NCBI RefSeq assembly: GCF_902713615.1
Contig: NC_052158.1
Location: 37,935,729 to 37,999,728 of the forward strand
DNA: 64,000 nucleotides
Source: Scyliorhinus canicula
Taxonomy: Eukaryota
Direction of reading: 5' to 3'
Positions 1 through 64,000 of the stretch are shown piece after piece. Below the pieces are notes generated by a model that worked only from the letters and a program-made list of their open reading frames with translations, had not been told where the DNA came from and did not search any database. The stretch's first letter is position 1; each line of letters begins with the position of its first letter. The translations under genes were made by a program, and so were the position numbers.

Positions 1-162
1 CATCTTTGGACTGTGGGAGGAAACCGGAGCACCCGGAGGAAACCCACGCACACACAGGGAGGACGTGCAGACTCCACACAGACAGCGACCCAGCCGGGAA
101 TCGAACCTGGGACCCTGGAGCTGTGAAGCATTTATGCTAACCACCATGCTACCGTGCTGCCC
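1..162 (-). mobile_element. HE1-type tRNA-derived shark SINE (5' part; rest lies outside the window)
   Basis: The reverse complement starts GGGCAGCACGGTAGCATGGTGGTTAGC and has a B-box GGTTCGATTCC; near-identical copies at 19620-19957 and 38456-38841. Confidence 0.85.
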
Positions 163-2229
163 ACTAAAACTTTCCAAAGCTACTGGGTGGCTCTAAGCTT
201 CATGTCAATGAAGGACATGTAGGAAAGATATCATTGCCAGACCCCATTCTTTCTCCATTTAATTAAATATTGCTGCGCTCAGCTGAATCAGACATCCAAG
301 CCTGTTCAAGCATTTACGAAATGTACGTGGGCCAGTAGATCAATTGCCCTTGGACTGAGGGGCTTGCTGGGCCAATTCAGAGGGCATTTAAGAGTCAACC
401 ACATTGCTGAGGGTCTGGAGTCACATACAAGCCAGACCAGGTAAGGACAGCAGATTTCCCTCCCTGGAGAACATTAGGGTAAGGATTGCTTCTGACATTT
501 GGTTTCTCTCTCCCAAACTCCATTTCTGCACCTTTCAGTTCTGTCTTTAACTTCAGTGAACAATACATTGCCCATTTCGCATTAGTGTTCCTGGAACATC
601 TATTTTAATTGACTGGTTTACAGAACAAGCTGTCCATTAGTTTTTTGGGCTTTGTTTCTTTTCATTGCTTTATTCTCCTGCTTCCGGTTTTGCATCTTGC
701 AGAGCTGTCAAAGTTGTTTCCTCTCCAGCTGCTAAGATTTTACAGTGTTGCTTGTATTTAAAAGTGATCTCAAAAGGGATTTTTTAAAAGAAGGATATGA
801 GGCAACCCGCCTCTACCAGCATCCCAGGCAGTGCAGTCCAGATCCTGCCCAGACTATCAAATTCAGTTCTCAGAATGGAAGATCCCAGGTAAGGGCACAG
901 AAAACTCCAAGTGGAATCAGTTAGTTCAATTAATCTCAAATATACTTTCGGTTCACTAGAATTGCATGTCAAAATTGATTCATTGAACTGCACGCATTGT
1001 GAATGGTTCCCATTCTCATTTCATTTTACATCCTTTTCCCCTCACTTCGTTTCCTCGTACTATTTTCACATGCAATAGTTGATAGTTGCCATGTTATCTT
1101 TTTGTGACCGCTGAGAAATTTTAAGTTTCAGTAAAAAAATTTCCATAACATCTTTAAAATAGAAATAAAACAAATTTCCTTCATTACATGCATCAACATA
1201 TTTTGCTTGTTCATTCTTCATTGAAGGGGATATTCCCATTTCTCTCAATAAACTCACGAAATTACATCATATTTGTTACATTCCAAATTATTCTGAATTC
1301 GAATGACAATTTCGTTTTGGAGATAACAGGTTTAATTTAGTTTCGAGTTAATTTTTCTGGAAAAAACGGTTTTTTTTCTTAAATGATAAAAAAACAGAAA
1401 TGTTAATTATGTATTTAATTGACTTTTCAGAACAAAAACTTGAATATTTAACTTTCCTGTTTAAGTGGATCTCTCGGTACCTGTAAAATAACACACAACA
1501 ATCCATTGCGGCTATAAACAGGAGCCTAATGAGTTGACACATACACAATCATAAGTGTATAAAATATTCTGTAACTTAATTTTCTCAGAAGTTAAATTAA
1601 AAAAAACATAAAAACGGTGTGGAGATTTAAAATAGCAATTTTCTGCTGAAAGGGTTAATTATACTGCAGAACATAAATGTGTAGAACTAAACATTTCTAG
1701 CGTTACGCAGATGTGTAACCCTGCATAATTTTAATTTTTAACATTTCTAAAAACCATGTTGAAATTTCAATGTTTTTCTCAGAGGGAACTCAACACAACA
1801 ATGAATATCTGACCAGCTATTAGCTCACAAACGAAAACAGTAAACTCAGGTGCTACGTATTAAATTCAATGATCCAACAATCGCATTCAAATGCAGCTAC
1901 AAATACATTATTTTGCATCTGATCCAGTTAACGAGCGCGAGGGGACCCATTGAGAGCCGGAGAGCGGCGGGGTGCCAGTGGGAGCAAAGATAATATAAGG
2001 CAGGTACCTGTAGTACGACCCGCGGACTTCTGGGAAGGATTTTCCCCTAGCCAATAAATTCTGGTGGAGAGGAAACCCGAGACACTACACGTATAGTGTC
2101 TCCCACCCGCCCTCCTCCTCTAACCTAATAATAAGACCCATTGCTGTAAGCAGGTAAGTGCTATATTATATTATTATTTTTTATGTATTTTATATTTGTT
2201 TAACCAGAACTTGGTTGGAACTAAGAGGG

Positions 2230-3168
2230 ATGGCAGGGAAGGCAGTGCAATGTTCCTCCTGCAGGATGTTTGAGGTGAGGGATGCCGTTAGTGTCCCTGC
2301 TGATATTACCTGCAGGAAGTGCAGCCATCTCCAGCCCCTACAAGACCGAGTTATTGTACTGGAGCTGGAGTTGGATGAACTTCGGATCATTCGGGAGGCA
2401 GATGGGGTCATAGATAAGAGCTTCAGGGAAGTAGTTACACCAAAGACTGGAGCTAGATGGGTAACTGTAAGAGGGACTGGGAAGAAGCAGTCAGTGCAGG
2501 GACCCCCTGCGGTCGTTCCCCTGAGTAAGAATATACCGTTTTGGATAGTTGTGGGGGGGGGGGCATACCAGGGGTAAGCCATGGGGTACGGGACTCTAGC
2601 ACGGAGTCTGTCCCTGTTGCTCAGAAGGGAAGGGGGGATAGGAGCAGAGCATTAGTAATTGGGGACTCAATAGTCAGGGGCACAGATAGGACATTTTGTG
2701 GGAATGAGAGAGACTCACGTTTGGTATGTTGCCTCCCAGGTGCAAGGGTACGTGATGTCTCGGATCGTGTTTTTCGGGACCTTAAGGGGGAAGGGGAGCA
2801 GCCCCAAGTCGTAGTCCACATTGGCACTAACGACATAGGTAGGAAAGGGGACAAGGATGTCAGGCAGAACTTTAGGGAGCTAGGATGGAAGCTCAGAGCG
2901 AGAACAAACAGAGTTGTTATCTCTGGGTTGTTGCCCGTGCCACGTGATAGTGAGATGAGGAATAGGGAGAGAGAGCAATTAAACACGTTGCTACAGGGAT
3001 GGTGCAGGCGGGAGGGATTCAGATTTATGGATAACTGGGGCTGTTCCTGGGGAAGGTGGGACCTCTATAGACAGGATGGTCTGCATCTGAACCTGAGGGG
3101 CACCAATATCCTGGGGGGGGAGATTTGTTAGTGCTCTTTGGGGGGGGGGGGGGGGGGGTTTAAACTAA
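2230..3168 (+). pseudogene. CR1 ORF1: zinc finger + coiled coil + SGNH/GDSL esterase (frameshifted)
   Basis: MAGKAVQCSSC..CRKC, LELELDELR coiled coil, then VIGDSIVRG, HIGTND and DGLH esterase blocks across ORFs 2158-2577 and 2541-3131. Confidence 0.85.
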
Positions 3169-4911
3169 TTCAGCGGGGGCATGGGAACCTGGATTGTAGT
3201 TTTGGGGTACGGGAGATTGAGAGTACAGAAGTCAGGAGCACAGATTTGACTTCGCAGGAGGGTGCCAATGTTCAGGTAGGTGGTTTGAAGTATGTCTACT
3301 TCAATGCCAGGAGTATACGAAATAAGGTAGGGGAACTGGCAGCATTGGTTGGTACCTGGGACTTCGATGTTGTGGCCATTTCAGAGACATGGATAGAGCA
3401 GAGACAGGAATGGTTGTTGCAGGTTCCGGGGTTTAGGTGATTTAGTAAGGTCAGAGAAGGGGGCAAAAGAGGGGGAGGTGTGGCGCTGCTAGTCAAGGAC
3501 AGTATTACGGTGGCAGAAAGGATGCAAGATGGGGACTCTTCTTCCGAGGTCGTACGGGCTGAGGTTAGAAACAGGAAAGGAGAGGTCACCCTGCTGGGAG
3601 TTTTCTATAGGCCACCTAATAATTCTAGGGATGTAGAGGAAAGGATGGCGAAGATTATTCTGGAAAAGAGCGATAGTAACCGGGTAGTTGATATCGGAGA
3701 CTTTAACTTTCCAAATATTGACTGGAAAAGATATAGTTCGAGTACATTAGATGGGTCGTTCTTTGTACAATGTGTGCAGGAGGGTTTCCTGACACAATAT
3801 GTTGACAGGCCAACAAGAGGTGAGGCCAGATTGGATTTGGTTTTGGGTAATGAACCAGGCCAGGTGTTAGATCTGGAGGTAGGTGAACACTTTGGAGACA
3901 GTGACCACAATTCGGTGACCTTTACATTAGTGATGGAAAGGGATAAGTATACCCCACAGGGCAAGAGTTATAGCTAGGGGAAAGGCGATTATGATGCCAT
4001 TACACATGACTTATGATGTGTAGTTTGGAGAAGTAGGCTGCAAGCTTTGGGCACACTGGATATGTGGAATTTGTTCAAGGAACAACTATTGCGTGTTCTT
4101 GATCAGTATGTACCAGTCAGGCAGGGAGGAAGGGATCGAGCGAGGGAACCATGGTTTAGCAAAGAAGTGGAATCTCTTGTTAAGAGGAAAAAGGAGACCT
4201 ATGTAAAGATGAGGCGTGAAGTTTCAGTTGGGGCACTTGATAGTTACAGGGAAGCAAGGAAGAATCTAAAGAGAGAGCTAAGACGAGCAAGGAAGGGACA
4301 TGAGAAGTGTTTGGCAGGTAGGATCAAGGAAAACCCAAAAGCTTTCTATAGGTATTTCAGGAATAAAAGAATGACTAGGGTAAGAGTAAGTCGAGTCAAG
4401 GACAGTGGTGGGAAGTTGTGTGTGGAGGCTGAGGAGATAAGCGAGATACTAAATGAATACTTTTCGTCAGTATTCACTCGGGAAAAAGATAATGTTGTGG
4501 AGGAGAATGCTGAGACCCAGGCTATTAGAATAGATGGCATTGAGGTGCGTATCAAGTGTTGGCAATTCTGGACAAGGTGAAAATAGATATGGCCCCGGGT
4601 CCTGATGGGATTTATCGTAGGATCCTCTGGGAAGCCAGAAAAGAGACTGCTGAGCCTTTGGCTTTTATTTTTAAGTCATCATTGGCTACAGGAATAGTGC
4701 CAGGGGACTGGAGGATAGCACATGTGGTCCCTTTGTTCAAGAAGGGGAATAGAGATAACCCCGGTAACTATAGGCCGGCGAGCCTAACGTCTGTTGTGGG
4801 TAAAGTCTTGGAGAGGATTATAAAAGATACGATTTATAATCATCTAGATAGGAATAATATGATTAGGGATAGTCAGCATGGTTTTATGAAGGGTAGGTCA
4901 TGTCTCACAAA

Positions 4912-5974
4912 TGGGTGTTCCTCTGGTTGGCAATCAGTAGCTAGTGGTGTCCCTCAGGGATCCGTGTTGGGCCCACAATTGTTCACAATTTACATTGATG
5001 ATTTGGAGTTGGGGACCAAGGGCAATGTGTCCAAGTTTGCAGATGACACTAAGATGAGTGGTAAAGCGTAAAGTGTAGAGGATACTGGAAGTCTGCAGAG
5101 GGATTTGGATAGGTTAAGTGAATGGGCTCGGGTCTGGCAGATGGAATACAATGTTGACAAATGTGAGGTTATCCATTTTGGTAGGAATAACAGCAAACGG
5201 GATTATTATTTAAACGATAAAATATTAAAGCATGTCGCTGTTCAGAGAGACTTGGGTGTGCTAGTGCATGAGTCACAGAAGGTTGGTTTACAAGTGCAAC
5301 AGGTTATTAAGAAGGCAAATGGAATTTTGTCCTTCATTGCTAGAGGAATGGAGTTTAAGACTAGGGAGGTTATGTTGCAATTGTATAAGGTGTTAGTGCG
5401 GCCACACCTGGAGTATTGTGTTCAGTTTTGGTCTCCTTACTTGAGAAAGGACGTACTGGCGCTGGAGGGTGTGCAGAGGAGATTCACTAGGTTAATCCCA
5501 GACCTGAAGGGGTTGGATTATGAGGAGAGGTTGAGTAGACTGGGACTGTACTCGTTGGAATTTAGAAGGATGAGGGGGGATCTTATAGAAACATTTAAAA
5601 TTATGAAGGTAATAGATAGGATAGATGCGGGCAGGTTGTTTCCACTGGCGGGTGACAGCAGAACTAGGGGGCATAGCCTCAAAATAAGGGGAAGTAGATT
5701 TAGGACTGAGTTTAGGAGGAACTTCTTCACCCAAAGGGTTGTGAATCTATGGAATTCCTTGCCCAGTGAAGCAGTTGAGGCTCCTTCATTACATGTTTTT
5801 AAGGTAAAGATAGATAGTTTTTTGAAGAATAAAGGGATTAAGGGTTATGGTGTTCGGGCCGGAAAGTGGAGCTGAGTCCACAAAAGGTCAGCCATGATCT
5901 CATTGAACGGCGGAGCAGGCTCGAGGGGCCAGATGGCCTACTCCTGCTCCTAGTTCTTATGTTCTTATGTTCTT
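4912..5974 (+). mobile_element. 5'-truncated CR1 of a second subfamily inserted into the RT of the outer CR1
   Basis: The outer reading GRSCLTN|LIEFFEKVT is split. The insert has its own RT C-terminus (ORF 5105-5875) and a (GTTCTTAT)n tail, and is flanked by AAA on both sides (4909-4911 / 5975-5977). Confidence 0.9.
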
Positions 5975-7539
5975 AAACCTTATCGAGTTCTTTGAGAAGG
6001 TGACTGAACAGGTAGACGAGGGTAGAGCAGTTGATGTGGTGTATATGGATTTCAGTAAAGCGTTTGATAAGGTTCCCCACGGTCGGCTAGTGCAGAAAAT
6101 ACGGAGGCTGGGGATTAAGGGTGATTTAGAGATGTGGATCAGAAATTGGCTAGTTGAAAGAAGACAGAGAGTGGTGGTTGATGGGAAATGTTCAGAATGG
6201 AGTTCAGTTACGAGTGGCGTACCACAAGGATCTGTTCTGGGGCCGTTGCTGTTTGTCATTTTTATAAATTACCTAGAGGAGGGCGCAGAAGGATGGGTGA
6301 GTAAATTTGCAGACGACACTAAAGTCGGTGGAGTTGTAGACAGTGCGGAAGGATGTTGCAGGTTACAGAGGGACATAGATAAGCTGCAGAGCTGGGCTGA
6401 GAGGTGGCAAATAGAGTTTAATGTGGAGAAGTGTGAGGTGATTCACTTTGGAAAGAATAACAGGAATGCGGAATATTTGGCTAATGGTAAAATTCTTGGT
6501 AGTGTGGATGAGCAGAGGGATCTCGGTGTCCATGTACATAGATCCCTGAAAGTTGCCACCCAGGTTGATAGGGTTGTGAAGGCCTATGGTATGTTGGCCT
6601 TTATTGGTAGAGGGATTGAGTTCCGGAGCCATGAGGTCATGTTGCAGTTGTACAAAACTCTAGTACGGCCGCATTTGGAGTATTGCGTACAGTTCTGGTC
6701 GCCTCATTATAGGAAGGATGTGGAAGCTTTGGAACGGGTGCAGAGGAGATTTACCAGGATGTTGCCTGGTATGGAGGGAAAATCTTATGAGGAAAGGCTG
6801 ATGGACTTGAGGTTGTTTTCGTTAGAGAGAAGAAGGTTAAGAGGTGACTTACTAGAGGCATACAAAATGATCAGAGGGTTAGATAGGATGGACAGTGAGA
6901 GCCTTCTCGCGCGGATGGAGGTGGCTAGCACGAGGGGACATAGCCTTAAATTGAGGGGTAATAGATATAGGACAGAGGTCAGAGGTGGGTTTTTTATGCA
7001 AAGTGGTGAGGCCCTGGAATGCCCTACCTGCAACAGTAGTGGACTCGCCAATATTGAGGGCATTTAAAATTTTATTGGATAAGCATATGGATGATAAAGG
7101 CATAGTGTAGGTTAGATGGCCTTTAGTTTTTGACTTCCCATTTTGGTGCAACATCGTGGGCCGAAGGGCCTGTACTGCGCTGTATCGTTCTATATTCTAT
7201 GTTCTATAACTCGAAGTCCTTTTTAACGCAATATCTTCCAATCGCTCGACCGTATATGTTTCCATTCCTACTCATGTCAAAAGACGGAATACACTGCGTG
7301 TTTTTGTAACCCCCGAGTGCTTGCTTGTCCATTGGGTTGAGAAATAGGGACACGATTGCATCTCACTTATTATTTTACAGCTATCTGCAGATACCATTTG
7401 AACAGAAGATATTATTTTCTGTGAGGGAAGGGGGAATAAATAACTGAAGCGACAATAGGTACCAATTAGGACACATTTTCTTACCTACCAATGAATATGA
7501 TTGTCCACAAAGTAACTCTGCTAATGGCCATTGGTTCTT

Positions 7540-9150
7540 TGTATTCTTGCATGGCTGTTGAGGCCAATCCTAATGCAACTCAACCGCATACATGGAGTAT
7601 GTTCATGAGAGGTCAGATTGTCTCTGCGGTCGAGAGTGCGGGTATTCCTTTATCAGGCTCATTTTCAGCCACCCCGCCCCCTCTTGCCGTAGGGTGTCCT
7701 CGACGAATTATCTCCTTTCGGTCAGGACGTTCCTCCAAACATGTCTGATCAAGTGTATCCCACATATTCACGACGATGTTGCTTCTTTAATTACGCCTTC
7801 AAGGACTCATTGAAGCCCTTCCCTTCATCCCAGCTTGTTTTGAATATTTCCTTCAGCTGGGCAAAGAAGATTTGTTTTGGAAGTTGGGACTGTAACATTC
7901 TAAGTACATGGTCGGCCGTGTGGAATCTGTTTCAGATCGTTCAGGTGCTGATGCTCTCATGTTGTTAAGCGTGTCCTTCCACGTGCTGCGGAGAATCCGT
8001 CTAAGCCAGCACCGATGGTGCCTGCCCAGGGCCTTGGGGTGGTGTCTGTATGAATTCCAAGGATCAAAGTCCAAATTTCAAAGCCATGTAAAAGAAATGG
8101 GAGCGCAACCACCGTGTACATGAAAATCTTGTTATCAGCACGGGTATCATGACCGTCAAATATTACAGTCCTTCAGAATCCTTGCGGATGGGAAACTATA
8201 TTGGATCTCTACAGCCATGTCAGCCTTAGAGGAGAGGTGGCTCCCCAGGTATGGAAAATGGTTCAAATTAGGGTGCGTATCAATGGCTTTCATGGAGGGA
8301 AGTTACCAGATCTTGCCCTCTGCTACGTTGATAAAGGACTTGAATCTTCTTTAGCTTGAAGCTTAGAGCAAGTGCTTTGCCTAATTCCGCGACGGTTTCA
8401 AGCATGGGTTGGAGATTCTCTTCTCAGAGAGTAGATATAGCGATTTTATCCACACACTGAAGTTTCACGAATGGAGTCACTGTATTATTCTTAGAGCGCA
8501 ACTTATTGAGTCTTTGATGACTGTGAATTCCGTGTTGTTACCAAAACACTTTCGAAGGCCATCGTCCTTCTAACTCTTTTATAAAGCTCAGAAACACGCA
8601 GTATTGACCAATTCTACCCCAAGGCCTTACAGTCGTACCACCAATGCTTTAAGAGACAGATTCCCCGTATCAGCTGGGTGGACGGAAAAGTAACATTGTG
8701 TCATTGAAGGAATCAAGAGCACCGAAATCGAGGCTATGACGAACGGAACCATGTCAATTGGACACCCATGTGCTTAGGATGTCAGAACTGCGACTGCTAA
8801 AGAAGATCTTCCTTGCCAACCTCCGGTAAGACTTCTGAACAAGAGAAGGACAATGAAAGCACTTGAAAGACATTTAAGGGCTTAACTCAAGAAATGCAAC
8901 AGAGATGTCAACGCCTGGCAAATCCTGGCTGAGGAAGGTTTGCTTGGAGGAACCTCCTGACTGAAGGGGCACAATTCTTCGAGGACATCAGGCTGTAGAG
9001 GAGGACATTAAATTATCATGAGAAAGGAATACCAGTGAGCGAGTGTCCGCAGACATATCCCAACTCCTTGAAGGAACTGGCACGTATACAGTCAAAGTTG
9101 TGGCACGAGGATAGGGCTCCAGTCATGCGAGAATGCATCGGAATCATGAT
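7540..9150. mobile_element. Two degenerate RTE-clade LINE fragments in opposite orientation
   Basis: The - strand reads YRHHPKALGRHHRCWLRRILRSTWKD (7853-8074); the + strand from ~8620 reads KALQSYHQCF..ISW. Both match the RTE RT C-terminal region. Boundaries approximate. Confidence 0.55.
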
Positions 9151-9274
9151 TAGTAACATGACGTTTCTTTGGTGGGCATTCAGACTTGTTAGCGACTGAT
9201 CTTTAAAGAAGAAAACAAGGTGTGAACGTACCTTGCATTTTCCAGCAGTATTGAATATCTCTGTTGTTTCTTTA

Positions 9275-10990
9275 CTTTATTAGTCATTTAAGGGTGTGGG
9301 CATCGCTGGTTAGGTTAGCAATTATTGCTCATCATTAGTCGCCCTTCAGAACGTGGTAGTGACTTTATTTTGTCGACCACTTCTGTCCATGTGGTGCAAC
9401 TACATCCACAGTTCTAATAAGGGGGGAGTTGCAGGATTTTCACAACCACAATGAAAGAACAACGATATATTTCTAAGTCATGCTGGTGAGTGATTTTGAG
9501 GGTAATCTTCAGGTGGTCCATCAAGATAATATCGTACGTGACTTTGAATGTGCGGTCTAAGGAACGTTGGCGAGTTATTGTATGTATCATGTGGATGGTA
9601 CACATCGCTGCCAGTGTTCGCCATTGGTGGAAGGTTGAAATGTTTGTGGCAGGGTATCACTGATATCGGGATGCATTGTCTAGGATGATTTCGAGCTTCT
9701 TGAAAGTTGTTGGAGCTACACCTATCCAGGCAAGTGAAGTATTCAATCACCTGATTATCTGTCGATGGTGGACTGTGTTGACGGGAGACGGAGAGGTGCG
9801 CGGGGCGGTTATCAGGAGTTGAGTTAATCACCGCTGAATTCCTATCCTTTGAGCCGTCCTCGTGGCCACAGTAGTAATATGGCGAGTCTGGTTCAGATTA
9901 TAATCAATGGTAACCTCTGTCATATTGATTGTAGGGGTAAAAGCGATGGGAATGCCATTGAATGTCAAGGGGTGCTGGTTAGATGCTCTATTGTCGAAGA
10001 TGGTCATTGTCTGGCACTTGTGCAGGGCGAGAGTAATGTGCAATAGTGAGCCGAAGCCTGGATATTGTCCAGGTCTTCCTACATTACGACATGGACTGAT
10101 TCATTATATCAGGAGTCACGAATGGTGCCGCACTGTGTAGAGTCATCTGTGATCAACTCCAATTCTGACCCTCTGATGAAAAGTAGGTAATTGATGAATG
10201 AAATAAAATGAATGAAAATCGCTTATTGTCACGAGTAGTCTTCAATGAAGTTACTGTGAAAAGCCCCTAGTCGCCACATTCCAGCGCCTGTCCGGGGAGG
10301 TTGTTACGGGAAACAAACTATGCAGCTGGCCTGCTTGGTCTGCTTTGAAAGCCAGCGATTTAGCCCAGTGAGCTAAAACAGCCCCTTTAACACTTCGTCT
10401 CTGGGTGGGTCGAAGTGTAGGTTGAAGCAGATGAAGGTGGTTGGGCCTTGGGCACACCCCTTATGAACTCCTGCAGTGATATCCCGGGGCTGAGATAATT
10501 GATCTCCAATCAGCACAACCATCTTTGTTTTAGTGCCAGATATGACTCCAACCAATGGAGGGGGTTTGCTCTTGATTCCCATTGACTCCAGTTTGGCTTG
10601 GACCATTGATGCCATACTCGGTCAAATGCTGCCTTGATGTTAAGGGCAGGTCCTCTCACCTGACCTCTGGCATTCATCTCTTTTGTCCATGTTTGAACCA
10701 AGGCGACAATGATGACAGGAGCTGAGTGACCTTGGCAGAACCGACACTGAGCGCCCATGCGTAGTTTCTTGCTGAGTAAGTGCTGCTTGATATCACTGTT
10801 GATGAGTTCTTCAATCACATTGCTCATAATGGAGAGTGGACTAAATTTGAAGATTTTTGGGAATGCCTCAGCCTTTTGCTAATTTATACTGCGCTGCTCC
10901 ACCAGTGATGATGGGGATATTTGTGGAGCTTCCTCCTCTAGTGAGTTGTTTAATTCTTCACCACCATTGACGATGGATGTGGCAGGACTT
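9275..10990 (-). mobile_element. Degenerate CR1/L2-group LINE
   Basis: The - strand ORF 10510-10827 has RT motifs (Q.RF.QGHSAP, ALNIKAAFDRVWHQ); a homologous + strand copy lies at ~27950-29340. Confidence 0.7.
10205..10385 (-). mobile_element. Second tRNA-derived SINE family
   Basis: tRNA-like head GGGGCTG(G/T)TTTAGCTCAC..GGCTAAATCGCTGGCTTT and a shared 3' body; the same sequence occurs at 17715-17887 and 32097-32267. Confidence 0.75.
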
Positions 10991-12344
10991 GAGATGCTAG
11001 ATCTGTTCAAAGTAAATCCCTTTAGCCAGAGGAAGTACCTTCTCGTTTGTGATTTGCTGACATATTTTACATGAAACAGTTTATCTAACTGTAAGTGGAT
11101 GGGTATAATCCGTATCTCCCCATCATTCACGCTAATTTTGTATTGAAAATGCGTTTAACTGTGCCCAGGTAGTGCGTATTAACAGGGCAATTATCTGTGT
11201 ACCTACATGGAGGAGCGTGCTGAAACTTCAGCTGTTGCATGATATGTAAATGTATGAAAACATCCTTAATTGAATACCTATCTGAGATTCAATACTTTAG
11301 CAGAAAAGAATCACCTTGTTGGAAAAAGTATACATGAAGATAAATTCTCCAGTCATAAAGATAAAGTGAGAGTCACCATTTTGCTGAAAGGCACAAATGT
11401 GTCATAACTGCATTTCATTTTGTTTCAAGATGTTTGGTTTCATCAATTCTGTTTCATATGAACCCGACCCCTAAAGAAGCACAGGCTGGTATTCGTGACT
11501 GGATGACAACTCAGTATTTTGCGAGTGCAGTGGATATTAACCAAAGTGCTTTCAGTCCCACGGCCACACGTACACTGAATGGTAACCTGTAACTTCTGTC
11601 CACAAATGGAATAACTGAAAGAAATGGTTTTATGTCAATGTAGTATTAAAGACGGTCGTGTTTTTTTCCACAATCAGTAATTAATTGATGGTGAGATGTG
11701 AGTGTGTGAAAGATTTCTTTAGCTGAGTAAATGTTGCTGAATTAAATGGAGCTTTTAGGAGAGTATCTGAAGAATGCAGAAATATTCTTCAGCCGGTGGG
11801 CACATAATTATTATTAAACAGTTCAGCTCATCAAAAGCTGTAATTGTTGGTTCAGTCATTTCCATTCTCCTTTAGGGATGCAAATTATCCTAGTAAACAA
11901 ACCATCTCATCTGGAAACTAATTAGTGTCACAATTCGTGAACACAATATCGAAAGCAAATGTAAAATTCGTGAAACTGTCTGCAAAAATACACAGAAGAA
12001 ACAATTTTTGTATTTCTGAGTTTTTATTGGTTCCATTCATATCAGCATATTTTATAAATGACAAGGGACATATCCTTCGACGTATGAATGTCAAATTTCC
12101 ACTTAAGTCCTCTGCTGATGAAGCGGTATCAAACCATCTATGTGCACAAGGCTCAGTACTAAAATATAATGATGTGGAGATGCCGGCGTTTGACTCAGGT
12201 GAGGAAGGAGCAGTGCTCCGAAAGCTAGTGTTTGAAACAAACATGATGGATTTAACCTGGTGTTGTAAGAGTTTTTACTGTATTAAAATATACAACAAGT
12301 TACTTGGTTATTTTGCTAATGCAGATTAATAATTAACTCAATGG

Positions 12345-15300
12345 GAACTTCCGGTGGCGGCCATGGAGGAGTAGGCCGCACATTCGATCGCTCCCACCTG
12401 AAACGGACTTGCGGACATTTATTCCCGGATTTTAGTGGACGTTATGAAATAAATCGGTGGAGTGAGCAATATTAAGGAGGATCCCCCCCCCCCCCCACCC
12501 ACCCCGCCCCGAAGTATGGAGAGCTGGACCATAAGTGGCCGTGTGAAACGAATTAGTCCCGATAGAGGGAAGCGAGTGGAGCTAGCAGTGCGGGGAAGCA
12601 TGGCAGATGGCAAGGACCAGGGACCGGCGGATACTCGCCGAAGCAGCAGCAGATGGAGTTGTTCAAGAGTTGCTTTGCCGAGCTAAACAGGGATACGCTT
12701 GACCCGATGAAAGCATCGATTGACCAAATGGTCGCGACTCAGGCGGCCCAGGGAAAGCAATTCAGGAGATCGAGTTAAAACTCTCCAATCAAGGGGACGA
12801 GATAACTGTACTGGAGCGACAAGGTGGAGGTGCTAGATGACCGCCACAAGAATATGCAGAAGAAGCTGGAGGAGCTGGAGAGCAGGACCAGGAGCCCGAA
12901 TTTAAGAATCGTTGGCCTTCAAGGAGGTATTGAGGGACCAGATGCGGGAGCATATGTGTCGAGTAAGCTGGATTCGTTGGTGGGAGCGGGGCTTTCCCTT
13001 GACACCTGGAGCTGAATGGAACGCACAGAGCTCTCGCAAGGAAGCTCAATTCGAATGACCCGCTGAGTGCCATAGTGGTTCGTTTCCCCCGTTTTTCAGA
13101 TTAGGAGCGAGTCTTGAGGTAGGCCAATAAGGAACGGAGCAGCAACTGGGAAAACAGTGACGTGCGCATCTATCAGTACCTGGGAGCAGAGCTGGCCAAC
13201 AGACATGCGGGGTTAAACCGGGCAAAGGCGACACTCTTTAAGAAGGCGGTGAAGTTTGGGGTGTCTTATCCAGCGAGGCTGGGGTAACGCATGGAGATCG
13301 ACACTACTATTTCGAGTCGCCAGATGTTGTTTGGACATTTATTAAAGAGAAGTTGGACTCGAGTTAAACGACACTTAAGCTACGAAGATGCGATGTGGCG
13401 GTGGTTTGTAATTGTGTTCTGTTTTTAACAAGATTGTATTTAGTCATAGGCGAGAGAGTGGACTGGAGGGATGGTTGGAGAGCTCTTTGTTTCGCAGGGA
13501 GTTGATACGGGGGGAGGGGTGCTCTGAAGTTAGCATTATCCTTCGGTAGACTGGGTTTTGTTTTGAGTGTGCCTGGTTTGCGTTATGGTTATGTTAATGC
13601 TTTCTGGAGTGCTGTTGTTTACTTACTGGGGAATGTGATTCTGTAAATAGTTTTTTTTATCGATGTGGGTAGAGGGCTCCGAACAATTAGGTGATAGTTT
13701 GATCGGCGGAACTTCGGGGGTTATCGGGGTCAGCGGTGTTCATCTGACTCTCGGAAGCGTAGTGGGGGCTGAGCTTGTGTTGAATTGGTGTTTTATTTGA
13801 AAGATTAGGTTTCTGGTGCTATGGTGAGGGGAGGTGGGGTGGTAGGGGCGGTGGCTGATTTGCTGGCAAGGGAGAAATAATTTTCAGGGAATAAATGGGA
13901 GGTCGGGGGCGACTGCTGCTTCAGGCACTGCTCGGGGAAGCGGGGGGCGTGGGTTCAGGGCTGGCCTAAGAAGGGTGATGGCTAGTCGGCAGCGGGGGGG
14001 GGGGGGGTGTGGTAGCCCCCGTCCAGGCTGATTACGTGGAATGTGAGAGGTCTGAATGGGCCAGTGAAGTGAGCACATATGTTCGCGTATTTAAAGGTAC
14101 TGCAGGCAGATGTGGCAATACTGCAGGAGACACGTCTGAAGGTCACAGACCAGATAAGATCAAAGAAGGGTTGGGTTAGTCAAGTGTTCCACTCAGGTCT
14201 GGACTCGGAGACCAGGGAGGTAGCAATTCTGATCAGTAAGGGAGTGGCATTTGAGGCTTGGAGAGTTGTGGCTGATTTTGTATATAATGCTGTGGGAAGC
14301 CGGAGGGGGTCCGAGTGGTGCTCGTGGATGTCTATGCCCCAAACTGGGATGACGTGGACTTTATGAGGCAAGTGGTAGGTAAAATCCCGGACATTGGTGC
14401 ACACAACTTGATCATGGGGGAGGGGAAGAGAGGACTTCAATATGGTTATCGATCCTGAATTGGACCGCTAAAAATCCAGGGTAGGGAAGAGGCTGGCGGC
14501 GGCAAAGGAGTTGAAGGGTTTTATGGAGCAGATGGAGGGCGTAGATCCCTGGAGGTTTATACAGCCGAGGGTAAAGGGGTTTTCCTTTTTCTCCCACGTC
14601 CACAAAGTTCATTCCCATATTGAGGTTTTTGTTCTGGGTAAGGCGTTGATCCTGAAGGTGGTGGGGATGGAATACTCGGTGATTACAGTCTTGGACCATG
14701 CCCCGCACTGGGTGGATTTGCGGCTTAGGGAGGAGGGAGGACAGCATTCACTGTGGAGACTGGATGTGGGGTTGTTAGCGGATGAGGTGGTTAGCGGGCG
14801 GGTAAATAAGAGTATCTAGAACTACCGGGAAACAAACGACATGGGAGACATATCGGCAGCGACGGCCTGGGATATTGGTGGAGTAAAGAACAAGGAGAGT
14901 AACTTGGTCTTGGACCAAGAGGGAGTGAACTAAGTTTTTAAGCAATCCTACAGCAAATTATATGAGTCAGAACCCCGGGCGGAAGCGGAAGGGATGAAGC
15001 AATCTCTGGACCAATTGAAGTTTCCGATGGTGGAGTAGGGCCTGGTGGAGGGGCTGGGGGGCCCCGATCGAGATAGAAGTGATCATTAAGGAGCTGGAGG
15101 ACATGCAGTCGGGCAAAGCTCCGGGGCTGTATAGGTTTCCTGTGGAATATTTAAAGAGATTTTCAGAGATATTGAGCCCACTGCTGATGAGGGTCTTTAA
15201 TGAGGCTAGAGAGAAGGGTATCCTCCCTGCTGTAATGTCGCAGGCCTTGATCTCACTCATTCTTAGACGGAAGAACGACCCTGAACAGTGTGGGTCTTAC

Positions 15301-17160
15301 AGGCCAATCTCGTTACTAAATGTGGACGGCAAGCTATTGGCTAAGATCTTGGCCACAAGGGTAGAGGATTGTGTCCCGGGGGCGATAGCGGAAGACCAGA
15401 CTGGATTTGTTAAGGACAGGCAGTTTAATGCAAATTTGCGGAAACTTTAAAATATTATTATGAGGCCCCCCCAAAGAGAAGAAACAGAGATTGTGGTAGC
15501 AATGGATGCAGAGAAAGCGTTCGATTGGGTGGAGTGGGAGTACCTGTCGGAGGCGATAGGTAGTTTTTGATTTGGCAAAGACCTTGTTCGGTGTGTGCAA
15601 TTGCTGTACCAGGTGCCCTGTGGCAAGCGTGCTTATGAACCGGCTTATGTAGTGGTATTTTATATTGCACTGGGGGGCGAGGCAAGGGTGTCCCCTCCCC
15701 CCATTATTATTTGCTCTAGCCATTGAGCCACTGGCCATAGGGTTGAGAGGTTCAAGGAACTGGCCGGAGCTTGCCCGGGGTGGGGTGGGACTGTGGAACA
15801 CCGGGTCTCGCTCTATGCGGATGATCTCCTCCTGTATATTTCGGTCCCACTGGAGGGGGTGGAGGACGTCATGCGGATCGTTTGGAAATTTAGTAGTTTT
15901 TCGGGGTATAAACTGAACGTTGGGAAGAGCGAGTTTTTTTGAGTCTAATGGACAGTAGCAGAGACTGAGTGAGCTGCGGCTGAGCTTTCACTACCTGGGA
16001 AGACAGGTGGCTCGGAAGTGGGATTCGTTGCCTAAGCTTAATTTCACCTGACCGATGGAACAAATGGAAGGGGGCTTTAAAAGATGGGACATGCTCCCAC
16101 TGTCACTGGCGGGGAGAGTATAGACCGTTAAAATGACGGTCCTACCCAGATTTCTATTTGTATTCTATTGCCTTCCGATCTTCATCCCGAAGGCCTTTTT
16201 CGAGCGGCTGAATAAGATCATCTCGGGATTTGTGTGGGCGAAAAAGAAAAGAGAGTGCTGCTGGAATGCAGTAGGGGGGAGGGGTCCACTCGCATTGCCG
16301 AACTTTTGCAACTACTACTGGGGGACGAACATAGCCATGATTAGGAATTTGGTATTAGGGGAGGAATCAGCATTGCAGCGGCTGGAGGCGTCATCATGTA
16401 AAGGCATCTGTTTGGGAGCTCTGGTAAAGGCACCTCTGCCGTTTTTCCCGGTCCGTTACTCCACATGTCCTGTGGTGGTGGTGCCACTGAAGATCAGGGG
16501 ACAGTGGAGGAGACACAAGTGGGTGGAAGGCGCGTCGGTCTGGACCCCGATATGGAATAAGCACAGGTTTCTACCAGGCAGGATGTATGGCGGGTTCCAG
16601 AGCTGGCAGAGAGCAGCACCAAAAGGGTGGGTAACCTGTTTATAGGTGGGAGCATTCATACCCTTCAGGCGCTAGAGGACAATTTTAAACTGCAGCCAGG
16701 GAACAGTTTTAGATATCTACAAGTGCGGGCCTTCCTGAGAAAACAGGTGGTGGCCTTACCGCTTCTGCCACCACGGGGGACACAGGATAGAGTAGTTTCC
16801 GGTACCTGGGTGTGGGAGGGAAAGCTGTCGGATATCTAGCAGGACCTGCTGGAAGCAGAGGAAACCACGGTGGAGGAACTTAAGGGCAAATGGGAAGAGG
16901 AGTTAGGTGGAGAGTTAGAGCCGTGTCTGTGGGCGGAAGCCCAAAGTAGGGTCAGTTCCTCCTCATCATGTGCTAGGCCCACATGACGGTGGCGACGCTG
17001 AATACACTTTTCGGGGTCGAAGACAGACGTGCGAGGTGTGTGGGAAGCCCAGCAAGACGTGTCCATATGTTTTGGGCATTTCCGAAGCTTGGAGGGTTCT
17101 GGCGGGGGTTTGCCAAGCCAATGTCCACGGTGTTAGGTACGCGGGTGGTGAGAGTCCAGA
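12345..17160 (+). mobile_element. Degenerate L1/Tx1-clade LINE (ORF1 + ORF2)
   Basis: ORF1 remnant LEELESRTRSPNLRIVGL. ORF2: WNVRGLN, ADVAILQET, YRPISLLNVDGKLLAKILATR, QGCPLPPLLFALAIEPLA, LYADD, MTVLPRFLFVF. Many stops and frameshifts. Confidence 0.85.
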
Positions 17161-17714
17161 GGTGGAAAAACCCAAAGTCACATGAACTGACATCTGGATA
17201 TAGAAATGGACTGAAGAAAACACGACATGTGGCATGACAGACACCTCCAGTATAGGTTTGCTTCCTTAGCACAAATTAACTCCGTGGCATAAATCGTGTG
17301 AGGGAACTTTAAAGACAATCAGTGTTGTTCTTGCTGTATGGTTCAAATTGCACATATGCTCACCCGGTATCAAAACTAGTTCCTTCGCTGGTTGGCGATT
17401 ACTAATTGAGCAGATTAGAGCAGTAAAATTTGCACATGCAGTAAATTGATGTTGAAGTTGAACAGATAATATTTAGAGTGCTCTGCATAGTTCAAACCTC
17501 CAACATATAAAAGTCCACACTGCGACTACAGAAATTGAAAAGTTAATTTTCAAGTGTTGAATCGTAACTGAAATATTGGAACATTCGCTGATGGGTGCCA
17601 TTTTTGTATTTATATTTTATTACTATTAAGGGTAAAAATACTGAGAGGAGATGCAACAGAGCGCTTGAAAATTAGGAAAGGACGGGACAGTGGATGCAAA
17701 ATGGCTGCACATGT

Positions 17715-17887
17715 AATGAAAATCGCTTATTGTCACGAGTAGGCTTCAATGAAATTACTGTGAAAAGATCCTAGTCGCCACATTCCGGCGCCTGTCTGGA
17801 TAGGCTGGTACTGGAATCGAACCGTGCTGTTGGCCTGCGTGGTCTGCCTTAAAAGCCAGCGATTTAGCTGAGTGAGCTAAACCAGCC
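17715..17887 (-). mobile_element. tRNA-derived SINE (second family)
   Basis: Homologous to 10205-10385 and 32097-32267. Confidence 0.75.
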
Positions 17888-18300
17888 AGAACTAAATAAT
17901 AGGTAAGAAAAATGAATGCAACGTATGAATAGCATAGTAATAAGAAACAACACACGTATTTCCTGAATGGTGTCTTTAAATCGAGAACTCACAGGGAGTG
18001 GTTGTGGCCCTAAGGTTATATACCTCGAAAGTAAAACTTGAAGTGCACCTGTAACAACTTACCATTTTACGTCCGTTAAACAGTTAAGTGGAGGTGCATC
18101 GAATGGCCCGTTCCTGTTGTATATAAAGCACTATAGACTAAAATAGCCAAGTCAACAATTTGTGTGTTTGACATTCTGTATAATATAATCCCATTTGTCG
18201 GTTAGTTCTTTTGGCTCGACGGCTGGTTAGTGATACAGAACAACGCCAACAGCACATTTTAAATTCTCGCACTGGCTGAGGTTATCCTTCTCATCATTGT

Positions 18301-18431
18301 TCCCGGAGGAATCCCACGCTGACACGGGGAGCACATGCAGACTCTGCACAGACAGTCCCAAGCCGGGAATCGAACCTGTGACCCTGTCCCTGTGAACCAA
18401 TAGTGCTAACCACTATGCGACCGTGATGCCC
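18301..18431 (-). mobile_element. HE1-type SINE 5' fragment overlapping the GPCR stop codon
   Basis: The - strand reads GGGCATCACGGTCGCATAGTGGTTAGCAC, the HE1 head, followed by B-box GGTTCGATTCC. Confidence 0.8.
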
Positions 18432-19337
18432 TGGTTCGATTGCTAACTATTTGAATAATTGAGGTGACTGGATATTTTACCGTATTCAGAAATTGTTCTC
18501 TGAATTTGGATTGTGTAACGCCATAAATAAATGTATTTGTGCAGCAACTTAAACTGAGCAGCATAACTCCGACCTGCTGAAAAATATATAAAGAATCCGT
18601 GTATTCTTCGGGATTTGTTCCTGTGATGTTATAATATATGAAATGCAGCACATATGTCAACCAAAGCAGTATGAAGCTGCCAGATATGCTGAATAGCAAA
18701 ATCATCGACTTCCTTCTATTCTGCATCTCTGCGTCAGTGCGATTCTCGCCATGTGTCTGAACTCTCAGCCCCTTACGTATTCGACTAGCTAGTAAAATAT
18801 ACCTGACCGTAAGGGTGTTGAGCAATAAAATTAAAGCGAATGGGAGCACTGGAGTTAAAATTGTGTCAATCCAGTCAAATACCATCCATCCAGGCTCAGT
18901 GTAGTAGCTTGACTTTGAGTAACAGAACCATGGCAAATTATTGATTATATTTCCAGGTTCAAATGTAAAAAAGAAGGGAACATTTTTTAAACATAACAGA
19001 AGGCATGTTGTTGTTAAAACAAAAGTTGCAACTCGCTGGGTACAGTACTTCGTTTTCAATTTTTGGCAACAAATGGCAACAAATCGATCAAAGGAAAAAG
19101 TAACAGTGAACCAGACAGAACAGTCTCTGGCTGCGCACGTCAGGGTATAAATCATACTGCAAACCGGGGTGACGTCCAGAAAGGTTCCTGGGAAATAATA
19201 ATAGCTGATCCGCCAAAGTATGACATCAGTGATTATGACCAGTAGATCCGCTGCTGCCATGTCTACCAAGTAGCGAGTGGTGCAGGTGGAGATACCACAC
19301 TTTGCCCGAGACAAGATCGCAATGGCAACTAAATTAA
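18406..19337 (-). CDS. GPR139/GPR142-like class A orphan GPCR, exon 2 (bulk of the 7TM domain)
   Basis: Intact ORF with VNLVAIAILSR, YLVDMAAADLL (TM2), SVWFTVTFSFDRFVAIC (TM3, DRF), TP.LPF (TM5), FILLW (TM6), SCCTNTFIY (TM7). Acceptor ttccctgttttgcag ends at 19338. Confidence 0.9.
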
Positions 19338-19445
19338 CTGCAAAACAGGGAAGATAAATACATAGGAAATCGTAAATTAAACAAACACCGTGCCTGAAAG
19401 CAGGTATCGTTCAAGGGTGACATCACTCAAAAGATATGTATTGGT

Positions 19446-19580
19446 TAAAAGCAAATTACTGCGGATGCTGTAATCTGAAACTAAAGAGAAAATGCTGGAA
19501 AATCTCAGCAGGCCTGGCATCATCTGTAGGGAGAGAAAATAGTTAACGTTTCGAGTCCGATGATTCTTTGTCAAAGACAG
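19446..19580. repeat. Penelope-like terminal repeat fragment
   Basis: AAAAGCAAATTACTGCGGATGCTG...GTTTCGAGTCC..TGA..CTTTGTCAAAG; related copies at 29690-29920 and 62140-62300. Confidence 0.5.
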
Positions 19581-19619
19581 AGAAAGAATTGGAAAATATG
19601 TATTGGTGTTTTGTTCGAG

Positions 19620-19957
19620 GATAGAACATAGAACAGTACAGGCCCTTCGGCCCTCAATGTTGTGCCGAGCCATGATCACCCTAATCAAACCCACGTATCC
19701 ACCCTATACCCATAACCCAACACCCCCCCCCCCCCTTAACCTTACTTTTATTAGGACACTACGGGCAATTTAGCATGGCCAATCAACCTAACCTGCACAT
19801 CTTTGGACTGTGGGAGGAAACCGGAGCACCCGGAGGAAACCCACGCACACAGGGGGAGGACGTGCAGACTCCACACAGACAGTGACCCAGCCGGGAATCG
19901 AACCTGGGACCCTGGAGCTGTGAAGCATTTATGCTAACCACCATGCTACCCTGCTGC
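19620..19957 (-). mobile_element. Full HE1-type SINE in the GPCR intron
   Basis: tRNA head, central domain and CR1-like tail (GGGCCGAAGGGCCTGTACTGTTCTATGTTCTAT on the - strand). Confidence 0.88.
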
Positions 19958-20989
19958 AGATTATCTTTCAATATTATAGAAATCTGTTTCGGCCATAGAT
20001 CTAATCCCAGCCAGTCAAATCCCCTCTACATTTTGCCATAGCATAGCACTCACGATACGCCTCAGAAGCATGCAGCTCCTAATGGCACTGACACATAACT
20101 TTTTAACAAGCTTTTCATATTTCCCTCTCTCTGCCGAATTTCTCTTCAGATATCTGCCATCCATTAACTGAGGAAATGTTTTCTATGTTTGAAACAAGCG
20201 CGACGTAATGATGTCGTGACTGATGGATTACACTGCTAAACATGGAATATATAGGAAAGTCAATCAGGCTGAATTCGGAGTAATGAATCTCAAAGGGAGG
20301 AACCACCTGGAAGGAGAAGGTAAAACTCCAATACCATGTGCACTTGTCTGAATGACTGCCGACGCCCTTCGAATGCCTAGAATGAATAGAAGCAAAACAC
20401 GGAGTTTGTGGACAATTCCATTTTAAAAAGTGGATGAAGGAAACATTCTGCAGGCCAGATAAACGCGTTATATTTTTAAACTGAGGCAGATTATCTTTCA
20501 AAAGAATTGGAAAATATTTCAGAGGTTAAAAGCTTTGAACCAATGACAGGAACACGAACAAAATGGGAAGTGAATGAAAATAGCATCCACTGGAAATCAA
20601 TGACCAGTGAATCGTACAATTGATTCACTATCACAAACGATCGTCGTAATAGAAGAATTGTAAGACTCACGTGGCAATGCATGTAATCAGTGTACGTTCA
20701 ACTTTAAAGGTAATAATAATTGAGACTCGGCGCTGCATGGTGAATCAGGAAGCATGTCAAAGATCCAGCATAAGTAGATTCTAATGGACATAATGTACAT
20801 CCCTTATTGGAGTGCGACAGGCAAAGACTTATTTCGCAATAAAATATCCGTGCATTTGGCCTCACGACTACTTTGCTTCTCTTTTTAAAATGCGTTTGGT
20901 TACAAATATGTATCAAAAAAGTGTCAACACATAAACGCCCGGGAAACATACTTCCCAACAGTCAACGATACAGTTTGTACAAACTTTTC

Positions 20990-22480
20990 CACTTTATCGA
21001 TCGCCACTCTGCTCTCCCCACCCCCACCTCCCCACACGCCGCGATGAACAACTCTCAAAAATGGTCACGAACATTCCCCACCTTGTCTTAAAACTCTCTG
21101 CTGAGCCTCGTAGATCATATTTCATCTTTTCCAGACACCGCAAGTGATATGAATCACCAAAACAGACCGCTACCACCGGTGGTGATGCCGACCGCCATTG
21201 CAGTAAGAATCGTCGAGGGGCAATCAGGGAGGCGAAGGATTCCTGCTCTCCATGAGCGATTGCATCTCTGAAACCCCAAATATCACCACTCAGAAATACG
21301 GGTCCACATCCTCCCACATTGTCCACGCTGAGGCCGCACGCATGCCCGCCCAGAATCTCTCCAACTTTTCTCAGCCCCAGAACATATGCGTGTCATTCGC
21401 TGGTCCCCACCCATACCCCACGCTCATATGCCATCCTCTGGAAGAACCTAGTCATTCTAGCCCGTTATACGTACCCTGTGTATGACCTTGAACTATATAA
21501 GGCTCACCCTTGCGCACCAGGGGGTTTCGTTTATCCTGCGCAGTGCCTCATTCCATACGCCCCAATTGATCTTCCCTTCAACCACCCGTTCACAATTTGC
21601 CTCGATCCTCGCCTCCTTGCTCTCCCAGTCAGCTGCATATATCTCTCATTCTTCCCTACCCTTCCACATTCGGGAGCAGTAGTTATTCCTGGAGGATGCA
21701 CCTTGGCAGGCTATGGACCTTTTCGAAACATTCCACGCAAGGCACCTCACCAGCAGGTCGCTGTACTCACTCCCTCGGTAGCTCTACACTCCCTCAGCTC
21801 CTCCATACTGGCAAACTCTTCCTCCAGGTAAAAATCCCTCACCTTGACCAATACCACTTCCCTCCAACCTCTATACATGCTGTCCATACCCAACCCCCCC
21901 CCCCCCCCCCAACCCCACTGATCAAGCCCGTGATTCTCACGCAACTGCGTTAACACCTACATTGCCTACATCCTTACATGCCTCCTCAACTTTCCAAATC
22001 ATCACCTTTGTCTGCACCACTGGGCACCCTGAATACCTTCTCAGCGCCATTGGAAACACCACCGTTACCATAACCCTCAAGCTGTACCTCCTACAAGATT
22101 CCTCCTCCATCAACAACCATTCTGCCCAATCCGCATCTCACCAGTGCCGGACAATTTCCACATTCGCCACCCAATAACAAGGATGCAGGTTCGGCAATGT
22201 CAACTCCCCCTCTGCCTCTATCAGCAGTGCCTTCCTAATCCTTGGAATCTTCCCCGCCGATACAAAGTTCGAAATTATTGTTTTCAGCTTCCGAAAAAAG
22301 GTCTTTGGTGTTAAGATCGGGAGTGCTTGTAATATAAACAGGAACCTTGGCAAAATATTCATCTTTACCACTCGGGCACTCCCCGCCAGAGTCAATTGCA
22401 GTGTATTCCACCTCTTAAGATCCTCCCTGGCTTCCTCCACCAAGAGATAAGTTCGACTTGTGGAGAATTGTCCATTCGGT
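20990..22480 (-). mobile_element. L1/Tx1 ORF2 3' fragment in the GPCR intron
   Basis: The - strand ORF 22138-22443 reads LKRWNTLQLTLAG..VKMNILPRFLFILQALP, homologous to the L1 near 16100. Confidence 0.75.
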
Positions 22481-23179
22481 TGCTACCTGAATCCCCAAAT
22501 ATCTGAATTCTGCCTTTGGTAACCAGCGGGCATACCACTTCCGAAAGAAACTATTCCCCCGGCTTTCAAAGACAGGTTTTTGTCAAAATTACACACAGGA
22601 ACGGGAAAAAGAACTCTTCCCTCGACCTTCGAGAACGAGCTTACCTGTGTGCGACCACTCACACCATCGGCTGTTATGCACCTTGCTAACATATGAGGTA
22701 TGAGATTAATGGCGTAAAATAGTAGCAAACTTAACAAAAGACAATTGTGGAGACAATGAGGCAGAGAGACAGGTGGCATGTCATATGATTGAACAGAATA
22801 CAAAGAAGGATAAAGTATGACTAAACGATTAACAAGAACGAAGCGTGTGCAGTCAGAGTGACATATTGTCAGAAATATGAAAAAACAGACAGTAAGACGT
22901 ATCTTGACTGTACATAATAAGAACATTGTTAACAAAGTCAGCAAAAAATGTAATGTAGAAAGCAATTGAGTTTGGAGAACTTAATAGAAAACAAAGAAAT
23001 GTCTGGAAATCTGGAGTAGTGCTCTTTGGAAAGAAAGTTCTAATTATTTAAATGTATATAGATTGCAGGAAACTGCAGTATTAAGAAATTAGAAATCCTT
23101 GCAAATAAACCACAAACAGCTAGCATCCAGGTTCAACAGGAATTAGGGAAGTTAATAGAATGATGACTTTTTTAGAATT

Positions 23180-23502
23180 CCTACAATGCAGAAGTAGGCC
23201 ATTTAGACCATAGTCTACACCCACTCTCTGAAATAGAAGTCGACCTCGGCCCACTCCCACACTATATGCCCGTGACCACAAATAATCTGCGCATCTTTGG
23301 ACACTAAGTGGCAATTTAGGAAGGCCAATTCACCTGACTTGCATATCGTTGTGCTGTGGGAGGAAACTGGAGCACCCGGATAAAATCCACACATCCATGG
23401 TTTGAAAGTCCAAACTCCATACAGTCACCCAAGGACGGAATTCAACCCGAGTCCCTGGTGCTCTGAGGCAGCAGCATTAATCACTGTGCCGCCGTGTTGC
23501 CC
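23180..23502 (-). mobile_element. Diverged HE1-type SINE
   Basis: Ends in ..TGTGCCGCCGTGTTGCCC and has the central HE1 motifs. Confidence 0.7.
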
Positions 23503-23509
23503 ATCTTTG

Positions 23510-25520
23510 AAGGGAACTAAGCATAAAAGAGGGAAGTGTTGATAAATCTATGCAAAGAGCCACTCAGACAACATCTGGAATATTGTGAAAACTTTTGGTC
23601 CCCTTAACTCAGTAAGTATATACTTGTATATAGCCTGTCTAGAGAAGGTTCAATGGGTTTTCCTCAGTTTTGGGGAGGTTTTTGCACAGGAAAGGTTAAG
23701 TAAGTTGGTATTGGTCTCAATGCAGTTGAGTAGTATGAGACCTGTCCAGTTTTACATGTATGGCATTCTGAACAGGTTTGACAGGGTAGATACTGCGAGG
23801 TTAATTTCCCTTTCGGAGAAAGGCTGAGACGAAAGGGCATAATCTCGAAGTAAGGGATGGAAAATTTAAAACAGAGATGAAGAGGAGTTACATCTATCAG
23901 AGGGTAGTGAATAAATGGAATTATTTACCTTAGAGGGATCTAAAGAGTGTTTCGGTAAATATATTCAAGGTTGCAATAGAGCACCGGGCTAAAAGGCGCC
24001 CGGGCACTAATGGACTTCAGCCTAGGTTCTGAAACACAGTGTCGAGTTAAATTATTAACGCATCGGTTTTAATTTTTCAGACCTCCGTCGATTCGAAGAA
24101 ATTCTAATTAGACTGGAATTTAGAAAATGCATTATTCAATTATTCAAAAACGGAGGGAGCCAGAAATCAATAAACTATATGCCAATTAGGTTAATATCTG
24201 TAGTAGGGAAAATGTTGGCATATATTATTAACTTATACTGAAGCATTTGAATTAGCTCACGGTAATTAGGCACATGCTGCATGATTTGTCAAAGATAAAG
24301 CACGTTTAATCAACTTATTGGGCTTCCTTGTGGAAGTTACATGTGCTGAGAATAAAAGGAAAGCTATGCGTGCATCACTTTGATTTCAGGAAGGTAGATC
24401 AAGGAGTATTGCAAAAAAATAAAAGCTGATGATGATGTTATGGTGGGTGACTTATTAATAACATATTGACATGGATGCAAGATTTGCCGGCTAACAGGAA
24501 ACGGTTTATGGATCAATAATTTATTATCAGATAGGCAATATGAACTGAATGGTATGCCACAGGAACCAGTGCTGGAACCGCAAATTCAGTTGATATCAAT
24601 GATTTAAATGAAGAAACTACAGTGAATGGTAGGGAAATATGACATGAAGAAGACATAAGGAGGCCAGGTCAATGTGTAAATATATTAAGAGAGTGAGTAA
24701 ATATCACGCAAATGTGTGAAATGCGGAAAGAAGCTAATTCAGTTGCTCATTTGATCAGGAAGAATATAAATTAATCATATTATCTAACTGGTAAGATATT
24801 TCAGAGCTCTGAGGTGAAGGGAGATCTACATGTCCTGAGGCACGAATCAGAAAAGGCTAGTGTGCATGTTCAGCAAGTAATTGGGACAGTTTATGGAATG
24901 TTTTCATTCATTAAGAGAACAGTTAAGTCCAAAAGCATGGATGCGATGCCGCTGTTGTGCATAGCACTAGTCAGGCCGTATTTTTAGTATTTTGTACAAT
25001 ATTAGTCACCTAATTGGGGGAAAGTTTAAGGGAGATGTGCGTGAAACGTTTTTTAGCAGAGGGTGGTGGGTGCCTGGAACGCTTTACCAGCGGAGGTGGT
25101 AGAGGCAGGCACGATAGAATCATTTAAGAAGCATCTAGACAGGTATATGAATGGGCGGGAACAGAGGGAAGTAGACCTTGGAAAATAGGAGACAGGTTTA
25201 GATAAAGGATCTGGATCGGCACAGGCTGCGAGGGCCGAAGGGCCTGATCATGCGCTCTAATTTTCTTTGTTCTTTGTTCTAATTCAAGTGACGATCCGTT
25301 TGAAGAAGTTCAGAGACGTTTTACCAGACTAAGTTTTAAGAGGGAAGATTGGTCAGGCTAAAATGGTATCGTTTGCAATGTAGCAGAGTACCACGCACTT
25401 GATTGAGCCATATAAGGTGAAAAGTTTTCTTGGCATTGTGAAAGGTAGGAGGATTCTTCGTCTTCTCAGGGAATCTTGAACAATGTGCCCTCTTTTAAAA
25501 TAGAGTTTGTGCCTTTAAAA
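23510..25520 (+). mobile_element. Highly degenerate CR1 fragments with a younger CR1 3' end at ~25020-25280
   Basis: Eroded RT motifs (GMPQEPVL-like) and a CR1 3' hairpin/tail GGGCCGAAGGGCCTG..TTCTTTGTTCT. Confidence 0.55.
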
Positions 25521-25889
25521 TGGTGATATGACATATGTAGTGTGATTTTAGGAATTACTGCTGCAAATGTACAGAAGCAACGATGTGAAATGTTATCGCA
25601 TCTAGGCGGGTTGCAAATTTCAATCATTACCAGATCCTGCATAACTTTATGAAATGGTGATGCGGAAACGACGGGCTGAATGGCTCATTCTTGTTCGTGC
25701 GTAAGCTTAGTCATTTAATTGGCACAGGAGAACTAATTAATAAGAACTTAAATCGTTATTTAAGATGGCGGGCATAAAAGAGATTGTTGACACAAGAAGC
25801 TTATCCGTGGCAACCGGACATCTCAATTTTTAAAAAGTGTATTACATGACACAGCTTTTGTAACCGATCGCAAATGTTACAGCTGACAA

Positions 25890-26190
25890 CATCATAAATC
25901 ATATCGGCCCATCGAGTCTGCTCTTCGAAAGAGCACCCGGCCGAAATCCCTATCTCCACCCTATCCCCACAACCCAGTAACCCCACACAATATTTTTGAC
26001 TAAGGGCAATTTAGCATGGCCAATCCACCTAACCTGCATATCTTTGGACTGTTGGAGGAAACCGGAGAACCCGGAGGAAACCCACGCAGACACGGGTAGA
26101 ATATGCAGACTCCGGACAGACAGTGACCCAAGCCGGGAATCCAACCTGGAGCTGTGAAGCAGCTGTGCTAACCACGTGATCTACCGTGTT
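25890..26190 (-). mobile_element. HE1-type SINE
   Basis: Contains the GGGCAATTTAGCATGGCCAATCCACCTAACCTGC core shared with other copies. Confidence 0.8.
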
Positions 26191-27602
26191 GTCACACTAC
26201 CAGTAATCCAGTAGCTGGTGACAGGTATGGAGTTTTGGTTGTTTGGGGCTCCGAATTGACAGCCCTACTATTATTTATTGCTGACTTTGAATAGAGCTTG
26301 GAAGCACATTAATTGAGAAAATAATAGTCTCCATGCCTCACTGTGGTTAAATGTACAGGAGGGCAATAGCGGATAGGCTTATATCGTGAACGAAGGTGAT
26401 GCACGTTTGGAGGACGCCCTGTGCATGTCGGGCACTTCCAGAAAATGTAACGCCCGATTCATCTGTGTTCTTTGCATGTATTCCGATAAACTTCCAATGC
26501 CATTTGATCTACTCACTAAGTTCCTCCATGCTACATTATTTAAAATCGCAGACTTTTATGTATCGGGAGGCCAACGACAACTTCTGTTGCAGGTGTCTTT
26601 GCTGGACCAGTAGTGCATGGACTGACATTATTTTTAATTACTTTACGTGATGCTGTTCGCTTGGACAGAATGTAATGCCTATTGCCGGTTGCCCTTCAGA
26701 AGTAGATAGTGAAGTTCCATCTTGAACCGCTGCAGTTGCCGAGGTGTATGTGCATTCTCAAAGGTTTTGGGGAGGAACCTCCAGGAACTTGCCCCAACTA
26801 AGGTGAATGGGTGGCTATATATTCCCAAGTCAGTTTGGCAAGTGACTTAGAGGGGGACCTCCAAGACTTCGTGTACCCATGTATCTGTTGCACCAGTCCT
26901 TCTAGACGGTAGTAGTCATGAGATTGGAAATCGCGCTGCCTCAGGAACCTTGCTAAGGTTCCCCTTAGTGCAGCACAATATGCTGCAGGGCATATTGTAA
27001 GTGGCATTTACTGCTACTGTCCCAGCACTGCTCTGGTCGACAGAACTCTCAGTGAATCGATTGCATGGCAGCTCTCAAAGCTGAGAGTACCGCTCCCTGA
27101 GGATCATAAATCCCACTTCCACACTTGTAATGCCGCCTGAAGACTGTTATTTCTCCATTGACGCCATATTTTGCATTGTTTTATTCGTTCTTGGCATTTC
27201 TCCAGTAATGTTGGAATCAGATGTCGCCGCAGATATAATCCGCGGGAAGGTTACAACCACACCCTAACATTCAAACCATATTTTCCGAACGTTCAACATA
27301 AAATTAATAACTGAAGCAAAGTATCCAGGATACAAATTCACAACTCATTTTTCGCAGGGAACAATTACAATAAATGCAGGTATTAGCATGCAATGTAGTG
27401 GGGTCCATGTATTACTATTTACATGTAAATAAAATATTTTATATTACTTGTGGTTCGGTGTCTCCTGGTATCCCCTGGACACAAGAAACAGAACCAATCG
27501 AACCACGCAATTTATAACCTCGTTAGTGTCTCCTGATCATCAGTAAATTCATGGAAAGGGTTATCAACAGCGCTAGCAAATGATACTTACTCAGCAATAC
27601 GT

Positions 27603-27905
27603 GCGGCACGGTAGCAGAGTGGTTAGCACTGTTGCTTTACAGCGCCAGCGACCCGTGTTCCATACCCCGCTTGGGTTACCGTCTGTGCAGAGTCTGCACG
27701 TTCTCCCGTGTCTGTGTCGCTTGCCTCCGGATGCTACGGTTTCCTTTCACATATCCCGAAAGACATGCTTGTTAGGTTAATTGGGCATTTTCAATTCTCC
27801 CTCAGCGCACCCGAACAGGCGCAGGAGTGCGGCAACGAGGAGATTTTCGCACTAACGTCATTGCCGTGTTAGCTTACTTGTGACACTATTAAAGATTATC
27901 ATTAA
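27603..27905 (+). mobile_element. tRNA-derived SINE with an HE1-like head and second-family-like tail
   Basis: GCGGCACGGTAGCAGAGTGGTTAGCAC head; 3' part CCGAACAGGCGC..CTTGTGACACTATTAAAGATTAT. Confidence 0.6.
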
Positions 27906-27949
27906 TAAGGTGCTTACTGAAACTCAATTTAGGATCTGCTAGCCTTCGT

Positions 27950-29340
27950 TCAAACATTGACAAAAGAGCTGAACGCCAGAGCTGAGATGTGAGTGAATGC
28001 CCTTGACATGAATACAGCATTTGACGGAGCCTCAGCAAACGTGGTGTGAAGAAGCCTTGGGGAAAAACCCTCCACTAGTTTGAGGCACATCGAGCACCAA
28101 GAATTATAGTTGTGGTCAGTGGAGGTGTATCATCTCATCCCCAAATCCGCACTTCAGGAGTTTCAATGGTTCGAATCCTGGCATAACCATCTTCACCTGC
28201 TTCACCGATGACATTAATTCCATCATAATGTCAGTAGTTCTTTGACGACTGTACAAAGATCGGCGATTCGCGACTCAGTAGATAGTGAAACAGATCATCT
28301 CCAAATAAAGAAAGACCTGGAAAATGCCCAGGCTTGGTTGACACGTCTTAAGTTGAATTTGCACCAGAGAAGAGACAGGTAATGACCATCTAAAACAAGG
28401 GGGAATCTAACCATCGTCGCCTGACATTTGAAAGCCCAGAATCCCTCACTGTAATCATTTTAGGTATTCTCATTGACCAGAAACTGAACGGGACTAGCCA
28501 TCTCAATACTGTGGCGACAAGAGCAGGTAAGCAGCGAGGAATCCTGAGGTAAGCAACTCACATCCTGCTTCGCAAAGCCCATCTACCAACTACAAGGCAC
28601 ATTTCCGGAGTGTGATGGAAATAATTCCACTTGTCTGGAAGCAGGCAGCTCTTCCAACACTCAAGAAGCTTGGCACTATCCAGGACAGCGCAACCCACAT
28701 TATTTCTACGACTAACACAAAAATTGGATCCCTCCACCACCGGTGGACAATAACAGCAATGTGTGCACTTACAAGATAGATAGATAGAACAGTACAGCAC
28801 AGAACAGGCCCTCCGGCCCTCGATGTTGTGCCGAGCAATGATCACCCTACTCAAACCCACCCTATACCCGAAACCCAACAACCCCCCCCCCCCTTAACCT
28901 TACTTTTTAAGACACTACGGGCAATTTATCATGGCCAATCCACCAACCCGCATATCTTTGGACTGTGGGAGGAAACCGGAGCACCCGGAGGAAACCCATG
29001 CTGCACAGCAGGATCTCACTAAGGTTCCTTTGCCACCACCTGACATGCTTACGGCAATTACTGTATAGAAGGATAAGGATGGCAGGTACCTGGCACAAGC
29101 ATCATCTGGAGTTCCCCCTCCAAGTTACTGACCAGTCTGACTTGAAAGGTATCGCCGTTCATTCACTATTGCTGCGATGAAATCCTGATATTCAATGCCA
29201 AACAGCACTCTTTGTGTACCTGCACCTCCGCGACTGCGGCGGCTCAAAAAGGTGCACACCAAAAACTTGTCAAGGGCACGTGGGCATGACCAATGAGCGG
29301 TTGCCTAGACTGCGACGCCCCCATCCCATAAATTAATTAA
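27950..29340 (+). mobile_element. Degenerate CR1/L2-group LINE with an HE1 SINE (~28781-28998, -) inserted
   Basis: Homologous to the reverse complement of 9275-10990; HE1 tail and core at 28781-28998. Confidence 0.6.
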
Positions 29341-29689
29341 ACACACACTTATCAAAGGATCTGCTGCTTGGAATCGCATGTGTCGAAAGAAAATGCCGCG
29401 GTATTGGCGGAAATGTCTTATTGGCATCTATTGAAGAAGACATGATAGACATGTAGTGCATTTAATGATTTTCAGTTTCATATTATTGATATTATTTGTT
29501 CATTGACTACTGCCTTCGTTATAAACAGCTCGTATGTGTGTTTCTTTTCAGTTATTTGCGACTGCGATGGCAGGTACACAAGGCACAGACCAAAATAAGA
29601 GATCCTTGCACTTACGTTAATATAGATTTAGAATTAATGGTAAAGAACTTCTCCGTAAAATGTCATGAAGGACAGGGCAAGAAAGATAA

Positions 29690-29920
29690 CAAAAGCAAAG
29701 AATACTGGAGAATATCTGCAGGTATGACAGCATCATTGCAGAGATAAGGGAGCTGGTGTTTCGAGTCTGAATGACGCTTTCAAACCTTTGACAAAAGTCA
29801 TCCAGACACGGAACGTTAGCACTCCTTTGTCCCCAAGGATGCTGTCGGACTGTCTAAAATTCTATAGTATTTTCATGTTCTTTTTTTCAGATTCCAGCAT
29901 CCGCAGTAATTTGCTTTTAT
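29690..29920. repeat. Inverted (palindromic) Penelope-like terminal repeat pair
   Basis: GTTTCGAGTCTGAATGAC..TTTCAAA is followed by TTTGACAAAAGTCATCCAGACACGGAAC, forming imperfect inverted arms. Confidence 0.5.
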
Positions 29921-30662
29921 ATTCGTGTAGAAGAAAGATAGATACACAGCGCATCGCCTTCAGTGCACTCGAATGAAATAAAATTATCATGACACGACGA
30001 GCCTCAGTTTGTCTATGTGTTGCAAGAAGTGGCTACGAAGCTCCAAAAACCTTTTTCTTCTATAGCTGTTGTGAAATGACAGTACTCTGCTAAGTTTTTG
30101 CTTATTGTAATTTTGACTTCCTATCCTGTTTCTTTTTTGTTTTTGTGCTGCAGATCAGTAGCACATAAATTAATAGCGGGACCTTTCAAGTTACAAATAT
30201 ATTTCGATATATTCCATTCGACGTTGCCAATTGCACTAAGCTATGCAGTGTGGAGCGAACCTGAACCAATAAGTTCATACTGAAATATAAATGTTCCACC
30301 TTACAGGGTTAGTTAGCTAACCAAACTATGTCGATCCTTTCTGTGAAATATACAACAAGTAATACAAAACAACAGTGATTTACTGCTTCGGTCACATATC
30401 TAGTGAGACATGGTAAACGGAATAACAATTGCTGCTTGAAATTATTTGCCAGACTTGTTGCTCACAGCAATAAGCTTGCATTCAATATTGCACAGCTCCT
30501 GATTTAAGAAGTTTCACAGATCTGCGCGCCACATTGTCGGTAGAAAATTGTAACTGTAAATACTCCCTTTCATCATAACAATTTCGACCAGGCCTCCGGT
30601 TAGTAATCCACACTCCTTGCAATTACACAATGCGAGATACAAGTAAAAATACTTCCATGGAA

Positions 30663-30980
30663 ACCATAGAGTCCCAACGGTGCAGAAGGGCTCCATTCGG
30701 CTCATCGAGTGTATACCGCCCCTCCGAATGAGGACGCTTACCTGGCTCCATCCCTCGCCCTATTACCAGAATCCTACCCATCTGCACACCTTTGGACAAT
30801 AAAGGGAAATTTACAGTTCTACATCCAGCTACACTTCACTTTGTTGGACTGTAGTTGGAAAGTGGAGCATCAGGATGAAACGCACAAAGGCACGGAGAGA
30901 ATGTGCAAACTCCACAAAGTCAGTCAGCCAAGGTCTGAATGAAGCGGTGGTCCCTCGCACTGTCATGCTGTAAAGCTAAC
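30663..30980 (-). mobile_element. Diverged HE1-type SINE
   Basis: Eroded HE1 core and head. Confidence 0.6.
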
Positions 30981-31297
30981 CGCTGTGTCACAGTGCCGTC
31001 TCAGTCAGAGACAGCAACCTCAGTGAATTGCCATCTCTGACTTGTGAATCATGACTGCAAGGCATTACAGTAAGTTGATCATTTCCCAAGTCAGATAGTT
31101 TCTGATCAACCAACGGAGGCTTACTTGCAGTTGAGCCAATTAATAAAATAACAGATCGTGCTCATTGAAATTCTAACTGCTAAATTGAGCGAATATTTGT
31201 TTGGCAATTAGATGACGGTACGACATGATCCTATTCAGAGTAAAAACTAGAAATTACAACAAGAGATTATACAGATTGGACACTGATATTCTCTTAC

Positions 31298-31364
31298 CAG
31301 GAACGCCAATGACTGCAAGGGTCAAGTAGTACACTTTCTTGATGTTTTGAACTGCTTCCATCAT
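31298..31364 (-). CDS. GPR139-like GPCR, exon 1 (MMEAVQNIKKVYYLTLAVIGVP)
   Basis: 67-nt coding exon ending CCTG|GTAAG. The phase-1 join G+TT gives Val and restores TM1 (YYLTLAVIGVPVNLVAIAIL). Total CDS 999 nt = 332 aa; intron 19338-31297. Confidence 0.85.
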
Positions 31365-32096
31365 TTCCTGAGTGAACTGAACTGTCCCTTTGTGATGCCA
31401 GTAGTCACTCTCAATTAGACTCTGAGAGGAAACTCGCCCTGCCCATTTAATTTATGCCCTGAAGTAACTCCGGGGGGATAGCTAGATTGCAAAATTGTTT
31501 TCGCACAGATGAAGAGCCTGTAATACTCTAATTCAGTCGATTTTGCAATTAAATATTGTTCTTAATTTCAGAAATGCGTTTAGGTATCCAAAATACTGCC
31601 AATATTGTTCACCCTGTTCTTGTAATTTAACAATAATTCAATTCTCCATAAGCATTCTGTAGTGATTCTGAATTCTAGAAACTGCATGGTCTATTTATCT
31701 GCAGCCACTCAGTTACATTTGTATATTGACGTGCTCAAGAACGGCAGAAATATATTATTTCTGTGTATTGAGTTTATATAGTTCATAGAAGTGAATATGT
31801 CAAAACACCGGAGTGCATGGCACTTCCAAAAGACACGCGCGACCAACGAATACATAAATTGCTGCCCATGCTCTTCTTGAAATTAATGCATTTCTGAAGA
31901 CAAATATTGTTTCGAACAAAAAGGCTAAAAGAGTTTTCAATATAATACTGACAGCAAAAAAAAAACTAACAGAGGTCACAAGCAATTGCAATATTTCAAA
32001 GTAATGCAGAATCGGAAACTTAAAGAAGTTTTCAATATAAGCTGACATAACAACATCAAATAATACAGATCCTCCATATATCACAGCATCAAAAGA

Positions 32097-32267
32097 TGAA
32101 AATCGCTTATTATCACGAGTAGGCTTCAATGAAGTTACTGTGAAAAGCCCCTAGTCGCCACATTCCGGCTCCTGTTCGGGGAGGCTGGTACGGAAATCGA
32201 ACCGTGCTGCTGGCCTGCTTGGTCTGCTTTAAAAGCCAGCGATTAGCCCTGTGAGCTAAACCAGCCC
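32097..32267 (-). mobile_element. tRNA-derived SINE (second family)
   Basis: Homologous to 10205-10385. Confidence 0.78.
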
Positions 32268-34513
32268 ACAGATAAACAGTAACGCATTTAAGCACTGCGA
32301 CTAGTGCAACGAATGCACCACTACGGGACTGGAAACAGGAATTGGCGCACGAAGTCGTCGGACAATTCAATAAGATCATCTTCATTTGTGACTTCCGTCC
32401 AGCTATCCTTCGTCCCACCACATCTCTTATTATGTTGACGAGTGAATATTAGTCTCAGATTTGTAAATCACAATTCAACGATTATCAGTGTCACCTAAGG
32501 AACGTAGATTCAAATTTCCAAAAGCTATTGTGTGCAGATCTGTTCCTGCATTCAAACCTGAGGGATTGATTTACATCTGCACACCGTGTGAAGGAATGGT
32601 ATTCTCCCAAATCCGCATCTTAGTTTCACTCCAATGCAGGATTGCTTCCATTTAATGTAAGGACAATATCGGAAACATCGCCTACGATAAGCAAATCCAA
32701 GAAATTGAATAAGCAGTTTCCCTAAATTTAAAAGTTGAATATTTGTTTTATTCAGGTATGTACGCTCAAGTAACTCCAATGCCATTCTATCTTGTGGTAT
32801 GCTACTCAGAGCAGAACAATTGCCATTATATTGTCAAACCTGGCAGTTTAATCTGCTGCAGAATAAATTGTTTTCCATTCTACTCCCGTTCACTCAAACT
32901 AAAAGTCATGATTGCTTTATTTTCATTGTTTTGGCTTGCACGCACTTATGGCACGTTCATGATTTTTTGGACAATGAGCAAAATTATTCTTGAGAAGTTC
33001 CAAACTTTGGAAGCCATCTTATATTATTTTCAGCTGCAAACATTATGCCACACTTTCCTGCAATGGGATCTTGGTCGGAATTGCAATTCATCCCCCCCCC
33101 CCCCCCGCTCCACCCCCGCCCCCCCCCCCCCCCCCCCCACCCCCGCAGCCACATTGACGGCACGTTTTCCGGAAATTCCGTTGAAATGCGACAGGAGTTC
33201 ATTCCGGATTTGACATGATTTGCTTCTGAGGGGAGACGGGGCAGACATTAGAAATTAGAAGAATGAAGGGGGGATCTTACAGAAACAATAAATATTTTGA
33301 AGGGGAGAGGTAAGATAGAAGCAGGGAAGTTGTTTCCACTGCTGGGTTAATCTAGAACTCGGGGGCATATCCACAGAATGAGCGGGATCAGAATTGAGGT
33401 GGAATCCCTTCACCCAAATGGTCGTGAATTTTTAAACAGTAGAGGAATTAACGGTTATTACGAGTGGATGGGTAGTGAAGCAGAGTCCACAAAACCATCT
33501 TCCATGATCTTATTGAATGCTCGATGGGTGTTATGGCATACCCTTGCTCCCATTTCGGATTCTCGGCCCCACCGTTCCGCCTTTCTGTTTCACCCCTCCG
33601 GCGTGATGCTCCATTACGCCGGCTTGTCAATGGGGTTTCCCAATGTGGGCAGCCACATTGATAAACACCCGGGCTGTTTGCAAAACGAAGCATCAAGCCG
33701 GCGGAGAATGCAGTCGAAGTGTTCTTATGAGGTGTGATTTCCGTCACCAGTGAATACCGAGCCGCCGGGAAACACCTGGTTGGGGGAATGCAAAATTCAG
33801 CCAAAACTGCTCTCGAATTTTCTGAAAACTGTTTGCCAATTGTTCCCTGCGCAGATCACTGGCGAAACTGTTGGTCTGAGCTGCGTGTTCACTGATGACT
33901 TGCGCGTCTGTGCTGCAGGCCCATACATCTGATATTATGAATGTCCGGGTTATCATAAGACCTGTAGACACTACAAAGAACATAAGGAATCTTTTGCATA
34001 ACTGAAGAGGAATACAAATATAATCAATTATACAGTTGGAGAGATGATAGGGAATGTGCGGCAGAAGAGGCGATCATGTGGAGGGGAGCAAAGAAGAGAT
34101 GGACGAAAATGTAACAGGCTCAAGACACGCGCTCTTAACGTTGACATTAAGGATGGAAAAAGAGCCAATAGTAGGGTAAAGGTAAGATCTCACAATGGGT
34201 TTCCAGGAGAACAAGGTCAGCGTTGTTTGAAAGCAAAATTGAAAAAAAACAGGAGTTTGGCAGGTTGGCTATTGAGGGAGATGGGGATGAGTATTATGGG
34301 CTAACAAAAGCAAACTAAAATAAGGAACCTAAATGCATGTAATTGTTCACAGTCGACAGTTGGCGAACTGAATGTGGAGTGTAGAAGGCAGTTACGTGCC
34401 TTATTATAAGATGAGGCGTTATTTTTCTAGTTTGCTCTGGGAATCACTGGAACATTACAGGGGACCAATATTTGGGCATGAGCAAGAGGTGGAGATAAAT
34501 AGTGAGAAACCGA

Positions 34514-35386
34514 TGAAGCCATCTAGGATGGCCACTTTCAGAATACAAAATGGAGACTCACAGAGAATGTAGGGAAATGTGGATAATGCCAGACAACAAG
34601 CAGGCACAGTGTCTGAATGTATATTTGGGATGCAGTTACCAGACGGAGTCGAAACTCTGGGTCGTTTAGCATATTGATGGCCAATCTCCGAGGAACAAAG
34701 GACTAACACTCAGGTAGTTGACACTGTCGCAGACATCCCGGCGCCAGTACCCCAAACGAAAAACACAAACAAAGCAAGGCCAACGGCTACCTAAGGCACG
34801 GCCAGCCATCAGGGCACTCACCCCTTTATTGGTTAAGATTGATAACAATGATCGAGAAACTGCCCAATTAATTGGACCAAGTTTAAGGCTCACCTAAAAG
34901 CGTGCAAAGCCCCTCCAAGTATAAGAAGGAAACTCCACGAGAGATTTACTCTCTTGGATTTGGCTCTCAAGCGGAGTGACCCATCCACCAGCATCACCAG
35001 AAGCAACTGAGTCCAAGGTCAACGCTCGCAATCAGATGGACCACCTTCGCTGTTCTCTTATTATCTCTTGAACCTAACAGCCTCAGATACGAACAACGGC
35101 CATTGTTCCTCTGACTAAGTGGGCAGCCAAAGTTAAGTATAGCCGTTAGCGATACAGATAGTTTAGTTTGTGGTACTATAGTGCATGAGTAGATCTTACT
35201 GTGTGTGTAAATAAATAGTATTGACTTTGAACTAACTAACTGGTGTATTGGCTCTTTGATCGGTATTCGGATTGAACCTTGTGTCAGTATCGAGAGATAC
35301 CTGGCGACTCTGAATGTACTCATAATTAGAATTAAGAACGGCGACCACATTGACCGCCATTTTATAACCAAATAAATATAGCAACA
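34514..35386 (+). repeat. 5' LTR of copy A
   Basis: TG...GCAACA termini; aligns with 56624-57438 (clearly diverged by eye); TATA-like GTATAAGAA near 34919 and AATAAA near 35210. Confidence 0.88.
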
Positions 35387-35390
35387 TTAC

Positions 35391-35412
35391 TGGTGACTCT
35401 GATGGGATTCGA
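35391..35412 (+). promoter_or_regulatory. Primer binding site, probably tRNA-Arg(UCU)
   Basis: TGGTGACTCTGATGGGATTCGA, 4 nt after the LTR; close to the complement of the vertebrate tRNA-Arg(UCU) 3' end (TGGCGACTCTGGTGGGATTCGA, recalled from memory). Confidence 0.7.
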
Positions 35413-35704
35413 CATAGAAGTGGCTTTGTCACTCTGAGAGAACCCAAATTTGAATCAGAATCCAATTGGAAAAAGAAAAACCACAAGCGTAAGACCAATA
35501 TCGATCAAACACCAAATTTGGGAAGTGAGTTATTTGCATGCGTGCTAACAAGGGATACAGGTAAACTTGATAGCTTTTGTTGCGTAACTGTCTGGAGTTT
35601 GGTAGGCCGGAAAATAGCGTGAGCCGTTCCCATGTTTACATCACCACTTTATTCCCCGCTGTTCCAAATTCAGTAGAAACCCAGAGTTTGCAATAGAATT
35701 GGAA

Positions 35705-38352
35705 ATGAAGGCAATGGAACGCCTTATCAAACCCCAGGAATTCGAGGTCGCAGCGAACAGTAGAATAGGGCACTGTCCCATTTGGGATGAGTAAATTAGA
35801 AAATATCTCAAAAGGAAAGGATGGCCCTTTGTACTGAATTTTGAGCAAACGACGAAACAGGTCCCGGAAGTAAAGGGCATATTTGGTGGTGTAACCTGAC
35901 AGAGACTCATAAGAAAAGCTTAGGGAAAGCTCGTAAGCCGATGGCAATCGTGTCCTGCTTGGCACAATTGCGAGGCACAGAGGAGGTCGTGAGGACGCTC
36001 TGTAGAGAGATTGAAGAGATAAATAAGAATAGTGCGGGAGGTGTGACTGAGTAATAGAAAGTTAACAGCGAACTGACAGAGCAGTTAGCGGTGAAGGACA
36101 AGGAGATGGCAGATGTCAAACGGTCACACCAATATTGTCTCGCCCATTTAAGTAGCTTTCAGTCGCAATATGACAAGGCCTGCCAAGACAGGCAGTGCGC
36201 GGTGTTGGTAAGAGAAGAAATAGAACACCAATTTGAGCAATTACAGAAACAATCTAATGATGTATAAGCAGCCCTACGAGCACACCACAGTTCCAAGACG
36301 GAACAAAGGCAGAGATCAGTGGACCACACTAAATACTGACAGCAAATTGCAGACATGCGATCCATGCTTTCTGTACAAAATGGATTCCAGAATACATTCG
36401 GACCCCAGTTAGACCAAGAAAATACCCCCGATTGGCATGAGTTAAATAAGACTGCCCATAGATTGGATTGGATTGGATTTGTGTATTGTCACGTGTACCG
36501 AGGTACGGTGAAAAGTATTTTTCTGCAAGCACCTCAACAGATCATTCAGTACATGGGAAGAAAAGGGAATTGAACAGAATTCAAGAAAATACATGAGAAT
36601 ACATAATAGGGAAATACAATATATACAACGTACATAATAAGCAATGGCATCGGATGAAGCAGACATGGGTGTAGGGTTAATGAGGTCAGTCCATAAGAGG
36701 GTCATTTAGGAGTCTGGTGACAGTGGGGAAGAAGCTGTTTTTGAGTTTGTTCGTCCGTGTTCTCAGACTTCTGAATCTCCTGCCCGATGGAAGAAGTTGG
36801 AAAAGTGAGTAAGCCGGGTGGGAGGGATCCTTGATTATGCTGCCTGCTTTCCCCCGGTAGCGGGAGGTGTAGATGGAATCAATGGATGGGAGGCAGGTTC
36901 GTGTGATGGACTGGGCGGTACTCACGACTCTCTGAAGTTCCTTGCGATCCTGGGCCGAGCAGTTGCCATACCAGGCTGTGATGCAGACCGATAGGATGCT
37001 CTCTATAGTGCATCTGTAAAAGTTGGTAAGGGTTAATGTGGACATGCCGAATTTCCTTAGTTTCCTGAGGAAGTAAAGGCGCTGTTGTGCTTTCTTGGTG
37101 ATAGCGTCGACATGAGTGGACCAGGATAGATTTTTGGTGATGTGCACCCCTAGGAATTTGAAACTGCTCACCATCTCTACCTCGGCTCCGTTGACGCTGA
37201 CAGGGGTGTGTACAGTACTTTGCTTCCTATAGTCGATGACCAGCTCTTTAGTTTTGCTGGCATTAAGGGAGAGATTGTTGTCGCTGCACCACTCCACTAG
37301 GTTCTCTATCTCCCTCCTGTATTCGGACTCGTTGTTATTCGAGATCCGGCCCACTATGGTACCATATGGCACCATAGATATGTACATGGCACATGTACTC
37401 AGGACAAACCACAGAAAAGGAAAGCACTCCCACCCCCGACTGCACAGGCAGAGCACAAGACCATGAACACTGTCACCACACAGCGCAGGGCCACAACAAA
37501 TGGAGAACCAGATTTTCTGTCAACCACCCCATTAACAGTAACTCAATTAAGGGATGCATGCGATAAGATTACACTGTTCCTACGCACATTGGACCCACAC
37601 CATTATTTTGCAAGAGTAAAACAACTGCGACCATGTACGGACTGTATCAAAAAGAGCAAGTGAAGCTCGCAATTCTGAGCCGCGACCCCTTAGTCGTGGC
37701 AGCCCTTCCCAACCGACAGAATGTAGGAGGAGGCACCCTCAAAGAAATGCGTGCAGCCATCCTAGATGCGATCGGCTACAATAAATGAGACACCGTAGAA
37801 GGCCGAAACAAATGTAGGCAGAAAATCACAGAGCACCCCACAGCATTTGGTGGACGCCTGTGGATTCATTTCACAGCGGTATTCGGAGTTATTCCGCGCC
37901 CATTTGACCCAGACAATATGGCCAAATGGAATCGAATCCTAGTCTCTCCCGCAACAGAAGTAGGACAGAGAGCTTGCGCAAATTGCGACCCCTCAGATGA
38001 GGCCCACAATGAGAAATGTGCACTAAAGAGATTGTCCCGAGCTTGGGAACAGTCCATGCAGGGAAAATCTGCTGACGGGAAAGCAGATGAAGAGCAGCCA
38101 GATTCTAACATGCATCCAGTGTGGACGCAGCAGAACCACGTATGGGTAAATGAGGGAAGAAATAGCCCACAGCAGCCTAAATCCCACGAATGTTACAATT
38201 GCAGACAATTAGAACATTATGCATGAGAGTGCAATGCGCCCCTGAAACAGAAGCAAAACCAAAAGGCAAACACCCTGGATAAGAATAGGGCCAAGCCCAT
38301 CCATAGTGTTTGCGCCCGTTCCGATAACGCAAATATGAAATGCACCGATTGA
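35705..38352 (+). pseudogene. gag: gag of copy A (degenerate, split by Rex1)
   Basis: Collinear with copy B gag (PMAIVSCLAQLRGTEEVV, LSVQNGFQNTFG, CYNCRQLEHYA.EC knuckle); multiple stops. Confidence 0.8.
36464..37371 (-). mobile_element. 5'-truncated Rex1/Babar LINE inserted in copy A gag
   Basis: ORF 36686-37456 reads NNLSLNASKTKELVIDYRK..AQQRLYFLRKL; (CAATC)n tail; TSD CCATAGAT at 36456-36463 and 37372-37379. Confidence 0.88.
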
Positions 38353-41300
38353 CAGTGTTCAGACCCCCTAACCTGGGTCTGCGACACCCTTTGGGCCAAG
38401 TCCAGAAGACTGGTAGTGGCAAGCTCAGTCCGGGGACAACCCATAGAATTTATTTCATAGAACATAGAACATAGAACATAGAACAGTACAGCACAGAACA
38501 GGCCCTTCGGCCCTCGATGTTGTGCCGAGCCATGATCACCCTACTCAAACCCACGTATCCATCCTATACGAGTAACCCAACAAACCCCCCCCCTCCCTTA
38601 ACCTTACTTTTTAGGACACTACGGGCAATTTTTTTCATGGCCAATCCACCTAACCCGCATATCTTTGGACTGTGGGAGGAAACCGGAGAACCCGTAGGAA
38701 ACCCACGCACACACGGGGAGGACGTGCAGACTCCGCACAGACAGTGACCCAGCCAGAAATCGAACCTGGGACCTGGAGCTGTGAAGCATTTATGCTAACC
38801 ACCATGCTACAGTGCTGCCCACTAATGCTACTGTGCTGCCCACAGGAGTGCCCCGCACCACGTTCAATTCAACCAAAATATTTCAGCAATACACATGGCC
38901 CACCACAGACACCATTACTCTCCGCGGTTTTACAGGGCACTTGCAGCAGGGACGCATTACAGTCCCGGTAGCGATTCAGATAGGGAACATTAAAACCAAA
39001 CACCCCGTACTTCTAGACGATCTATCCCAGACAACCGAACACATTTTAGGTATAGATTTTATGAGCTCCCACAATCTATCGTTCGATCCCCTAAACAAAT
39101 GTGTGTGGAAAATGGCTAAGGCAGCATGAGAACCCACCACGCTCACAGTTGGAGACTACGCACACAGAATTAGTGCAGTAGGAGACTTCTGGTTTGCCCC
39201 TCGAGCCATTAGTCAGCACAGAGAAGTTAGGGACATTTTGCAACGACACAAAGCAGCATTTGCCCAGTACAAGCACGACTGTGGCAATATCGCTGGCTTA
39301 GTAAACATTACAGCTCCCGACCCCAAACTCCAAAAGCAGTAAGGTTTTCCCAAAGAAACAGATCAAGAAATCTGAAAGGTTATCCGGAGTTTGCTTGACA
39401 AAGGCGTACTCCGTTCAGGAGCCTCAACAAACAATGCACCAATTTGGCACGTCAGGAAACCCAATGGATCATGGCGACTGACCATCGATTATCAGGAAAT
39501 AAACAAAGTATTCTCAATAGCGGCCCCCACCGTAGCCAGGAGTCCCGAGACAATGCTAAAACAGGGACTCCAGTCAAAAGAATCTCTCGGTTTTGGACAT
39601 TAGCAACGACTTTTGGTCCCCTCCATTGTATAATGCGTGCCAATATAAATTTGCTTTCACCTTCCAGGGACAGCAATACACGTGGACGTACCTTCCACAT
39701 GGCGTACACAACTCCCTCTCCATTTTCCAGTGACAGCTGGCGAATGGGTTAGCCAAATCTTTCCGACACGATTGCCTTGTCCAATATGTTGATGACTTGC
39801 TTCTACAGACAGACACTAAGGGAGAGCATATTTCGCTTCTCACAGAACTATTAGAATTCCTTTAACAAATTAGATGTAAAGTGAAGCCCAAAACGGCCCA
39901 GATTCTCCAGGAAAAAGTAATTTACTTTGGAAAAGTCATCACCCATGGCGGACGCGAGATCGAGGAGAAATGCATCGACTCCATTGTCACATTACCCCTG
40001 CCCCATAATGTCACAGCCCTCCGGTCATTTCTCGGACTGGTTGGCTACTGTAGGATCACATTGACGGTTTTGCCACAAAGGCAGCGCCCCTTTCCGAACT
40101 CCTAAAGAAGCAAGCATCATGGGAATGGCTTCCACAGCACACGGATGTCGTGGATGCATCAAAACGAGCCCTCAGCACAGCCCCCACATTACAGGTCCCA
40201 GATCCACTCTCCTCATACGCAATTGAAGTTACAACCTCCGACCGAACCCTTTCGGCCGTGCTCCTCCAAGAATGACACGATCGTTTAGGACCTGTAGCAT
40301 AGGCCTCAGGAGTACTTGATCCAGTAGAGCAAGGATTTTCTGCCTCCGAAAGGCACCTGCTTGCAGGTTTTTAGGCAGTTCAATAGTTCGCCTACATTAC
40401 ATGACTCAACCCCGTAACCATTTTAATTGAGCACACCCCAACCCAACTTCTTCCAAATGGTAGACTAAAGGATGACAGAGTCAGCCAAATTCGCGCCACC
40501 CAATGGACCCTTATCTGACAGGGACGGGACATTACAGTTAACAGTGCAAAAACACACACTTTCCTCGCAGACAATTTACACTATGCCAACACCCCACATG
40601 CATGTGAAATCATCTCCACCAAGCACAATATAGGACCCTTTGGACGAAAGACAGCCTCACCTGAAACCAGGTACTACACCCCAGAGACACCAGCCCACAG
40701 ACATAGGCACACTCCTAAAGATTTATGTGGATGCCTCCTCCACAGTGTTGAACGATAAGAGGATTACCGGTTGCGGTATATATGTAGAGGACACAGAAGG
40801 ATGCATGTTAGAGGAGATATCCTTGAAACTGCCTGGACATCTAGGCTCACAGGCAGCTGAACTAGCAGCCGTAGTGTATATTGTAGAGCACCCTGACTCG
40901 TTCCCGACCCCAGCTGACATATATTCCGACAGTCTATATGTCTGTAATAGTTTAACAGAATTCCTACCCCTGTGGAAATCTAGAGGTTTCGTTCACGCAG
41001 ATGGAAAAACCACCACCCTCAGCCCCATTACATCAGCATAATCTAAGGGCAGCTCAAGATCGAAAATATGGTATTATCAAAGTTTGTAGCCAGCATTGTT
41101 CTCCCTGCCACCCCCCCCCCCTCCCCACCCCCACCCCCGCCACTCCCGGTAACGTTAAGGCAGACGCTCTAGCAAAGGCAGGTTCCAGACACGGTCACTT
41201 TTGGAATCCCCCTAGAGTGCCCCTGTACACGCGGTCCAAGACTCACAGACCAAAATTCAGGATCTAGCTCAGGCCCAAAAGGAAGACGCTCAGCTCAGGG

Positions 41301-42368
41301 AAGTTTTAAAACACAACTTCCCAGCCCCTTATGATAAATACAAGAACACATTGACGACATATGACGGTGTAATTTTAAAAGAAGGTATTTATGTGGTCCC
41401 CGCCCATGACATAAACCAATTTATCTGCCAATTACCATTAGAGCCATGGATATCAAGGCGTGGAAGCAACCCTCGGCCACCACAGACCTCTCTGCTGGTG
41501 GCCAGATTCGAAATCCAATGTAACGCATTACATGGAAAACTGTTAAATGTGCTGCCAGAACAATCCAGACAGATATGCAAGGAAAGGTCAGCTTAGCCAC
41601 ACAGCTCCATTAATTGCCCCTGGACGAATTTGCAGATTGATTATATAGGACCCCTACCCCACTGCGAGAATCGTTTTAAGTATGTGTTGGTGGTCATCGA
41701 CACTTTCAAAAAAATGGGTGGAAACTTTCCCATCCAGAACGAACACGGCTAAAGCGAAGCCATGATGCTCACTCAGCATACCTTTACAAGGTGGGGTCTT
41801 CCCCACAGCATAGAATCAAAGCAAGGGTCATATTTTATAGGACGAGTGATAAAAAACATCATCACAATTTTCGGAAGCAAACAAGAATTTCACATTGCAT
41901 ATCACCCCAATCAAGCGGAATAGTTGAGAGAATGAATAGGACACTAAAAGCAACCCGATGGAAAATGGTGCAACAGCACAGTAGCACCTGGGACACAGTT
42001 ATCCCCTTTGCACTAATGTTCATAAGGAACAAGGTATCCACGTCGACAGGATACACCCCTTACACCCTCATGACCAGACGACCCATGAAGGGGACAGAAT
42101 ATTTGATAGGACTCGATTTGGCCAGCCTAACGGTCACTGCCCTCATCCATGAGAAAGCAGTTCAGGAGATTATCGATAATGTAAATACCGCCCATTTCGC
42201 TGCAGCTGTTAGGCTTGAGACACGAAAGAAGCAAAGTAAAGTTTGCTGTGACAAAACAGTACATGCCACAAAATTTGTAGTAGGACAGCAGGTTATGTCA
42301 TCACTACAGCAGCTCAGTTCATTCCTTTCCCCCAAATTTGCAGGACCCTACTACATTTTTGATAAAGT
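38353..42368 (+). pseudogene. pol: pol of copy A (PR-RT-tether-RH-IN, degenerate; IN C-terminus resumes at 55381)
   Basis: NNAPIWHVRKPNGSWRLTIDYQ, QYVDD, IYVDASS..SQAAELAA..IYSDSLYV, SGIVERMNRTLK, FAGPY. Confidence 0.85.
38456..38841 (-). mobile_element. HE1-type SINE inserted at the protease active site of copy A
   Basis: The insertion splits IEFI|(WD)|TG, where copies B and C read LWDTG. Confidence 0.85.
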
Positions 42369-42837
42369 TCATCTTGCAGGCTTGAACATCTTCCGAGGCC
42401 CTTGGAGACCTTTTGTACTGACCCGACCTTACCTCGGCGGCCTGGAAGACGATCGGGACCAACCGGAAGTGAAGCCCTGACCTCGATTTGGAGTCGACAC
42501 GGACCTCGGAGCTCCAAACCCGGCCTAACTACCGACGCCATTCCCCGGAGCGCCTGGCCAAGTCCTCAGAGCTCCCGACACGACCTCCGATGGCAAGACC
42601 TGTCCGAACGCGACTTCGAAAGACCCGCCCAGCGTCACGATCCAGAGAGACCCACCCAGCAACCCGACTGACCTGGTGATGGAAGAAAGAAAAATCTACG
42701 TGGAGGCCCGACCGGGCCTGCTTCAAGATCCGACCCAGGAGCGCCCAGGGAGGGTACAGACCATGGGACCCAGCCCAACCTGCCTCAGGAAGCCCCTGCC
42801 CATGACCCAGGACCCAGAAACGCCGGAGACAGCGCAA

Positions 42838-43802
42838 TGTAGCCATCAAAGATGGACACCAGTCTACAAAATGGAGAACCACAAAGAATGCCGGGAAAAA
42901 CAGGCATAGTAAGGACACACAGCTTGCAGAATCATTTAGCATTTTTCACGTACAAAACCGGTTTCAAGGCAGTTGCAGAAACTCAGCCAAAGGTGCAAAT
43001 AGGAAAGCGATCTGCATACTAATGAGGTGATACCGGCCCAGTCCCAGACACAATAGAAACGTTTTATGTATCAATCGATACTTTTCTATAGCTACCCAGC
43101 CAGGATGGTACCAAAGAAACCAGAACAATGACCCCTAAGAGCCGCCCCAGCCATCAAGAAACGACCCCAGGATAGGGGAGTTCAAAACGTATCAATCGGG
43201 AAAGACCCAATCGATGAGGGAACCGCCCCAAGGGGGCCTGGACCTCCTGGGACCTATAAAAAGAAGGTCCCGCACATGATTCTGTCTGTTGCATCCTGAC
43301 TCCGGCCTAGGCTGTTGCATCCTGACTCCGGCCTCCGACTCCAGCCTCCAGATCCTGTCTTTCATCACCGGCCGTTGAGCATCAGCCATCTATCAGTAAG
43401 TGCCCAAAAGAACGATCGCTACGTGACCCAGGCATTGCTTATACTCTTGCCGACTTTAATAACCAGAAGTTGCAGACCAAGAACGGGATGAAGGCTTTGC
43501 CCCCTGACCTTGCCCGTTCCTTTCTAGATAAGTATTTAGTCGTTTAATGGTAGAAATAAGTATGAGTCTTTTAGCGTGTGCATGAGTATTTATTATATTT
43601 GTTATAATGAACACTAATTGTTTGGACTTACTGATCGGTGTTTAGATTTATTGCTTTGAACTTGACCTTGATAACTTGTGACGGTGTCTCTTACGGCACC
43701 TGGCGACTCCAGAGCATAGATACAGTACAGAGCCAAACCAGTGTTAAGCACATGTCCTTTATTGGAGGCATGTTAATCACACTAACAGTAGAACGAGCAA
43801 CA
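42838..43802 (+). repeat. 5' LTR of copy B
   Basis: Direct repeat of 51709-52674; TG..CA ends; TATA (CTATAAAA near 43254); internal tandem repeat CTGTTGCATCCTGACTCCGGCCT x2. Confidence 0.95.
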
Positions 43803-43807
43803 TTTAG

Positions 43808-43831
43808 TGGCGACATCCTGACGGGACACGA
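43808..43831 (+). promoter_or_regulatory. Primer binding site of copy B (tRNA-Arg-like, bulged)
   Basis: TGGCGACATCCTGACGGGACACGA, 5 nt after the LTR end. Confidence 0.6.
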
Positions 43832-44115
43832 TTAGAAGTGGCACCCCCACTCCGTGAGAACCCCAGAAATTTGAATTAGAAATCTGATTGGAAAAAAAAG
43901 GAAAAATCACAAGTGGTCAAGGTGTTCAAACCATTAACGATAATTGGGAAGTGTGTTTTGTGCATGTGTACTAACAGGGTTGTAAGGCAAACTGAGAGCT
44001 TTTTTTGTTGCGACGAACTTTCAAGAATTTTTAAGCGGAACATAGCGAAAGCCTTACCCGTCTTTTAAAATATTACCTCAACACCCCCTGTTCCAAATTA
44101 AGACAGGAGGAGGAA

Positions 44116-45854
44116 ATGGCCATGCAGGCAACGGAACGCCTCATGAACTCAGAGCAGTTCTTGTTCGCAGCGACCAGCAGAGTAGGTCAGTTTCCCGTGT
44201 GGGAGCTGGAACTCCGCAAGTATCTGAAATGGAAAGGATGGCCCCTTTGGAATGAGTTTAGTATGAATGAGGAGACAGGTCCCGAGAGTATAGGACATAC
44301 TTGGTGGGAGAACCTCTCTCAAATTCATAAGAAAAATCCGAGTAAAGCACGCAAGCCGATGGCAATCGTGTCCTGCTTGGTACAGTTGCGAGGCACTGAG
44401 GAGGTCGTTCGGAAGCTCCGGGCAGAGTTTGAAGAGAGGAATAGAATGAGTAAAGTGGATGTCAGGGACATCGAGAAGGAAAACTTAGAAATAAGAGGGA
44501 AGCTGGCAGAGAAGGGTAGAGAGGTGGATGATGCCAAGAGGGCACATCAGTCGTGTCTAGCCCATCTGAGCAGTTCCCAGACCCAATACGAAAAAGCCTA
44601 TCAATATGTGCAACGTGCAGTCCTGATAAGTGAGGAATCGGAAAAGCAGGTAGAGGCATTGCAGAGGCAATGCTCTGACCTAAAGGCAGCTTTAAGAGCA
44701 CTCCATGCTGCCACTACTGAGCAAAGACAGAGCACAGTAGACCATGCAAAATGCAGAAAGCAGATTGCGGAGCTGCAATCGCTGCTTTCAGTGCAGAATG
44801 GGTTCCAAAGCACTTTTGGAACGCAGTTAGATGAGGAGAATGCCCCAGACTGGCAGGAACTGAGTGAGACACTGCAGCGCTATGTTCAAAGAACATGTGC
44901 AACAGCAGCGCAGCAGAAAAGGAAAGCACCCCAACACCCCACAGATCAGATAGCATCCGCACCTATGAACCCAGTCACCACCCAAAGAAAGGCAACCACA
45001 GACGGCGCACCCGATATCACCTACACCACCCCCTTAACTGTAACGCATCTCAGGGACGCGTGTGAGAAAATCACTCCATTTCTCCCCACCGCAGACCCCC
45101 ACCAATTTTTCGCAAATGTTAAAGTGCAGGCTACCACGTACGGCCTGGACGATAGAGAGCAGGTTAAGCTCACGGTTCTGAGCTTAGACCCATCCGTAGT
45201 AGCAGCCCTCCACGACCCATAGAACGTTGGAGGAGGCACACTAGAGGAAATGCACACCTCCATTTTAGATGCAATAGGGTATAACAGAGGAGACCCAGTT
45301 GAAAGACTAAATAAATGCAGACAAAAGAGAACAGAGCATCCCACAGCATTTGCAGGAAGGCTGTGGATCCATTTCACTGAAGTTTTTGGCGAATTAGACC
45401 GAGCGCATTAAACCGTGACAACATGGTTAAATGGTCGCGCACCATAATCTCCCATGCCACAGATGCAGGACAGAGTACTTGCAATAGTTACGACCACTCA
45501 GAGGAGGCCCATAACGTGAAACGGGTTCTGGAAAGATTGCCCCGCGCTTGGGAACAATCGGTTCAGGGCAAAATTAAAATAAAGACCCAAGATGAAGCTC
45601 AGGCTGCAGCGGATATTCAGGCAGTGAGAGCGCACCAAAACCCCGCATGGGTAAACAAAGGGAAGAACAGCCCTCCACAGAAGTCGCAGGAATGCTACAA
45701 CTGTGGTCAGTTAGGACATTTTGCTAAGGAATGCAATGCACCCCAAAGATCACAGAGAGGCCAGCAGACAGGCACTCTGAACAGAACTAGAGCGAAGCCT
45801 ATTCACAGTTTAGGAATACAGTCAGGACAGACCAATGTGGACAGAACGGACTGA
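44116..45854 (+). pseudogene. gag: gag of copy B (coiled-coil N-half, capsid, single CCHC knuckle); one premature stop (45220) and a frameshift (~45410)
   Basis: ORFs 44116-45222 and 45423-45854; MHR-like CRQKRTEHPTAFAGRLW; CYNCGQLGHFAKEC. Confidence 0.88.
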
Positions 45855-48800
45855 CGGTGCTCGGGCTCCCCCACTTGGGTCTGTGACACCCTCTGGGACC
45901 AATCCGGGAGGCCGGTAATCACAGCAAAGTTTCGAGGGAAGCCCTTAGAGTTACTTTGGGACACAGGAGGGTCCCGCGCCACAATTAATTCCACCACCAC
46001 GGCACAGGCAGACACGTGGCCGACCACATCCACCATTACACTCAGCGGTTTTACAGGACACTCACAGCAGGGACACATTACAGCCCTCGTAGCAATTCAG
46101 CTAGGGAACATCTCCACCAGACACACCGTTGTATTAGTTAATCTGCCCTGTACAGCAGAACACATAATGGGTATAGATTTCATGAATGCCCATAGACTGT
46201 CGTTCGATCCAGTAAACCAGTGTGCCTGGCGAATGGCAAAATCAGACAGAGCACCCGCTACTCTCACAGTAGGAGAGTATGCAAATTGGATTAGCGCAGT
46301 AGGCGACTATTGTTTCGACCCGACCACGCTTAGCACGGACAAACAGGTTAGGACAGTTCTGAATAAACACAGGACAGCATTTGCCAGTCACCGGCATGAC
46401 TGCGGCAGAATGACTGGACAAGTTCAAGTTACCGGACCTGACCCCCGACCACAGAAACAGTACCGATTTCCCCTAGAAGCAGAGGGAGAGATTGGAAAGG
46501 TTATAGATAGCTTATTGGAGCAAGGTGGACTTAGGACAGTAGCCTCGACCAATAATGCTCCTATTTGGCCAGTGAGAAAGCCCGACAGATCATGGCGTCT
46601 GACCATCGATTATCGGGAGCTCAACAAAGTAACCCCAGCAGTAGCCCCCATGGTAGCAACAAGTCCCGAGATCATGCTCAAACAGGGACTCCACTCCAAA
46701 TATTTCACGGTATTGGACATCAGCAATGGCATCTGGTCAATCTCATTGGCAAAGGCGTGCAAGTACAAATTTGCCTTCACATTTAAAGGACGGCAGTATA
46801 CGTGGACATGCCTCCCACAAGGATTCCACAATTCACCCTCCATTTTCCACCGACAGCTGGTAAATGGTTTAGCAAACTTTTCCCGCCCCGAATGTCTGGT
46901 ACTGTATGTGGACGACCTATTACTGCAGACAGAAACAAAGGCAGAGCACATTACGCTTCTGGCCGAGCTCCTGCAACTTTTAACCTCGATCGGATGCAAA
47001 GTTAACCCCAGAAAGGCCCAGATATTAGAAAACAAAGTGATGCATTTGGGTACAGTCATCACGCACGGCAAACGCGAGATCGAATTCAAAAGGATTGATT
47101 CGGTTGTCAAATTGCCCCTTCCCCAGAATGTTTCAGCCCTCCGGTCGTTTTTAGCACTGGTTGGTTACTGTCGGAACCATATCGATGGTTCTGCGACAAA
47201 GGCAGCCCCACTCTCAGACCTCCTTAAGAAAGGAGCGCCATGGGAATGGCTTCCGCAGCTGACAGAAGCTATGGAAGCATTAAAGAAAGCCCCCAGCGCA
47301 GCACCTGCGCTACAAGTCCCAGACCAACTCTCCCCCTATGCAATAGAGGTAGCGAGCACAGATCTGACCCTCTCGGCCGTGCTACTCCAGGAACGGCACG
47401 AGCAGCTAAGACCAGTGGCTTATGTCTCCAGACTTTTAGACCCCATCGAGCTAGGATTTTCAGCCTGCAAGAGGCACCTCCTAGCAGTTTTTTGGGCAGT
47501 TCAGTACTTCGCGTACATTACCGGACTCAATCCCATCACCATTTTGACCGAGCACACCCCCACACAGTTACTTTTAGATGGTCGACTGAAGGACGGTTCA
47601 GTGAGCCAGATAAGAGCAGCTAGATGGACGTTACTGTTACAAGGACGGGACATAACAGTTAAACGGACCAGGACACACACATTTTTAGCCGACAACCTCC
47701 AATATCCAGGACAGCCCTATGAATGCGAATTGTAACACCCCTACACAAAACAGGACCCTTCATAGCAAAGACACCCCCCAGAAAGATAGGGAATTCAAGC
47801 CAGAGCCCCCAGCACACAGACACATGTGACCCACTGAAAATATATGTGGACAGTTCATCCACAGTTTTAGATGGAGAACGCATCACTGGATGCGGGATTT
47901 ATGTTGAGGATGTGCAGAGTCGCGCATTAGAAGAAATCTCTTTAAAATTACAAGGACACTTATGCGTGCAGGCAGCAGAGCTCGCGGCCATCGCATACAT
48001 AGTGGACCACCCAGATTCGTTTCCCAGCCCGGCAGACATATATTCGGACAGTTTGTATGTCTGTAACAGTTTAACAGATTTTCTACCCCTGTGGAGGACA
48101 CGAGGTTTTGTCTCCGCAGACGGGAAGCCCCTTCCATCAGCCCCATGACTCCACCATATCTTAGACAAGGCAAAGGATAGGGCGTATGGCATAATCAAAG
48201 TTAGAAGTCACCATAGGTCACCCCCTCTGGAAATGTAAAAGCCGACACACTGGCAAAAGCAGGTTCCAGGCGAGGGCACTTTTGGACACCCCCAGCTAGC
48301 GCACCAGCCAGCGCCCCTGTGAGTGCAGTTCAGGTCTCACGACGGAAATTAAAGATTTAGTTGAGGCACAGAAACAGGATAGAGATCTCAGGGAGATTTT
48401 TAAAGGAAATTTTGTGCACCAATACGATAAGTTCAGACACGCTTTGACCACACATGAGGGTGTGATAATTAAGGATAAACTTTATGTGGTTCCGGAACAG
48501 GATAGGAATCAGATGATTGCCTTGTTCCATGACAGTCATGGACACCAAGGGATCGACCCGACCACAAGACACCTCAGGCAACTCTGTTGGTGGCCAAATT
48601 TAAGAAACGATGTAACAAATTACATCGAGAATTGCCTAATTTGTGCACAAAATAACCCGGAGTGGTACTCGAAAAAGGCACAACTTAGACATACTCGACC
48701 AGTTGATGGCCCCTAGACTAACCTCCAGATCGATATTATAGGACCATTCCCCCCTTGTAGGAATGGCTATAAATATGTTCTGGTCGTTATAGACACCTTT

Positions 48801-50083
48801 ACCAAATGGGTAGAGGCATTCCCCTCACAAACCAATACAGCTAAGACAGCTGCAAATATCCTGACCCACCACATCTTCACGAGATGGGGTCTCCCGAGAA
48901 GTATAGAATCAGATCAGGGATCTCGCTTCACAAGACGGGTCATGAAGAACGTTCTGACAATATTTGGCATTAAACAACATTTCCACATTGCGTACCACCC
49001 CCAGTCAAGTGGGATAGTCGAACGCATGAATCGGACCCTAAAATCGACCCTTAGAAAAATGGTTCAGGAGAACAATTCAACATGGGATTCAGTACTCCGA
49101 TTTGCACTCATGTTCATCTGCAACACGGTTTCATCATCCACAGGATTCACCCCATACACACTCATGACCGGAAGCCCTATGAAAGGTACAGAACTCCTTT
49201 TAGGACTGGACATGCTAGACCCAAAGTGACGGCCCTCACACATGAGAAGGCAGTCAAAGATTTAGTTGAGACTGTGAGGTCTGCACAGTTAGCAGCCGCA
49301 GTAAAATTGGGAAAAAGATGAAAACAAAGCACAGCTTGCTTTAATAAGAATGTACACCCCACAGAATTTCAGGTTGAACAACAGGTAATGTTATCTGTTT
49401 ATAACCCCAGCAGCTTTTTGGCACCTACATTTTCCGGCTCGTATTCAATTTCGGACAAAATTAGCCCCTCCGTTTACAGAATAAAATACCCCAACGGTAA
49501 GATTGCGTGGTTTCATATTAACCAACTGAAGATATATGGAACACAGTCTAACCACACACACCATGTCCTGCTAGACGCAGTAGAACATCTCGCCCCGACC
49601 CCTATAGACACATTTCCACCATCCCCCTCACAGACCAGTTCCTCATCGGACTCGCCCACGACTCTGTCCACTGACTTCAGACCACGCCCCGAAACGCCCA
49701 CAAGCTGCCACAGCAGAGACAGCGACACTGACTCAGACAATGAGGACAGCCACAGCACCCAACCCTACAGCCCCCACTGTAGCAACTACGACCCCGACTC
49801 CAGTGACCCCATGGTGGTCACCTACGTTAAACACCCAGACCCACCACCCGACCCCAACGACCCCAACAGTGCCCCATCAAACTTAGATACCACACTTTGG
49901 CACAGGGACAATTCATGGAGACTTGTCCGTAATGATGAGAGTGACCCCCAGTCACATAACGGACAGATCGCATGCCTGATCCATACAAGAGTATGGGATC
50001 CGGGAGAAAAGGAAGACTTGATGTCTGACTCCCGGTACGGCAACCCCTTTGTGACCCTGTTCACAGAGAGAGAGGAGAAGTGA
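45855..50083 (+). pseudogene. pol: pol of copy B: protease, RT, degenerate RNase H (tether), RNase H, integrase with long C-terminal tail
   Basis: LLWDTGGS (DTG 45960-45968), LPQGFHNSP, YVDD, IYVD.SS/AAELAA/IYSDS/GNVKAD, HDSHGH..CLIC, LQID/SDQG/VERMN. A few stops and frameshifts. Confidence 0.92.
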
Positions 50084-50973
50084 GGTGTCCAGATGATGTA
50101 AAAGAGGAACCACTTGAGGGAAGCGATATCCTTTCTAATGGAACCTGCACGTATGTTTTGTTTGTTTGTGTTTGTTTGTTGCTGATATGTTAAGGGTTTG
50201 ATTGGAGATCAGATCACAGTCTTTTCAGCTGAAAAACTTGTGACCGCCTGGCACACACGTTAGCTTGTCTGCAGAAACTTCTGAGAACTACTGTTAGATA
50301 TCCTCTGGTGAACCGACAAAGTTCACGACTTGTAATCTGTTTTCAGATGTTGGAGCACCTTGGCTCCTCCCTTGTTTTTCAGGTGCCCCTCTATTCTGTG
50401 AATAGAATCTGCAATTCCACGATGAATACATTCATACCCGTTCATTTCAGGTTGCTCAGGCAGTGGAGAAACGGCATTGAGGACCCGCCCTGTCTGAGAA
50501 CCCCTTTGGTCATCCTAGCTCGGGTACGGCACAGCATGCCTTACCTGGGGATCCCATACAAATCTTACCCGTAGCGGCCCATACGGAACTCATTCGGCCT
50601 TTTCGTTTGAAATTTGGTTTCATTTTTCTTGAGGTAGCCCTTCGGCAGCCATCCCACGTGCTATTTACATCCAGGAACATTCGGATGGTAAATAACAAAA
50701 CCTGCGAGACGGCTCGCAGTGGTAAAGTTGTTAGGTGTGCATCCGCTCCTAAATTCGCATTTGAAAAAAAAAATGAGGGGAGTCACAGGGTGTGACTTGG
50801 CCATTAATTTAATGGCCAATTGGAATGAGAGGACAGATACACTAACAGTACAGATATTAAACTGTGTATTGACAGATACTGTGCTTGATCCCATAGCTTT
50901 CGAACAGTCAAAGGAGGGTTCACGGCAAGGATCGGCCCTACAAAGGAAGAGAAGGAAGAGAACAAAGAAGACC

Positions 50974-51321
50974 ATGATGGAAGCCTACCTATTTATTTTA
51001 AATATTGTTGTATTTTTGCATGTTGAAGCAAATCATGTTTCCCCCACGACCCCCACCGTTAATGTTTCCCACACACCGACTTCTCCGTGCTCAGCACTGA
51101 TCAGTGAGGTTTAGACCTGGTGCACGAAATTCATGACCTGGTACTCGATGTCGTATGTGATTGAATCACTGTTGGTGATTGCAATTCTCTGCATCATAGT
51201 ACAGACCCTCAGGTTGAGGAAATGGAAAAGGAGAGCCTCCCGTTCCTGCCCCTCAACCATTTACGGAGCTCATTCCCCTATTTTCGGTTATCACCAATAC
51301 CCCCAACCCCTTGATGCATAG
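50974..51321 (+). pseudogene. Small type I transmembrane protein ORF in the env position (115 codons, one in-frame TAG at 51112)
   Basis: MMEAYLFILNIVVFLHVEA-NHVSPTTPTVNVSHTPTSPCSALISEV*TWCTKFMTWYSMSY-VIESLLVIAILCIIVQTL-RLRKWKRRASR..PIFG..; Kozak context accATG; homolog at 55869-56237. Confidence 0.8.
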
Positions 51322-51688
51322 GAAATGTATTTATAGCCATATGTAAATAAAAACGAGACACTGATTTATTATATTGTTCTGAACTCGACTGCCGAGTCAG
51401 AAAGTGACATGCACTGTGGTGTGAATGGATAAGACTTTAGAATGTGATGAAATGTTTAAAGTAAGATGAGAGTAAGAATTGTGATAAGTAGAGGTTCCCG
51501 ATTATTGGTAATGCATGTCCCCTTTGACATAGAGCCATGTAGAAAATGTGAGTTAAAATTTTCTTGCCATAGTTAAGGACAGAGTAGACGCCCAGGAACT
51601 TGCTATGGTCAGGGAACCCAAAAAGGAACCCAAAGGAAATCGAAGTTACATAGAAGAACCATACATAGGTGTCCTTCACAATTTCTCG

Positions 51689-51708
51689 TGAGGATCACAA
51701 GGAGGGAA
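51689..51708 (+). promoter_or_regulatory. Polypurine tract of copy B
   Basis: TGAGGATCACAAGGAGGGAA directly before the 3' LTR; the same motif lies at 56604-56623 in copy A. Confidence 0.8.
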
Positions 51709-52674
51709 TGTAGCCATCTAAGATGGACACCAGTCTACAAAATGGAGAACCACAAAGAATACAGGGAAAAACAGCCATAGTAAGGACACACAGGTTGCAG
51801 AAGCATTTAGCATTTAGCACGTCCAAAACCGGTTTCAGGGCAGTTGCAGAAACTCAGCCAAAGGTGCAAATAGGAAAGCGATCTGCATACTAATGAGGTG
51901 ATACCGGCCCAGTCCCAGATATAATAGAAAAATTTTATGTATCAATCGATACTTTTCTATAGCTACCCAGCCAGGATGGCGCCAGAGAAACCAGAACAAT
52001 GACCCCTAGGAACTGCCCCAGGCATCGAGAAACGACCCCAGGATAGGGGAGTTCAAAACGTATCGATCGGGAAAGGCCCAATCGATGAGGGAACCGCCCC
52101 AAGGGGGCCTGGACCTCCTGGGAACTATAAAAAGAAGGTCCCGCACATGATTCGGTCTGTTGCATCCTGACTCCGGCCTAGGCTGTTGCATCCTGACTCC
52201 GGCCTCCGACTCCAGCCTCCAGATCCTGTCTTTCATCACCGGCCATTGAGCATCAGCCATCTATCAGTAAGTGCCCAAAACAACGATCGTTACGTGACCC
52301 AGGCATTACTTATACTCTTGCCGACTTTAATAACCAGAAGCTGCAGACCAAGAACGGGACGAAGGCCTTGACCCCTTACCTTGCCTGTTCCTTTCTAGAT
52401 AAGTATTTAGACGTTTAATAGTAGAAATAAGTATGAGTCTTTTAGCGTGTGCATGAGTATTTATTATATTTGTTATATTAAACACTAATTGTTTGGACTT
52501 ACTGATCGGTGTTTAGATTTATTGATTTGAACTTGACCTTGATAACTTGTGACGGTGTCTCTTACAGCACCTGGCGACTCCAGAGCATAGACACAGGTAC
52601 AGAGCCAAACCAGTGTTAAGCACATGTCCTTTATTGGAGGCGTGATAATCACACTAACAGTAGAACGAGCAACA
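51709..52674 (+). repeat. 3' LTR of copy B
   Basis: Direct repeat of 42838-43802. Confidence 0.95.
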
Positions 52675-55600
52675 GCGCCCAGACCCGGATGCGCTGTAAG
52701 GTATTCCCGCGCCCGCAGAATGCCGGGACCCATCTGGATTGCAAACATGCCCCCCTTAAAACCCCGCTAACTCAACCAGTGCCCGGGACCCCGCCAGACG
52801 CTACCCGGATACGTACCCAGCACCCTGGACCCCGCTATCACCCTGGACCCCGCCATACGCAGCCACCTATCTTCCACAAGGGCAGACGTCTCCCATCAGA
52901 TCCTAGGATCATCCAGCAGCAGCCACCAACCGAGGAACCGAGGGAAACGTGTCGGTCTGCTGGTTAGACTGAAGCAACGTGGTTTCAAGACCCCCTCTCC
53001 CCAGCATGCTCCTGGCAAACATTTAAGCGATTGAAAACAAGCTGGATGAAAGTAACGCCAGACTTACCTTTAAGAGGAAAGTAAGGGACTGCTGTGTGCA
53101 CTGTTTCACAGAGACATGGCTCACCCCCGCCTCACTGGACTGTGCCTTAAAACCTGGTCTCAATTCACCGGGTGGACCGCACGGCATCATCAGGCAGAGT
53201 GAAGGGTAGAGGGGTGTGCCGACTCATCAGCTCCTCCTGGTGCTTGAATGTGGCGACACTGGGGACCTACTGCTCTCCAGACCTGGCATACCTGACCGTG
53301 AAGTGCTGCCCATGCTATCTTCCACCTGAGTTCAGTTCAGCCATTATCACAGCGGTCTACATCCCGCCCCAGGCAGAAGTGAGGAAGGCGCTGGACGACC
53401 TGTACACAGTTGTAAACAACTATGAAGCAGAACACACGGAGGCCTTGTTTATCGTGGCCCGAGACCAACAAGGCCAACCTCAAGAGTGTACTGCCAAAAT
53501 TCCACCAGCACATCTCCTGTTCCACCAGGGGTGACAACACTCTTGACCACTGCTACTCAAAAGTAAAGGGCGCCTACAGTTCCATCCCCCGACCGCACTT
53601 TAGGAAATCAGACCATAAGACAGTGCTCCTTCGCCCAGAATACAATCAGAAACTCAAGCGGGATAATCCAGCTAAGAAGGTTGTGCAGTGCTGGTCCAAG
53701 GGGACAGAAGAGCTCTTATGTGACTGCTTAGAGACAGTGAACTGGCCCATATTTAAGAACTCAGTGACCAACTTAAATGAGTATGCCACCACCGTCACAG
53801 ACTTCATCAGCAAATGTGTGGACGACTGCATGCCAAATAAAGCAGTATTTACGTTCCCCAACCGGAAACCATGGCTCAATCGCAAGATTGACTCTCTACT
53901 GAAGGATAGATCTGAGGTGTTCAAAGCAGACGACCCTGACCTATACAAAACATTCAGGTACGACATCCACAAAGCCATCTCAGATGCCAAGATAGAATAT
54001 CAAACCAAGCTAGAGTCACAGACAACGTGCCTCACTGACTACCATCCAGTGGCCCTGACTTCAGTCGTAATGAAGTGCTTCGAGATGTTGACCATGAAGC
54101 ACATCACTTCCATGCTCCTAGAACACCTTGATCAACTGCAATTCACATACCGTTGCTACCGGTCCACATTCGACGCCATTTCCCTGGCCCTACACTCATC
54201 CCTCGAGCATCTCGAAAACAAGGTTTCCTACATCAGACTCATATTTATTGACTACAGCTAAGCCTTCAACTCCATAATCCCAGCCAACCTCATGTCAAAG
54301 CTCCAAAACCTAGGACTTGGCTCTCCACTCTGCAACTGGATCCTTGACTTTCTGACCAACAGACCACAATCAGTAAGAATGAACAACAACACCTCCACCA
54401 CAATAGTCCTCAATACCGGTGCCCCGCAAGGCTGCATACTTAGCCACCTACTCTACTCCCTGTGCACACACGACAGCGAGGGAAAACTTGGTTACAGCTC
54501 CATCTACAAGTTTGCTGATGAGCTGGTTCTCGAATAACGACGAATCAGAATACAGGAGGGTGATAGAAAACCTACTGGAGTGGTGTAGCGACAACAATCT
54601 CTCCCTCAAAGGCAGTAAAACTAAAGAGATGGCCATTGACTTCAGGAAACAAAGTACTGTAAACACTTCCGTCAGCATCAACGGGGCCGAGGTGGAGATG
54701 GTCATCAGTTTCAAATTCCTCGGGGTACACATCTCCAAATATCTGTCCTGGTCCACCCACGTCGATTCTACCACCAAGAAAGCACAACAGTGCCTATACT
54801 TCCTCAGGAAACTAACGAAATTCGGCTTGTCAACATTAACCCTCACCAACTTTTACAGATGCACCACAGAAAGCATCCTATCGGGCTGCTTCACAGCCTT
54901 TTATGGAAACTGCTCGGCCCAGGACCGCAAGAAACTTCAGAGAGTCATGAAAACCGCCCAGTCCATCACACGAACCTGCCTCCCATCCATTGACTCCATC
55001 TACACCTCCCGCTGCCTGGGAAAGTGGGCGGCATAATCAAAGATCCCTCCTAACCGGCTTACTCACTCTTCCAACTTGTTCCATCGGGCAGGATATACAC
55101 AAGTCTGAGAACACGCAGTCTGAAACTCAAAAACAACTTCATCCCCGCTGTCACCAGCATCCTAAATGTATCTCTTATGGACTGACCACATTAACACTAA
55201 ACCCTGTATGCTTCATCCGATGCCAGTGCTTGTGTAGTTACAATGTAAATGTTGTGTTGCCCTATTATGTATTTTCTTTTCTTCCCATGTACTTAATGAT
55301 CTGTTGAGCTGCTCGCATAAAAATACTTTTCACTGTAAATCGGTACACGTGACAATAAACAAATCCAGTCCAATCAATCCAAGTCAGCACATCCGTACAT
55401 AAAATCACATAGCCGAATGGCAAATCTGCATGGTTTCACAAAACCAGCTTAAGTCTTATGGCACACAGAACATCCATTCACACCACATCTCACTTGGAGC
55501 AGCAGATGAACACGCCCCGCCCACTGACGACCTATTTCTACCCTCCCCCAACCAGTCCAGCGACCATTAGGTCGCTCTCCATATGCTATTTACATCCTCA

Positions 55601-55868
55601 AACACTGGCACGATACACTCACAGCATCGATCACACAGGCTGCGAGACTGCTCGCACTGCGACAGTATTTTCTTCTTGTATGTCTTGTCCCAAAATATTT
55701 CTTTTTTTTTTAAATGAGGGAGTCACAGGTGGTGACCAACTTTAATGGACAATTGATAATAAAGGACAGATATACGAGACCTTAAACAAGATAATAACAC
55801 ATACGCTTGTGTCCAGAGAAATCCAGAACCACAGAAGCCATAGGAAGACCAAGAAGGAAGAAGAGAAC

Positions 55869-56237
55869 ATGAAGACATACATCATGGTCGACATTTGGAT
55901 CTTCGCAGGATCCCTACATTTGCGCCCGGATGCAACCCCCCTGACTCCTACACCACAGGATGTGAATGTTTCCCATCCCTGCCACACAACACCTGGATAC
56001 AGCCACTGATACATCAACCTCGAGACAGCCACTGATACACCGCCCTGGTGTGACAAGTTAATCACCTGATATTCCCTGTCCTACATTGTTGAAGCACTGA
56101 TAGTCATTGCAATACTCTGCAGTGTCATCCAGACACCGAGACTTAGGAAATGGCGAAGGAAAGCCTCCCGCACTCCGGTATATTCCCTCAGACCCCCTAT
56201 TTTCGGACTTCAGCAAACCCCCACTCGCTTAAAGTGA
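55869..56237 (+). pseudogene. Small TM protein ORF of copy A (homolog of 50974-51321; two in-frame stops)
   Basis: MKTYIMVDIWIFAGSLHLRPDATPLTPTPQDVNVSHPC...PPWCDKLIT*YSLSYIVEALIVIAILCSVIQTPRLRKWRRKASRTPVYSPRPPIFG, all in one frame. Confidence 0.75.
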
Positions 56238-56623
56238 ATAAAATGCATCGCCTAACTTAGTTGTTTGTTCTAATAAAAGAAAGATTAAAAATCCTGTACT
56301 TGACCTCCAAGATACAGAAACATGTATTGCTGCTGTTGTATAGTTTATGCTGTTATAAATTATTTTAAGTGACTAAGGATAGTTTAGATAAGAATAGTTA
56401 GAGGTACCCGTGTTTTAATTGTAATGCATGCCTTAATGTCATAGTGCCCCATAGAATTTTATAATAATGTGTGCATATAAAGCAATTTAAGTCAAAGTTC
56501 CAATCCATAGGAAGAGTCGAGTGGAATTTGTCCTTGACTGCGGGTGCTCGACTTAAGCAGAGAACAAGGAAGACGCAGTAACATGAGTCTTCACGCTTCA
56601 CGTTGAGGATCACAAGGAGGGAG

Positions 56624-57438
56624 TGTTGACATCTGGGATGGCCACTTTCAGAATACAAAATGGACGCTCACAGAGAATGTAGGGAAATGTGAACAATGCA
56701 GACAACAAGCAGGCATAGTGCCTGAATATATATTTGGGAAGCAGTTACCAGACAGAATCAAAACTCTGGGTCGTTTAGCATATGGTGGCGCACATCCGAG
56801 GAACAATGGACTAACACTCAGGTATTTGATACTGTTGCAGACATCCCGGCGCCAGTACCCCAACCGAAATTCACAAACAAAGCAAGACCAACCTCCACCA
56901 CAGACACGCCGAGCCATCAGGGCACCCGCCCCTTCATTTTAAGATTGATAACAGTGATCGACTAGCTGCCCAATTAATTGGGACCAAGTTTAAGGTTCGC
57001 CAAAAAGCACGCAAAGCCCCTCCAAGTACAAGAAGGAACACCCTCGAGAGATTCGCTCTCTTTGATTTGCCTCTCAAGCTGGAGAGACCTATCCACCAGC
57101 ATCACAAGAAGCAAGTAGGTCCAATATCAACGCTCTCTCCCAGATGGACGACCTTAGCTGTTCTCCTGTTATCTCCTCGAACCCGACAACCTCAGATCCG
57201 AACAAAGGCCATTGTTCCTCTGACTAAGTGGGCACCCGAAGTTAAGTATAGACGTTAGCGTCAGAGATAGTTTAGTTTGTAGTACTGTTGTGCATGAGTA
57301 AATCTTACTGTGTGTATAAATAAATAGTATTTACTTTGAACTAACTAAGTGATGTCTTTGCTCTTTGATCGGTTATCGGGTTGAATCTTGTGTCGTTATC
57401 GAGAGATACCTCGCAACTCTGAAAGTACACATAATTAA
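56624..57438 (+). repeat. 3' LTR of copy A (3' end deleted)
   Basis: Homologous to 34514-~35328; preceded by the PPT; runs directly into mid-gag sequence. Confidence 0.85.
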
Positions 57439-60400
57439 CCGTGACCCAATTATGGGACGCGTGTGAGAAAATTACACCGTTCCTCCCCACTTCAGATCCC
57501 CACCAATTCTTCACTAAGGTTAAACAGCAGGTCACCATGTACAGACTGGACGAGAGAGAGCAGATAAAGCTCACAGTTTTAATCCTCGACCCTTCAGTCG
57601 TGGCAGCGCTTCCCAACACACAGAATGTAGGAGGAGGCACCCTAACAGAGATGCACACAGCAATCCTTGATGCGATCGGCTACAACAGAGGAGACCCGGT
57701 AGAAGGTCTAAACAGATGTAGGCAAAATAAAACAAGAGCACACCACAGCTTTTGCTGGACGCTTGTGGATTCATTTCACCGCAGTTTTTGGTAAATTAGC
57801 CCGCGCCCATTTGTCCCCAGATAACATGGCAAAATGGACTCGAATCTTGGTCTCCAATGCAACAGAGGCAGGGCAGAGAGCATGCGCGAATTACGACCCC
57901 TCAGATGAGGACCACAATGAGAAATGGGATTTGAAAATGTTATCCCGCGCTTGGGAGCAATCCGTTCAGAGCAAGACCACATTTAAGAAACCCAAGGAAG
58001 AGCAGGGAGATGCAGACATGCATACATAAAAGCACACCAGAACCCCGCATGGATAAATGAGAGTAGGAACAGCCCACCCCAGCCCAAATCACAGGAGTGT
58101 TACAACTGTGGTCAGTTAGGACACTTTGCACGAGAGTGCAACGCGCTGCAGAAACAGAGAGTGCAGCAGACAGGCACCCTAAATAGAAATAGGGCAAAGC
58201 CCATACATAGTGTTAGTGCCCGTTCAGACCATGGAGACATGACCGGCACAGAGTGACGGTGTTCGGGCTCCCCCAACTTCGGTCTGCGACACCCTTTGGG
58301 ATAAGTCCGGTTGACCGGTCGTAGCAGGCAGAGTCCGGGGTCAGCCCGTTGAATTTCTTTGGGACACAGGAGGGTCCCGCACCACACTCAATTCCTCCAC
58401 GATGTTCCAGAGGGACACGTGGCCCACAACAGACACCATTTCCCTCAACGGCTTTACAGGTAATTTACAACAGGGATACGTCGCAGCCCCTGTATAAATT
58501 AAATTGGCAACATAACCACCAAGCACCCCATAGTGTTAGTCGATGTGCCCTACACAGCAGAACATATTTTAGGGATCGACTTTATGAGCTCCCATAACCT
58601 TTAATTTGATCCAGTCAATAAATGTGTTTGGAAAATGGCAAATCCATCACGAGCCCCCGCCACGCTCACAGTAGGAGAGTATGTAAACTGGATTAGCTCA
58701 GTAGGAGACTACTGCTTCGACCCGCGAACCATTAGTGCAGACAAACAGGTTAGGGCAGTCCGGCAAGAACACAAAGCAGCATTTGCACAGCACAAGCACG
58801 ACTGTGGCAGAATGGCTGGCTCTGTGCAGATTACAGGTCCTGACCCCAGACCCCAGAAGCAGTACGGATTTCCCCAAGAAGCAGAGGGAGAAATCGCGAA
58901 AGTTATAGATAACTTGTTAGACCACGGCGTACTGAGATCAGTAGCCTCCACTAATAATGCCCCGATTTCGCCTGTCAGGAAACCGGATGGATAATGGCGA
59001 CTGAGCATTGCTTACCGGGAACTGAACAAAGTCACCCCAGCAGCAGTCCCCACCTTAGCCACAAGTCCCGAGACCATGCTCAAGCAGGGACTCCAAACAC
59101 GATTCTACGGTTTTGGACATGAGTAAAGGGTTTTGGTCCATTCCATTAGCTAAAACGTGCCAGTACAAATTTGCCTTCACCTTTAACGGACAGCAGTATA
59201 CGTGGACATGCCTTCCAAAAGGCTTCCACAACTCCCACTCCATTTTCCACCGACAGCTGGCAAATGGATTAGCTGAATTTTCCCGCCCCGAATGTCAGGT
59301 CCAGTATGTAGACGACCTGCTACACAAAAGTCAGACAGAAAAGCAGAGCACATTTCGCTTCTAGCAGAACACCTAGGACTCCTCAAAGAAATTGACTGTA
59401 AGGTAAACCCCAAAAAGGCCCAGAGTTTGGAAGAAAAAGTGATATACTTGGGAACAGTTATCACACATGGTAAACGCCAGATCGAGCAGAAGAGGATTGA
59501 CTCGATTGTCAAATTCCCCTTCCCCACAATGTCTCAGCCCTGCGGTCATTTTTAGGGCTGGTTGGCTACTGCCAAAGGCACATGGACGGTTTCGCCACGA
59601 AGGCAGCGCCCCTATCCGAACTTCTCAAGAAGCAGGCGCCTTGGGAATGGCTTCAACAGATACCGTGGATGTTTAAAAAGAGCACTCAGCACATCCCCGC
59701 ACAATAGGTCCCAGACCCACTTTCTCTGTATGCTATCGAAGAAGTCGAACCCTTTCGGCTGTGCTCCTCCAGGAACGCCATGACCAGTAAAGACCCGTGG
59801 CATAAGCCTCACGAGTGTCGAGCAAGGATTTTCTACCTGTGAAAGGCACCCGGTCGCAGTTTTTTGGTCAGTACAGTACTTCTCATACATCACAGGACTC
59901 AACCCCATCACCATCCTCACCGAACACACCCCAACACAGATTTTATTAGACGGCCAACTTAAAAATGGCACAGTCAGCAAAATCCGAGCAGCCCGTTGGA
60001 CCCTTCTTTTACAGGGATGGGACATCACAGTTAAAAGAACAAAAACACAAACCTTCCTTGCAGACAATTTACAGTACCCAGGCACCCCCTCATGAATGTG
60101 AGATTATCTCCACACAGCACAAGACAGGCCCATTCATTCAAAAGACACCTCCCAGGAAAATAGGTTCCACACACACAGAGACCCCAGCCCACAGACACGT
60201 GCGCACCCCTGAAGATTTATGTGGACGGCTCCTCCACAGTTTTGAATGGCAAACGCATAACAGGTTGCGGCATTTATGTAGAGGACGTGCAGGGACGTGC
60301 CCTAGAAGAGATTTCCCGAAAGTTGCCAGGACACTTAGGCTCGCAGGCAGCAGAGCTGGCAGCAATCGCATACATAGTAGACCACCCCGACTCATTCCCC

Positions 60401-60675
60401 ACTCCAGCCGACATCTATTCAGACAGCCTGTATGTCTGAAATAGTTTGACGGAATTCCTACCCCTGTGGGAAACAAGAGAATTTGGTTAAGCAGACGGAA
60501 AACCCCTACCATCAGCCCCATTACTCCGCCATATTTTACAGCAGGCAAAGGAAAGGAAATACGGAATTGTCAAAGTTCGCAGTCACCACCGTTCTTCCCC
60601 CCACTCGTAATATTAAAGCAGACGCCCTAGCAAAGGTAGGTTCTAGACATGGTTATTTTTGGAACCACCGTGAAT
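57439..60675 (+). mobile_element. LTR element copy C: internal fragment (gag CA-NC, PR, RT, tether, RNase H), truncated at both ends
   Basis: TQLWDACEKITPFLPTSDPHQFF, CYNCGQLGHFAREC, FLWDTGGS, LPKGFHNS, YVDD, VDGSS..SQAAELAA..IYSDSLYV. No integrase or downstream LTR. Confidence 0.88.
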
Positions 60676-60789
60676 CCACGGCCACCGTGCTGGCACCTGT
60701 AAAAAGCTATGTTGTGTAATACACCGCTGTTCAGGTAATATGTAGTCAGGCAGCGTTAATAATTAACCTCAGACTGAAAAATGTCCTTG

Positions 60790-63440
60790 AAACATCAACC
60801 AGAACGTGTGAGAATATTGCATTCAGCTTGAGTGTGGAAAACGTGGGTAAAAAACCCCGGTGCCAAAGTTAAATATGGAAATTGCAAACGGATACGTGCA
60901 GTTGTTTGGCGTGGATTGGAAATGAGTTTAGCAGAAATTAACGTCGATGAGCAATTAAAATAGTACATGACTCCCAACAATGTTAAGTCCCAGAAAGTGA
61001 GGAAATTTGTACTAAGGGGATAAATCAACTATTAATGAAGTTAAGGATAGTGTGAAACGAAAACAAAAAGACACAATATGTATAAAAGATTAATATTATG
61101 CCAGAGGAATGGTAATGTTTCACAAATGAAGAAAATGACATCAAAACAAACAATCAACGGGAGAATCCAAACTCTGAGAGTAAAATAGAATATACTATGA
61201 AAACGGACAAGAATAGCATAGTTAAATATTTAAAAGGAAGCCCGAATCTCCAGGGATCGTATTTCCCTTAAAGAAGAAGAATGGGTAGATGATTGGTAAC
61301 AAGTAAAGGGACGAAGAGTTAAATTAATATGTTGCATCACTCCTCACGATAGAAGACCCTACCACATTCCATTGGTGACAAGGAAAGTGAAGAAGAGTTA
61401 AATTAAGATGTTGCATCATTTCTCACGATAGAAAACCCTACGACATTTCAAAAACACTACCTATGGTGGTGTGGGAACAGATATAAAATTACTAAATTGA
61501 CAAACTGTTCCATGGAAATTATTTGTGTTAAAGATAGATAGGTCACTTGGATCTGCTGGGTTGCATCATAGGATATTAGCGGAAGTGGGGACAGAAATAC
61601 CGTATGCACTAATATTAATATTTCAAAAATACAGAAAATTATGGAGAAGTCCCAGAGGATTTCAAAACAGCCTATGCAACAGGCTTATTCAAAACGGGAG
61701 GGAGGAAAAATCAGATAACTGCAGGCTTAACATCTACCACTTGGAAAATATACCTATTGGAGTCTGCACGTTCTGCCCGTGACTGCCTTGGTTTCCTCCG
61801 TATGCTCCGGTTTCCTCCCACAGTGCAAAGATGTGCAGGTTAGGTGGATTGGCCATGCTAAATTGCACTTAGTGTCCAAAAAAGGTTAGGTGGGGTTATT
61901 GGGTTACGGGGGTAGGTTGGAAGTCTGGACATAAGTGGGGCGCCCCTTCCAAGGGGCGGTGCAGACTTGATGGGTCGAATGGACTCCTTCTGCACTGTAA
62001 ATTATGAGATTCTATGAGATTACAATATATGTGATAAAAGAACATTGCTTCATAAATTATATCTGGGAAATATGTTGCAGTACTTGTGGACGTAAGGAGA
62101 GGATTGATAAAGTAGAACCAACGGATATTATGTGCTTCCCTGGAGAAAATGCCATAAAATCTCAGCAGGTCTCGCAGCATTTGGACGGAGAGAATAGATC
62201 TCACGTTTCGAGTCCAGATTCCCCTTTGTCAAAGCTCTGCTGAGAATTTCAACCATTTTCTCTTTGGTTTCAGATTGCAGGATCCACAGTGATTTGCTTT
62301 ATCCAGATATTATATGCTTGCTTTTCCAAAAACGGTTTCGAAAAGATACCAGAGAACAGGTTACTTAATAAGAAAAGAGCCCTTACTGTTGGGGCTGGTA
62401 TATTAAGCATGATTAGGGATTGGCGAACACATATAAAACAGAGAGCGGGGTAGAGGGGAATTTCTCAAGAAGGAAGTCTGCAACCAGTGGAATGCCACTG
62501 GGGCCAGTGCTGGGGCCACAATAATTTGCAATATCGGTACATGACTTGGCCTAAGGAAGCGAATATCCTATTGCCATGTTTGAGGATGACACAAAATTGG
62601 AAGTAATGTCTAATGGTGAGTGCGACACAAAGAGGTAAAGCTGGAACATGAACAGGTTACATGATTGGCAACAACATGTCGGCTGGAATGTGTTGCAGGA
62701 ACATAGGAAGTTACGCACATTGTTCAGAAGAATAAAGGAGCTGAGTATTATTTTAATTGGGAAAGACAGCAGAAAGCTGCAGCGCAGAGAGATAAATCAC
62801 AAATCGCCAACATGCAAGGTAGACCTGAACTAGGGAAGAGAAATTGAATTTCGGTCATTATTTTTAAGGGAAACGAGATATTAATATCGGGATGTATTGC
62901 TAAAACCACACAAGTCACGAGAAAGGCGACACTTGGAGCATTGCAAACAGTTTTTGTGCTCCCAGCTAAGAAACAAAGCATGTACTGGCTCTGGAGGTTG
63001 TCCGGAGAATGTAAAGCAGATTCATCCTGGGTATCGGGGAATTTTCTAATGGCGCGATGTTGAGTAAGTTAAGCCTGTGGTCATTGGCATTTAGAAGAAT
63101 GAAGAACAATCTTATAGAGACAATCATACGATTTTCAGGGGGATGAACAGGGAAATTCTGAGAGGTCGTTTCCCATTTGGAGAGCGCCTTGGACCTGAGG
63201 GCATAACCTCAGAGTAAGTAGTTACCAAATAAAGAGAACAATGAGGGGGAGGATTTTCTCTTACAGCAGATTCTCTAGTGAGTCTGCAGAATTTCTTTGC
63301 ATCAGTGGGCTTTGATGGATTTGAAGTCACGTATTTTAATTTATTCTGGCATAGACAGATGTTTATTCAGTGAGGAACCCAGGGCTAACAAACTTAATTT
63401 AAATAAACAGCGGAGCAAATACGAAGAAATAATGGCATGA
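60790..63440 (+). mobile_element. Highly degenerate CR1 with an HE1 SINE (61757-62017, +) and a Penelope-like palindrome (62140-62300) inserted
   Basis: Eroded CR1 motifs (GLHHRIL, GMPLGPVLGP, FEDDTK). Confidence 0.55.
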
Positions 63441-64000
63441 TTCTGCCTCGATATCTTTTGGCCATGTATGCGAAATAAATTCACCTCATCAGTCGCAAAT
63501 GGACGTTTCTTTATTTTTAAGAAGTGCCACGCGATTTAGATTCCCCAACAAGCGGACACATGTTCCCTACATTCACCCAGTGAAGATGCGTTGGCATCTT
63601 AAAGGTAGCAATTAATTCACATTCGTGTACCGTAGTGTTAAGATCTCGGACAAAACCCCAACAGTTGTTTTCATCCCAGACTACAAACCCAAATATTTTT
63701 TTAAATATTTGTGTAAAACTGTGAGGAACGGATACTTGACCCCCAGGATGAGGACTTTGCCCATTCGGTATATTTTATTTATGTTTAAACAAACGTTGGA
63801 AAAATGTGTCCAGCTGCAACATTGCAAGAAGTGTGACCAGCTTCACATCCTGTTGGACCGCTGGGCGACTCTGGAGTTGCAGATGGACTCACTTTGGAGC
63901 ATCCAAGGTATGAGGAAGTCGTGAATAGCAAGTTTAGCGAATTGCTCACACCGCAGATAAAGAATACTGAAGGAGACAGGCAATAGGTGAACATCAGACA

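What the first reader, a model, noticed from the sequence alone, without database searches (positions are those of the whole stretch)
45855..50083. Pol has the retroviral dual-RNase H layout and foamy-like RT, yet Gag has a CCHC knuckle and there is no env
Seen: after RT there is an RNase H-like domain lacking catalytic acids (IEVAST, TEH in place of DAS/TDH), then a second RNase H with catalytic motifs (IYVD(G)SS, AAELAA, IYSDS, GNVKAD), then IN. RT motifs (NNAPIWPVRKPD..WRLTIDYRELNK, LDISNG.W, QYTWTCLPQGFHNSP, YVDD) resemble spuma/class III retroviruses. Known: tether plus a second RNase H is characteristic of Retroviridae and their close sister groups (lokiretroviruses, Odin elements), not ordinary Ty3/Gypsy, and foamy Gag lacks CCHC. 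Inference: this may be a basal or sister lineage near the retrotransposon-retrovirus boundary.
Basis: partly seen in the sequence, partly recalled or inferred. Interest (0 to 1): 0.75.

Follow-up and report, generated by a model that had tools for sequence, protein, structure and literature searches.

The report
Envelope-less shark retrovirus, small membrane gene
This is a decayed copy of a very abundant genomic retrovirus, probably from a shark, that belongs to a known deep retrovirus group but has no envelope gene and instead keeps, under selection, a small membrane-protein gene of unknown function in the envelope's place.

Summary
In detail: a 9.8-kb LTR element with a CCHC Gag, a tether plus RNase H, and no env. 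The interpretation mostly does not. RT trees place it inside canonical Retroviridae (100/99), apart from lokiretroviruses (AU p=0.003) and Gypsy, in a clade with frog and coelacanth ERV Pols. The published env-bearing elephant-shark CmiERV lineage I (SnRV-like) shows the same CCHC, TGA junction and RT/tether motifs (read by eye). No foamy virus was in my trees.

It encodes about 114 aa: signal-peptide-like start, glycosylation sequon, aromatic membrane-proximal stretch, one TM helix, basic tail. It is open in 15 of 18 RT-picked copies and present in older subfamilies. dN/dS is 0.04-0.12 in its core, it has no detectable homologue, and it gave 7,062 first-look candidates in the genome. Family copies with 99.5-100% identical LTRs and polyA RNA suggest recent activity.

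Best reading: an env-less, retrotransposing SnRV-like ERV whose small membrane protein took over a membrane task. A FAST/sORF2-like cell-to-cell role is possible (about 20%) but untested.

The parts
42838..43802 (+). 5' LTR (TG...CA, 965 bp), TATA at 43255-43262, donor-like GTAAGT at 43396-43401 inside the predicted R region
   Evidence: 45 substitutions vs the 3' LTR over 965 sites, K2P 0.048
43808..43827 (+). primer-binding site; family variants include an exact 18-nt complement of a tRNA-Arg(TCT)-like 3' end
   Evidence: L108 and L119 vs L122; the window's own PBS is a 20-nt variant whose tRNA was not identified
44116..45854 (+). gag, broken (stop at 45220-45222, frameshift near 45400); N-terminal helical region, one CCHC knuckle at 45693-45734; no Gly at position 2; no PTAP/PSAP, PPxY or YPxL in the open natural copy examined
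45852..45857 (+). gag stop UGA followed by CGG, in frame with pol: a type II read-through context
   Evidence: TGA at the junction in 21 of 21 copies, UGACGG in 19; in-frame layout; classification from PMC13517186 passages
45855..50083 (+). pol, broken: PR (DTG 45960), RT (YVDD 46905), tether (~47247-47642), RNase H (~47837-48246), IN with HHCC, core, GPY-like motif and SH3-like domain, then a Pro/Ser/Asp-rich tail
   Evidence: other copies hold one open frame of about 1,411 codons
50840..50896 (+). candidate branch point (CACTAAC) and splice acceptor (AG 50895-50896) about 80 nt before the ORF3 start
   Evidence: AG kept in 11 of 12 aligned copies; splicing not shown in reads
50974..51321 (+). 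ORF3, a small single-pass membrane protein gene in the env position (115 codons; in-frame stop at 51112-51114 in this copy)
51699..51708 (+). polypurine tract
51709..52674 (+). 3' LTR (966 bp); the 4-bp target duplication of this copy is degraded (GCAA / GCGC)
   Evidence: exact 4-bp TSD at 17 of 20 solo LTRs, one mismatch at the other 3
35380..42369 (+). 5' part of an older, related provirus (about 69% nucleotide identity), cut off inside IN
55374..56690 (+). likely 3' part of that older provirus: IN end, its own decayed ORF3 (55869-56231), PPT and LTR start; no env
57435..60663 (+). third related fragment (gag to RNase H, 74.5% identity)

Best explanation
A provirus of a large, recently active endogenous retrovirus family of the deep non-class-I/II ('SnRV-like' or clade Huo) grade of Retroviridae that has lost env and multiplies by retrotransposition. 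Shown: LTRs, PBS, PPT, 4-bp TSD, gag and pol in one frame across UGA-CGG, tether plus catalytic-motif RNase H, no env, very high copy number, young copies. Inferred: Pol is made by UGA read-through, priming can use tRNA-Arg, and replication is intracellular.

In the env slot the family keeps ORF3, a ~114-aa membrane protein. Shown: coding, under purifying selection, shared by all subfamilies sampled, transcribed at family level. Inferred: a signal peptide is cleaved, topology is N-out, and it is expressed from a spliced RNA as env is.

Selection concentrates on the membrane-proximal aromatic stretch, the TM helix and the basic cytoplasmic tail, not on the outer ectodomain, so it is not a receptor-binding protein. 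Most likely (about 40%) it has taken over a membrane task of Env: anchoring or recruiting capsids whose Gag lacks a myristoyl glycine and late motifs, and possibly aiding their passage to adjacent cells (true fusogen activity is about half of this share). Next most likely is a counter-defence or trafficking accessory protein (about 30%). The confidence value refers to the element's identity and to ORF3 being a selected protein, not to its exact job.
For: Trees: (inside canonical retroviruses; clade 99/96 with Pyxicephalus, Xenopus and Latimeria Pols and two unnamed ones). Nearest Pols are 44-51% identical over RT-RNase H. CmiERV-I shares the motifs and has env.
Copy number: 51,413 first-look RT candidates, the best 150 all 89-100% identical to the query; 7,062 for ORF3. 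LTR pairs are 98.2-100% identical in 9 of 9 refetched copies.
ORF3: found in 18 of 20 RT-picked loci and open over 112 or more codons in 15 of those 18; open in 5 of 5 other LTR-picked copies of the window's subfamily; found in 13 of 20 loci of two older subfamilies. dN/dS is 0.15-0.49 over the whole ORF between and within groups (0.53 within the window's subfamily) and 0.04-0.12 in the core; the other sense frames give 1.1-2.0. 0 of 1,000 codon bootstraps had pN>=pS in each of 5 pairs. Three-base periodicity appears in the ORF core and not in the two flanking blocks tested.
RNA: in oligo-dT run X24, reads lie mostly on the strand that means sense RNA in most stranded libraries, at depth 26-84 over the 3' region against 0.5-11 over gag-pol; poly(A) ends follow the LTR AATAAA in run X23.
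Against: SnRV itself does not fall in the element's clade; the union is only not rejected (p-AU 0.116), so 'SnRV-like' is a grade, not a shown clade. No foamy, Odin or class II anchor, and CmiERV compared by eye only. No splice joint to the ORF3 acceptor was listed, and oligo-dT 3' bias could explain the depth step. Reads were laid on one young copy at 88% likeness, so they show family expression, not this locus. RT-picked loci were chosen for long open pol frames and are biased to young copies. ORF3's N-terminal part is near neutral in one comparison (dN/dS 1.05). No function was tested and no homologue gives a clue. The read-through stem-loop is not clearly better than shuffles (z -0.7 to -1.9). 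The signal peptide was judged by hydropathy and an A-x-A pattern only.
Confidence: 0.8

Rival explanations
1. One reading: a basal or sister lineage of retroviruses (Loki/Odin-like) that never had env.
For: Dual RNase H without env is the Odin layout. IN is 45-47% identical to loki-type IN against 33% to SnRV IN, and the tether also scores higher with loki-type. The IN tree is unresolved at the base.
Against: RT is inside canonical retroviruses in three trees and query+loki is rejected (p-AU 0.0032). LPQG, not the Loki PFG motif. An env-bearing relative with the same motifs exists. Loki was reported absent from the chondrichthyan genomes screened.
Confidence: 0.07
2. An endogenous foamy virus that gained a CCHC knuckle.
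For: YVDD and DxSNGFW motifs, a donor-like site in R, a non-myristoylated helical Gag.
Against: Foamy Pol scores 190 bits against 303 for SnRV and 500-565 for frog/coelacanth Pols. Pol follows gag in frame across a stop, whereas foamy pol has its own start. The published catshark ERV-Spuma.0-Sca differs in LTR start and length, in ORF sizes and in having env.
Confidence: 0.04
3. ORF3 is a FAST/sORF2-like fusogen that lets non-enveloped capsids pass from cell to cell, for example soma to germline, as proposed for Drosophila MDG1 elements.
For: Size 112-118 aa, single TM, 6-8 basic residues right after it, moderately amphipathic pre-TM segment (moment 0.37-0.54), near-invariant TM-end Cys. It lies downstream of pol like some lepidopteran sORF2. 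It is kept through saturating dS although env is gone.
Against: No N-myristoylation motif and no conserved cysteine pair in the ectodomain; it has an N-terminal hydrophobic signal-like segment and a glycosylation sequon, which are not among the sORF2 features read. TM plus basic patch is common to many type I membrane proteins (weak Pfam matches to TMEM156, FAM174 and adenovirus E3). No sequence or fold match.
Confidence: 0.2
4. ORF3 is an accessory protein that counters host restriction or alters membrane traffic (Vpu-, M2- or adenovirus-E3-like; these comparisons are recalled).
For: Conserved polar residue inside the TM (Glu63) and invariant Tyr/PIF tail residues. SnRV and other fish retroviruses encode small accessory ORFs. 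Sub-threshold Atlas resemblance to Flu M2 (0.84, 0.87).
Against: Those hits are below the tool's 0.9 lead threshold and generic. An intracellular retrotransposon has less need of a surface counter-defence.
Confidence: 0.3
5. By origin, ORF3 is an internally deleted env: signal peptide joined to the membrane-proximal region, TM and tail.
For: It sits in the env slot behind an acceptor-like site, has a signal-like start and a Trp/Tyr-rich pre-TM stretch, and shows a loose by-eye likeness to the TM anchors of envs in this genome.
Against: An ORF3 profile finds no env: best E 4.3 among 7 env C-termini from this genome, nothing under E 0.8 among the stored proteins. No furin site, CX6CC or heptad remnant. 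The start lies 890 nt after the pol stop, whereas CmiERV-I env begins close to it. Three of five env loci checked lie behind class I-like Pols, one gave only weak scores (best also class I-like) and one gave no hit.
Confidence: 0.2
6. ORF3 is a chance frame over a conserved RNA element.
For: Non-coding blocks upstream are also moderately conserved (63-79% against far subfamilies).
Against: Frame-specific dN/dS, third-position excess and an open frame across subfamilies at dS above 1.
Confidence: 0.02

Closest known systems
CmiERV lineage I, elephant shark (Han 2015, PMC4422223; SnRV-like)
   Same: By eye from supplement 1: TG...CA LTRs of similar size, repeat-rich helical Gag with one CCHC box, TGA after gag, RT about two-thirds identical over ~105 residues, tether motif CERHLLAV, RH motif YIDGSS, IN motifs GPWTN-QIDFIGP and YHPQSSG
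   Different: It has a full gamma-type env and few copies, and its PBS differs. This family has no env, has ORF3, uses Arg-type PBS variants and has many thousands of copies
Snakehead retrovirus (SnRV; P0013, RT matches the SnRV row of the PMC7947760 supplement by eye)
   Same: RT 49% identical, LDISNGFWS and LPQGFH motifs, gag-pol read-through layout; Arg-tRNA PBS and coiled-coil Gag are recalled from Hart 1996, which was not held
   Different: SnRV has env, a UAG stop and its own accessory ORFs; IN only 33% identical; not the sister group in my trees
Unnamed 'NYNRIN-like' ERV Pols of frogs and coelacanth (P0002, P0003, P0005, P0006, P0008)
   Same: Nearest relatives: 44-51% identity over RT-RNase H; those included form one clade with it at 99/96
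   Different: Their 3' genes could not be fetched, so whether they carry env or ORF3 is unknown
Lokiretroviruses and Odin retrotransposons (PMC7947760, PMC9040795)
   Same: Dual RNase H; similar IN and tether; Odin also lacks env
   Different: RT clade and PFG motif differ; Loki env is a paramyxo-F-like protein
Drosophila MDG1-group sORF2 and reovirus FAST proteins (PMC11952523, PMC12945298)
   Same: Small single-TM protein with a juxtamembrane basic patch, encoded by an env-less LTR element
   Different: Metaviridae or Reovirales, not Retroviridae; usually myristoylated or with a cystine loop; ORF3 has neither and has a signal-like N-terminus and a sequon; no detectable homology
Env-less high-copy ERVs such as ERV-L
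   Same: Loss of env together with large expansion (the 'superspreader' idea was seen only as a title in a reference list)
   Different: ERV-L lacks CCHC and has dUTPase and forms a separate RT branch; I found no report of a selected replacement membrane gene in such ERVs

Membership tests
Canonical Retroviridae | RT groups with retroviruses, not Gypsy or Loki | tested here: met
   100/99, 100/99, 100/100; no foamy or class II rows
Canonical Retroviridae | Tether plus second RNase H | tested here: met
Canonical Retroviridae | env gene | tested here: not met
   longest sense frame 116-152 codons in 9 of 9 copies; none of 200 codons or more between pol end and expected PPT in 14 of 14 older-subfamily loci with a pol end; read as a loss
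SnRV-like / clade Huo ERVs | RT clusters with SnRV | tested here: inconclusive
   best-scoring named virus; polytomy or separate branch; union not rejected, p-AU 0.116
SnRV-like / clade Huo ERVs | Gag zinc finger and GPY/F-like IN motif allowed; gag-pol read-through | tested here: met
SnRV-like / clade Huo ERVs | Arg-tRNA PBS (SnRV feature, recalled) | tested here: inconclusive
   18/18 match to a tRNA-Arg(TCT)-like end in L108 and L119; other copies, the window included, carry variants; the ARAGORN call was on a degenerate tRNA copy at relaxed score
Lokiretrovirus | RT in the Loki clade, PFG motif | tested here: not met
   p-AU 0.0032
Lokiretrovirus | Paramyxo-F-like env | tested here: not met
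   no long ORF
Lokiretrovirus | CGIN1/NYNRIN-like integrase | tested here: inconclusive
   45-47% to loki-type IN; unresolved tree
Odin retrotransposon | Dual RH, no env | tested here: met
Odin retrotransposon | RT sister to Loki; sea-anemone host | tested here: not met
   RT excluded from the Loki side; no Odin sequence in the tree
Spumaretrovirinae | No CCHC in Gag; pol with its own start | tested here: not met
Spumaretrovirinae | RT in the foamy clade | not testable with these tools
   no foamy sequence obtainable as a stored protein; score comparison only
Ty3/Gypsy (Metaviridae) | Single active RNase H, RT in the Gypsy clade | tested here: not met
FAST / sORF2 fusogens | Under 200 aa, one TM, juxtamembrane polybasic region | tested here: met
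FAST / sORF2 fusogens | N-myristoylation motif or ectodomain cystine loop | tested here: not met
   no Gly2; one invariant ectodomain Cys only
FAST / sORF2 fusogens | Cell-cell fusion activity | not testable with these tools
   needs a cell assay

The most novel reading that the evidence does not exclude
A vertebrate retrovirus lineage gave up Env and replaced it with a ~114-aa FAST/sORF2-like membrane protein that moves non-enveloped capsids directly between cells (for example gonadal soma to germline). It would be a counterpart in Retroviridae of the mechanism proposed for Drosophila MDG1 elements, and could help explain an expansion to many thousands of copies.
Probability: 0.2. Interest if true: 0.85.

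Novelty: new variant of a known kind. Interest (0 to 1): 0.6.

Why it matters
Env-less ERVs are normally read as having shed every membrane function. Here a family with many thousands of copies has kept a membrane-protein gene in the env slot under strong purifying selection across subfamilies whose synonymous sites are near saturation. Whatever it does was useful to the element through many rounds of copying. The gene is small, natural open copies exist and family RNA is present, so its topology, partners and possible fusion activity can be tested directly. The family also shows that shark ERV load can be far above the 100-700 insertions cited for elephant shark, coelacanth and lamprey, and it adds a slow-evolving taxon for resolving the base of Retroviridae.

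Tried and rejected
IMG/VR scan with RT: 39 pattern matches, no confirmed relative. ORF3 homologue searches: none at E<=1 among 4 candidates; Pfam nothing over cut-off for 10 members; Atlas best 0.88 and 0.89, leads only; Foldseek on BFVD nothing under E 2, on a model of mean pLDDT 64. A single-sequence Gag model was unusable (pLDDT 43), so the capsid fold was not compared. Foamy, Odin and class II RTs did not turn up as stored proteins. The run search listed no holder on record as RNA; the two raw RNA runs came in by species label. No splice joint was listed; 3 joints were not shown. The read-through stem-loop was not clearly significant. ARAGORN without introns found no tRNA at the five PBS-pattern matches. 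A 54-aa ORF upstream of ORF3 in some young copies was set aside: it is absent in the window and that block shows no codon periodicity. Script faults: the tblastn step printed nothing (redone); pol-end detection was wrong for 4 of 11 loci, so its per-bin identities are rough; the L050 RT rows were mis-cut and are ignored; the 459-bit score of P0123 sums repeated domains and is ignored. ERV4, XtERV-S/ERV-L and ERV-Spuma.0-Sca were considered and differ. The NYNRIN paper gave nothing usable. Three look-ups of earlier findings returned nothing. Dfam and Repbase could not be searched.
Full report
Anatomy. The finding is the pol gene of a 9.8-kb provirus at 42838-52674. Its LTRs (965 and 966 bp, TG...CA) differ at 45 of 965 sites, K2P 0.048. 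A PBS follows the 5' LTR and a PPT precedes the 3' LTR. Solo LTRs of this subfamily show an exact 4-bp target duplication at 17 of 20 and one mismatch at 3; Chong et al. list 4 bp as typical of ERV1 and 5 bp of ERV3/ERV4. Pfam confirms CCHC, protease, RT, tether, RNase H and integrase, and the tether lacks the catalytic positions that the second RNase H keeps. This copy is broken in gag, pol and ORF3. In 20 other copies, picked for long open pol frames, Gag reaches about 584 codons and Pol about 1,411 where intact. They meet at an in-frame TGA in 21 of 21 copies, UGACGG in 19, a known type II read-through context (PMC13517186). The host is probably a shark; this rests on the 4.2-Gb genome and my recall of the SINE repeats, and was not tested.

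Copy number and age. The RT query gave 51,413 first-look candidates, of which 150 were scored, all 89-100% identical. Candidates are not copy counts and include more distant elements. Nine refetched copies have LTR pairs 98.2-100% identical over the parts held. Two more members lie in the window, one of them apparently split around the finding.

Placement. The nearest Pols are frog and coelacanth proteins labelled 'NYNRIN-like' or 'Gypsy integrase-like', 44-51% identical over RT-RNase H. I labelled anchors from the RT alignment in the PMC7947760 supplement: P0013 matches its SnRV row by eye, and Loki rows carry PFG where canonical retroviruses carry LPQG. P0191 is WEHV-1 and P0076 is PERV. In ML trees of RT (80 and 39 rows, chosen from 289) and of RT+tether (33 rows), all LG+G4 without mixture model, the element lies inside canonical retroviruses at 100/99, 100/99 and 100/100, with loki-type rows as sister and Gypsy outside. 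Forcing it with loki-type RTs is rejected (p-AU 0.0032). It forms a 99/96 clade with Pyxicephalus, Xenopus, Latimeria and two unnamed Pols; SnRV is outside that clade but the union is not rejected (p-AU 0.116). Against this reading, IN and tether score higher with loki-type than with SnRV and the IN tree is a basal polytomy; I read this as retention of ancestral sequence. No foamy, Odin or class II row was available. The score gap (190 bits foamy; 303 SnRV, 502-565 nearest clade) argues against a foamy virus.

The combination is in print. CmiERV lineage I of the elephant shark clusters with SnRV and was defined by a downstream env. Its sequence, read by eye, has a CCHC box, a TGA after gag, RT about two-thirds identical over ~105 residues, and matching tether, RH and IN motifs. 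Chong et al. state that some SnRV/Ovex1-related ERVs carry a Gag zinc finger and a GPY/F-like motif. So CCHC with class-III-like RT and dual RNase H is known, and env was most simply lost.

ORF3. Between pol and the 3' LTR (1,377-1,625 nt in the copies measured correctly) no env fits: the longest sense frame is 116-152 codons in 9 of 9 copies. That frame encodes a protein of about 114 aa: a hydrophobic N-terminus ending in an A-x-A-like pattern, a Pro/Thr-rich stretch with an N-glycosylation sequon (9 of 10 aligned rows), a Trp/Cys/Phe/Tyr-rich segment, one TM helix, 6-8 basic residues, and a tail with invariant Tyr and PIF. AlphaFold gives two helices, confident only around the TM. It was found in 18 of the 20 RT-picked loci and is open over 112 or more codons in 15 of them; it is open in 5 of 5 other 3'-LTR loci of the window's subfamily. 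It was found in 13 of 20 loci of two older subfamilies and in the older provirus inside the window. Nei-Gojobori dN/dS is 0.15-0.53 for the whole ORF, 0.04-0.12 for the core, 0.10-0.28 for the tail and 0.34-1.05 for the N-terminal part; the two other sense frames give 1.1-2.0. With the oldest subfamilies dS exceeds 1 and dN/dS stays 0.10-0.22. A branch point and acceptor lie about 80 nt upstream, the AG kept in 11 of 12 rows. No homologue, family or fold match was found. The profile does not hit this genome's envs, and three of five env loci checked follow class I-like Pols.

Expression. On a young copy, 1,614 of 15.0 million reads of oligo-dT run X24 were laid at 88% likeness, mostly on the strand that means sense RNA in most stranded libraries. 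Depth was 26-84 from just after pol through ORF3 into U3 and 0.5-11 over gag-pol. Run X23 shows poly(A) ends 18 nt after the LTR AATAAA. No splice joint was listed, and 3' bias could produce the step. Contigs of a run labelled as a second organism also cover the ORF3 bin.

Mechanism. Shown: the cis elements and genes of a retrotransposing ERV, loss of env, and protein-level selection on ORF3's membrane-proximal, TM and cytoplasmic parts. Inferred: read-through Pol, spliced ORF3 mRNA, N-out topology. Because the outer ectodomain is nearly free to vary, receptor binding is unlikely. Gag has no Gly2, and no PTAP, PPxY or YPxL was found in the one open Gag scanned, so a membrane partner for capsids is plausible; that foamy Gag relies on Env for this is recalled. 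I put about 40% on a takeover of an Env membrane task (half of that true fusion, as for MDG1 sORF2), about 30% on a counter-defence or trafficking role, and, separately on origin, about 20% on a shrunken env.

Literature seen. PMC7947760: parts 1-2 of 4, supplement parts 1 and 68 of 82, two supplement searches. PMC9040795: parts 1-2 of 4. PMC4422223: part 1 of 2, supplement 1 part 1 of 3. PMC8278194: parts 1-2 of 8. PMC10699275: parts 1-2 of 4, one supplement search, supplement 2 part 8. PMC11952523: passages and section 11. Passages only: PMC6001957, PMC12440569, 10.1101/2024.03.25.586437, PMC12193657, PMC4977317, PMC13517186, PMC4299795, PMC9447858, PMC12945298. Hart 1996 was not held. Eight searches listed no description of this family or of a small membrane ORF replacing env in a vertebrate ERV. 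The library lacks most subscription papers, Dfam and Repbase were not searchable, and the unread ERV tables of PMC6001957 may already include the lineage.

Verdict. Observation confirmed. The boundary-lineage idea is mostly not supported. The element is a new variant of a known kind, and its real interest is the selected small membrane gene that stands where env was. Interest 0.6.

Noticed in passing
window 35380-42369 and 55374-56690: An older provirus of the same family seems split inside IN by a nest of insertions: a GC-rich unit (42370-42837 and 52675-about 53150) holding the finding, then a LINE-like piece (53.4-55.3 kb). The GC-rich unit was not identified.
   Followed up: partly
PBS of L082, L087, L089, L108, L114, L116-L121: At least four PBS variants occur in one family; one is an exact tRNA-Arg(TCT) complement. 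This may reflect primer switching or a composite site.
   Followed up: partly
window 50220-50451: Several TTTCAG acceptor-like sites lie just after pol, less conserved than the one before ORF3; RNA depth peaks in this zone in both raw runs. A block at about 50390-50700 is conserved without codon periodicity and may be a cis RNA element, for example for export.
   Followed up: partly
window 49540-50083: IN carries a ~180-aa Pro/Ser/Asp-rich extension ending in a motif conserved across subfamilies (45-58% identity in most); function unknown.
   Followed up: no
L151-L170, L191-L195: The genome also holds several env-bearing ERV families with gamma-type TM, some with env frames of about 563 codons; those checked follow class I-like Pols.
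   Followed up: partly
window 2.2-7.1 kb, 13-17 kb, 53.4-55.3 kb and 36.5-37.4 kb: Decayed LINE-like RT fragments with strong GC skew; 36849-37353 and 54519-55023 form an 88% inverted pair. A SINE-like repeat recurs at least six times.
   Followed up: no
window 61292-61447: Two-copy 79-bp tandem repeat within an unidentified AT-rich stretch after the third ERV fragment.
   Followed up: no
P0009, P0259, P0127, P0230, P0266, P0267: A turtle/bird-associated Pol group branches first among canonical retroviruses in the RT+tether tree (P0009, P0259; 93/96); P0230, P0266 and P0267 are long-branched relatives, one from an owl, possibly domesticated.
   Followed up: no

Follow-up and report, generated by a model that had tools for sequence, protein, structure and literature searches.

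A small gene at the env position may be how an env-less catshark retrovirus moves between cells

Closest described systems and the catshark gene

Envelope-free transfer is associated with two groups of small membrane proteins, the reovirus FAST proteins (PMC12945298, 10.1101/2025.03.14.642691) and the sORF2 proteins of env-less LTR elements of the insect MDG1 group (10.1101/2025.03.14.642691). According to the latter source, sORF2 proteins are single-pass proteins of 63–107 aa that are encoded on the forward strand of metaviruses and carry a polybasic patch after the transmembrane (TM) helix; the gene lies downstream of pol in seven of 22 lepidopteran consensus sequences, and the myristoylation motif is also missing in two of six fly sORF2 proteins. 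A third comparable system is CrocERV31, a crocodilian endogenous retrovirus (ERV) in which a captured nectin3 gene replaces env and is under purifying selection (PMC4299795).

The gene analysed here lies in element B, an env-less ERV within the window, i.e., the whole stretch of 64,000 nt of the Scyliorhinus canicula genome that was analysed. It had been described in the original prediction as FAST- or sORF2-like, which held for size, the single TM helix, and the polybasic layout, but not for a link in sequence or fold, for acylation, for ectodomain length, or for a Tyr after the TM helix. Like the insect sORF2 genes, it is located in an env-less LTR element, on the forward strand and, as in some of them, downstream of pol, and it encodes a single-pass protein with a polybasic patch after the TM helix, the N-terminus outside (a topology inferred here), and a mature size within the sORF2 range. 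Size, single TM helix, basic patch, a proline-rich stretch, and an aromatic outer segment are shared with the reovirus FAST proteins as described in the consulted text. At least three Lys/Arg among the 15 residues after the TM helix characterize the FAST/sORF2 group, and the shark proteins carry 6.5–8 on average. In contrast, Gly2 (N-myristoylation motif) was found in none of 68 ORFs, the di-cysteine after the TM helix, palmitoylable in FAST proteins, was absent in the copies examined, and ~60 residues precede the TM helix (~42 after the predicted signal cut). To our knowledge, FAST proteins use no cleaved signal peptide. Further differences from sORF2 are the vertebrate retrovirus as host instead of a metavirus, the predicted signal peptide, N-glycan, and TM Glu, and the lack of a post-TM Tyr and of any sequence likeness; an ectodomain of ~30 aa is given for sORF2 and FAST proteins in the consulted text, versus ~42 aa or more here, and neither a glycosylated stalk nor a TM Glu is among the features named there for the group. 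Since acylation, ectodomain length, and post-TM Tyr did not agree, the small protein was not filed as FAST/sORF2. With CrocERV31, the shark element has in common that the env position is taken by the gene of another membrane protein, under purifying selection; the shark gene differs from nectin3, a recognisable host gene with three Ig domains and six insertions in the consulted text of that study (PMC4299795), in having no recognisable source, a length of ~115 aa, and hundreds of copies or more.

Homologs were searched with a profile of eight natural copies, which yielded four matches among 1.84 billion representative sequences and one near-length plus nine longer proteins in the 90% collection (8000 candidates scored in the search for longer proteins), all of them from Scyliorhinus. 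No significant match for the small protein was obtained in Pfam, PDB (none at E 10), or a viral fold library (E 0.001), and no match at ≥0.9 in the ESM Atlas. FAST, sORF2, and viral proteins in general showed no homology to it in sequence, PDB, and fold searches, although for FAST/sORF2 these searches have little power, since sequence does not connect the members of that group and the AlphaFold model of the small protein has a pLDDT of 65 and a pTM of 0.32, its tail being a low-confidence coil. Likewise, no SU/TM cleavage site, fusion peptide, heptad repeats, or match to TLV_coat or Fusion_gly was found in the small protein. TMEM156 was considered and rejected as a relative: Pfam E-values for five of seven small-ORF proteins were 0.0015–0.22, all below the cut-off, and a genome search gave six weak matches, none over the cut-off, two of which were known copies of the small ORF. 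An account of the gene was not found in the open literature (Repbase, Dfam, and subscription journals were outside the scope); the element itself may be catalogued in repeat libraries, and the small membrane-protein family is apparently undescribed.

The host retrovirus and its copies

Element B is inserted into a LINE, which in turn lies in the integrase end of an older relative, element A (~34513–57437; LTR K2P 0.139 over 805 nt), and its gag-pol is damaged by stops plus five frame changes (Table 1). In a search within the window, the small ORF of element A matched that of element B with an E-value of 4e-22, the next match having an E-value of 0.57. Several further observations were made in the window. 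The plus-strand LINE that hosts element B reaches ~55379, a minus-strand LINE piece lies in gag of element A (36461–37353), and the 3′ LTR of element A stops at 57437, where it joins directly the gag-pol of a third relative (57435–60663). Between the 4-bp target duplication of element B and the TG of its 5′ LTR, an extra AA is present (42836–42837), as if the end had been left untrimmed, and a similar extra AA was seen in one of eight young copies. Positions 18406–19410 of the minus strand are occupied by a 334-codon ORF for a GPCR of the rhodopsin family, in a single exon (Pfam 7tm_1, E 1e-21).

Table 1 Features of elements B and A in the window
Feature	Position	Strand	Remarks
5′ LTR, element B	42838..43802	+	K2P between the LTRs of B 0.048
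Primer binding site, tRNA-Arg(TCT) type	43808..43826	+	Resembles 3′ end of own-genome tRNA-Arg(TCT) gene
gag, broken in element B	44117..45854	+	Coiled-coil region, one CCHC knuckle, no Gly2; TGA-CGG end in frame with pol
pol, element B (protease, RT, tether, RNase H, integrase)	45855..50083	+	Stops and frameshifts in element B
3′ splice site (predicted)	50869..50896	+	Branch-point-like motif and YAG, 77 nt before ATG, then GAA-rich stretch
Small membrane-protein ORF, element B, 115 codons	50974..51321	+	In-frame TAG at codon 47; dN/dS 0.27
Signal peptide (predicted, cleavable), aa 1–19	50974..51030	+	Short hydrophobic core, small residues before predicted cut
Pro/Thr/Ser stalk	51031..51117	+	N-x-S sequon at 51061–51069
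Aromatic membrane-proximal helix W-C..W-Y-S-x-S-Y	51118..51156	+	Most constrained part; helical in structure model
Transmembrane helix with conserved acidic residue Glu64	51157..51210	+	Best 19-residue hydropathy 2.2–2.4
Polybasic juxtamembrane patch, then short tail with Y..PIF	51211..51243	+	6.5–8 K/R per 15 residues
Polypurine tract	51699..51706	+	
3′ LTR, element B	51709..52674	+	
Small ORF, element A	55869..56237	+	Two in-frame TGA stops and a short insertion

That the element is retrovirus-like, as originally proposed, was borne out by its pol, in which protease, RT, an RNase H-like tether, a second RNase H, and integrase follow each other, and by the RT, which scored closer to retroviruses (MLV 4e-55, foamy virus 6e-55) than to Ty3/gypsy (Ty3 2e-30). 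The nearest pol proteins were frog and coelacanth gene models (48–54%; annotated NYNRIN-like), and these were joined by the element in RT trees with support of 97/98 and 99/98, on a branch separate from the gamma/epsilon-like group and from gypsy elements; the trees contained no labelled SnRV or Loki rows. No relative of the element RT was found in viral contigs. The closest frog pol model (P0002) ends, at residues ~1190–1291, in a hydrophobic stretch and a weak Ig domain (E 0.012, below the cut-off); the model is either chimeric or includes an adhesion gene captured at the place of env, like nectin3 in CrocERV31.

The host element likely belongs to the clade of the snakehead retrovirus (SnRV), a placement based on the coiled-coil, non-myristoylated Gag with a zinc knuckle, the readthrough pol, and the Arg primer. 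Its Gag gave weak coiled-coil-type matches and has one CCHC knuckle and no Gly2; TGA-CGG stands at the end of gag, in frame with pol, in all eight young copies, six of which have target-site duplications of 4 bp; and the primer site of one young copy matches an own-genome tRNA-Arg(TCT) over 18 nt (ARAGORN called one of six loci). SnRV also uses an arginine primer. For the SnRV clade (SnRV, CmiERV lineage I, Ovex1, and frog SnRV-like elements), the consulted parts of the literature describe a coiled-coil, zinc-knuckle Gag thought not to be myristoylated (PMC2717909) and a pol reached by stop readthrough (PMC13517186), and many predicted splice sites are a further common trait. The readthrough context of the shark element, UGA-CGG in the RNA, is among those listed in the same source (PMC13517186) and differs from the UAG-GGC of SnRV; the shark element also differs in having no env and one small membrane ORF. 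Relatives of SnRV that carry env have been described (PMC4422223, PMC4299795), as has an env-less SnRV-like element in a frog transcriptome (PMC4131045).

A lokiretrovirus identity, which had been favoured first, was rejected given an RT far nearer to MLV and foamy virus than to Ty3 and the lack of a paramyxovirus-F-like env, and the element is probably not a lokiretrovirus. A PF00523 search across the genome was blank and is uninformative on this question. Four RT motifs of the element were not found in the line-broken, partial text of the Loki supplement, and the pol start of the coelacanth Loki was, by eye, unlike the coelacanth relative P0005. Loki and Odin elements resemble it in the tether plus RNase H, in NYNRIN-like nearest proteins, and, for Odin, in the lack of env, and the consulted text reports no lokiretroviruses in the three cartilaginous fish genomes of the Loki study (PMC7947760, PMC9040795).

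Each of four queries yielded at least 150 scored matches in the genome, from ~5300–5600 first-look candidates, figures that are not copy numbers. With the window protein as query, 132 of the 150 best matches were without a stop in the match, a proportion biased by the ranking of the matches. Five subfamilies (A, A2, B, D, and E) carry the small ORF at the same place, always 0.75–1.0 kb after pol and ~0.4 kb before the 3′ LTR, without env; in element B, the distances are 890 nt from the pol stop and 388 nt to the 3′ LTR. The absence of an env-sized ORF noted in the original prediction was confirmed, as the 1626 nt between the pol stop (50083) and the 3′ LTR (51709) contain no stop-to-stop frame longer than 140 codons. 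Among 30 B copies picked by pol, 27 had the small ORF within 1.5 kb (open in 18 of the 27), two had deletions extending across the ORF and a large part of the 3′ LTR, and one gave no further match. The youngest subfamily, D, was found via an unrelated pol query (41 matches listed, 40 without a stop). All eight D copies fetched have LTRs that are 99.8–100% identical as well as open gag, pol (one with a short 5′ break), and small ORF, and an open small ORF was present in 40 of the 41 pol-picked D copies among the matches listed (eight fetched, twelve that coincide in position with known open ORFs, and 20 of the other 21); in one copy it was not found in the 600 nt examined. At least 150 copies were found to encode a 99–100% identical small protein. 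Complete lack of an intact copy, named beforehand as an outcome that would speak against the original prediction, is not the case, open copies being common in the genome. The lineage is autonomous, recently mobile, and env-less.

No env was found at any of the small-ORF loci examined, including 13 of 16 A/A2 loci with pol upstream (the other three being without pol) and two of three E loci. Env-bearing ERVs do exist in the same genome (78 matches listed, ten followed upstream) and belong to other clades, which makes help in trans possible. Their RT is 30–37% identical to that of the element, and the six that were placed in the RT tree fell on a different branch. At loci L107–L136 and L148–L157, at least four groups of gamma/epsilon-like env ERVs were distinguished, some with env frames of ~560 codons. 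It could be argued that the small ORF is an accessory gene, belonging to a defective virus that is supplied with Env in trans by another retrovirus, or to one whose env-bearing parent was left unsampled by pol searches restricted to the best 41–151 matches, and the presence of these groups, some with open env frames, speaks for it; given the distant RT and separate branch of the env-bearing elements examined, and small-ORF loci free of env, we regard this as very improbable.

Selection, predicted product, and predicted RNA

The reading of the small ORF of element B as one 115-aa frame interrupted by a single TAG (51112–51114) was confirmed. A codon model was used to estimate selection. Of 37 pol-picked copies, three near-duplicates were removed, and twelve of the remaining 34 lacked one of three regions, which left 22. 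Omega was 0.27 for the small ORF (2ΔlnL of 60.7 versus omega 1), compared to 0.11 in the integrase core and 0.21 in its tail; in shifted frames of the small ORF, omega was 1.7 and 3.3–3.7. Pairwise dN/dS was 0.16–0.32 in frame in nine of nine comparisons and 0.65–3.5 out of frame, where the within-B and within-A sets, chosen by protein likeness, are biased low, and the A–B, A–D, and A2–D comparisons are near saturation. Constraint is highest in the outer helix (W-C..W-Y-S-x-S-Y: pN 0.00–0.17 vs. pS 0.49–0.96 in six subfamily comparisons), followed by the TM helix and basic patch, whereas signal and stalk drift. The small ORF is a real, selected gene. A dN/dS near 1, likewise named in advance as counter-evidence, was not observed, and the proposed past selection on the protein was upheld as selection but not as past only, since many copies are open and very young. 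Purifying selection across multiplying subfamilies implies that the protein helped copies to make new germ-line insertions; host co-option, unlike this, would act on single loci.

Alternatively, the frame could lack any protein function, having stayed open in young copies by hitch-hiking, its conservation being that of an RNA element. In line with this, the non-coding stretch between pol and the ORF also aligns, at 64–77% between subfamilies, and the 3′ ORF of SnRV acts largely in cis (PMC12193657, partial text). Such a reading is largely refuted, and we give it next to no credence, because positions with fixed amino acids still diverge freely at synonymous sites (pS up to 0.96, pN 0.16) and omega is below 1 only in the true frame.

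The small proteins are 108–143 aa long and have one 19-residue hydrophobic helix with the sequon ahead of it. The layout given in the original prediction was retained for the sequon, the TM Glu, the polybasic patch, and PIF; from the claim of conserved cysteines, only the Cys of W-C remained, which is near-invariant (110 of 112 loci, some fetched twice), whereas the stalk Cys was found in none of three sequences of subfamily E and the TM Cys in none of six of the youngest subfamily, D. The N-x-S sequon is present in 66 of 68 distinct open ORFs (a set collected by a pattern on the core), with x varying (D, Y, G) and N and S constant in subfamily A2, and PIF is found in 66 of the 68. At the acidic TM position, Glu occurs at 109 and Asp at three of 112 loci (118 examined, some fetched twice). 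The tail contains a single conserved Tyr, before PIF, and the outer helix has a hydrophobic moment of 0.30–0.35; in FAST/sORF2-like proteins, amphipathic motifs are expected both outside and inside, the inner part here being the tail modelled as a low-confidence coil. Across the five subfamilies, the signal region reaches a best 9-residue hydropathy of 2.1–3.4 and a best 19-residue hydropathy of just 0.8–1.8, and its hydrophobicity is retained at identities between subfamilies of 0.14–0.54. Judged by these predicted parts, the product is very probably a type I glycoprotein, which would enter the ER via a cleavable signal peptide, become N-glycosylated, and mature into a type I membrane protein of ~95 aa, possibly disulphide-linked via the one conserved outer Cys.

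A branch-point-like motif followed by YAG lies 41–87 nt before the ATG in subfamilies B, D, and E, a comparable site exists in A and A2, and donor-like sites are present in R/U5 and the leader; from these predicted signals, the small protein is probably made from spliced RNA. No GT-AG joint was found in contigs of four runs from four studies, which were only guessed to be RNA; contigs of the same runs cover 28–30 of 30 bins of a young copy, at depths that cannot rank its parts. In the leader (43948–43978 and 35522–35552), a donor-like GAAGTG(A/T)GT and, 22 nt further on, a branch-point-like CTAACA(A/G)G form a pair conserved in B, A, and young copies with diverging flanks. Several pyrimidine-AG acceptor-like sites were seen between pol and the small ORF (50084–50973), and a purine run plus a short hairpin-like GTCAC..GTGAC (50770–50810) precedes the acceptor in A, B, and D, possibly as a second polypurine tract or an RNA element. 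Two further candidates were discarded. One was another conserved small ORF located between pol and the gene, as the short frames vary by subfamily and none is common to all. The other was an N-terminal extension of the ORF, as the spacing from acceptor to ATG varies modulo 3, judged with a pattern that failed to pick up any of the 19 A copies and six of the seven A2 copies.

Host transcripts, too, seem to make use of the acceptor in several catshark gene models, of which P0125, P0162, P0164, P0165, and P0126 join host exons at it (read from protein junctions), and one model agrees with the genome to 98% along its exon. Models P0127 and P0162–P0167 (B3GAT1-like, KIAA1958, SUGCT, HEPACAM2-like, galectin-domain, and TERF2-like) contain the ORF or part of it as an exon. 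The predicted models suggest repeated exonisation of the small ORF through its acceptor.

Possible roles of the small protein and their meaning

As a tentative leading reading, to which we assign slightly less than an even chance, the small protein may help capsids to pass between cells, being sORF2-like in role and not a member of the FAST family. Selection on copies that yield new germ-line insertions makes an intercellular step the simplest explanation, and this step is put first because intracellular copying would hardly require a type I membrane protein that carries a glycan. In this mechanism, the basic tail would gather the non-myristoylated Gag capsids at the membrane, the aromatic outer helix and the TM Glu would engage or disturb the neighbouring membrane, and capsids would pass from the producing cell (e.g., a gonadal somatic cell) to germ cells. 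That the env-less lineage is still infectious within the animal, its capsids moving from soma to germ by means of a new class of signal-peptide-bearing, glycosylated mini-fusogens or cell-contact proteins, is possible but doubtful, and that the small protein is itself a fusogen is unlikely. Against a transfer role, the glycan-bearing stalk would tend to keep membranes apart. Env-less ERVs can also spread inside germ cells without a surface protein.

Host membrane proteins are misrouted or silenced by Vpu and adenovirus E3-19K, and the small protein could be a host-modulating accessory protein of this kind, the TM Glu and outer helix of which would bind an immune receptor, MHC, or a restriction factor; in one variant, it would be a signalling-dead mimic of the CD3-zeta/FcR-gamma adaptors. 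We consider this reading rather improbable. Adaptors combine a signal peptide, a short Cys-bearing ectodomain, an acidic TM residue, and a basic patch, a layout found in the small protein, and the zeta-type TM exon of the own genome aligns with it gap-free, acid on acid and with L[RK]L[RK] in register, an alignment that was equalled by 50 of 1000 (B) and 28 of 1000 (D) local shuffles. DAP10 and influenza M2 were Atlas neighbours at 0.82–0.83, Adeno_GP19K was matched with an E-value of 0.03 by one copy, and small accessory ORFs are encoded by SnRV according to the consulted part of PMC12193657. However, all these scores are below significance and the adaptor idea was chosen post hoc; the best zeta alignment of subfamily A falls on the signal peptide, the eight own-genome matches of the zeta family model exclude the small ORF, which has no Pfam match, the tail contains no ITAM or YINM, and the strongest constraint lies outside the membrane.

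The location at the env position, the predicted spliced RNA, and the order of signal, aromatic helix, TM helix, and tail would also fit a shrunken ancient Env of the clade, whose signal, Trp-rich region, TM helix, and tail outlived the fusion machinery and would now form an anchor in an internal membrane, to which non-myristoylated Gag is recruited for assembly in the same cell. The SnRV-like relatives with env (PMC4422223, PMC4299795) and the SnRV Gag thought not to be myristoylated (PMC2717909), as far as described in the consulted text, agree with such an origin. It is nevertheless an unlikely account of the present protein: no Env was among the matches in the 1.84 billion representatives or among the longer proteins (8000 candidates scored), the small-ORF profile reached a best E-value of 0.68 against 40 env-bearing own-genome loci, five env translations reached 0.35 against the pol-to-LTR region, and three lokiretrovirus Env tails were, by eye, without the motif, all of these own-genome and lokiretrovirus Envs being of other clades, which makes this a weak test. 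A deleted env, the third outcome named beforehand as counter-evidence, found no support in these comparisons. Origin as a shrunken Env and a present role in transfer are separate questions, and both can be true.

Loss of Env is usually read as the retreat of an ERV to copying within single cells, a view that is challenged in vertebrates by a young, high-copy, env-less family with a selected surface glycoprotein. Screens for ERVs that demand env or long ORFs, as described in the consulted parts of PMC4422223 and PMC10435555, would miss such elements. If transfer by the small protein is true, envelope-free transfer would have arisen independently a third time, besides reovirus FAST and insect sORF2. 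Whatever the mechanism, the gene represents an apparently undescribed family of viral membrane proteins, and as it occurs in a living model group that can be bred, the question can be tested in shark gonad tissue. The family appears to be still expanding in sharks, and its small gene at the env position may be how an env-less retrovirus moves between cells.

What the first reader, a model, noticed from the sequence alone, without database searches (positions are those of the whole stretch)
55869..56237. Second, divergent copy of the small TM gene in another LTR subfamily
Seen: same position (upstream of an identical PPT), similar length (122 vs 115 codons) and the same motif order. The ectodomain varies, including a short duplication of ACAGCCACTGATAC, while the TM and polybasic region are conserved with many synonymous differences. 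Inference: the small size is ancestral to both subfamilies, not a one-off env deletion, and the variable ectodomain with a conserved membrane core suggests function resides at the membrane.
Basis: partly seen in the sequence, partly recalled or inferred. Interest (0 to 1): 0.7.

Follow-up and report, generated by a model that had tools for sequence, protein, structure and literature searches.

The report
Catshark retrovirus tiny membrane gene
This is a dead copy of a real gene: an endogenous retrovirus family of catsharks has no envelope gene and carries in its place a gene for a ~115-residue membrane protein of no known family, kept under selection across subfamilies, which may give the element another way to pass between cells.

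Summary
The second copy is real and homologous, but it is a pseudogene: stops at codons 47 and 67; the first copy also has a stop at codon 47. It is the 3' gene of an older provirus (element C, split by a nested LINE). The 42-codon membrane core shows dN/dS 0.19 against copy A, like gag and RT (0.15), though nucleotide identity is no higher than in the flanks. Ten more loci in two Scyliorhinus species give stop-free relatives in at least three lineages, 44-58% identical between lineages; five run complete at 113-120 residues. All with a start Met share a signal-peptide-like start, an N-glycan site, one TM and a basic patch, behind a shared splice acceptor. Pol is closest to snakehead retrovirus (296 bits vs about 190 for foamy/MLV), but only 1.6 kb lies where that virus has a 1,134-codon env frame, and no Env similarity was found. 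Best guess: an Env substitute for cell-to-cell transfer, working like FAST/sORF2 proteins but not a member (no myristoylation site, probable signal peptide). Function untested.

The parts
55869..56237 (+). Small TM gene, copy C (pseudogene; 122 codons, stops at codons 47 and 67)
   Evidence: 75% identical to stop-free RefSeq model P0010
55869..55934 (+). Signal-peptide-like N-terminus (about 22 codons); cleavage inferred, no predictor run
   Evidence: hydrophobic stretch after Met in all 11 sequences with a Met; weaker in this copy
55965..55973 (+). N-glycosylation sequon in the Pro/Thr/Ser-rich ectodomain
   Evidence: at residue 29-33 in 11 of 11
55999..56038 (+). 14-nt direct repeat, units 26 nt apart; first unit out of frame and holds the codon-47 stop
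56046..56171 (+). Gap-free core: aromatic membrane-proximal segment, TM helix (about 56073-56129), polybasic patch (56139-56171)
   Evidence: 89 of 126 nt identical to A 51118-51243; dN/dS 0.19; one helix over residues 49-90 in the model of copy A
55800..55868 (+). Probable splice acceptor (about 55816-55818) and purine-rich untranslated leader
   Evidence: P0010 joins a host gene to this sequence 17 codons before the Met; the pyrimidine tract here fell below my threshold
56605..56623 (+). Polypurine tract, 18 nt identical to copy A's
56624..57437 (+). 3' LTR of element C, cut at its 3' end
   Evidence: 86.6% to 5' LTR, K2P 0.139
34514..35386 (+). 5' LTR of element C
35387..42369 (+). Element C leader, gag (LINE piece inserted at 36461-37353, minus strand) and pol up to the integrase C-terminal domain; decayed
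55380..55585 (+). Element C integrase tail resuming after the nested LINE; about 1.0 kb present in A (49639-50660) is missing
42370..55379 (+). LINE inserted in element C's integrase region, itself interrupted by element A; left edge approximate
42838..52674 (+). Element A: full-length provirus (LTRs 42838-43802 and 51709-52674, K2P 0.048; 4-nt target duplication), gag, pol with two RNase H domains, no env
50974..51321 (+). Small TM gene, copy A (115 codons, stop at codon 47); acceptor-like site at 50896
   Evidence: 68% identical to P0003

Best explanation
55869-56237 is a decayed copy of a genuine gene of an env-less, snakehead-retrovirus-clade endogenous retrovirus family of catsharks. SHOWN: homology, position, selection on the membrane core, stop-free relatives of the same size, no room for and no trace of env in the one full-length element. 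INFERRED: the gene is the terminal exon of a spliced subgenomic RNA. Its product enters the ER by a cleaved signal peptide, is N-glycosylated, and reaches the plasma membrane as a ~95-residue type I protein: a 35-50-residue mucin-like stalk, an aromatic membrane-proximal segment, one TM, a basic patch and a short tail. MECHANISM I COMMIT TO (inferred, untested): it stands in for Env by promoting local membrane contact or small fusion pores between a producing cell and its neighbour, so that Gag-Pol capsids pass directly, as insect sORF2 proteins are proposed to do. My odds: real selected gene 0.95; this copy dead 0.97; spliced terminal exon 0.85; topology 0.8; cell-to-cell transfer role 0.4.
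For: Core dN/dS 0.19, pN<pS in 2000 of 2000 bootstraps, codon-position identity 0.76/0.88/0.49; the two other plus-strand frames give pN/pS 1.2 and 2.6; gag 0.15, RT-RH 0.15, IN 0.08 between the same two elements at dS 1.2-1.6. Eleven RefSeq proteins (10 loci) from S. canicula and S. torazame match; four unrelated loci enter the sequence at the same point 22 residues before the Met. Sequon 11 of 11, 6-8 basic residues after the TM in 10 of 10 that reach it. Pol scores 296 bits against L001 (snakehead retrovirus by its RT and 3'ORF text) versus 191 foamy, 189 MLV, 110 Ty3. Pol stop to LTR is 1,626 nt in A versus a 1,134-codon env frame in L001. In one stranded oligo-dT run, reads of related copies are of one orientation and depth steps from 7 to 35 just after pol, with no such step in DNA contigs. 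Precedent: sORF2 genes lie downstream of pol in 7 of 22 lepidopteran consensus sequences (PMC11952523).
Against: No function is shown. FAST hallmarks fail: no Gly at residue 2 in 11 of 11; a probable signal peptide and a glycan site, which FAST proteins do not use (PMC3952855); one ectodomain Cys rather than a cystine pair; the membrane-proximal segment was no more amphipathic than its shuffles in 10 of 10. A TM followed by basic residues is common to most single-pass proteins; the Atlas look-alikes were generic host proteins, all under 0.9. No leader-to-exon joint was among the 15 of 80 joints shown, and the RNA step falls near 50.2-50.6 kb, upstream of the acceptor inferred at 50896. Only one complete element was examined for absence of env. 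The RefSeq relatives are stop-free by construction and say nothing on how many copies are intact. The tail was not significantly constrained between A and C (pN/pS 0.90).
Confidence: 0.4

Rival explanations
1. Accessory protein, not an Env substitute: a Vpu/M2/SH-like small membrane protein (budding aid, ion channel, or antagonist of a host restriction or immune factor) that the env-bearing ancestor already had and that stayed useful after env was lost and the element became an intracellular retrotransposon.
For: Snakehead retrovirus is a complex virus with small spliced ORFs of 52, 94 and 76 residues (PMC12193657). Signal peptide, glycan, single ectodomain Cys and a nearly invariant acidic residue inside the TM suit a channel or receptor-binding protein (comparison recalled, not tested). 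A second acceptor cluster at 50346-50450 hints at further accessory exons.
Against: No similarity to any frame of L001 (best E 0.08 among 171 frames of 30 or more codons). It is the only gene left in the env position and is constrained as tightly as gag.
Confidence: 0.32
2. Collapsed Env: one ancient internal deletion joined a signal peptide to the stem, TM and tail of Env; the stub was kept because it directs Gag to the membrane or aids budding.
For: Env slot, env-like acceptor and env-like order of signal peptide, aromatic stem, TM and basic tail.
Against: No Env hit among 1.84 billion proteins or among longer proteins (8000 candidates scored). The L001 Env TM region scored -1.0 bits, with 427 of 500 block shuffles as high or higher. 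L001's signal-peptide-like frame lies before gag, ahead of a donor-like site, whereas this gene has its own. No env Pfam family in six frames of the flanking spacers.
Confidence: 0.18
3. The conservation reflects a DNA or RNA signal (or chance), not a protein.
For: Both window copies have stops; ORF identity is no higher than the flanks.
Against: Strong third-position bias in this frame only; stop-free relatives with a conserved sequon and motif order. Two stops in 122 codons match the neutral decay of element C's RT (10 stops in 482 codons, 2.5 expected).
Confidence: 0.03

Closest known systems
Snakehead retrovirus (SnRV) clade of Orthoretrovirinae, incl. elephant-shark CmiERV lineage I
   Same: Closest pol among the references compared (296 bits, 48% over 211 RT residues); two RNase H domains; CCHC Gag; gag and pol in one frame across a stop; shark members known (PMC4422223).
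   Different: SnRV has a 1,134-codon env frame and a 3'ORF; CmiERVs were defined by having env. This family has 1.6 kb there and a ~115-codon gene with no similarity to any SnRV frame.
sORF2 proteins of MDG1-group and other insect Metaviridae (PMC11952523)
   Same: Env-less LTR element with a small single-TM protein, N-out, basic patch after the TM; sometimes downstream of pol.
   Different: Those are Metaviridae, 63-107 residues, mostly N-myristoylated, and unspliced in Drosophila; this one is in a retroviral lineage, has a probable signal peptide, a glycan site and a splice acceptor; no sequence link found.
Reovirus FAST proteins (p10, p14, p15, p22)
   Same: Size, one TM, small Pro-rich ectodomain, membrane-proximal aromatic segment, polybasic motif (PMC7830690).
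   Different: FAST proteins use no signal peptide or glycosylation (PMC3952855) and need a myristate or a cystine loop; neither is present here.
Lokiretroviruses and Odin retrotransposons
   Same: Dual RNase H; coiled-coil-rich protein 5' of pol; Odin also lacks env.
   Different: RT motifs match SnRV, not Loki (by eye); Loki Env is a large F-like glycoprotein and none was found in the one Carcharhiniformes genome screened; Odin is from sea anemones with no 3' gene reported.
Fish foamy-like ERVs, incl. catshark ERV-Spuma.0-Sca (PMC10699275)
   Same: YVDD-type RT; 4-nt target duplication; similar total size to ERV-Spuma.0-Sca (9.2 kb).
   Different: Foamy Gag lacks a Cys-His box, this Gag has one; the first 400 nt of the ERV-Spuma.0-Sca LTR do not resemble either LTR here (by eye).

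Membership tests
SnRV-clade endogenous retrovirus | Pol closer to SnRV than to foamy, gamma, lenti or Ty3 references | tested here: met
   296 bits vs 191, 189, 65 and 110 on the same phmmer scale; score comparison, no tree with outgroups
SnRV-clade endogenous retrovirus | LTRs, target duplication, PPT, gag-pol with tether plus second RNase H and integrase | tested here: met
SnRV-clade endogenous retrovirus | env gene after pol | tested here: not met
   1,626 nt between pol stop and LTR; no env family match
SnRV-clade endogenous retrovirus | Primer-binding site like SnRV's | tested here: inconclusive
   9 and 10 of 18 bases match L001's; primer tRNA not identified
FAST proteins | About 100-200 residues, single TM, N-out/C-in | tested here: met
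   size and TM; orientation inferred from sequon and basic patch
FAST proteins | Juxtamembrane polybasic motif | tested here: met
   6-8 K/R in 16 residues in 10 of 10 that reach it
FAST proteins | No signal peptide; TM is a reverse signal anchor; no glycosylation | tested here: not met
   hydrophobic N-terminus and sequon in 11 of 11; cleavage itself not predicted by a dedicated tool
FAST proteins | N-myristoylation or ectodomain cystine loop | tested here: not met
   Gly2 in 0 of 11; one conserved ectodomain Cys
FAST proteins | Amphipathic ecto- and endodomain helices | tested here: inconclusive
   11-residue membrane-proximal block not above shuffles in 10 of 10; weak test
FAST proteins | Causes cell-cell fusion | not testable with these tools
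   needs an assay
Insect sORF2 | Encoded by an env-less LTR element, same orientation as gag-pol | tested here: met
Insect sORF2 | Metaviridae host element | tested here: not met
   retroviral pol
Retroviral Env remnant | Sequence similarity to an Env TM subunit | tested here: not met
   short TM segments may be past detection
Lokiretrovirus | RT in the Loki clade and F-like Env | tested here: not met
   RT motifs differ (by eye); no Env

The most novel reading that the evidence does not exclude
A vertebrate retrovirus lineage (SnRV clade) lost Env and replaced it with an independently evolved minimal fusogen, a signal-peptide-bearing, glycosylated counterpart of FAST/sORF2 proteins, and has spread in catshark germ lines by direct cell-to-cell (possibly soma-to-oocyte) transfer long enough for its subfamilies to reach dS above 1.
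Probability: 0.28. Interest if true: 0.9.

Novelty: new variant of a known kind. Interest (0 to 1): 0.62.

Why it matters
Env-less ERVs are usually read as retroviruses that gave up infection. Here the env position holds a small membrane gene of no known family that was constrained as tightly as gag while subfamilies diverged to dS 1.2-1.6. If it transfers capsids, Env-independent spread would extend from insect Metaviridae to Retroviridae and add a new small-fusogen design. If it is an accessory protein, it is still a new retroviral membrane-protein family that points to a host interaction in sharks. Nine literature searches found no description; subscription papers, Repbase and Dfam were not searchable.

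Tried and rejected
Single-sequence homologue search at 63-202 residues: 2 candidates, no hit. Small gene in viral contigs and metagenome contigs: none; RT in metagenome contigs: none; RT as a single sequence in viral contigs: none. No whole genome held. Pfam: only sub-threshold TM matches. Fold search of a low-confidence model (pLDDT 64, pTM 0.31) in viral structures: 0 matches at E<=0.001. Atlas: best feature score 0.89, a lead only. P0007 (1,498-residue repeat protein, E 1.6e-5) dropped as spurious; P0009 left out of counts as the same locus as P0008. A longer ~180-210-codon frame starting upstream (copy A is open from 50773; database hits are 204-213 residues): rejected, because the hits' N-termini are unrelated host or LINE sequence and the pre-Met peptide changes frame between relatives. 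Identity with ERV-Spuma.0-Sca: rejected on the LTR start; its internal sequence was cut in the supplement and six motif searches found nothing. Resemblance to the SnRV Env TM seen by eye: not above shuffles. The frame control was misregistered and redone. No RNA holder was listed by the run search. Earlier scan findings: nothing in three look-ups. No complex prediction was run.

Full report
OBSERVATION. 55869-56237 runs from ATG to TGA over 122 codons and is homologous to 50974-51321 (115 codons; 48% amino-acid identity). Both end 368-369 nt before an identical 18-nt polypurine tract. Neither frame is open: copy C stops at codons 47 and 67, copy A at codon 47. The 14-nt repeat is present, but its units are 26 nt apart, are read in different frames, and the first contains the codon-47 stop.

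CONTEXT. Self-comparison gives a nested map. Element C starts at its 5' LTR (34514-35386) and runs through a decayed gag and pol to about 42369. A LINE interrupts its integrase region, and the full-length element A (42838-52674; LTR distance 0.048; 4-nt target duplication) sits inside that LINE. C resumes at 55380 in the same integrase domain, lacks about 1 kb that A has, and carries the small gene, the PPT and a 3' LTR (distance 0.139 to its 5' LTR). So the finding is the 3' gene of an older provirus of another subfamily. C's RT has 10 stops in 482 aligned codons, which predicts 2.5 in 122; two are seen, so the lesions fit neutral decay after insertion.

Nucleotide identity of the gene (0.67; core 0.71) is not above the flanks (0.73, 0.75; shuffled 0.60-0.62), but the flanks align only with many gaps. 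In the gap-free 42-codon core, identity by codon position is 0.76/0.88/0.49, pN/pS 0.32 (95% bootstrap 0.18-0.54), dN/dS 0.19. The other plus-strand frames give 1.2 and 2.6; the antisense frame sharing third positions gives 0.53, as expected of a shadow. Between the same two elements gag gives 0.15, RT-RH 0.15 and integrase 0.08. The N-terminal part also shows a bias (0.47) but its alignment is protein-guided; the tail does not (0.90).

RELATIVES. A two-sequence profile against 1.84 billion proteins gave 5 hits, 4 real; a six-sequence profile against longer proteins gave 8 hits among 8000 candidates scored. Together these are 11 RefSeq proteins at 10 loci, all from Scyliorhinus canicula or S. 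torazame. Five run from Met to stop in 113-120 residues; the others are cut or extended by the gene model. They fall into at least three lineages, 44-58% identical between lineages; P0010 is 75% identical to copy C and P0003 68% to copy A. All 8 relatives aligned hold a residue at each of the window's stop positions. In the 11 sequences with a start Met (9 relatives, 2 window copies) there is a hydrophobic N-terminus, a sequon at residue 29-33 (four different triplets), a stalk of 38-52% Pro/Thr/Ser, a Trp-Cys pair, and no Gly at residue 2; the 10 that reach it have 6-8 basic residues after the TM. These models are stop-free by construction, so they show that open copies exist, not how many. 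Most are host genes spliced onto the small gene: four unrelated loci enter at the same point 22 residues before the Met, and P0010 enters 17 residues before it, matching window position about 55817. This is indirect evidence for a conserved splice acceptor.

THE ELEMENT. Pol has RT, a tether, a second RNase H and integrase. The only viral contig hit by an RT profile, L001, has the RT and 3'ORF text published for snakehead retrovirus. A's RT-RH scores 296 bits against it, versus 191 for foamy, 189 for MLV and 110 for Ty3. L001 has a 1,134-codon env frame after pol; A has 1,626 nt, with no env family match in any plus-strand frame. The small-protein profile matches no frame of L001, and the Env TM region scores below most shuffles. 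Only one complete element was examined.

EXPRESSION. Four public runs of one organism were laid on 43803-57437 at 85% likeness; reads come from related copies, not this locus. In the stranded oligo-dT run, reads over A are almost all of one orientation, which under the usual protocol means sense RNA. Depth is 3-9 across pol and 18-35 from about 50.2 kb to the start of the LTR, with no matching step in DNA contigs. This fits a subgenomic RNA, though 3' bias contributes, the step lies nearer the acceptor-like sites at 50346-50450 than the one at 50896, and no leader joint was among the 15 of 80 joints shown. Depth over C's small gene was about 1, and its DNA contig depth about 300 against 5000-10000 for A; this is no copy number, but C-like sequence is scarcer or more distant in that organism.

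MECHANISM. Shown: a selected gene in the env position, dead in this copy. Inferred: a spliced terminal exon giving a signal-peptide-targeted, glycosylated type I protein of about 95 residues. I put 0.4 on a role in passing capsids between cells, by analogy with insect sORF2 (PMC11952523) and FAST proteins, because it is the only gene left where env was and is as constrained as gag. It fails FAST membership (signal peptide, glycan, no myristoylation site or cystine pair), so the claim is 'may work like', not 'is'. An accessory protein retained after env loss (0.32) and an ancient Env stub (0.18) remain open. The Vpu/M2/SH comparisons are recalled, not tested.

PAPERS SEEN. PMC11952523: part 2 of 9 and passages. 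PMC4422223: part 1 of 2. PMC7947760: parts 1-2 of 4 and supplement passages (file cut when stored). PMC10699275: passages and supplement part 8, sequences cut at 400 letters, so its internal sequence could bear on the claim of no prior description. Passages only: PMC5210030, PMC5512871, PMC9040795, PMC12945298, PMC12193657, PMC7830690, PMC3952855, PMC4977317. The original 1996 SnRV paper was not read. Nine searches found no report of this gene; repeat databases were not available.

VERDICT. Its function is open. Interest 0.62; 0.9 if it proves a fusogen.

Noticed in passing
RefSeq models P0006, P0008-P0014: Isoforms of several S. torazame host genes (SUGCT, B3GAT1-like, KIAA1958, CFAP36, PTGER3, HEPACAM2-like, a galectin-domain gene) end in the small-gene exon, so the acceptor is often captured by host transcripts and could add a TM anchor to host proteins.
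   Followed up: partly
window 50346-50450: Cluster of strong acceptor-like sites after pol in element A; the first is followed directly by an ATG and a 75-codon frame with no Pfam match; RNA depth steps up in this bin. Possibly a second accessory exon; the region is missing from C.
   Followed up: partly
window 50773 and about 55714: A short block starting with ATG is nearly identical in A and C, 155-200 nt before the small gene, after an A-run in A and a T-run in C; role unknown (upstream start, second PPT or splice signal).
   Followed up: no
window 42832-42839 and 52673-52678: Element A's left junction keeps two extra A bases between the 4-nt target duplication and the LTR's TG, the same two that follow the PPT at the 3' LTR; may reflect an unprocessed end.
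   Followed up: no
window 45852-45857 and 58254-58259: gag ends in TGA followed by CGG in frame with pol in elements A and D, suggesting stop-codon readthrough; L001 also has gag and pol in one frame.
   Followed up: no
window 57435-60664: C's 3' LTR is cut and joined to mid-gag of a third element (D), about 75% identical to both A and C, which ends in the second RNase H.
   Followed up: partly
window 44116-45219: Gag has a long coiled-coil-like region; no significant Pfam or PDB match.
   Followed up: partly
window 18406-19260 (minus): Intronless rhodopsin-family GPCR frame (Pfam 7tm_1, E 3e-18).
   Followed up: no
window 61292-61450: 79-nt tandem duplication, 87.5% alike.
   Followed up: no
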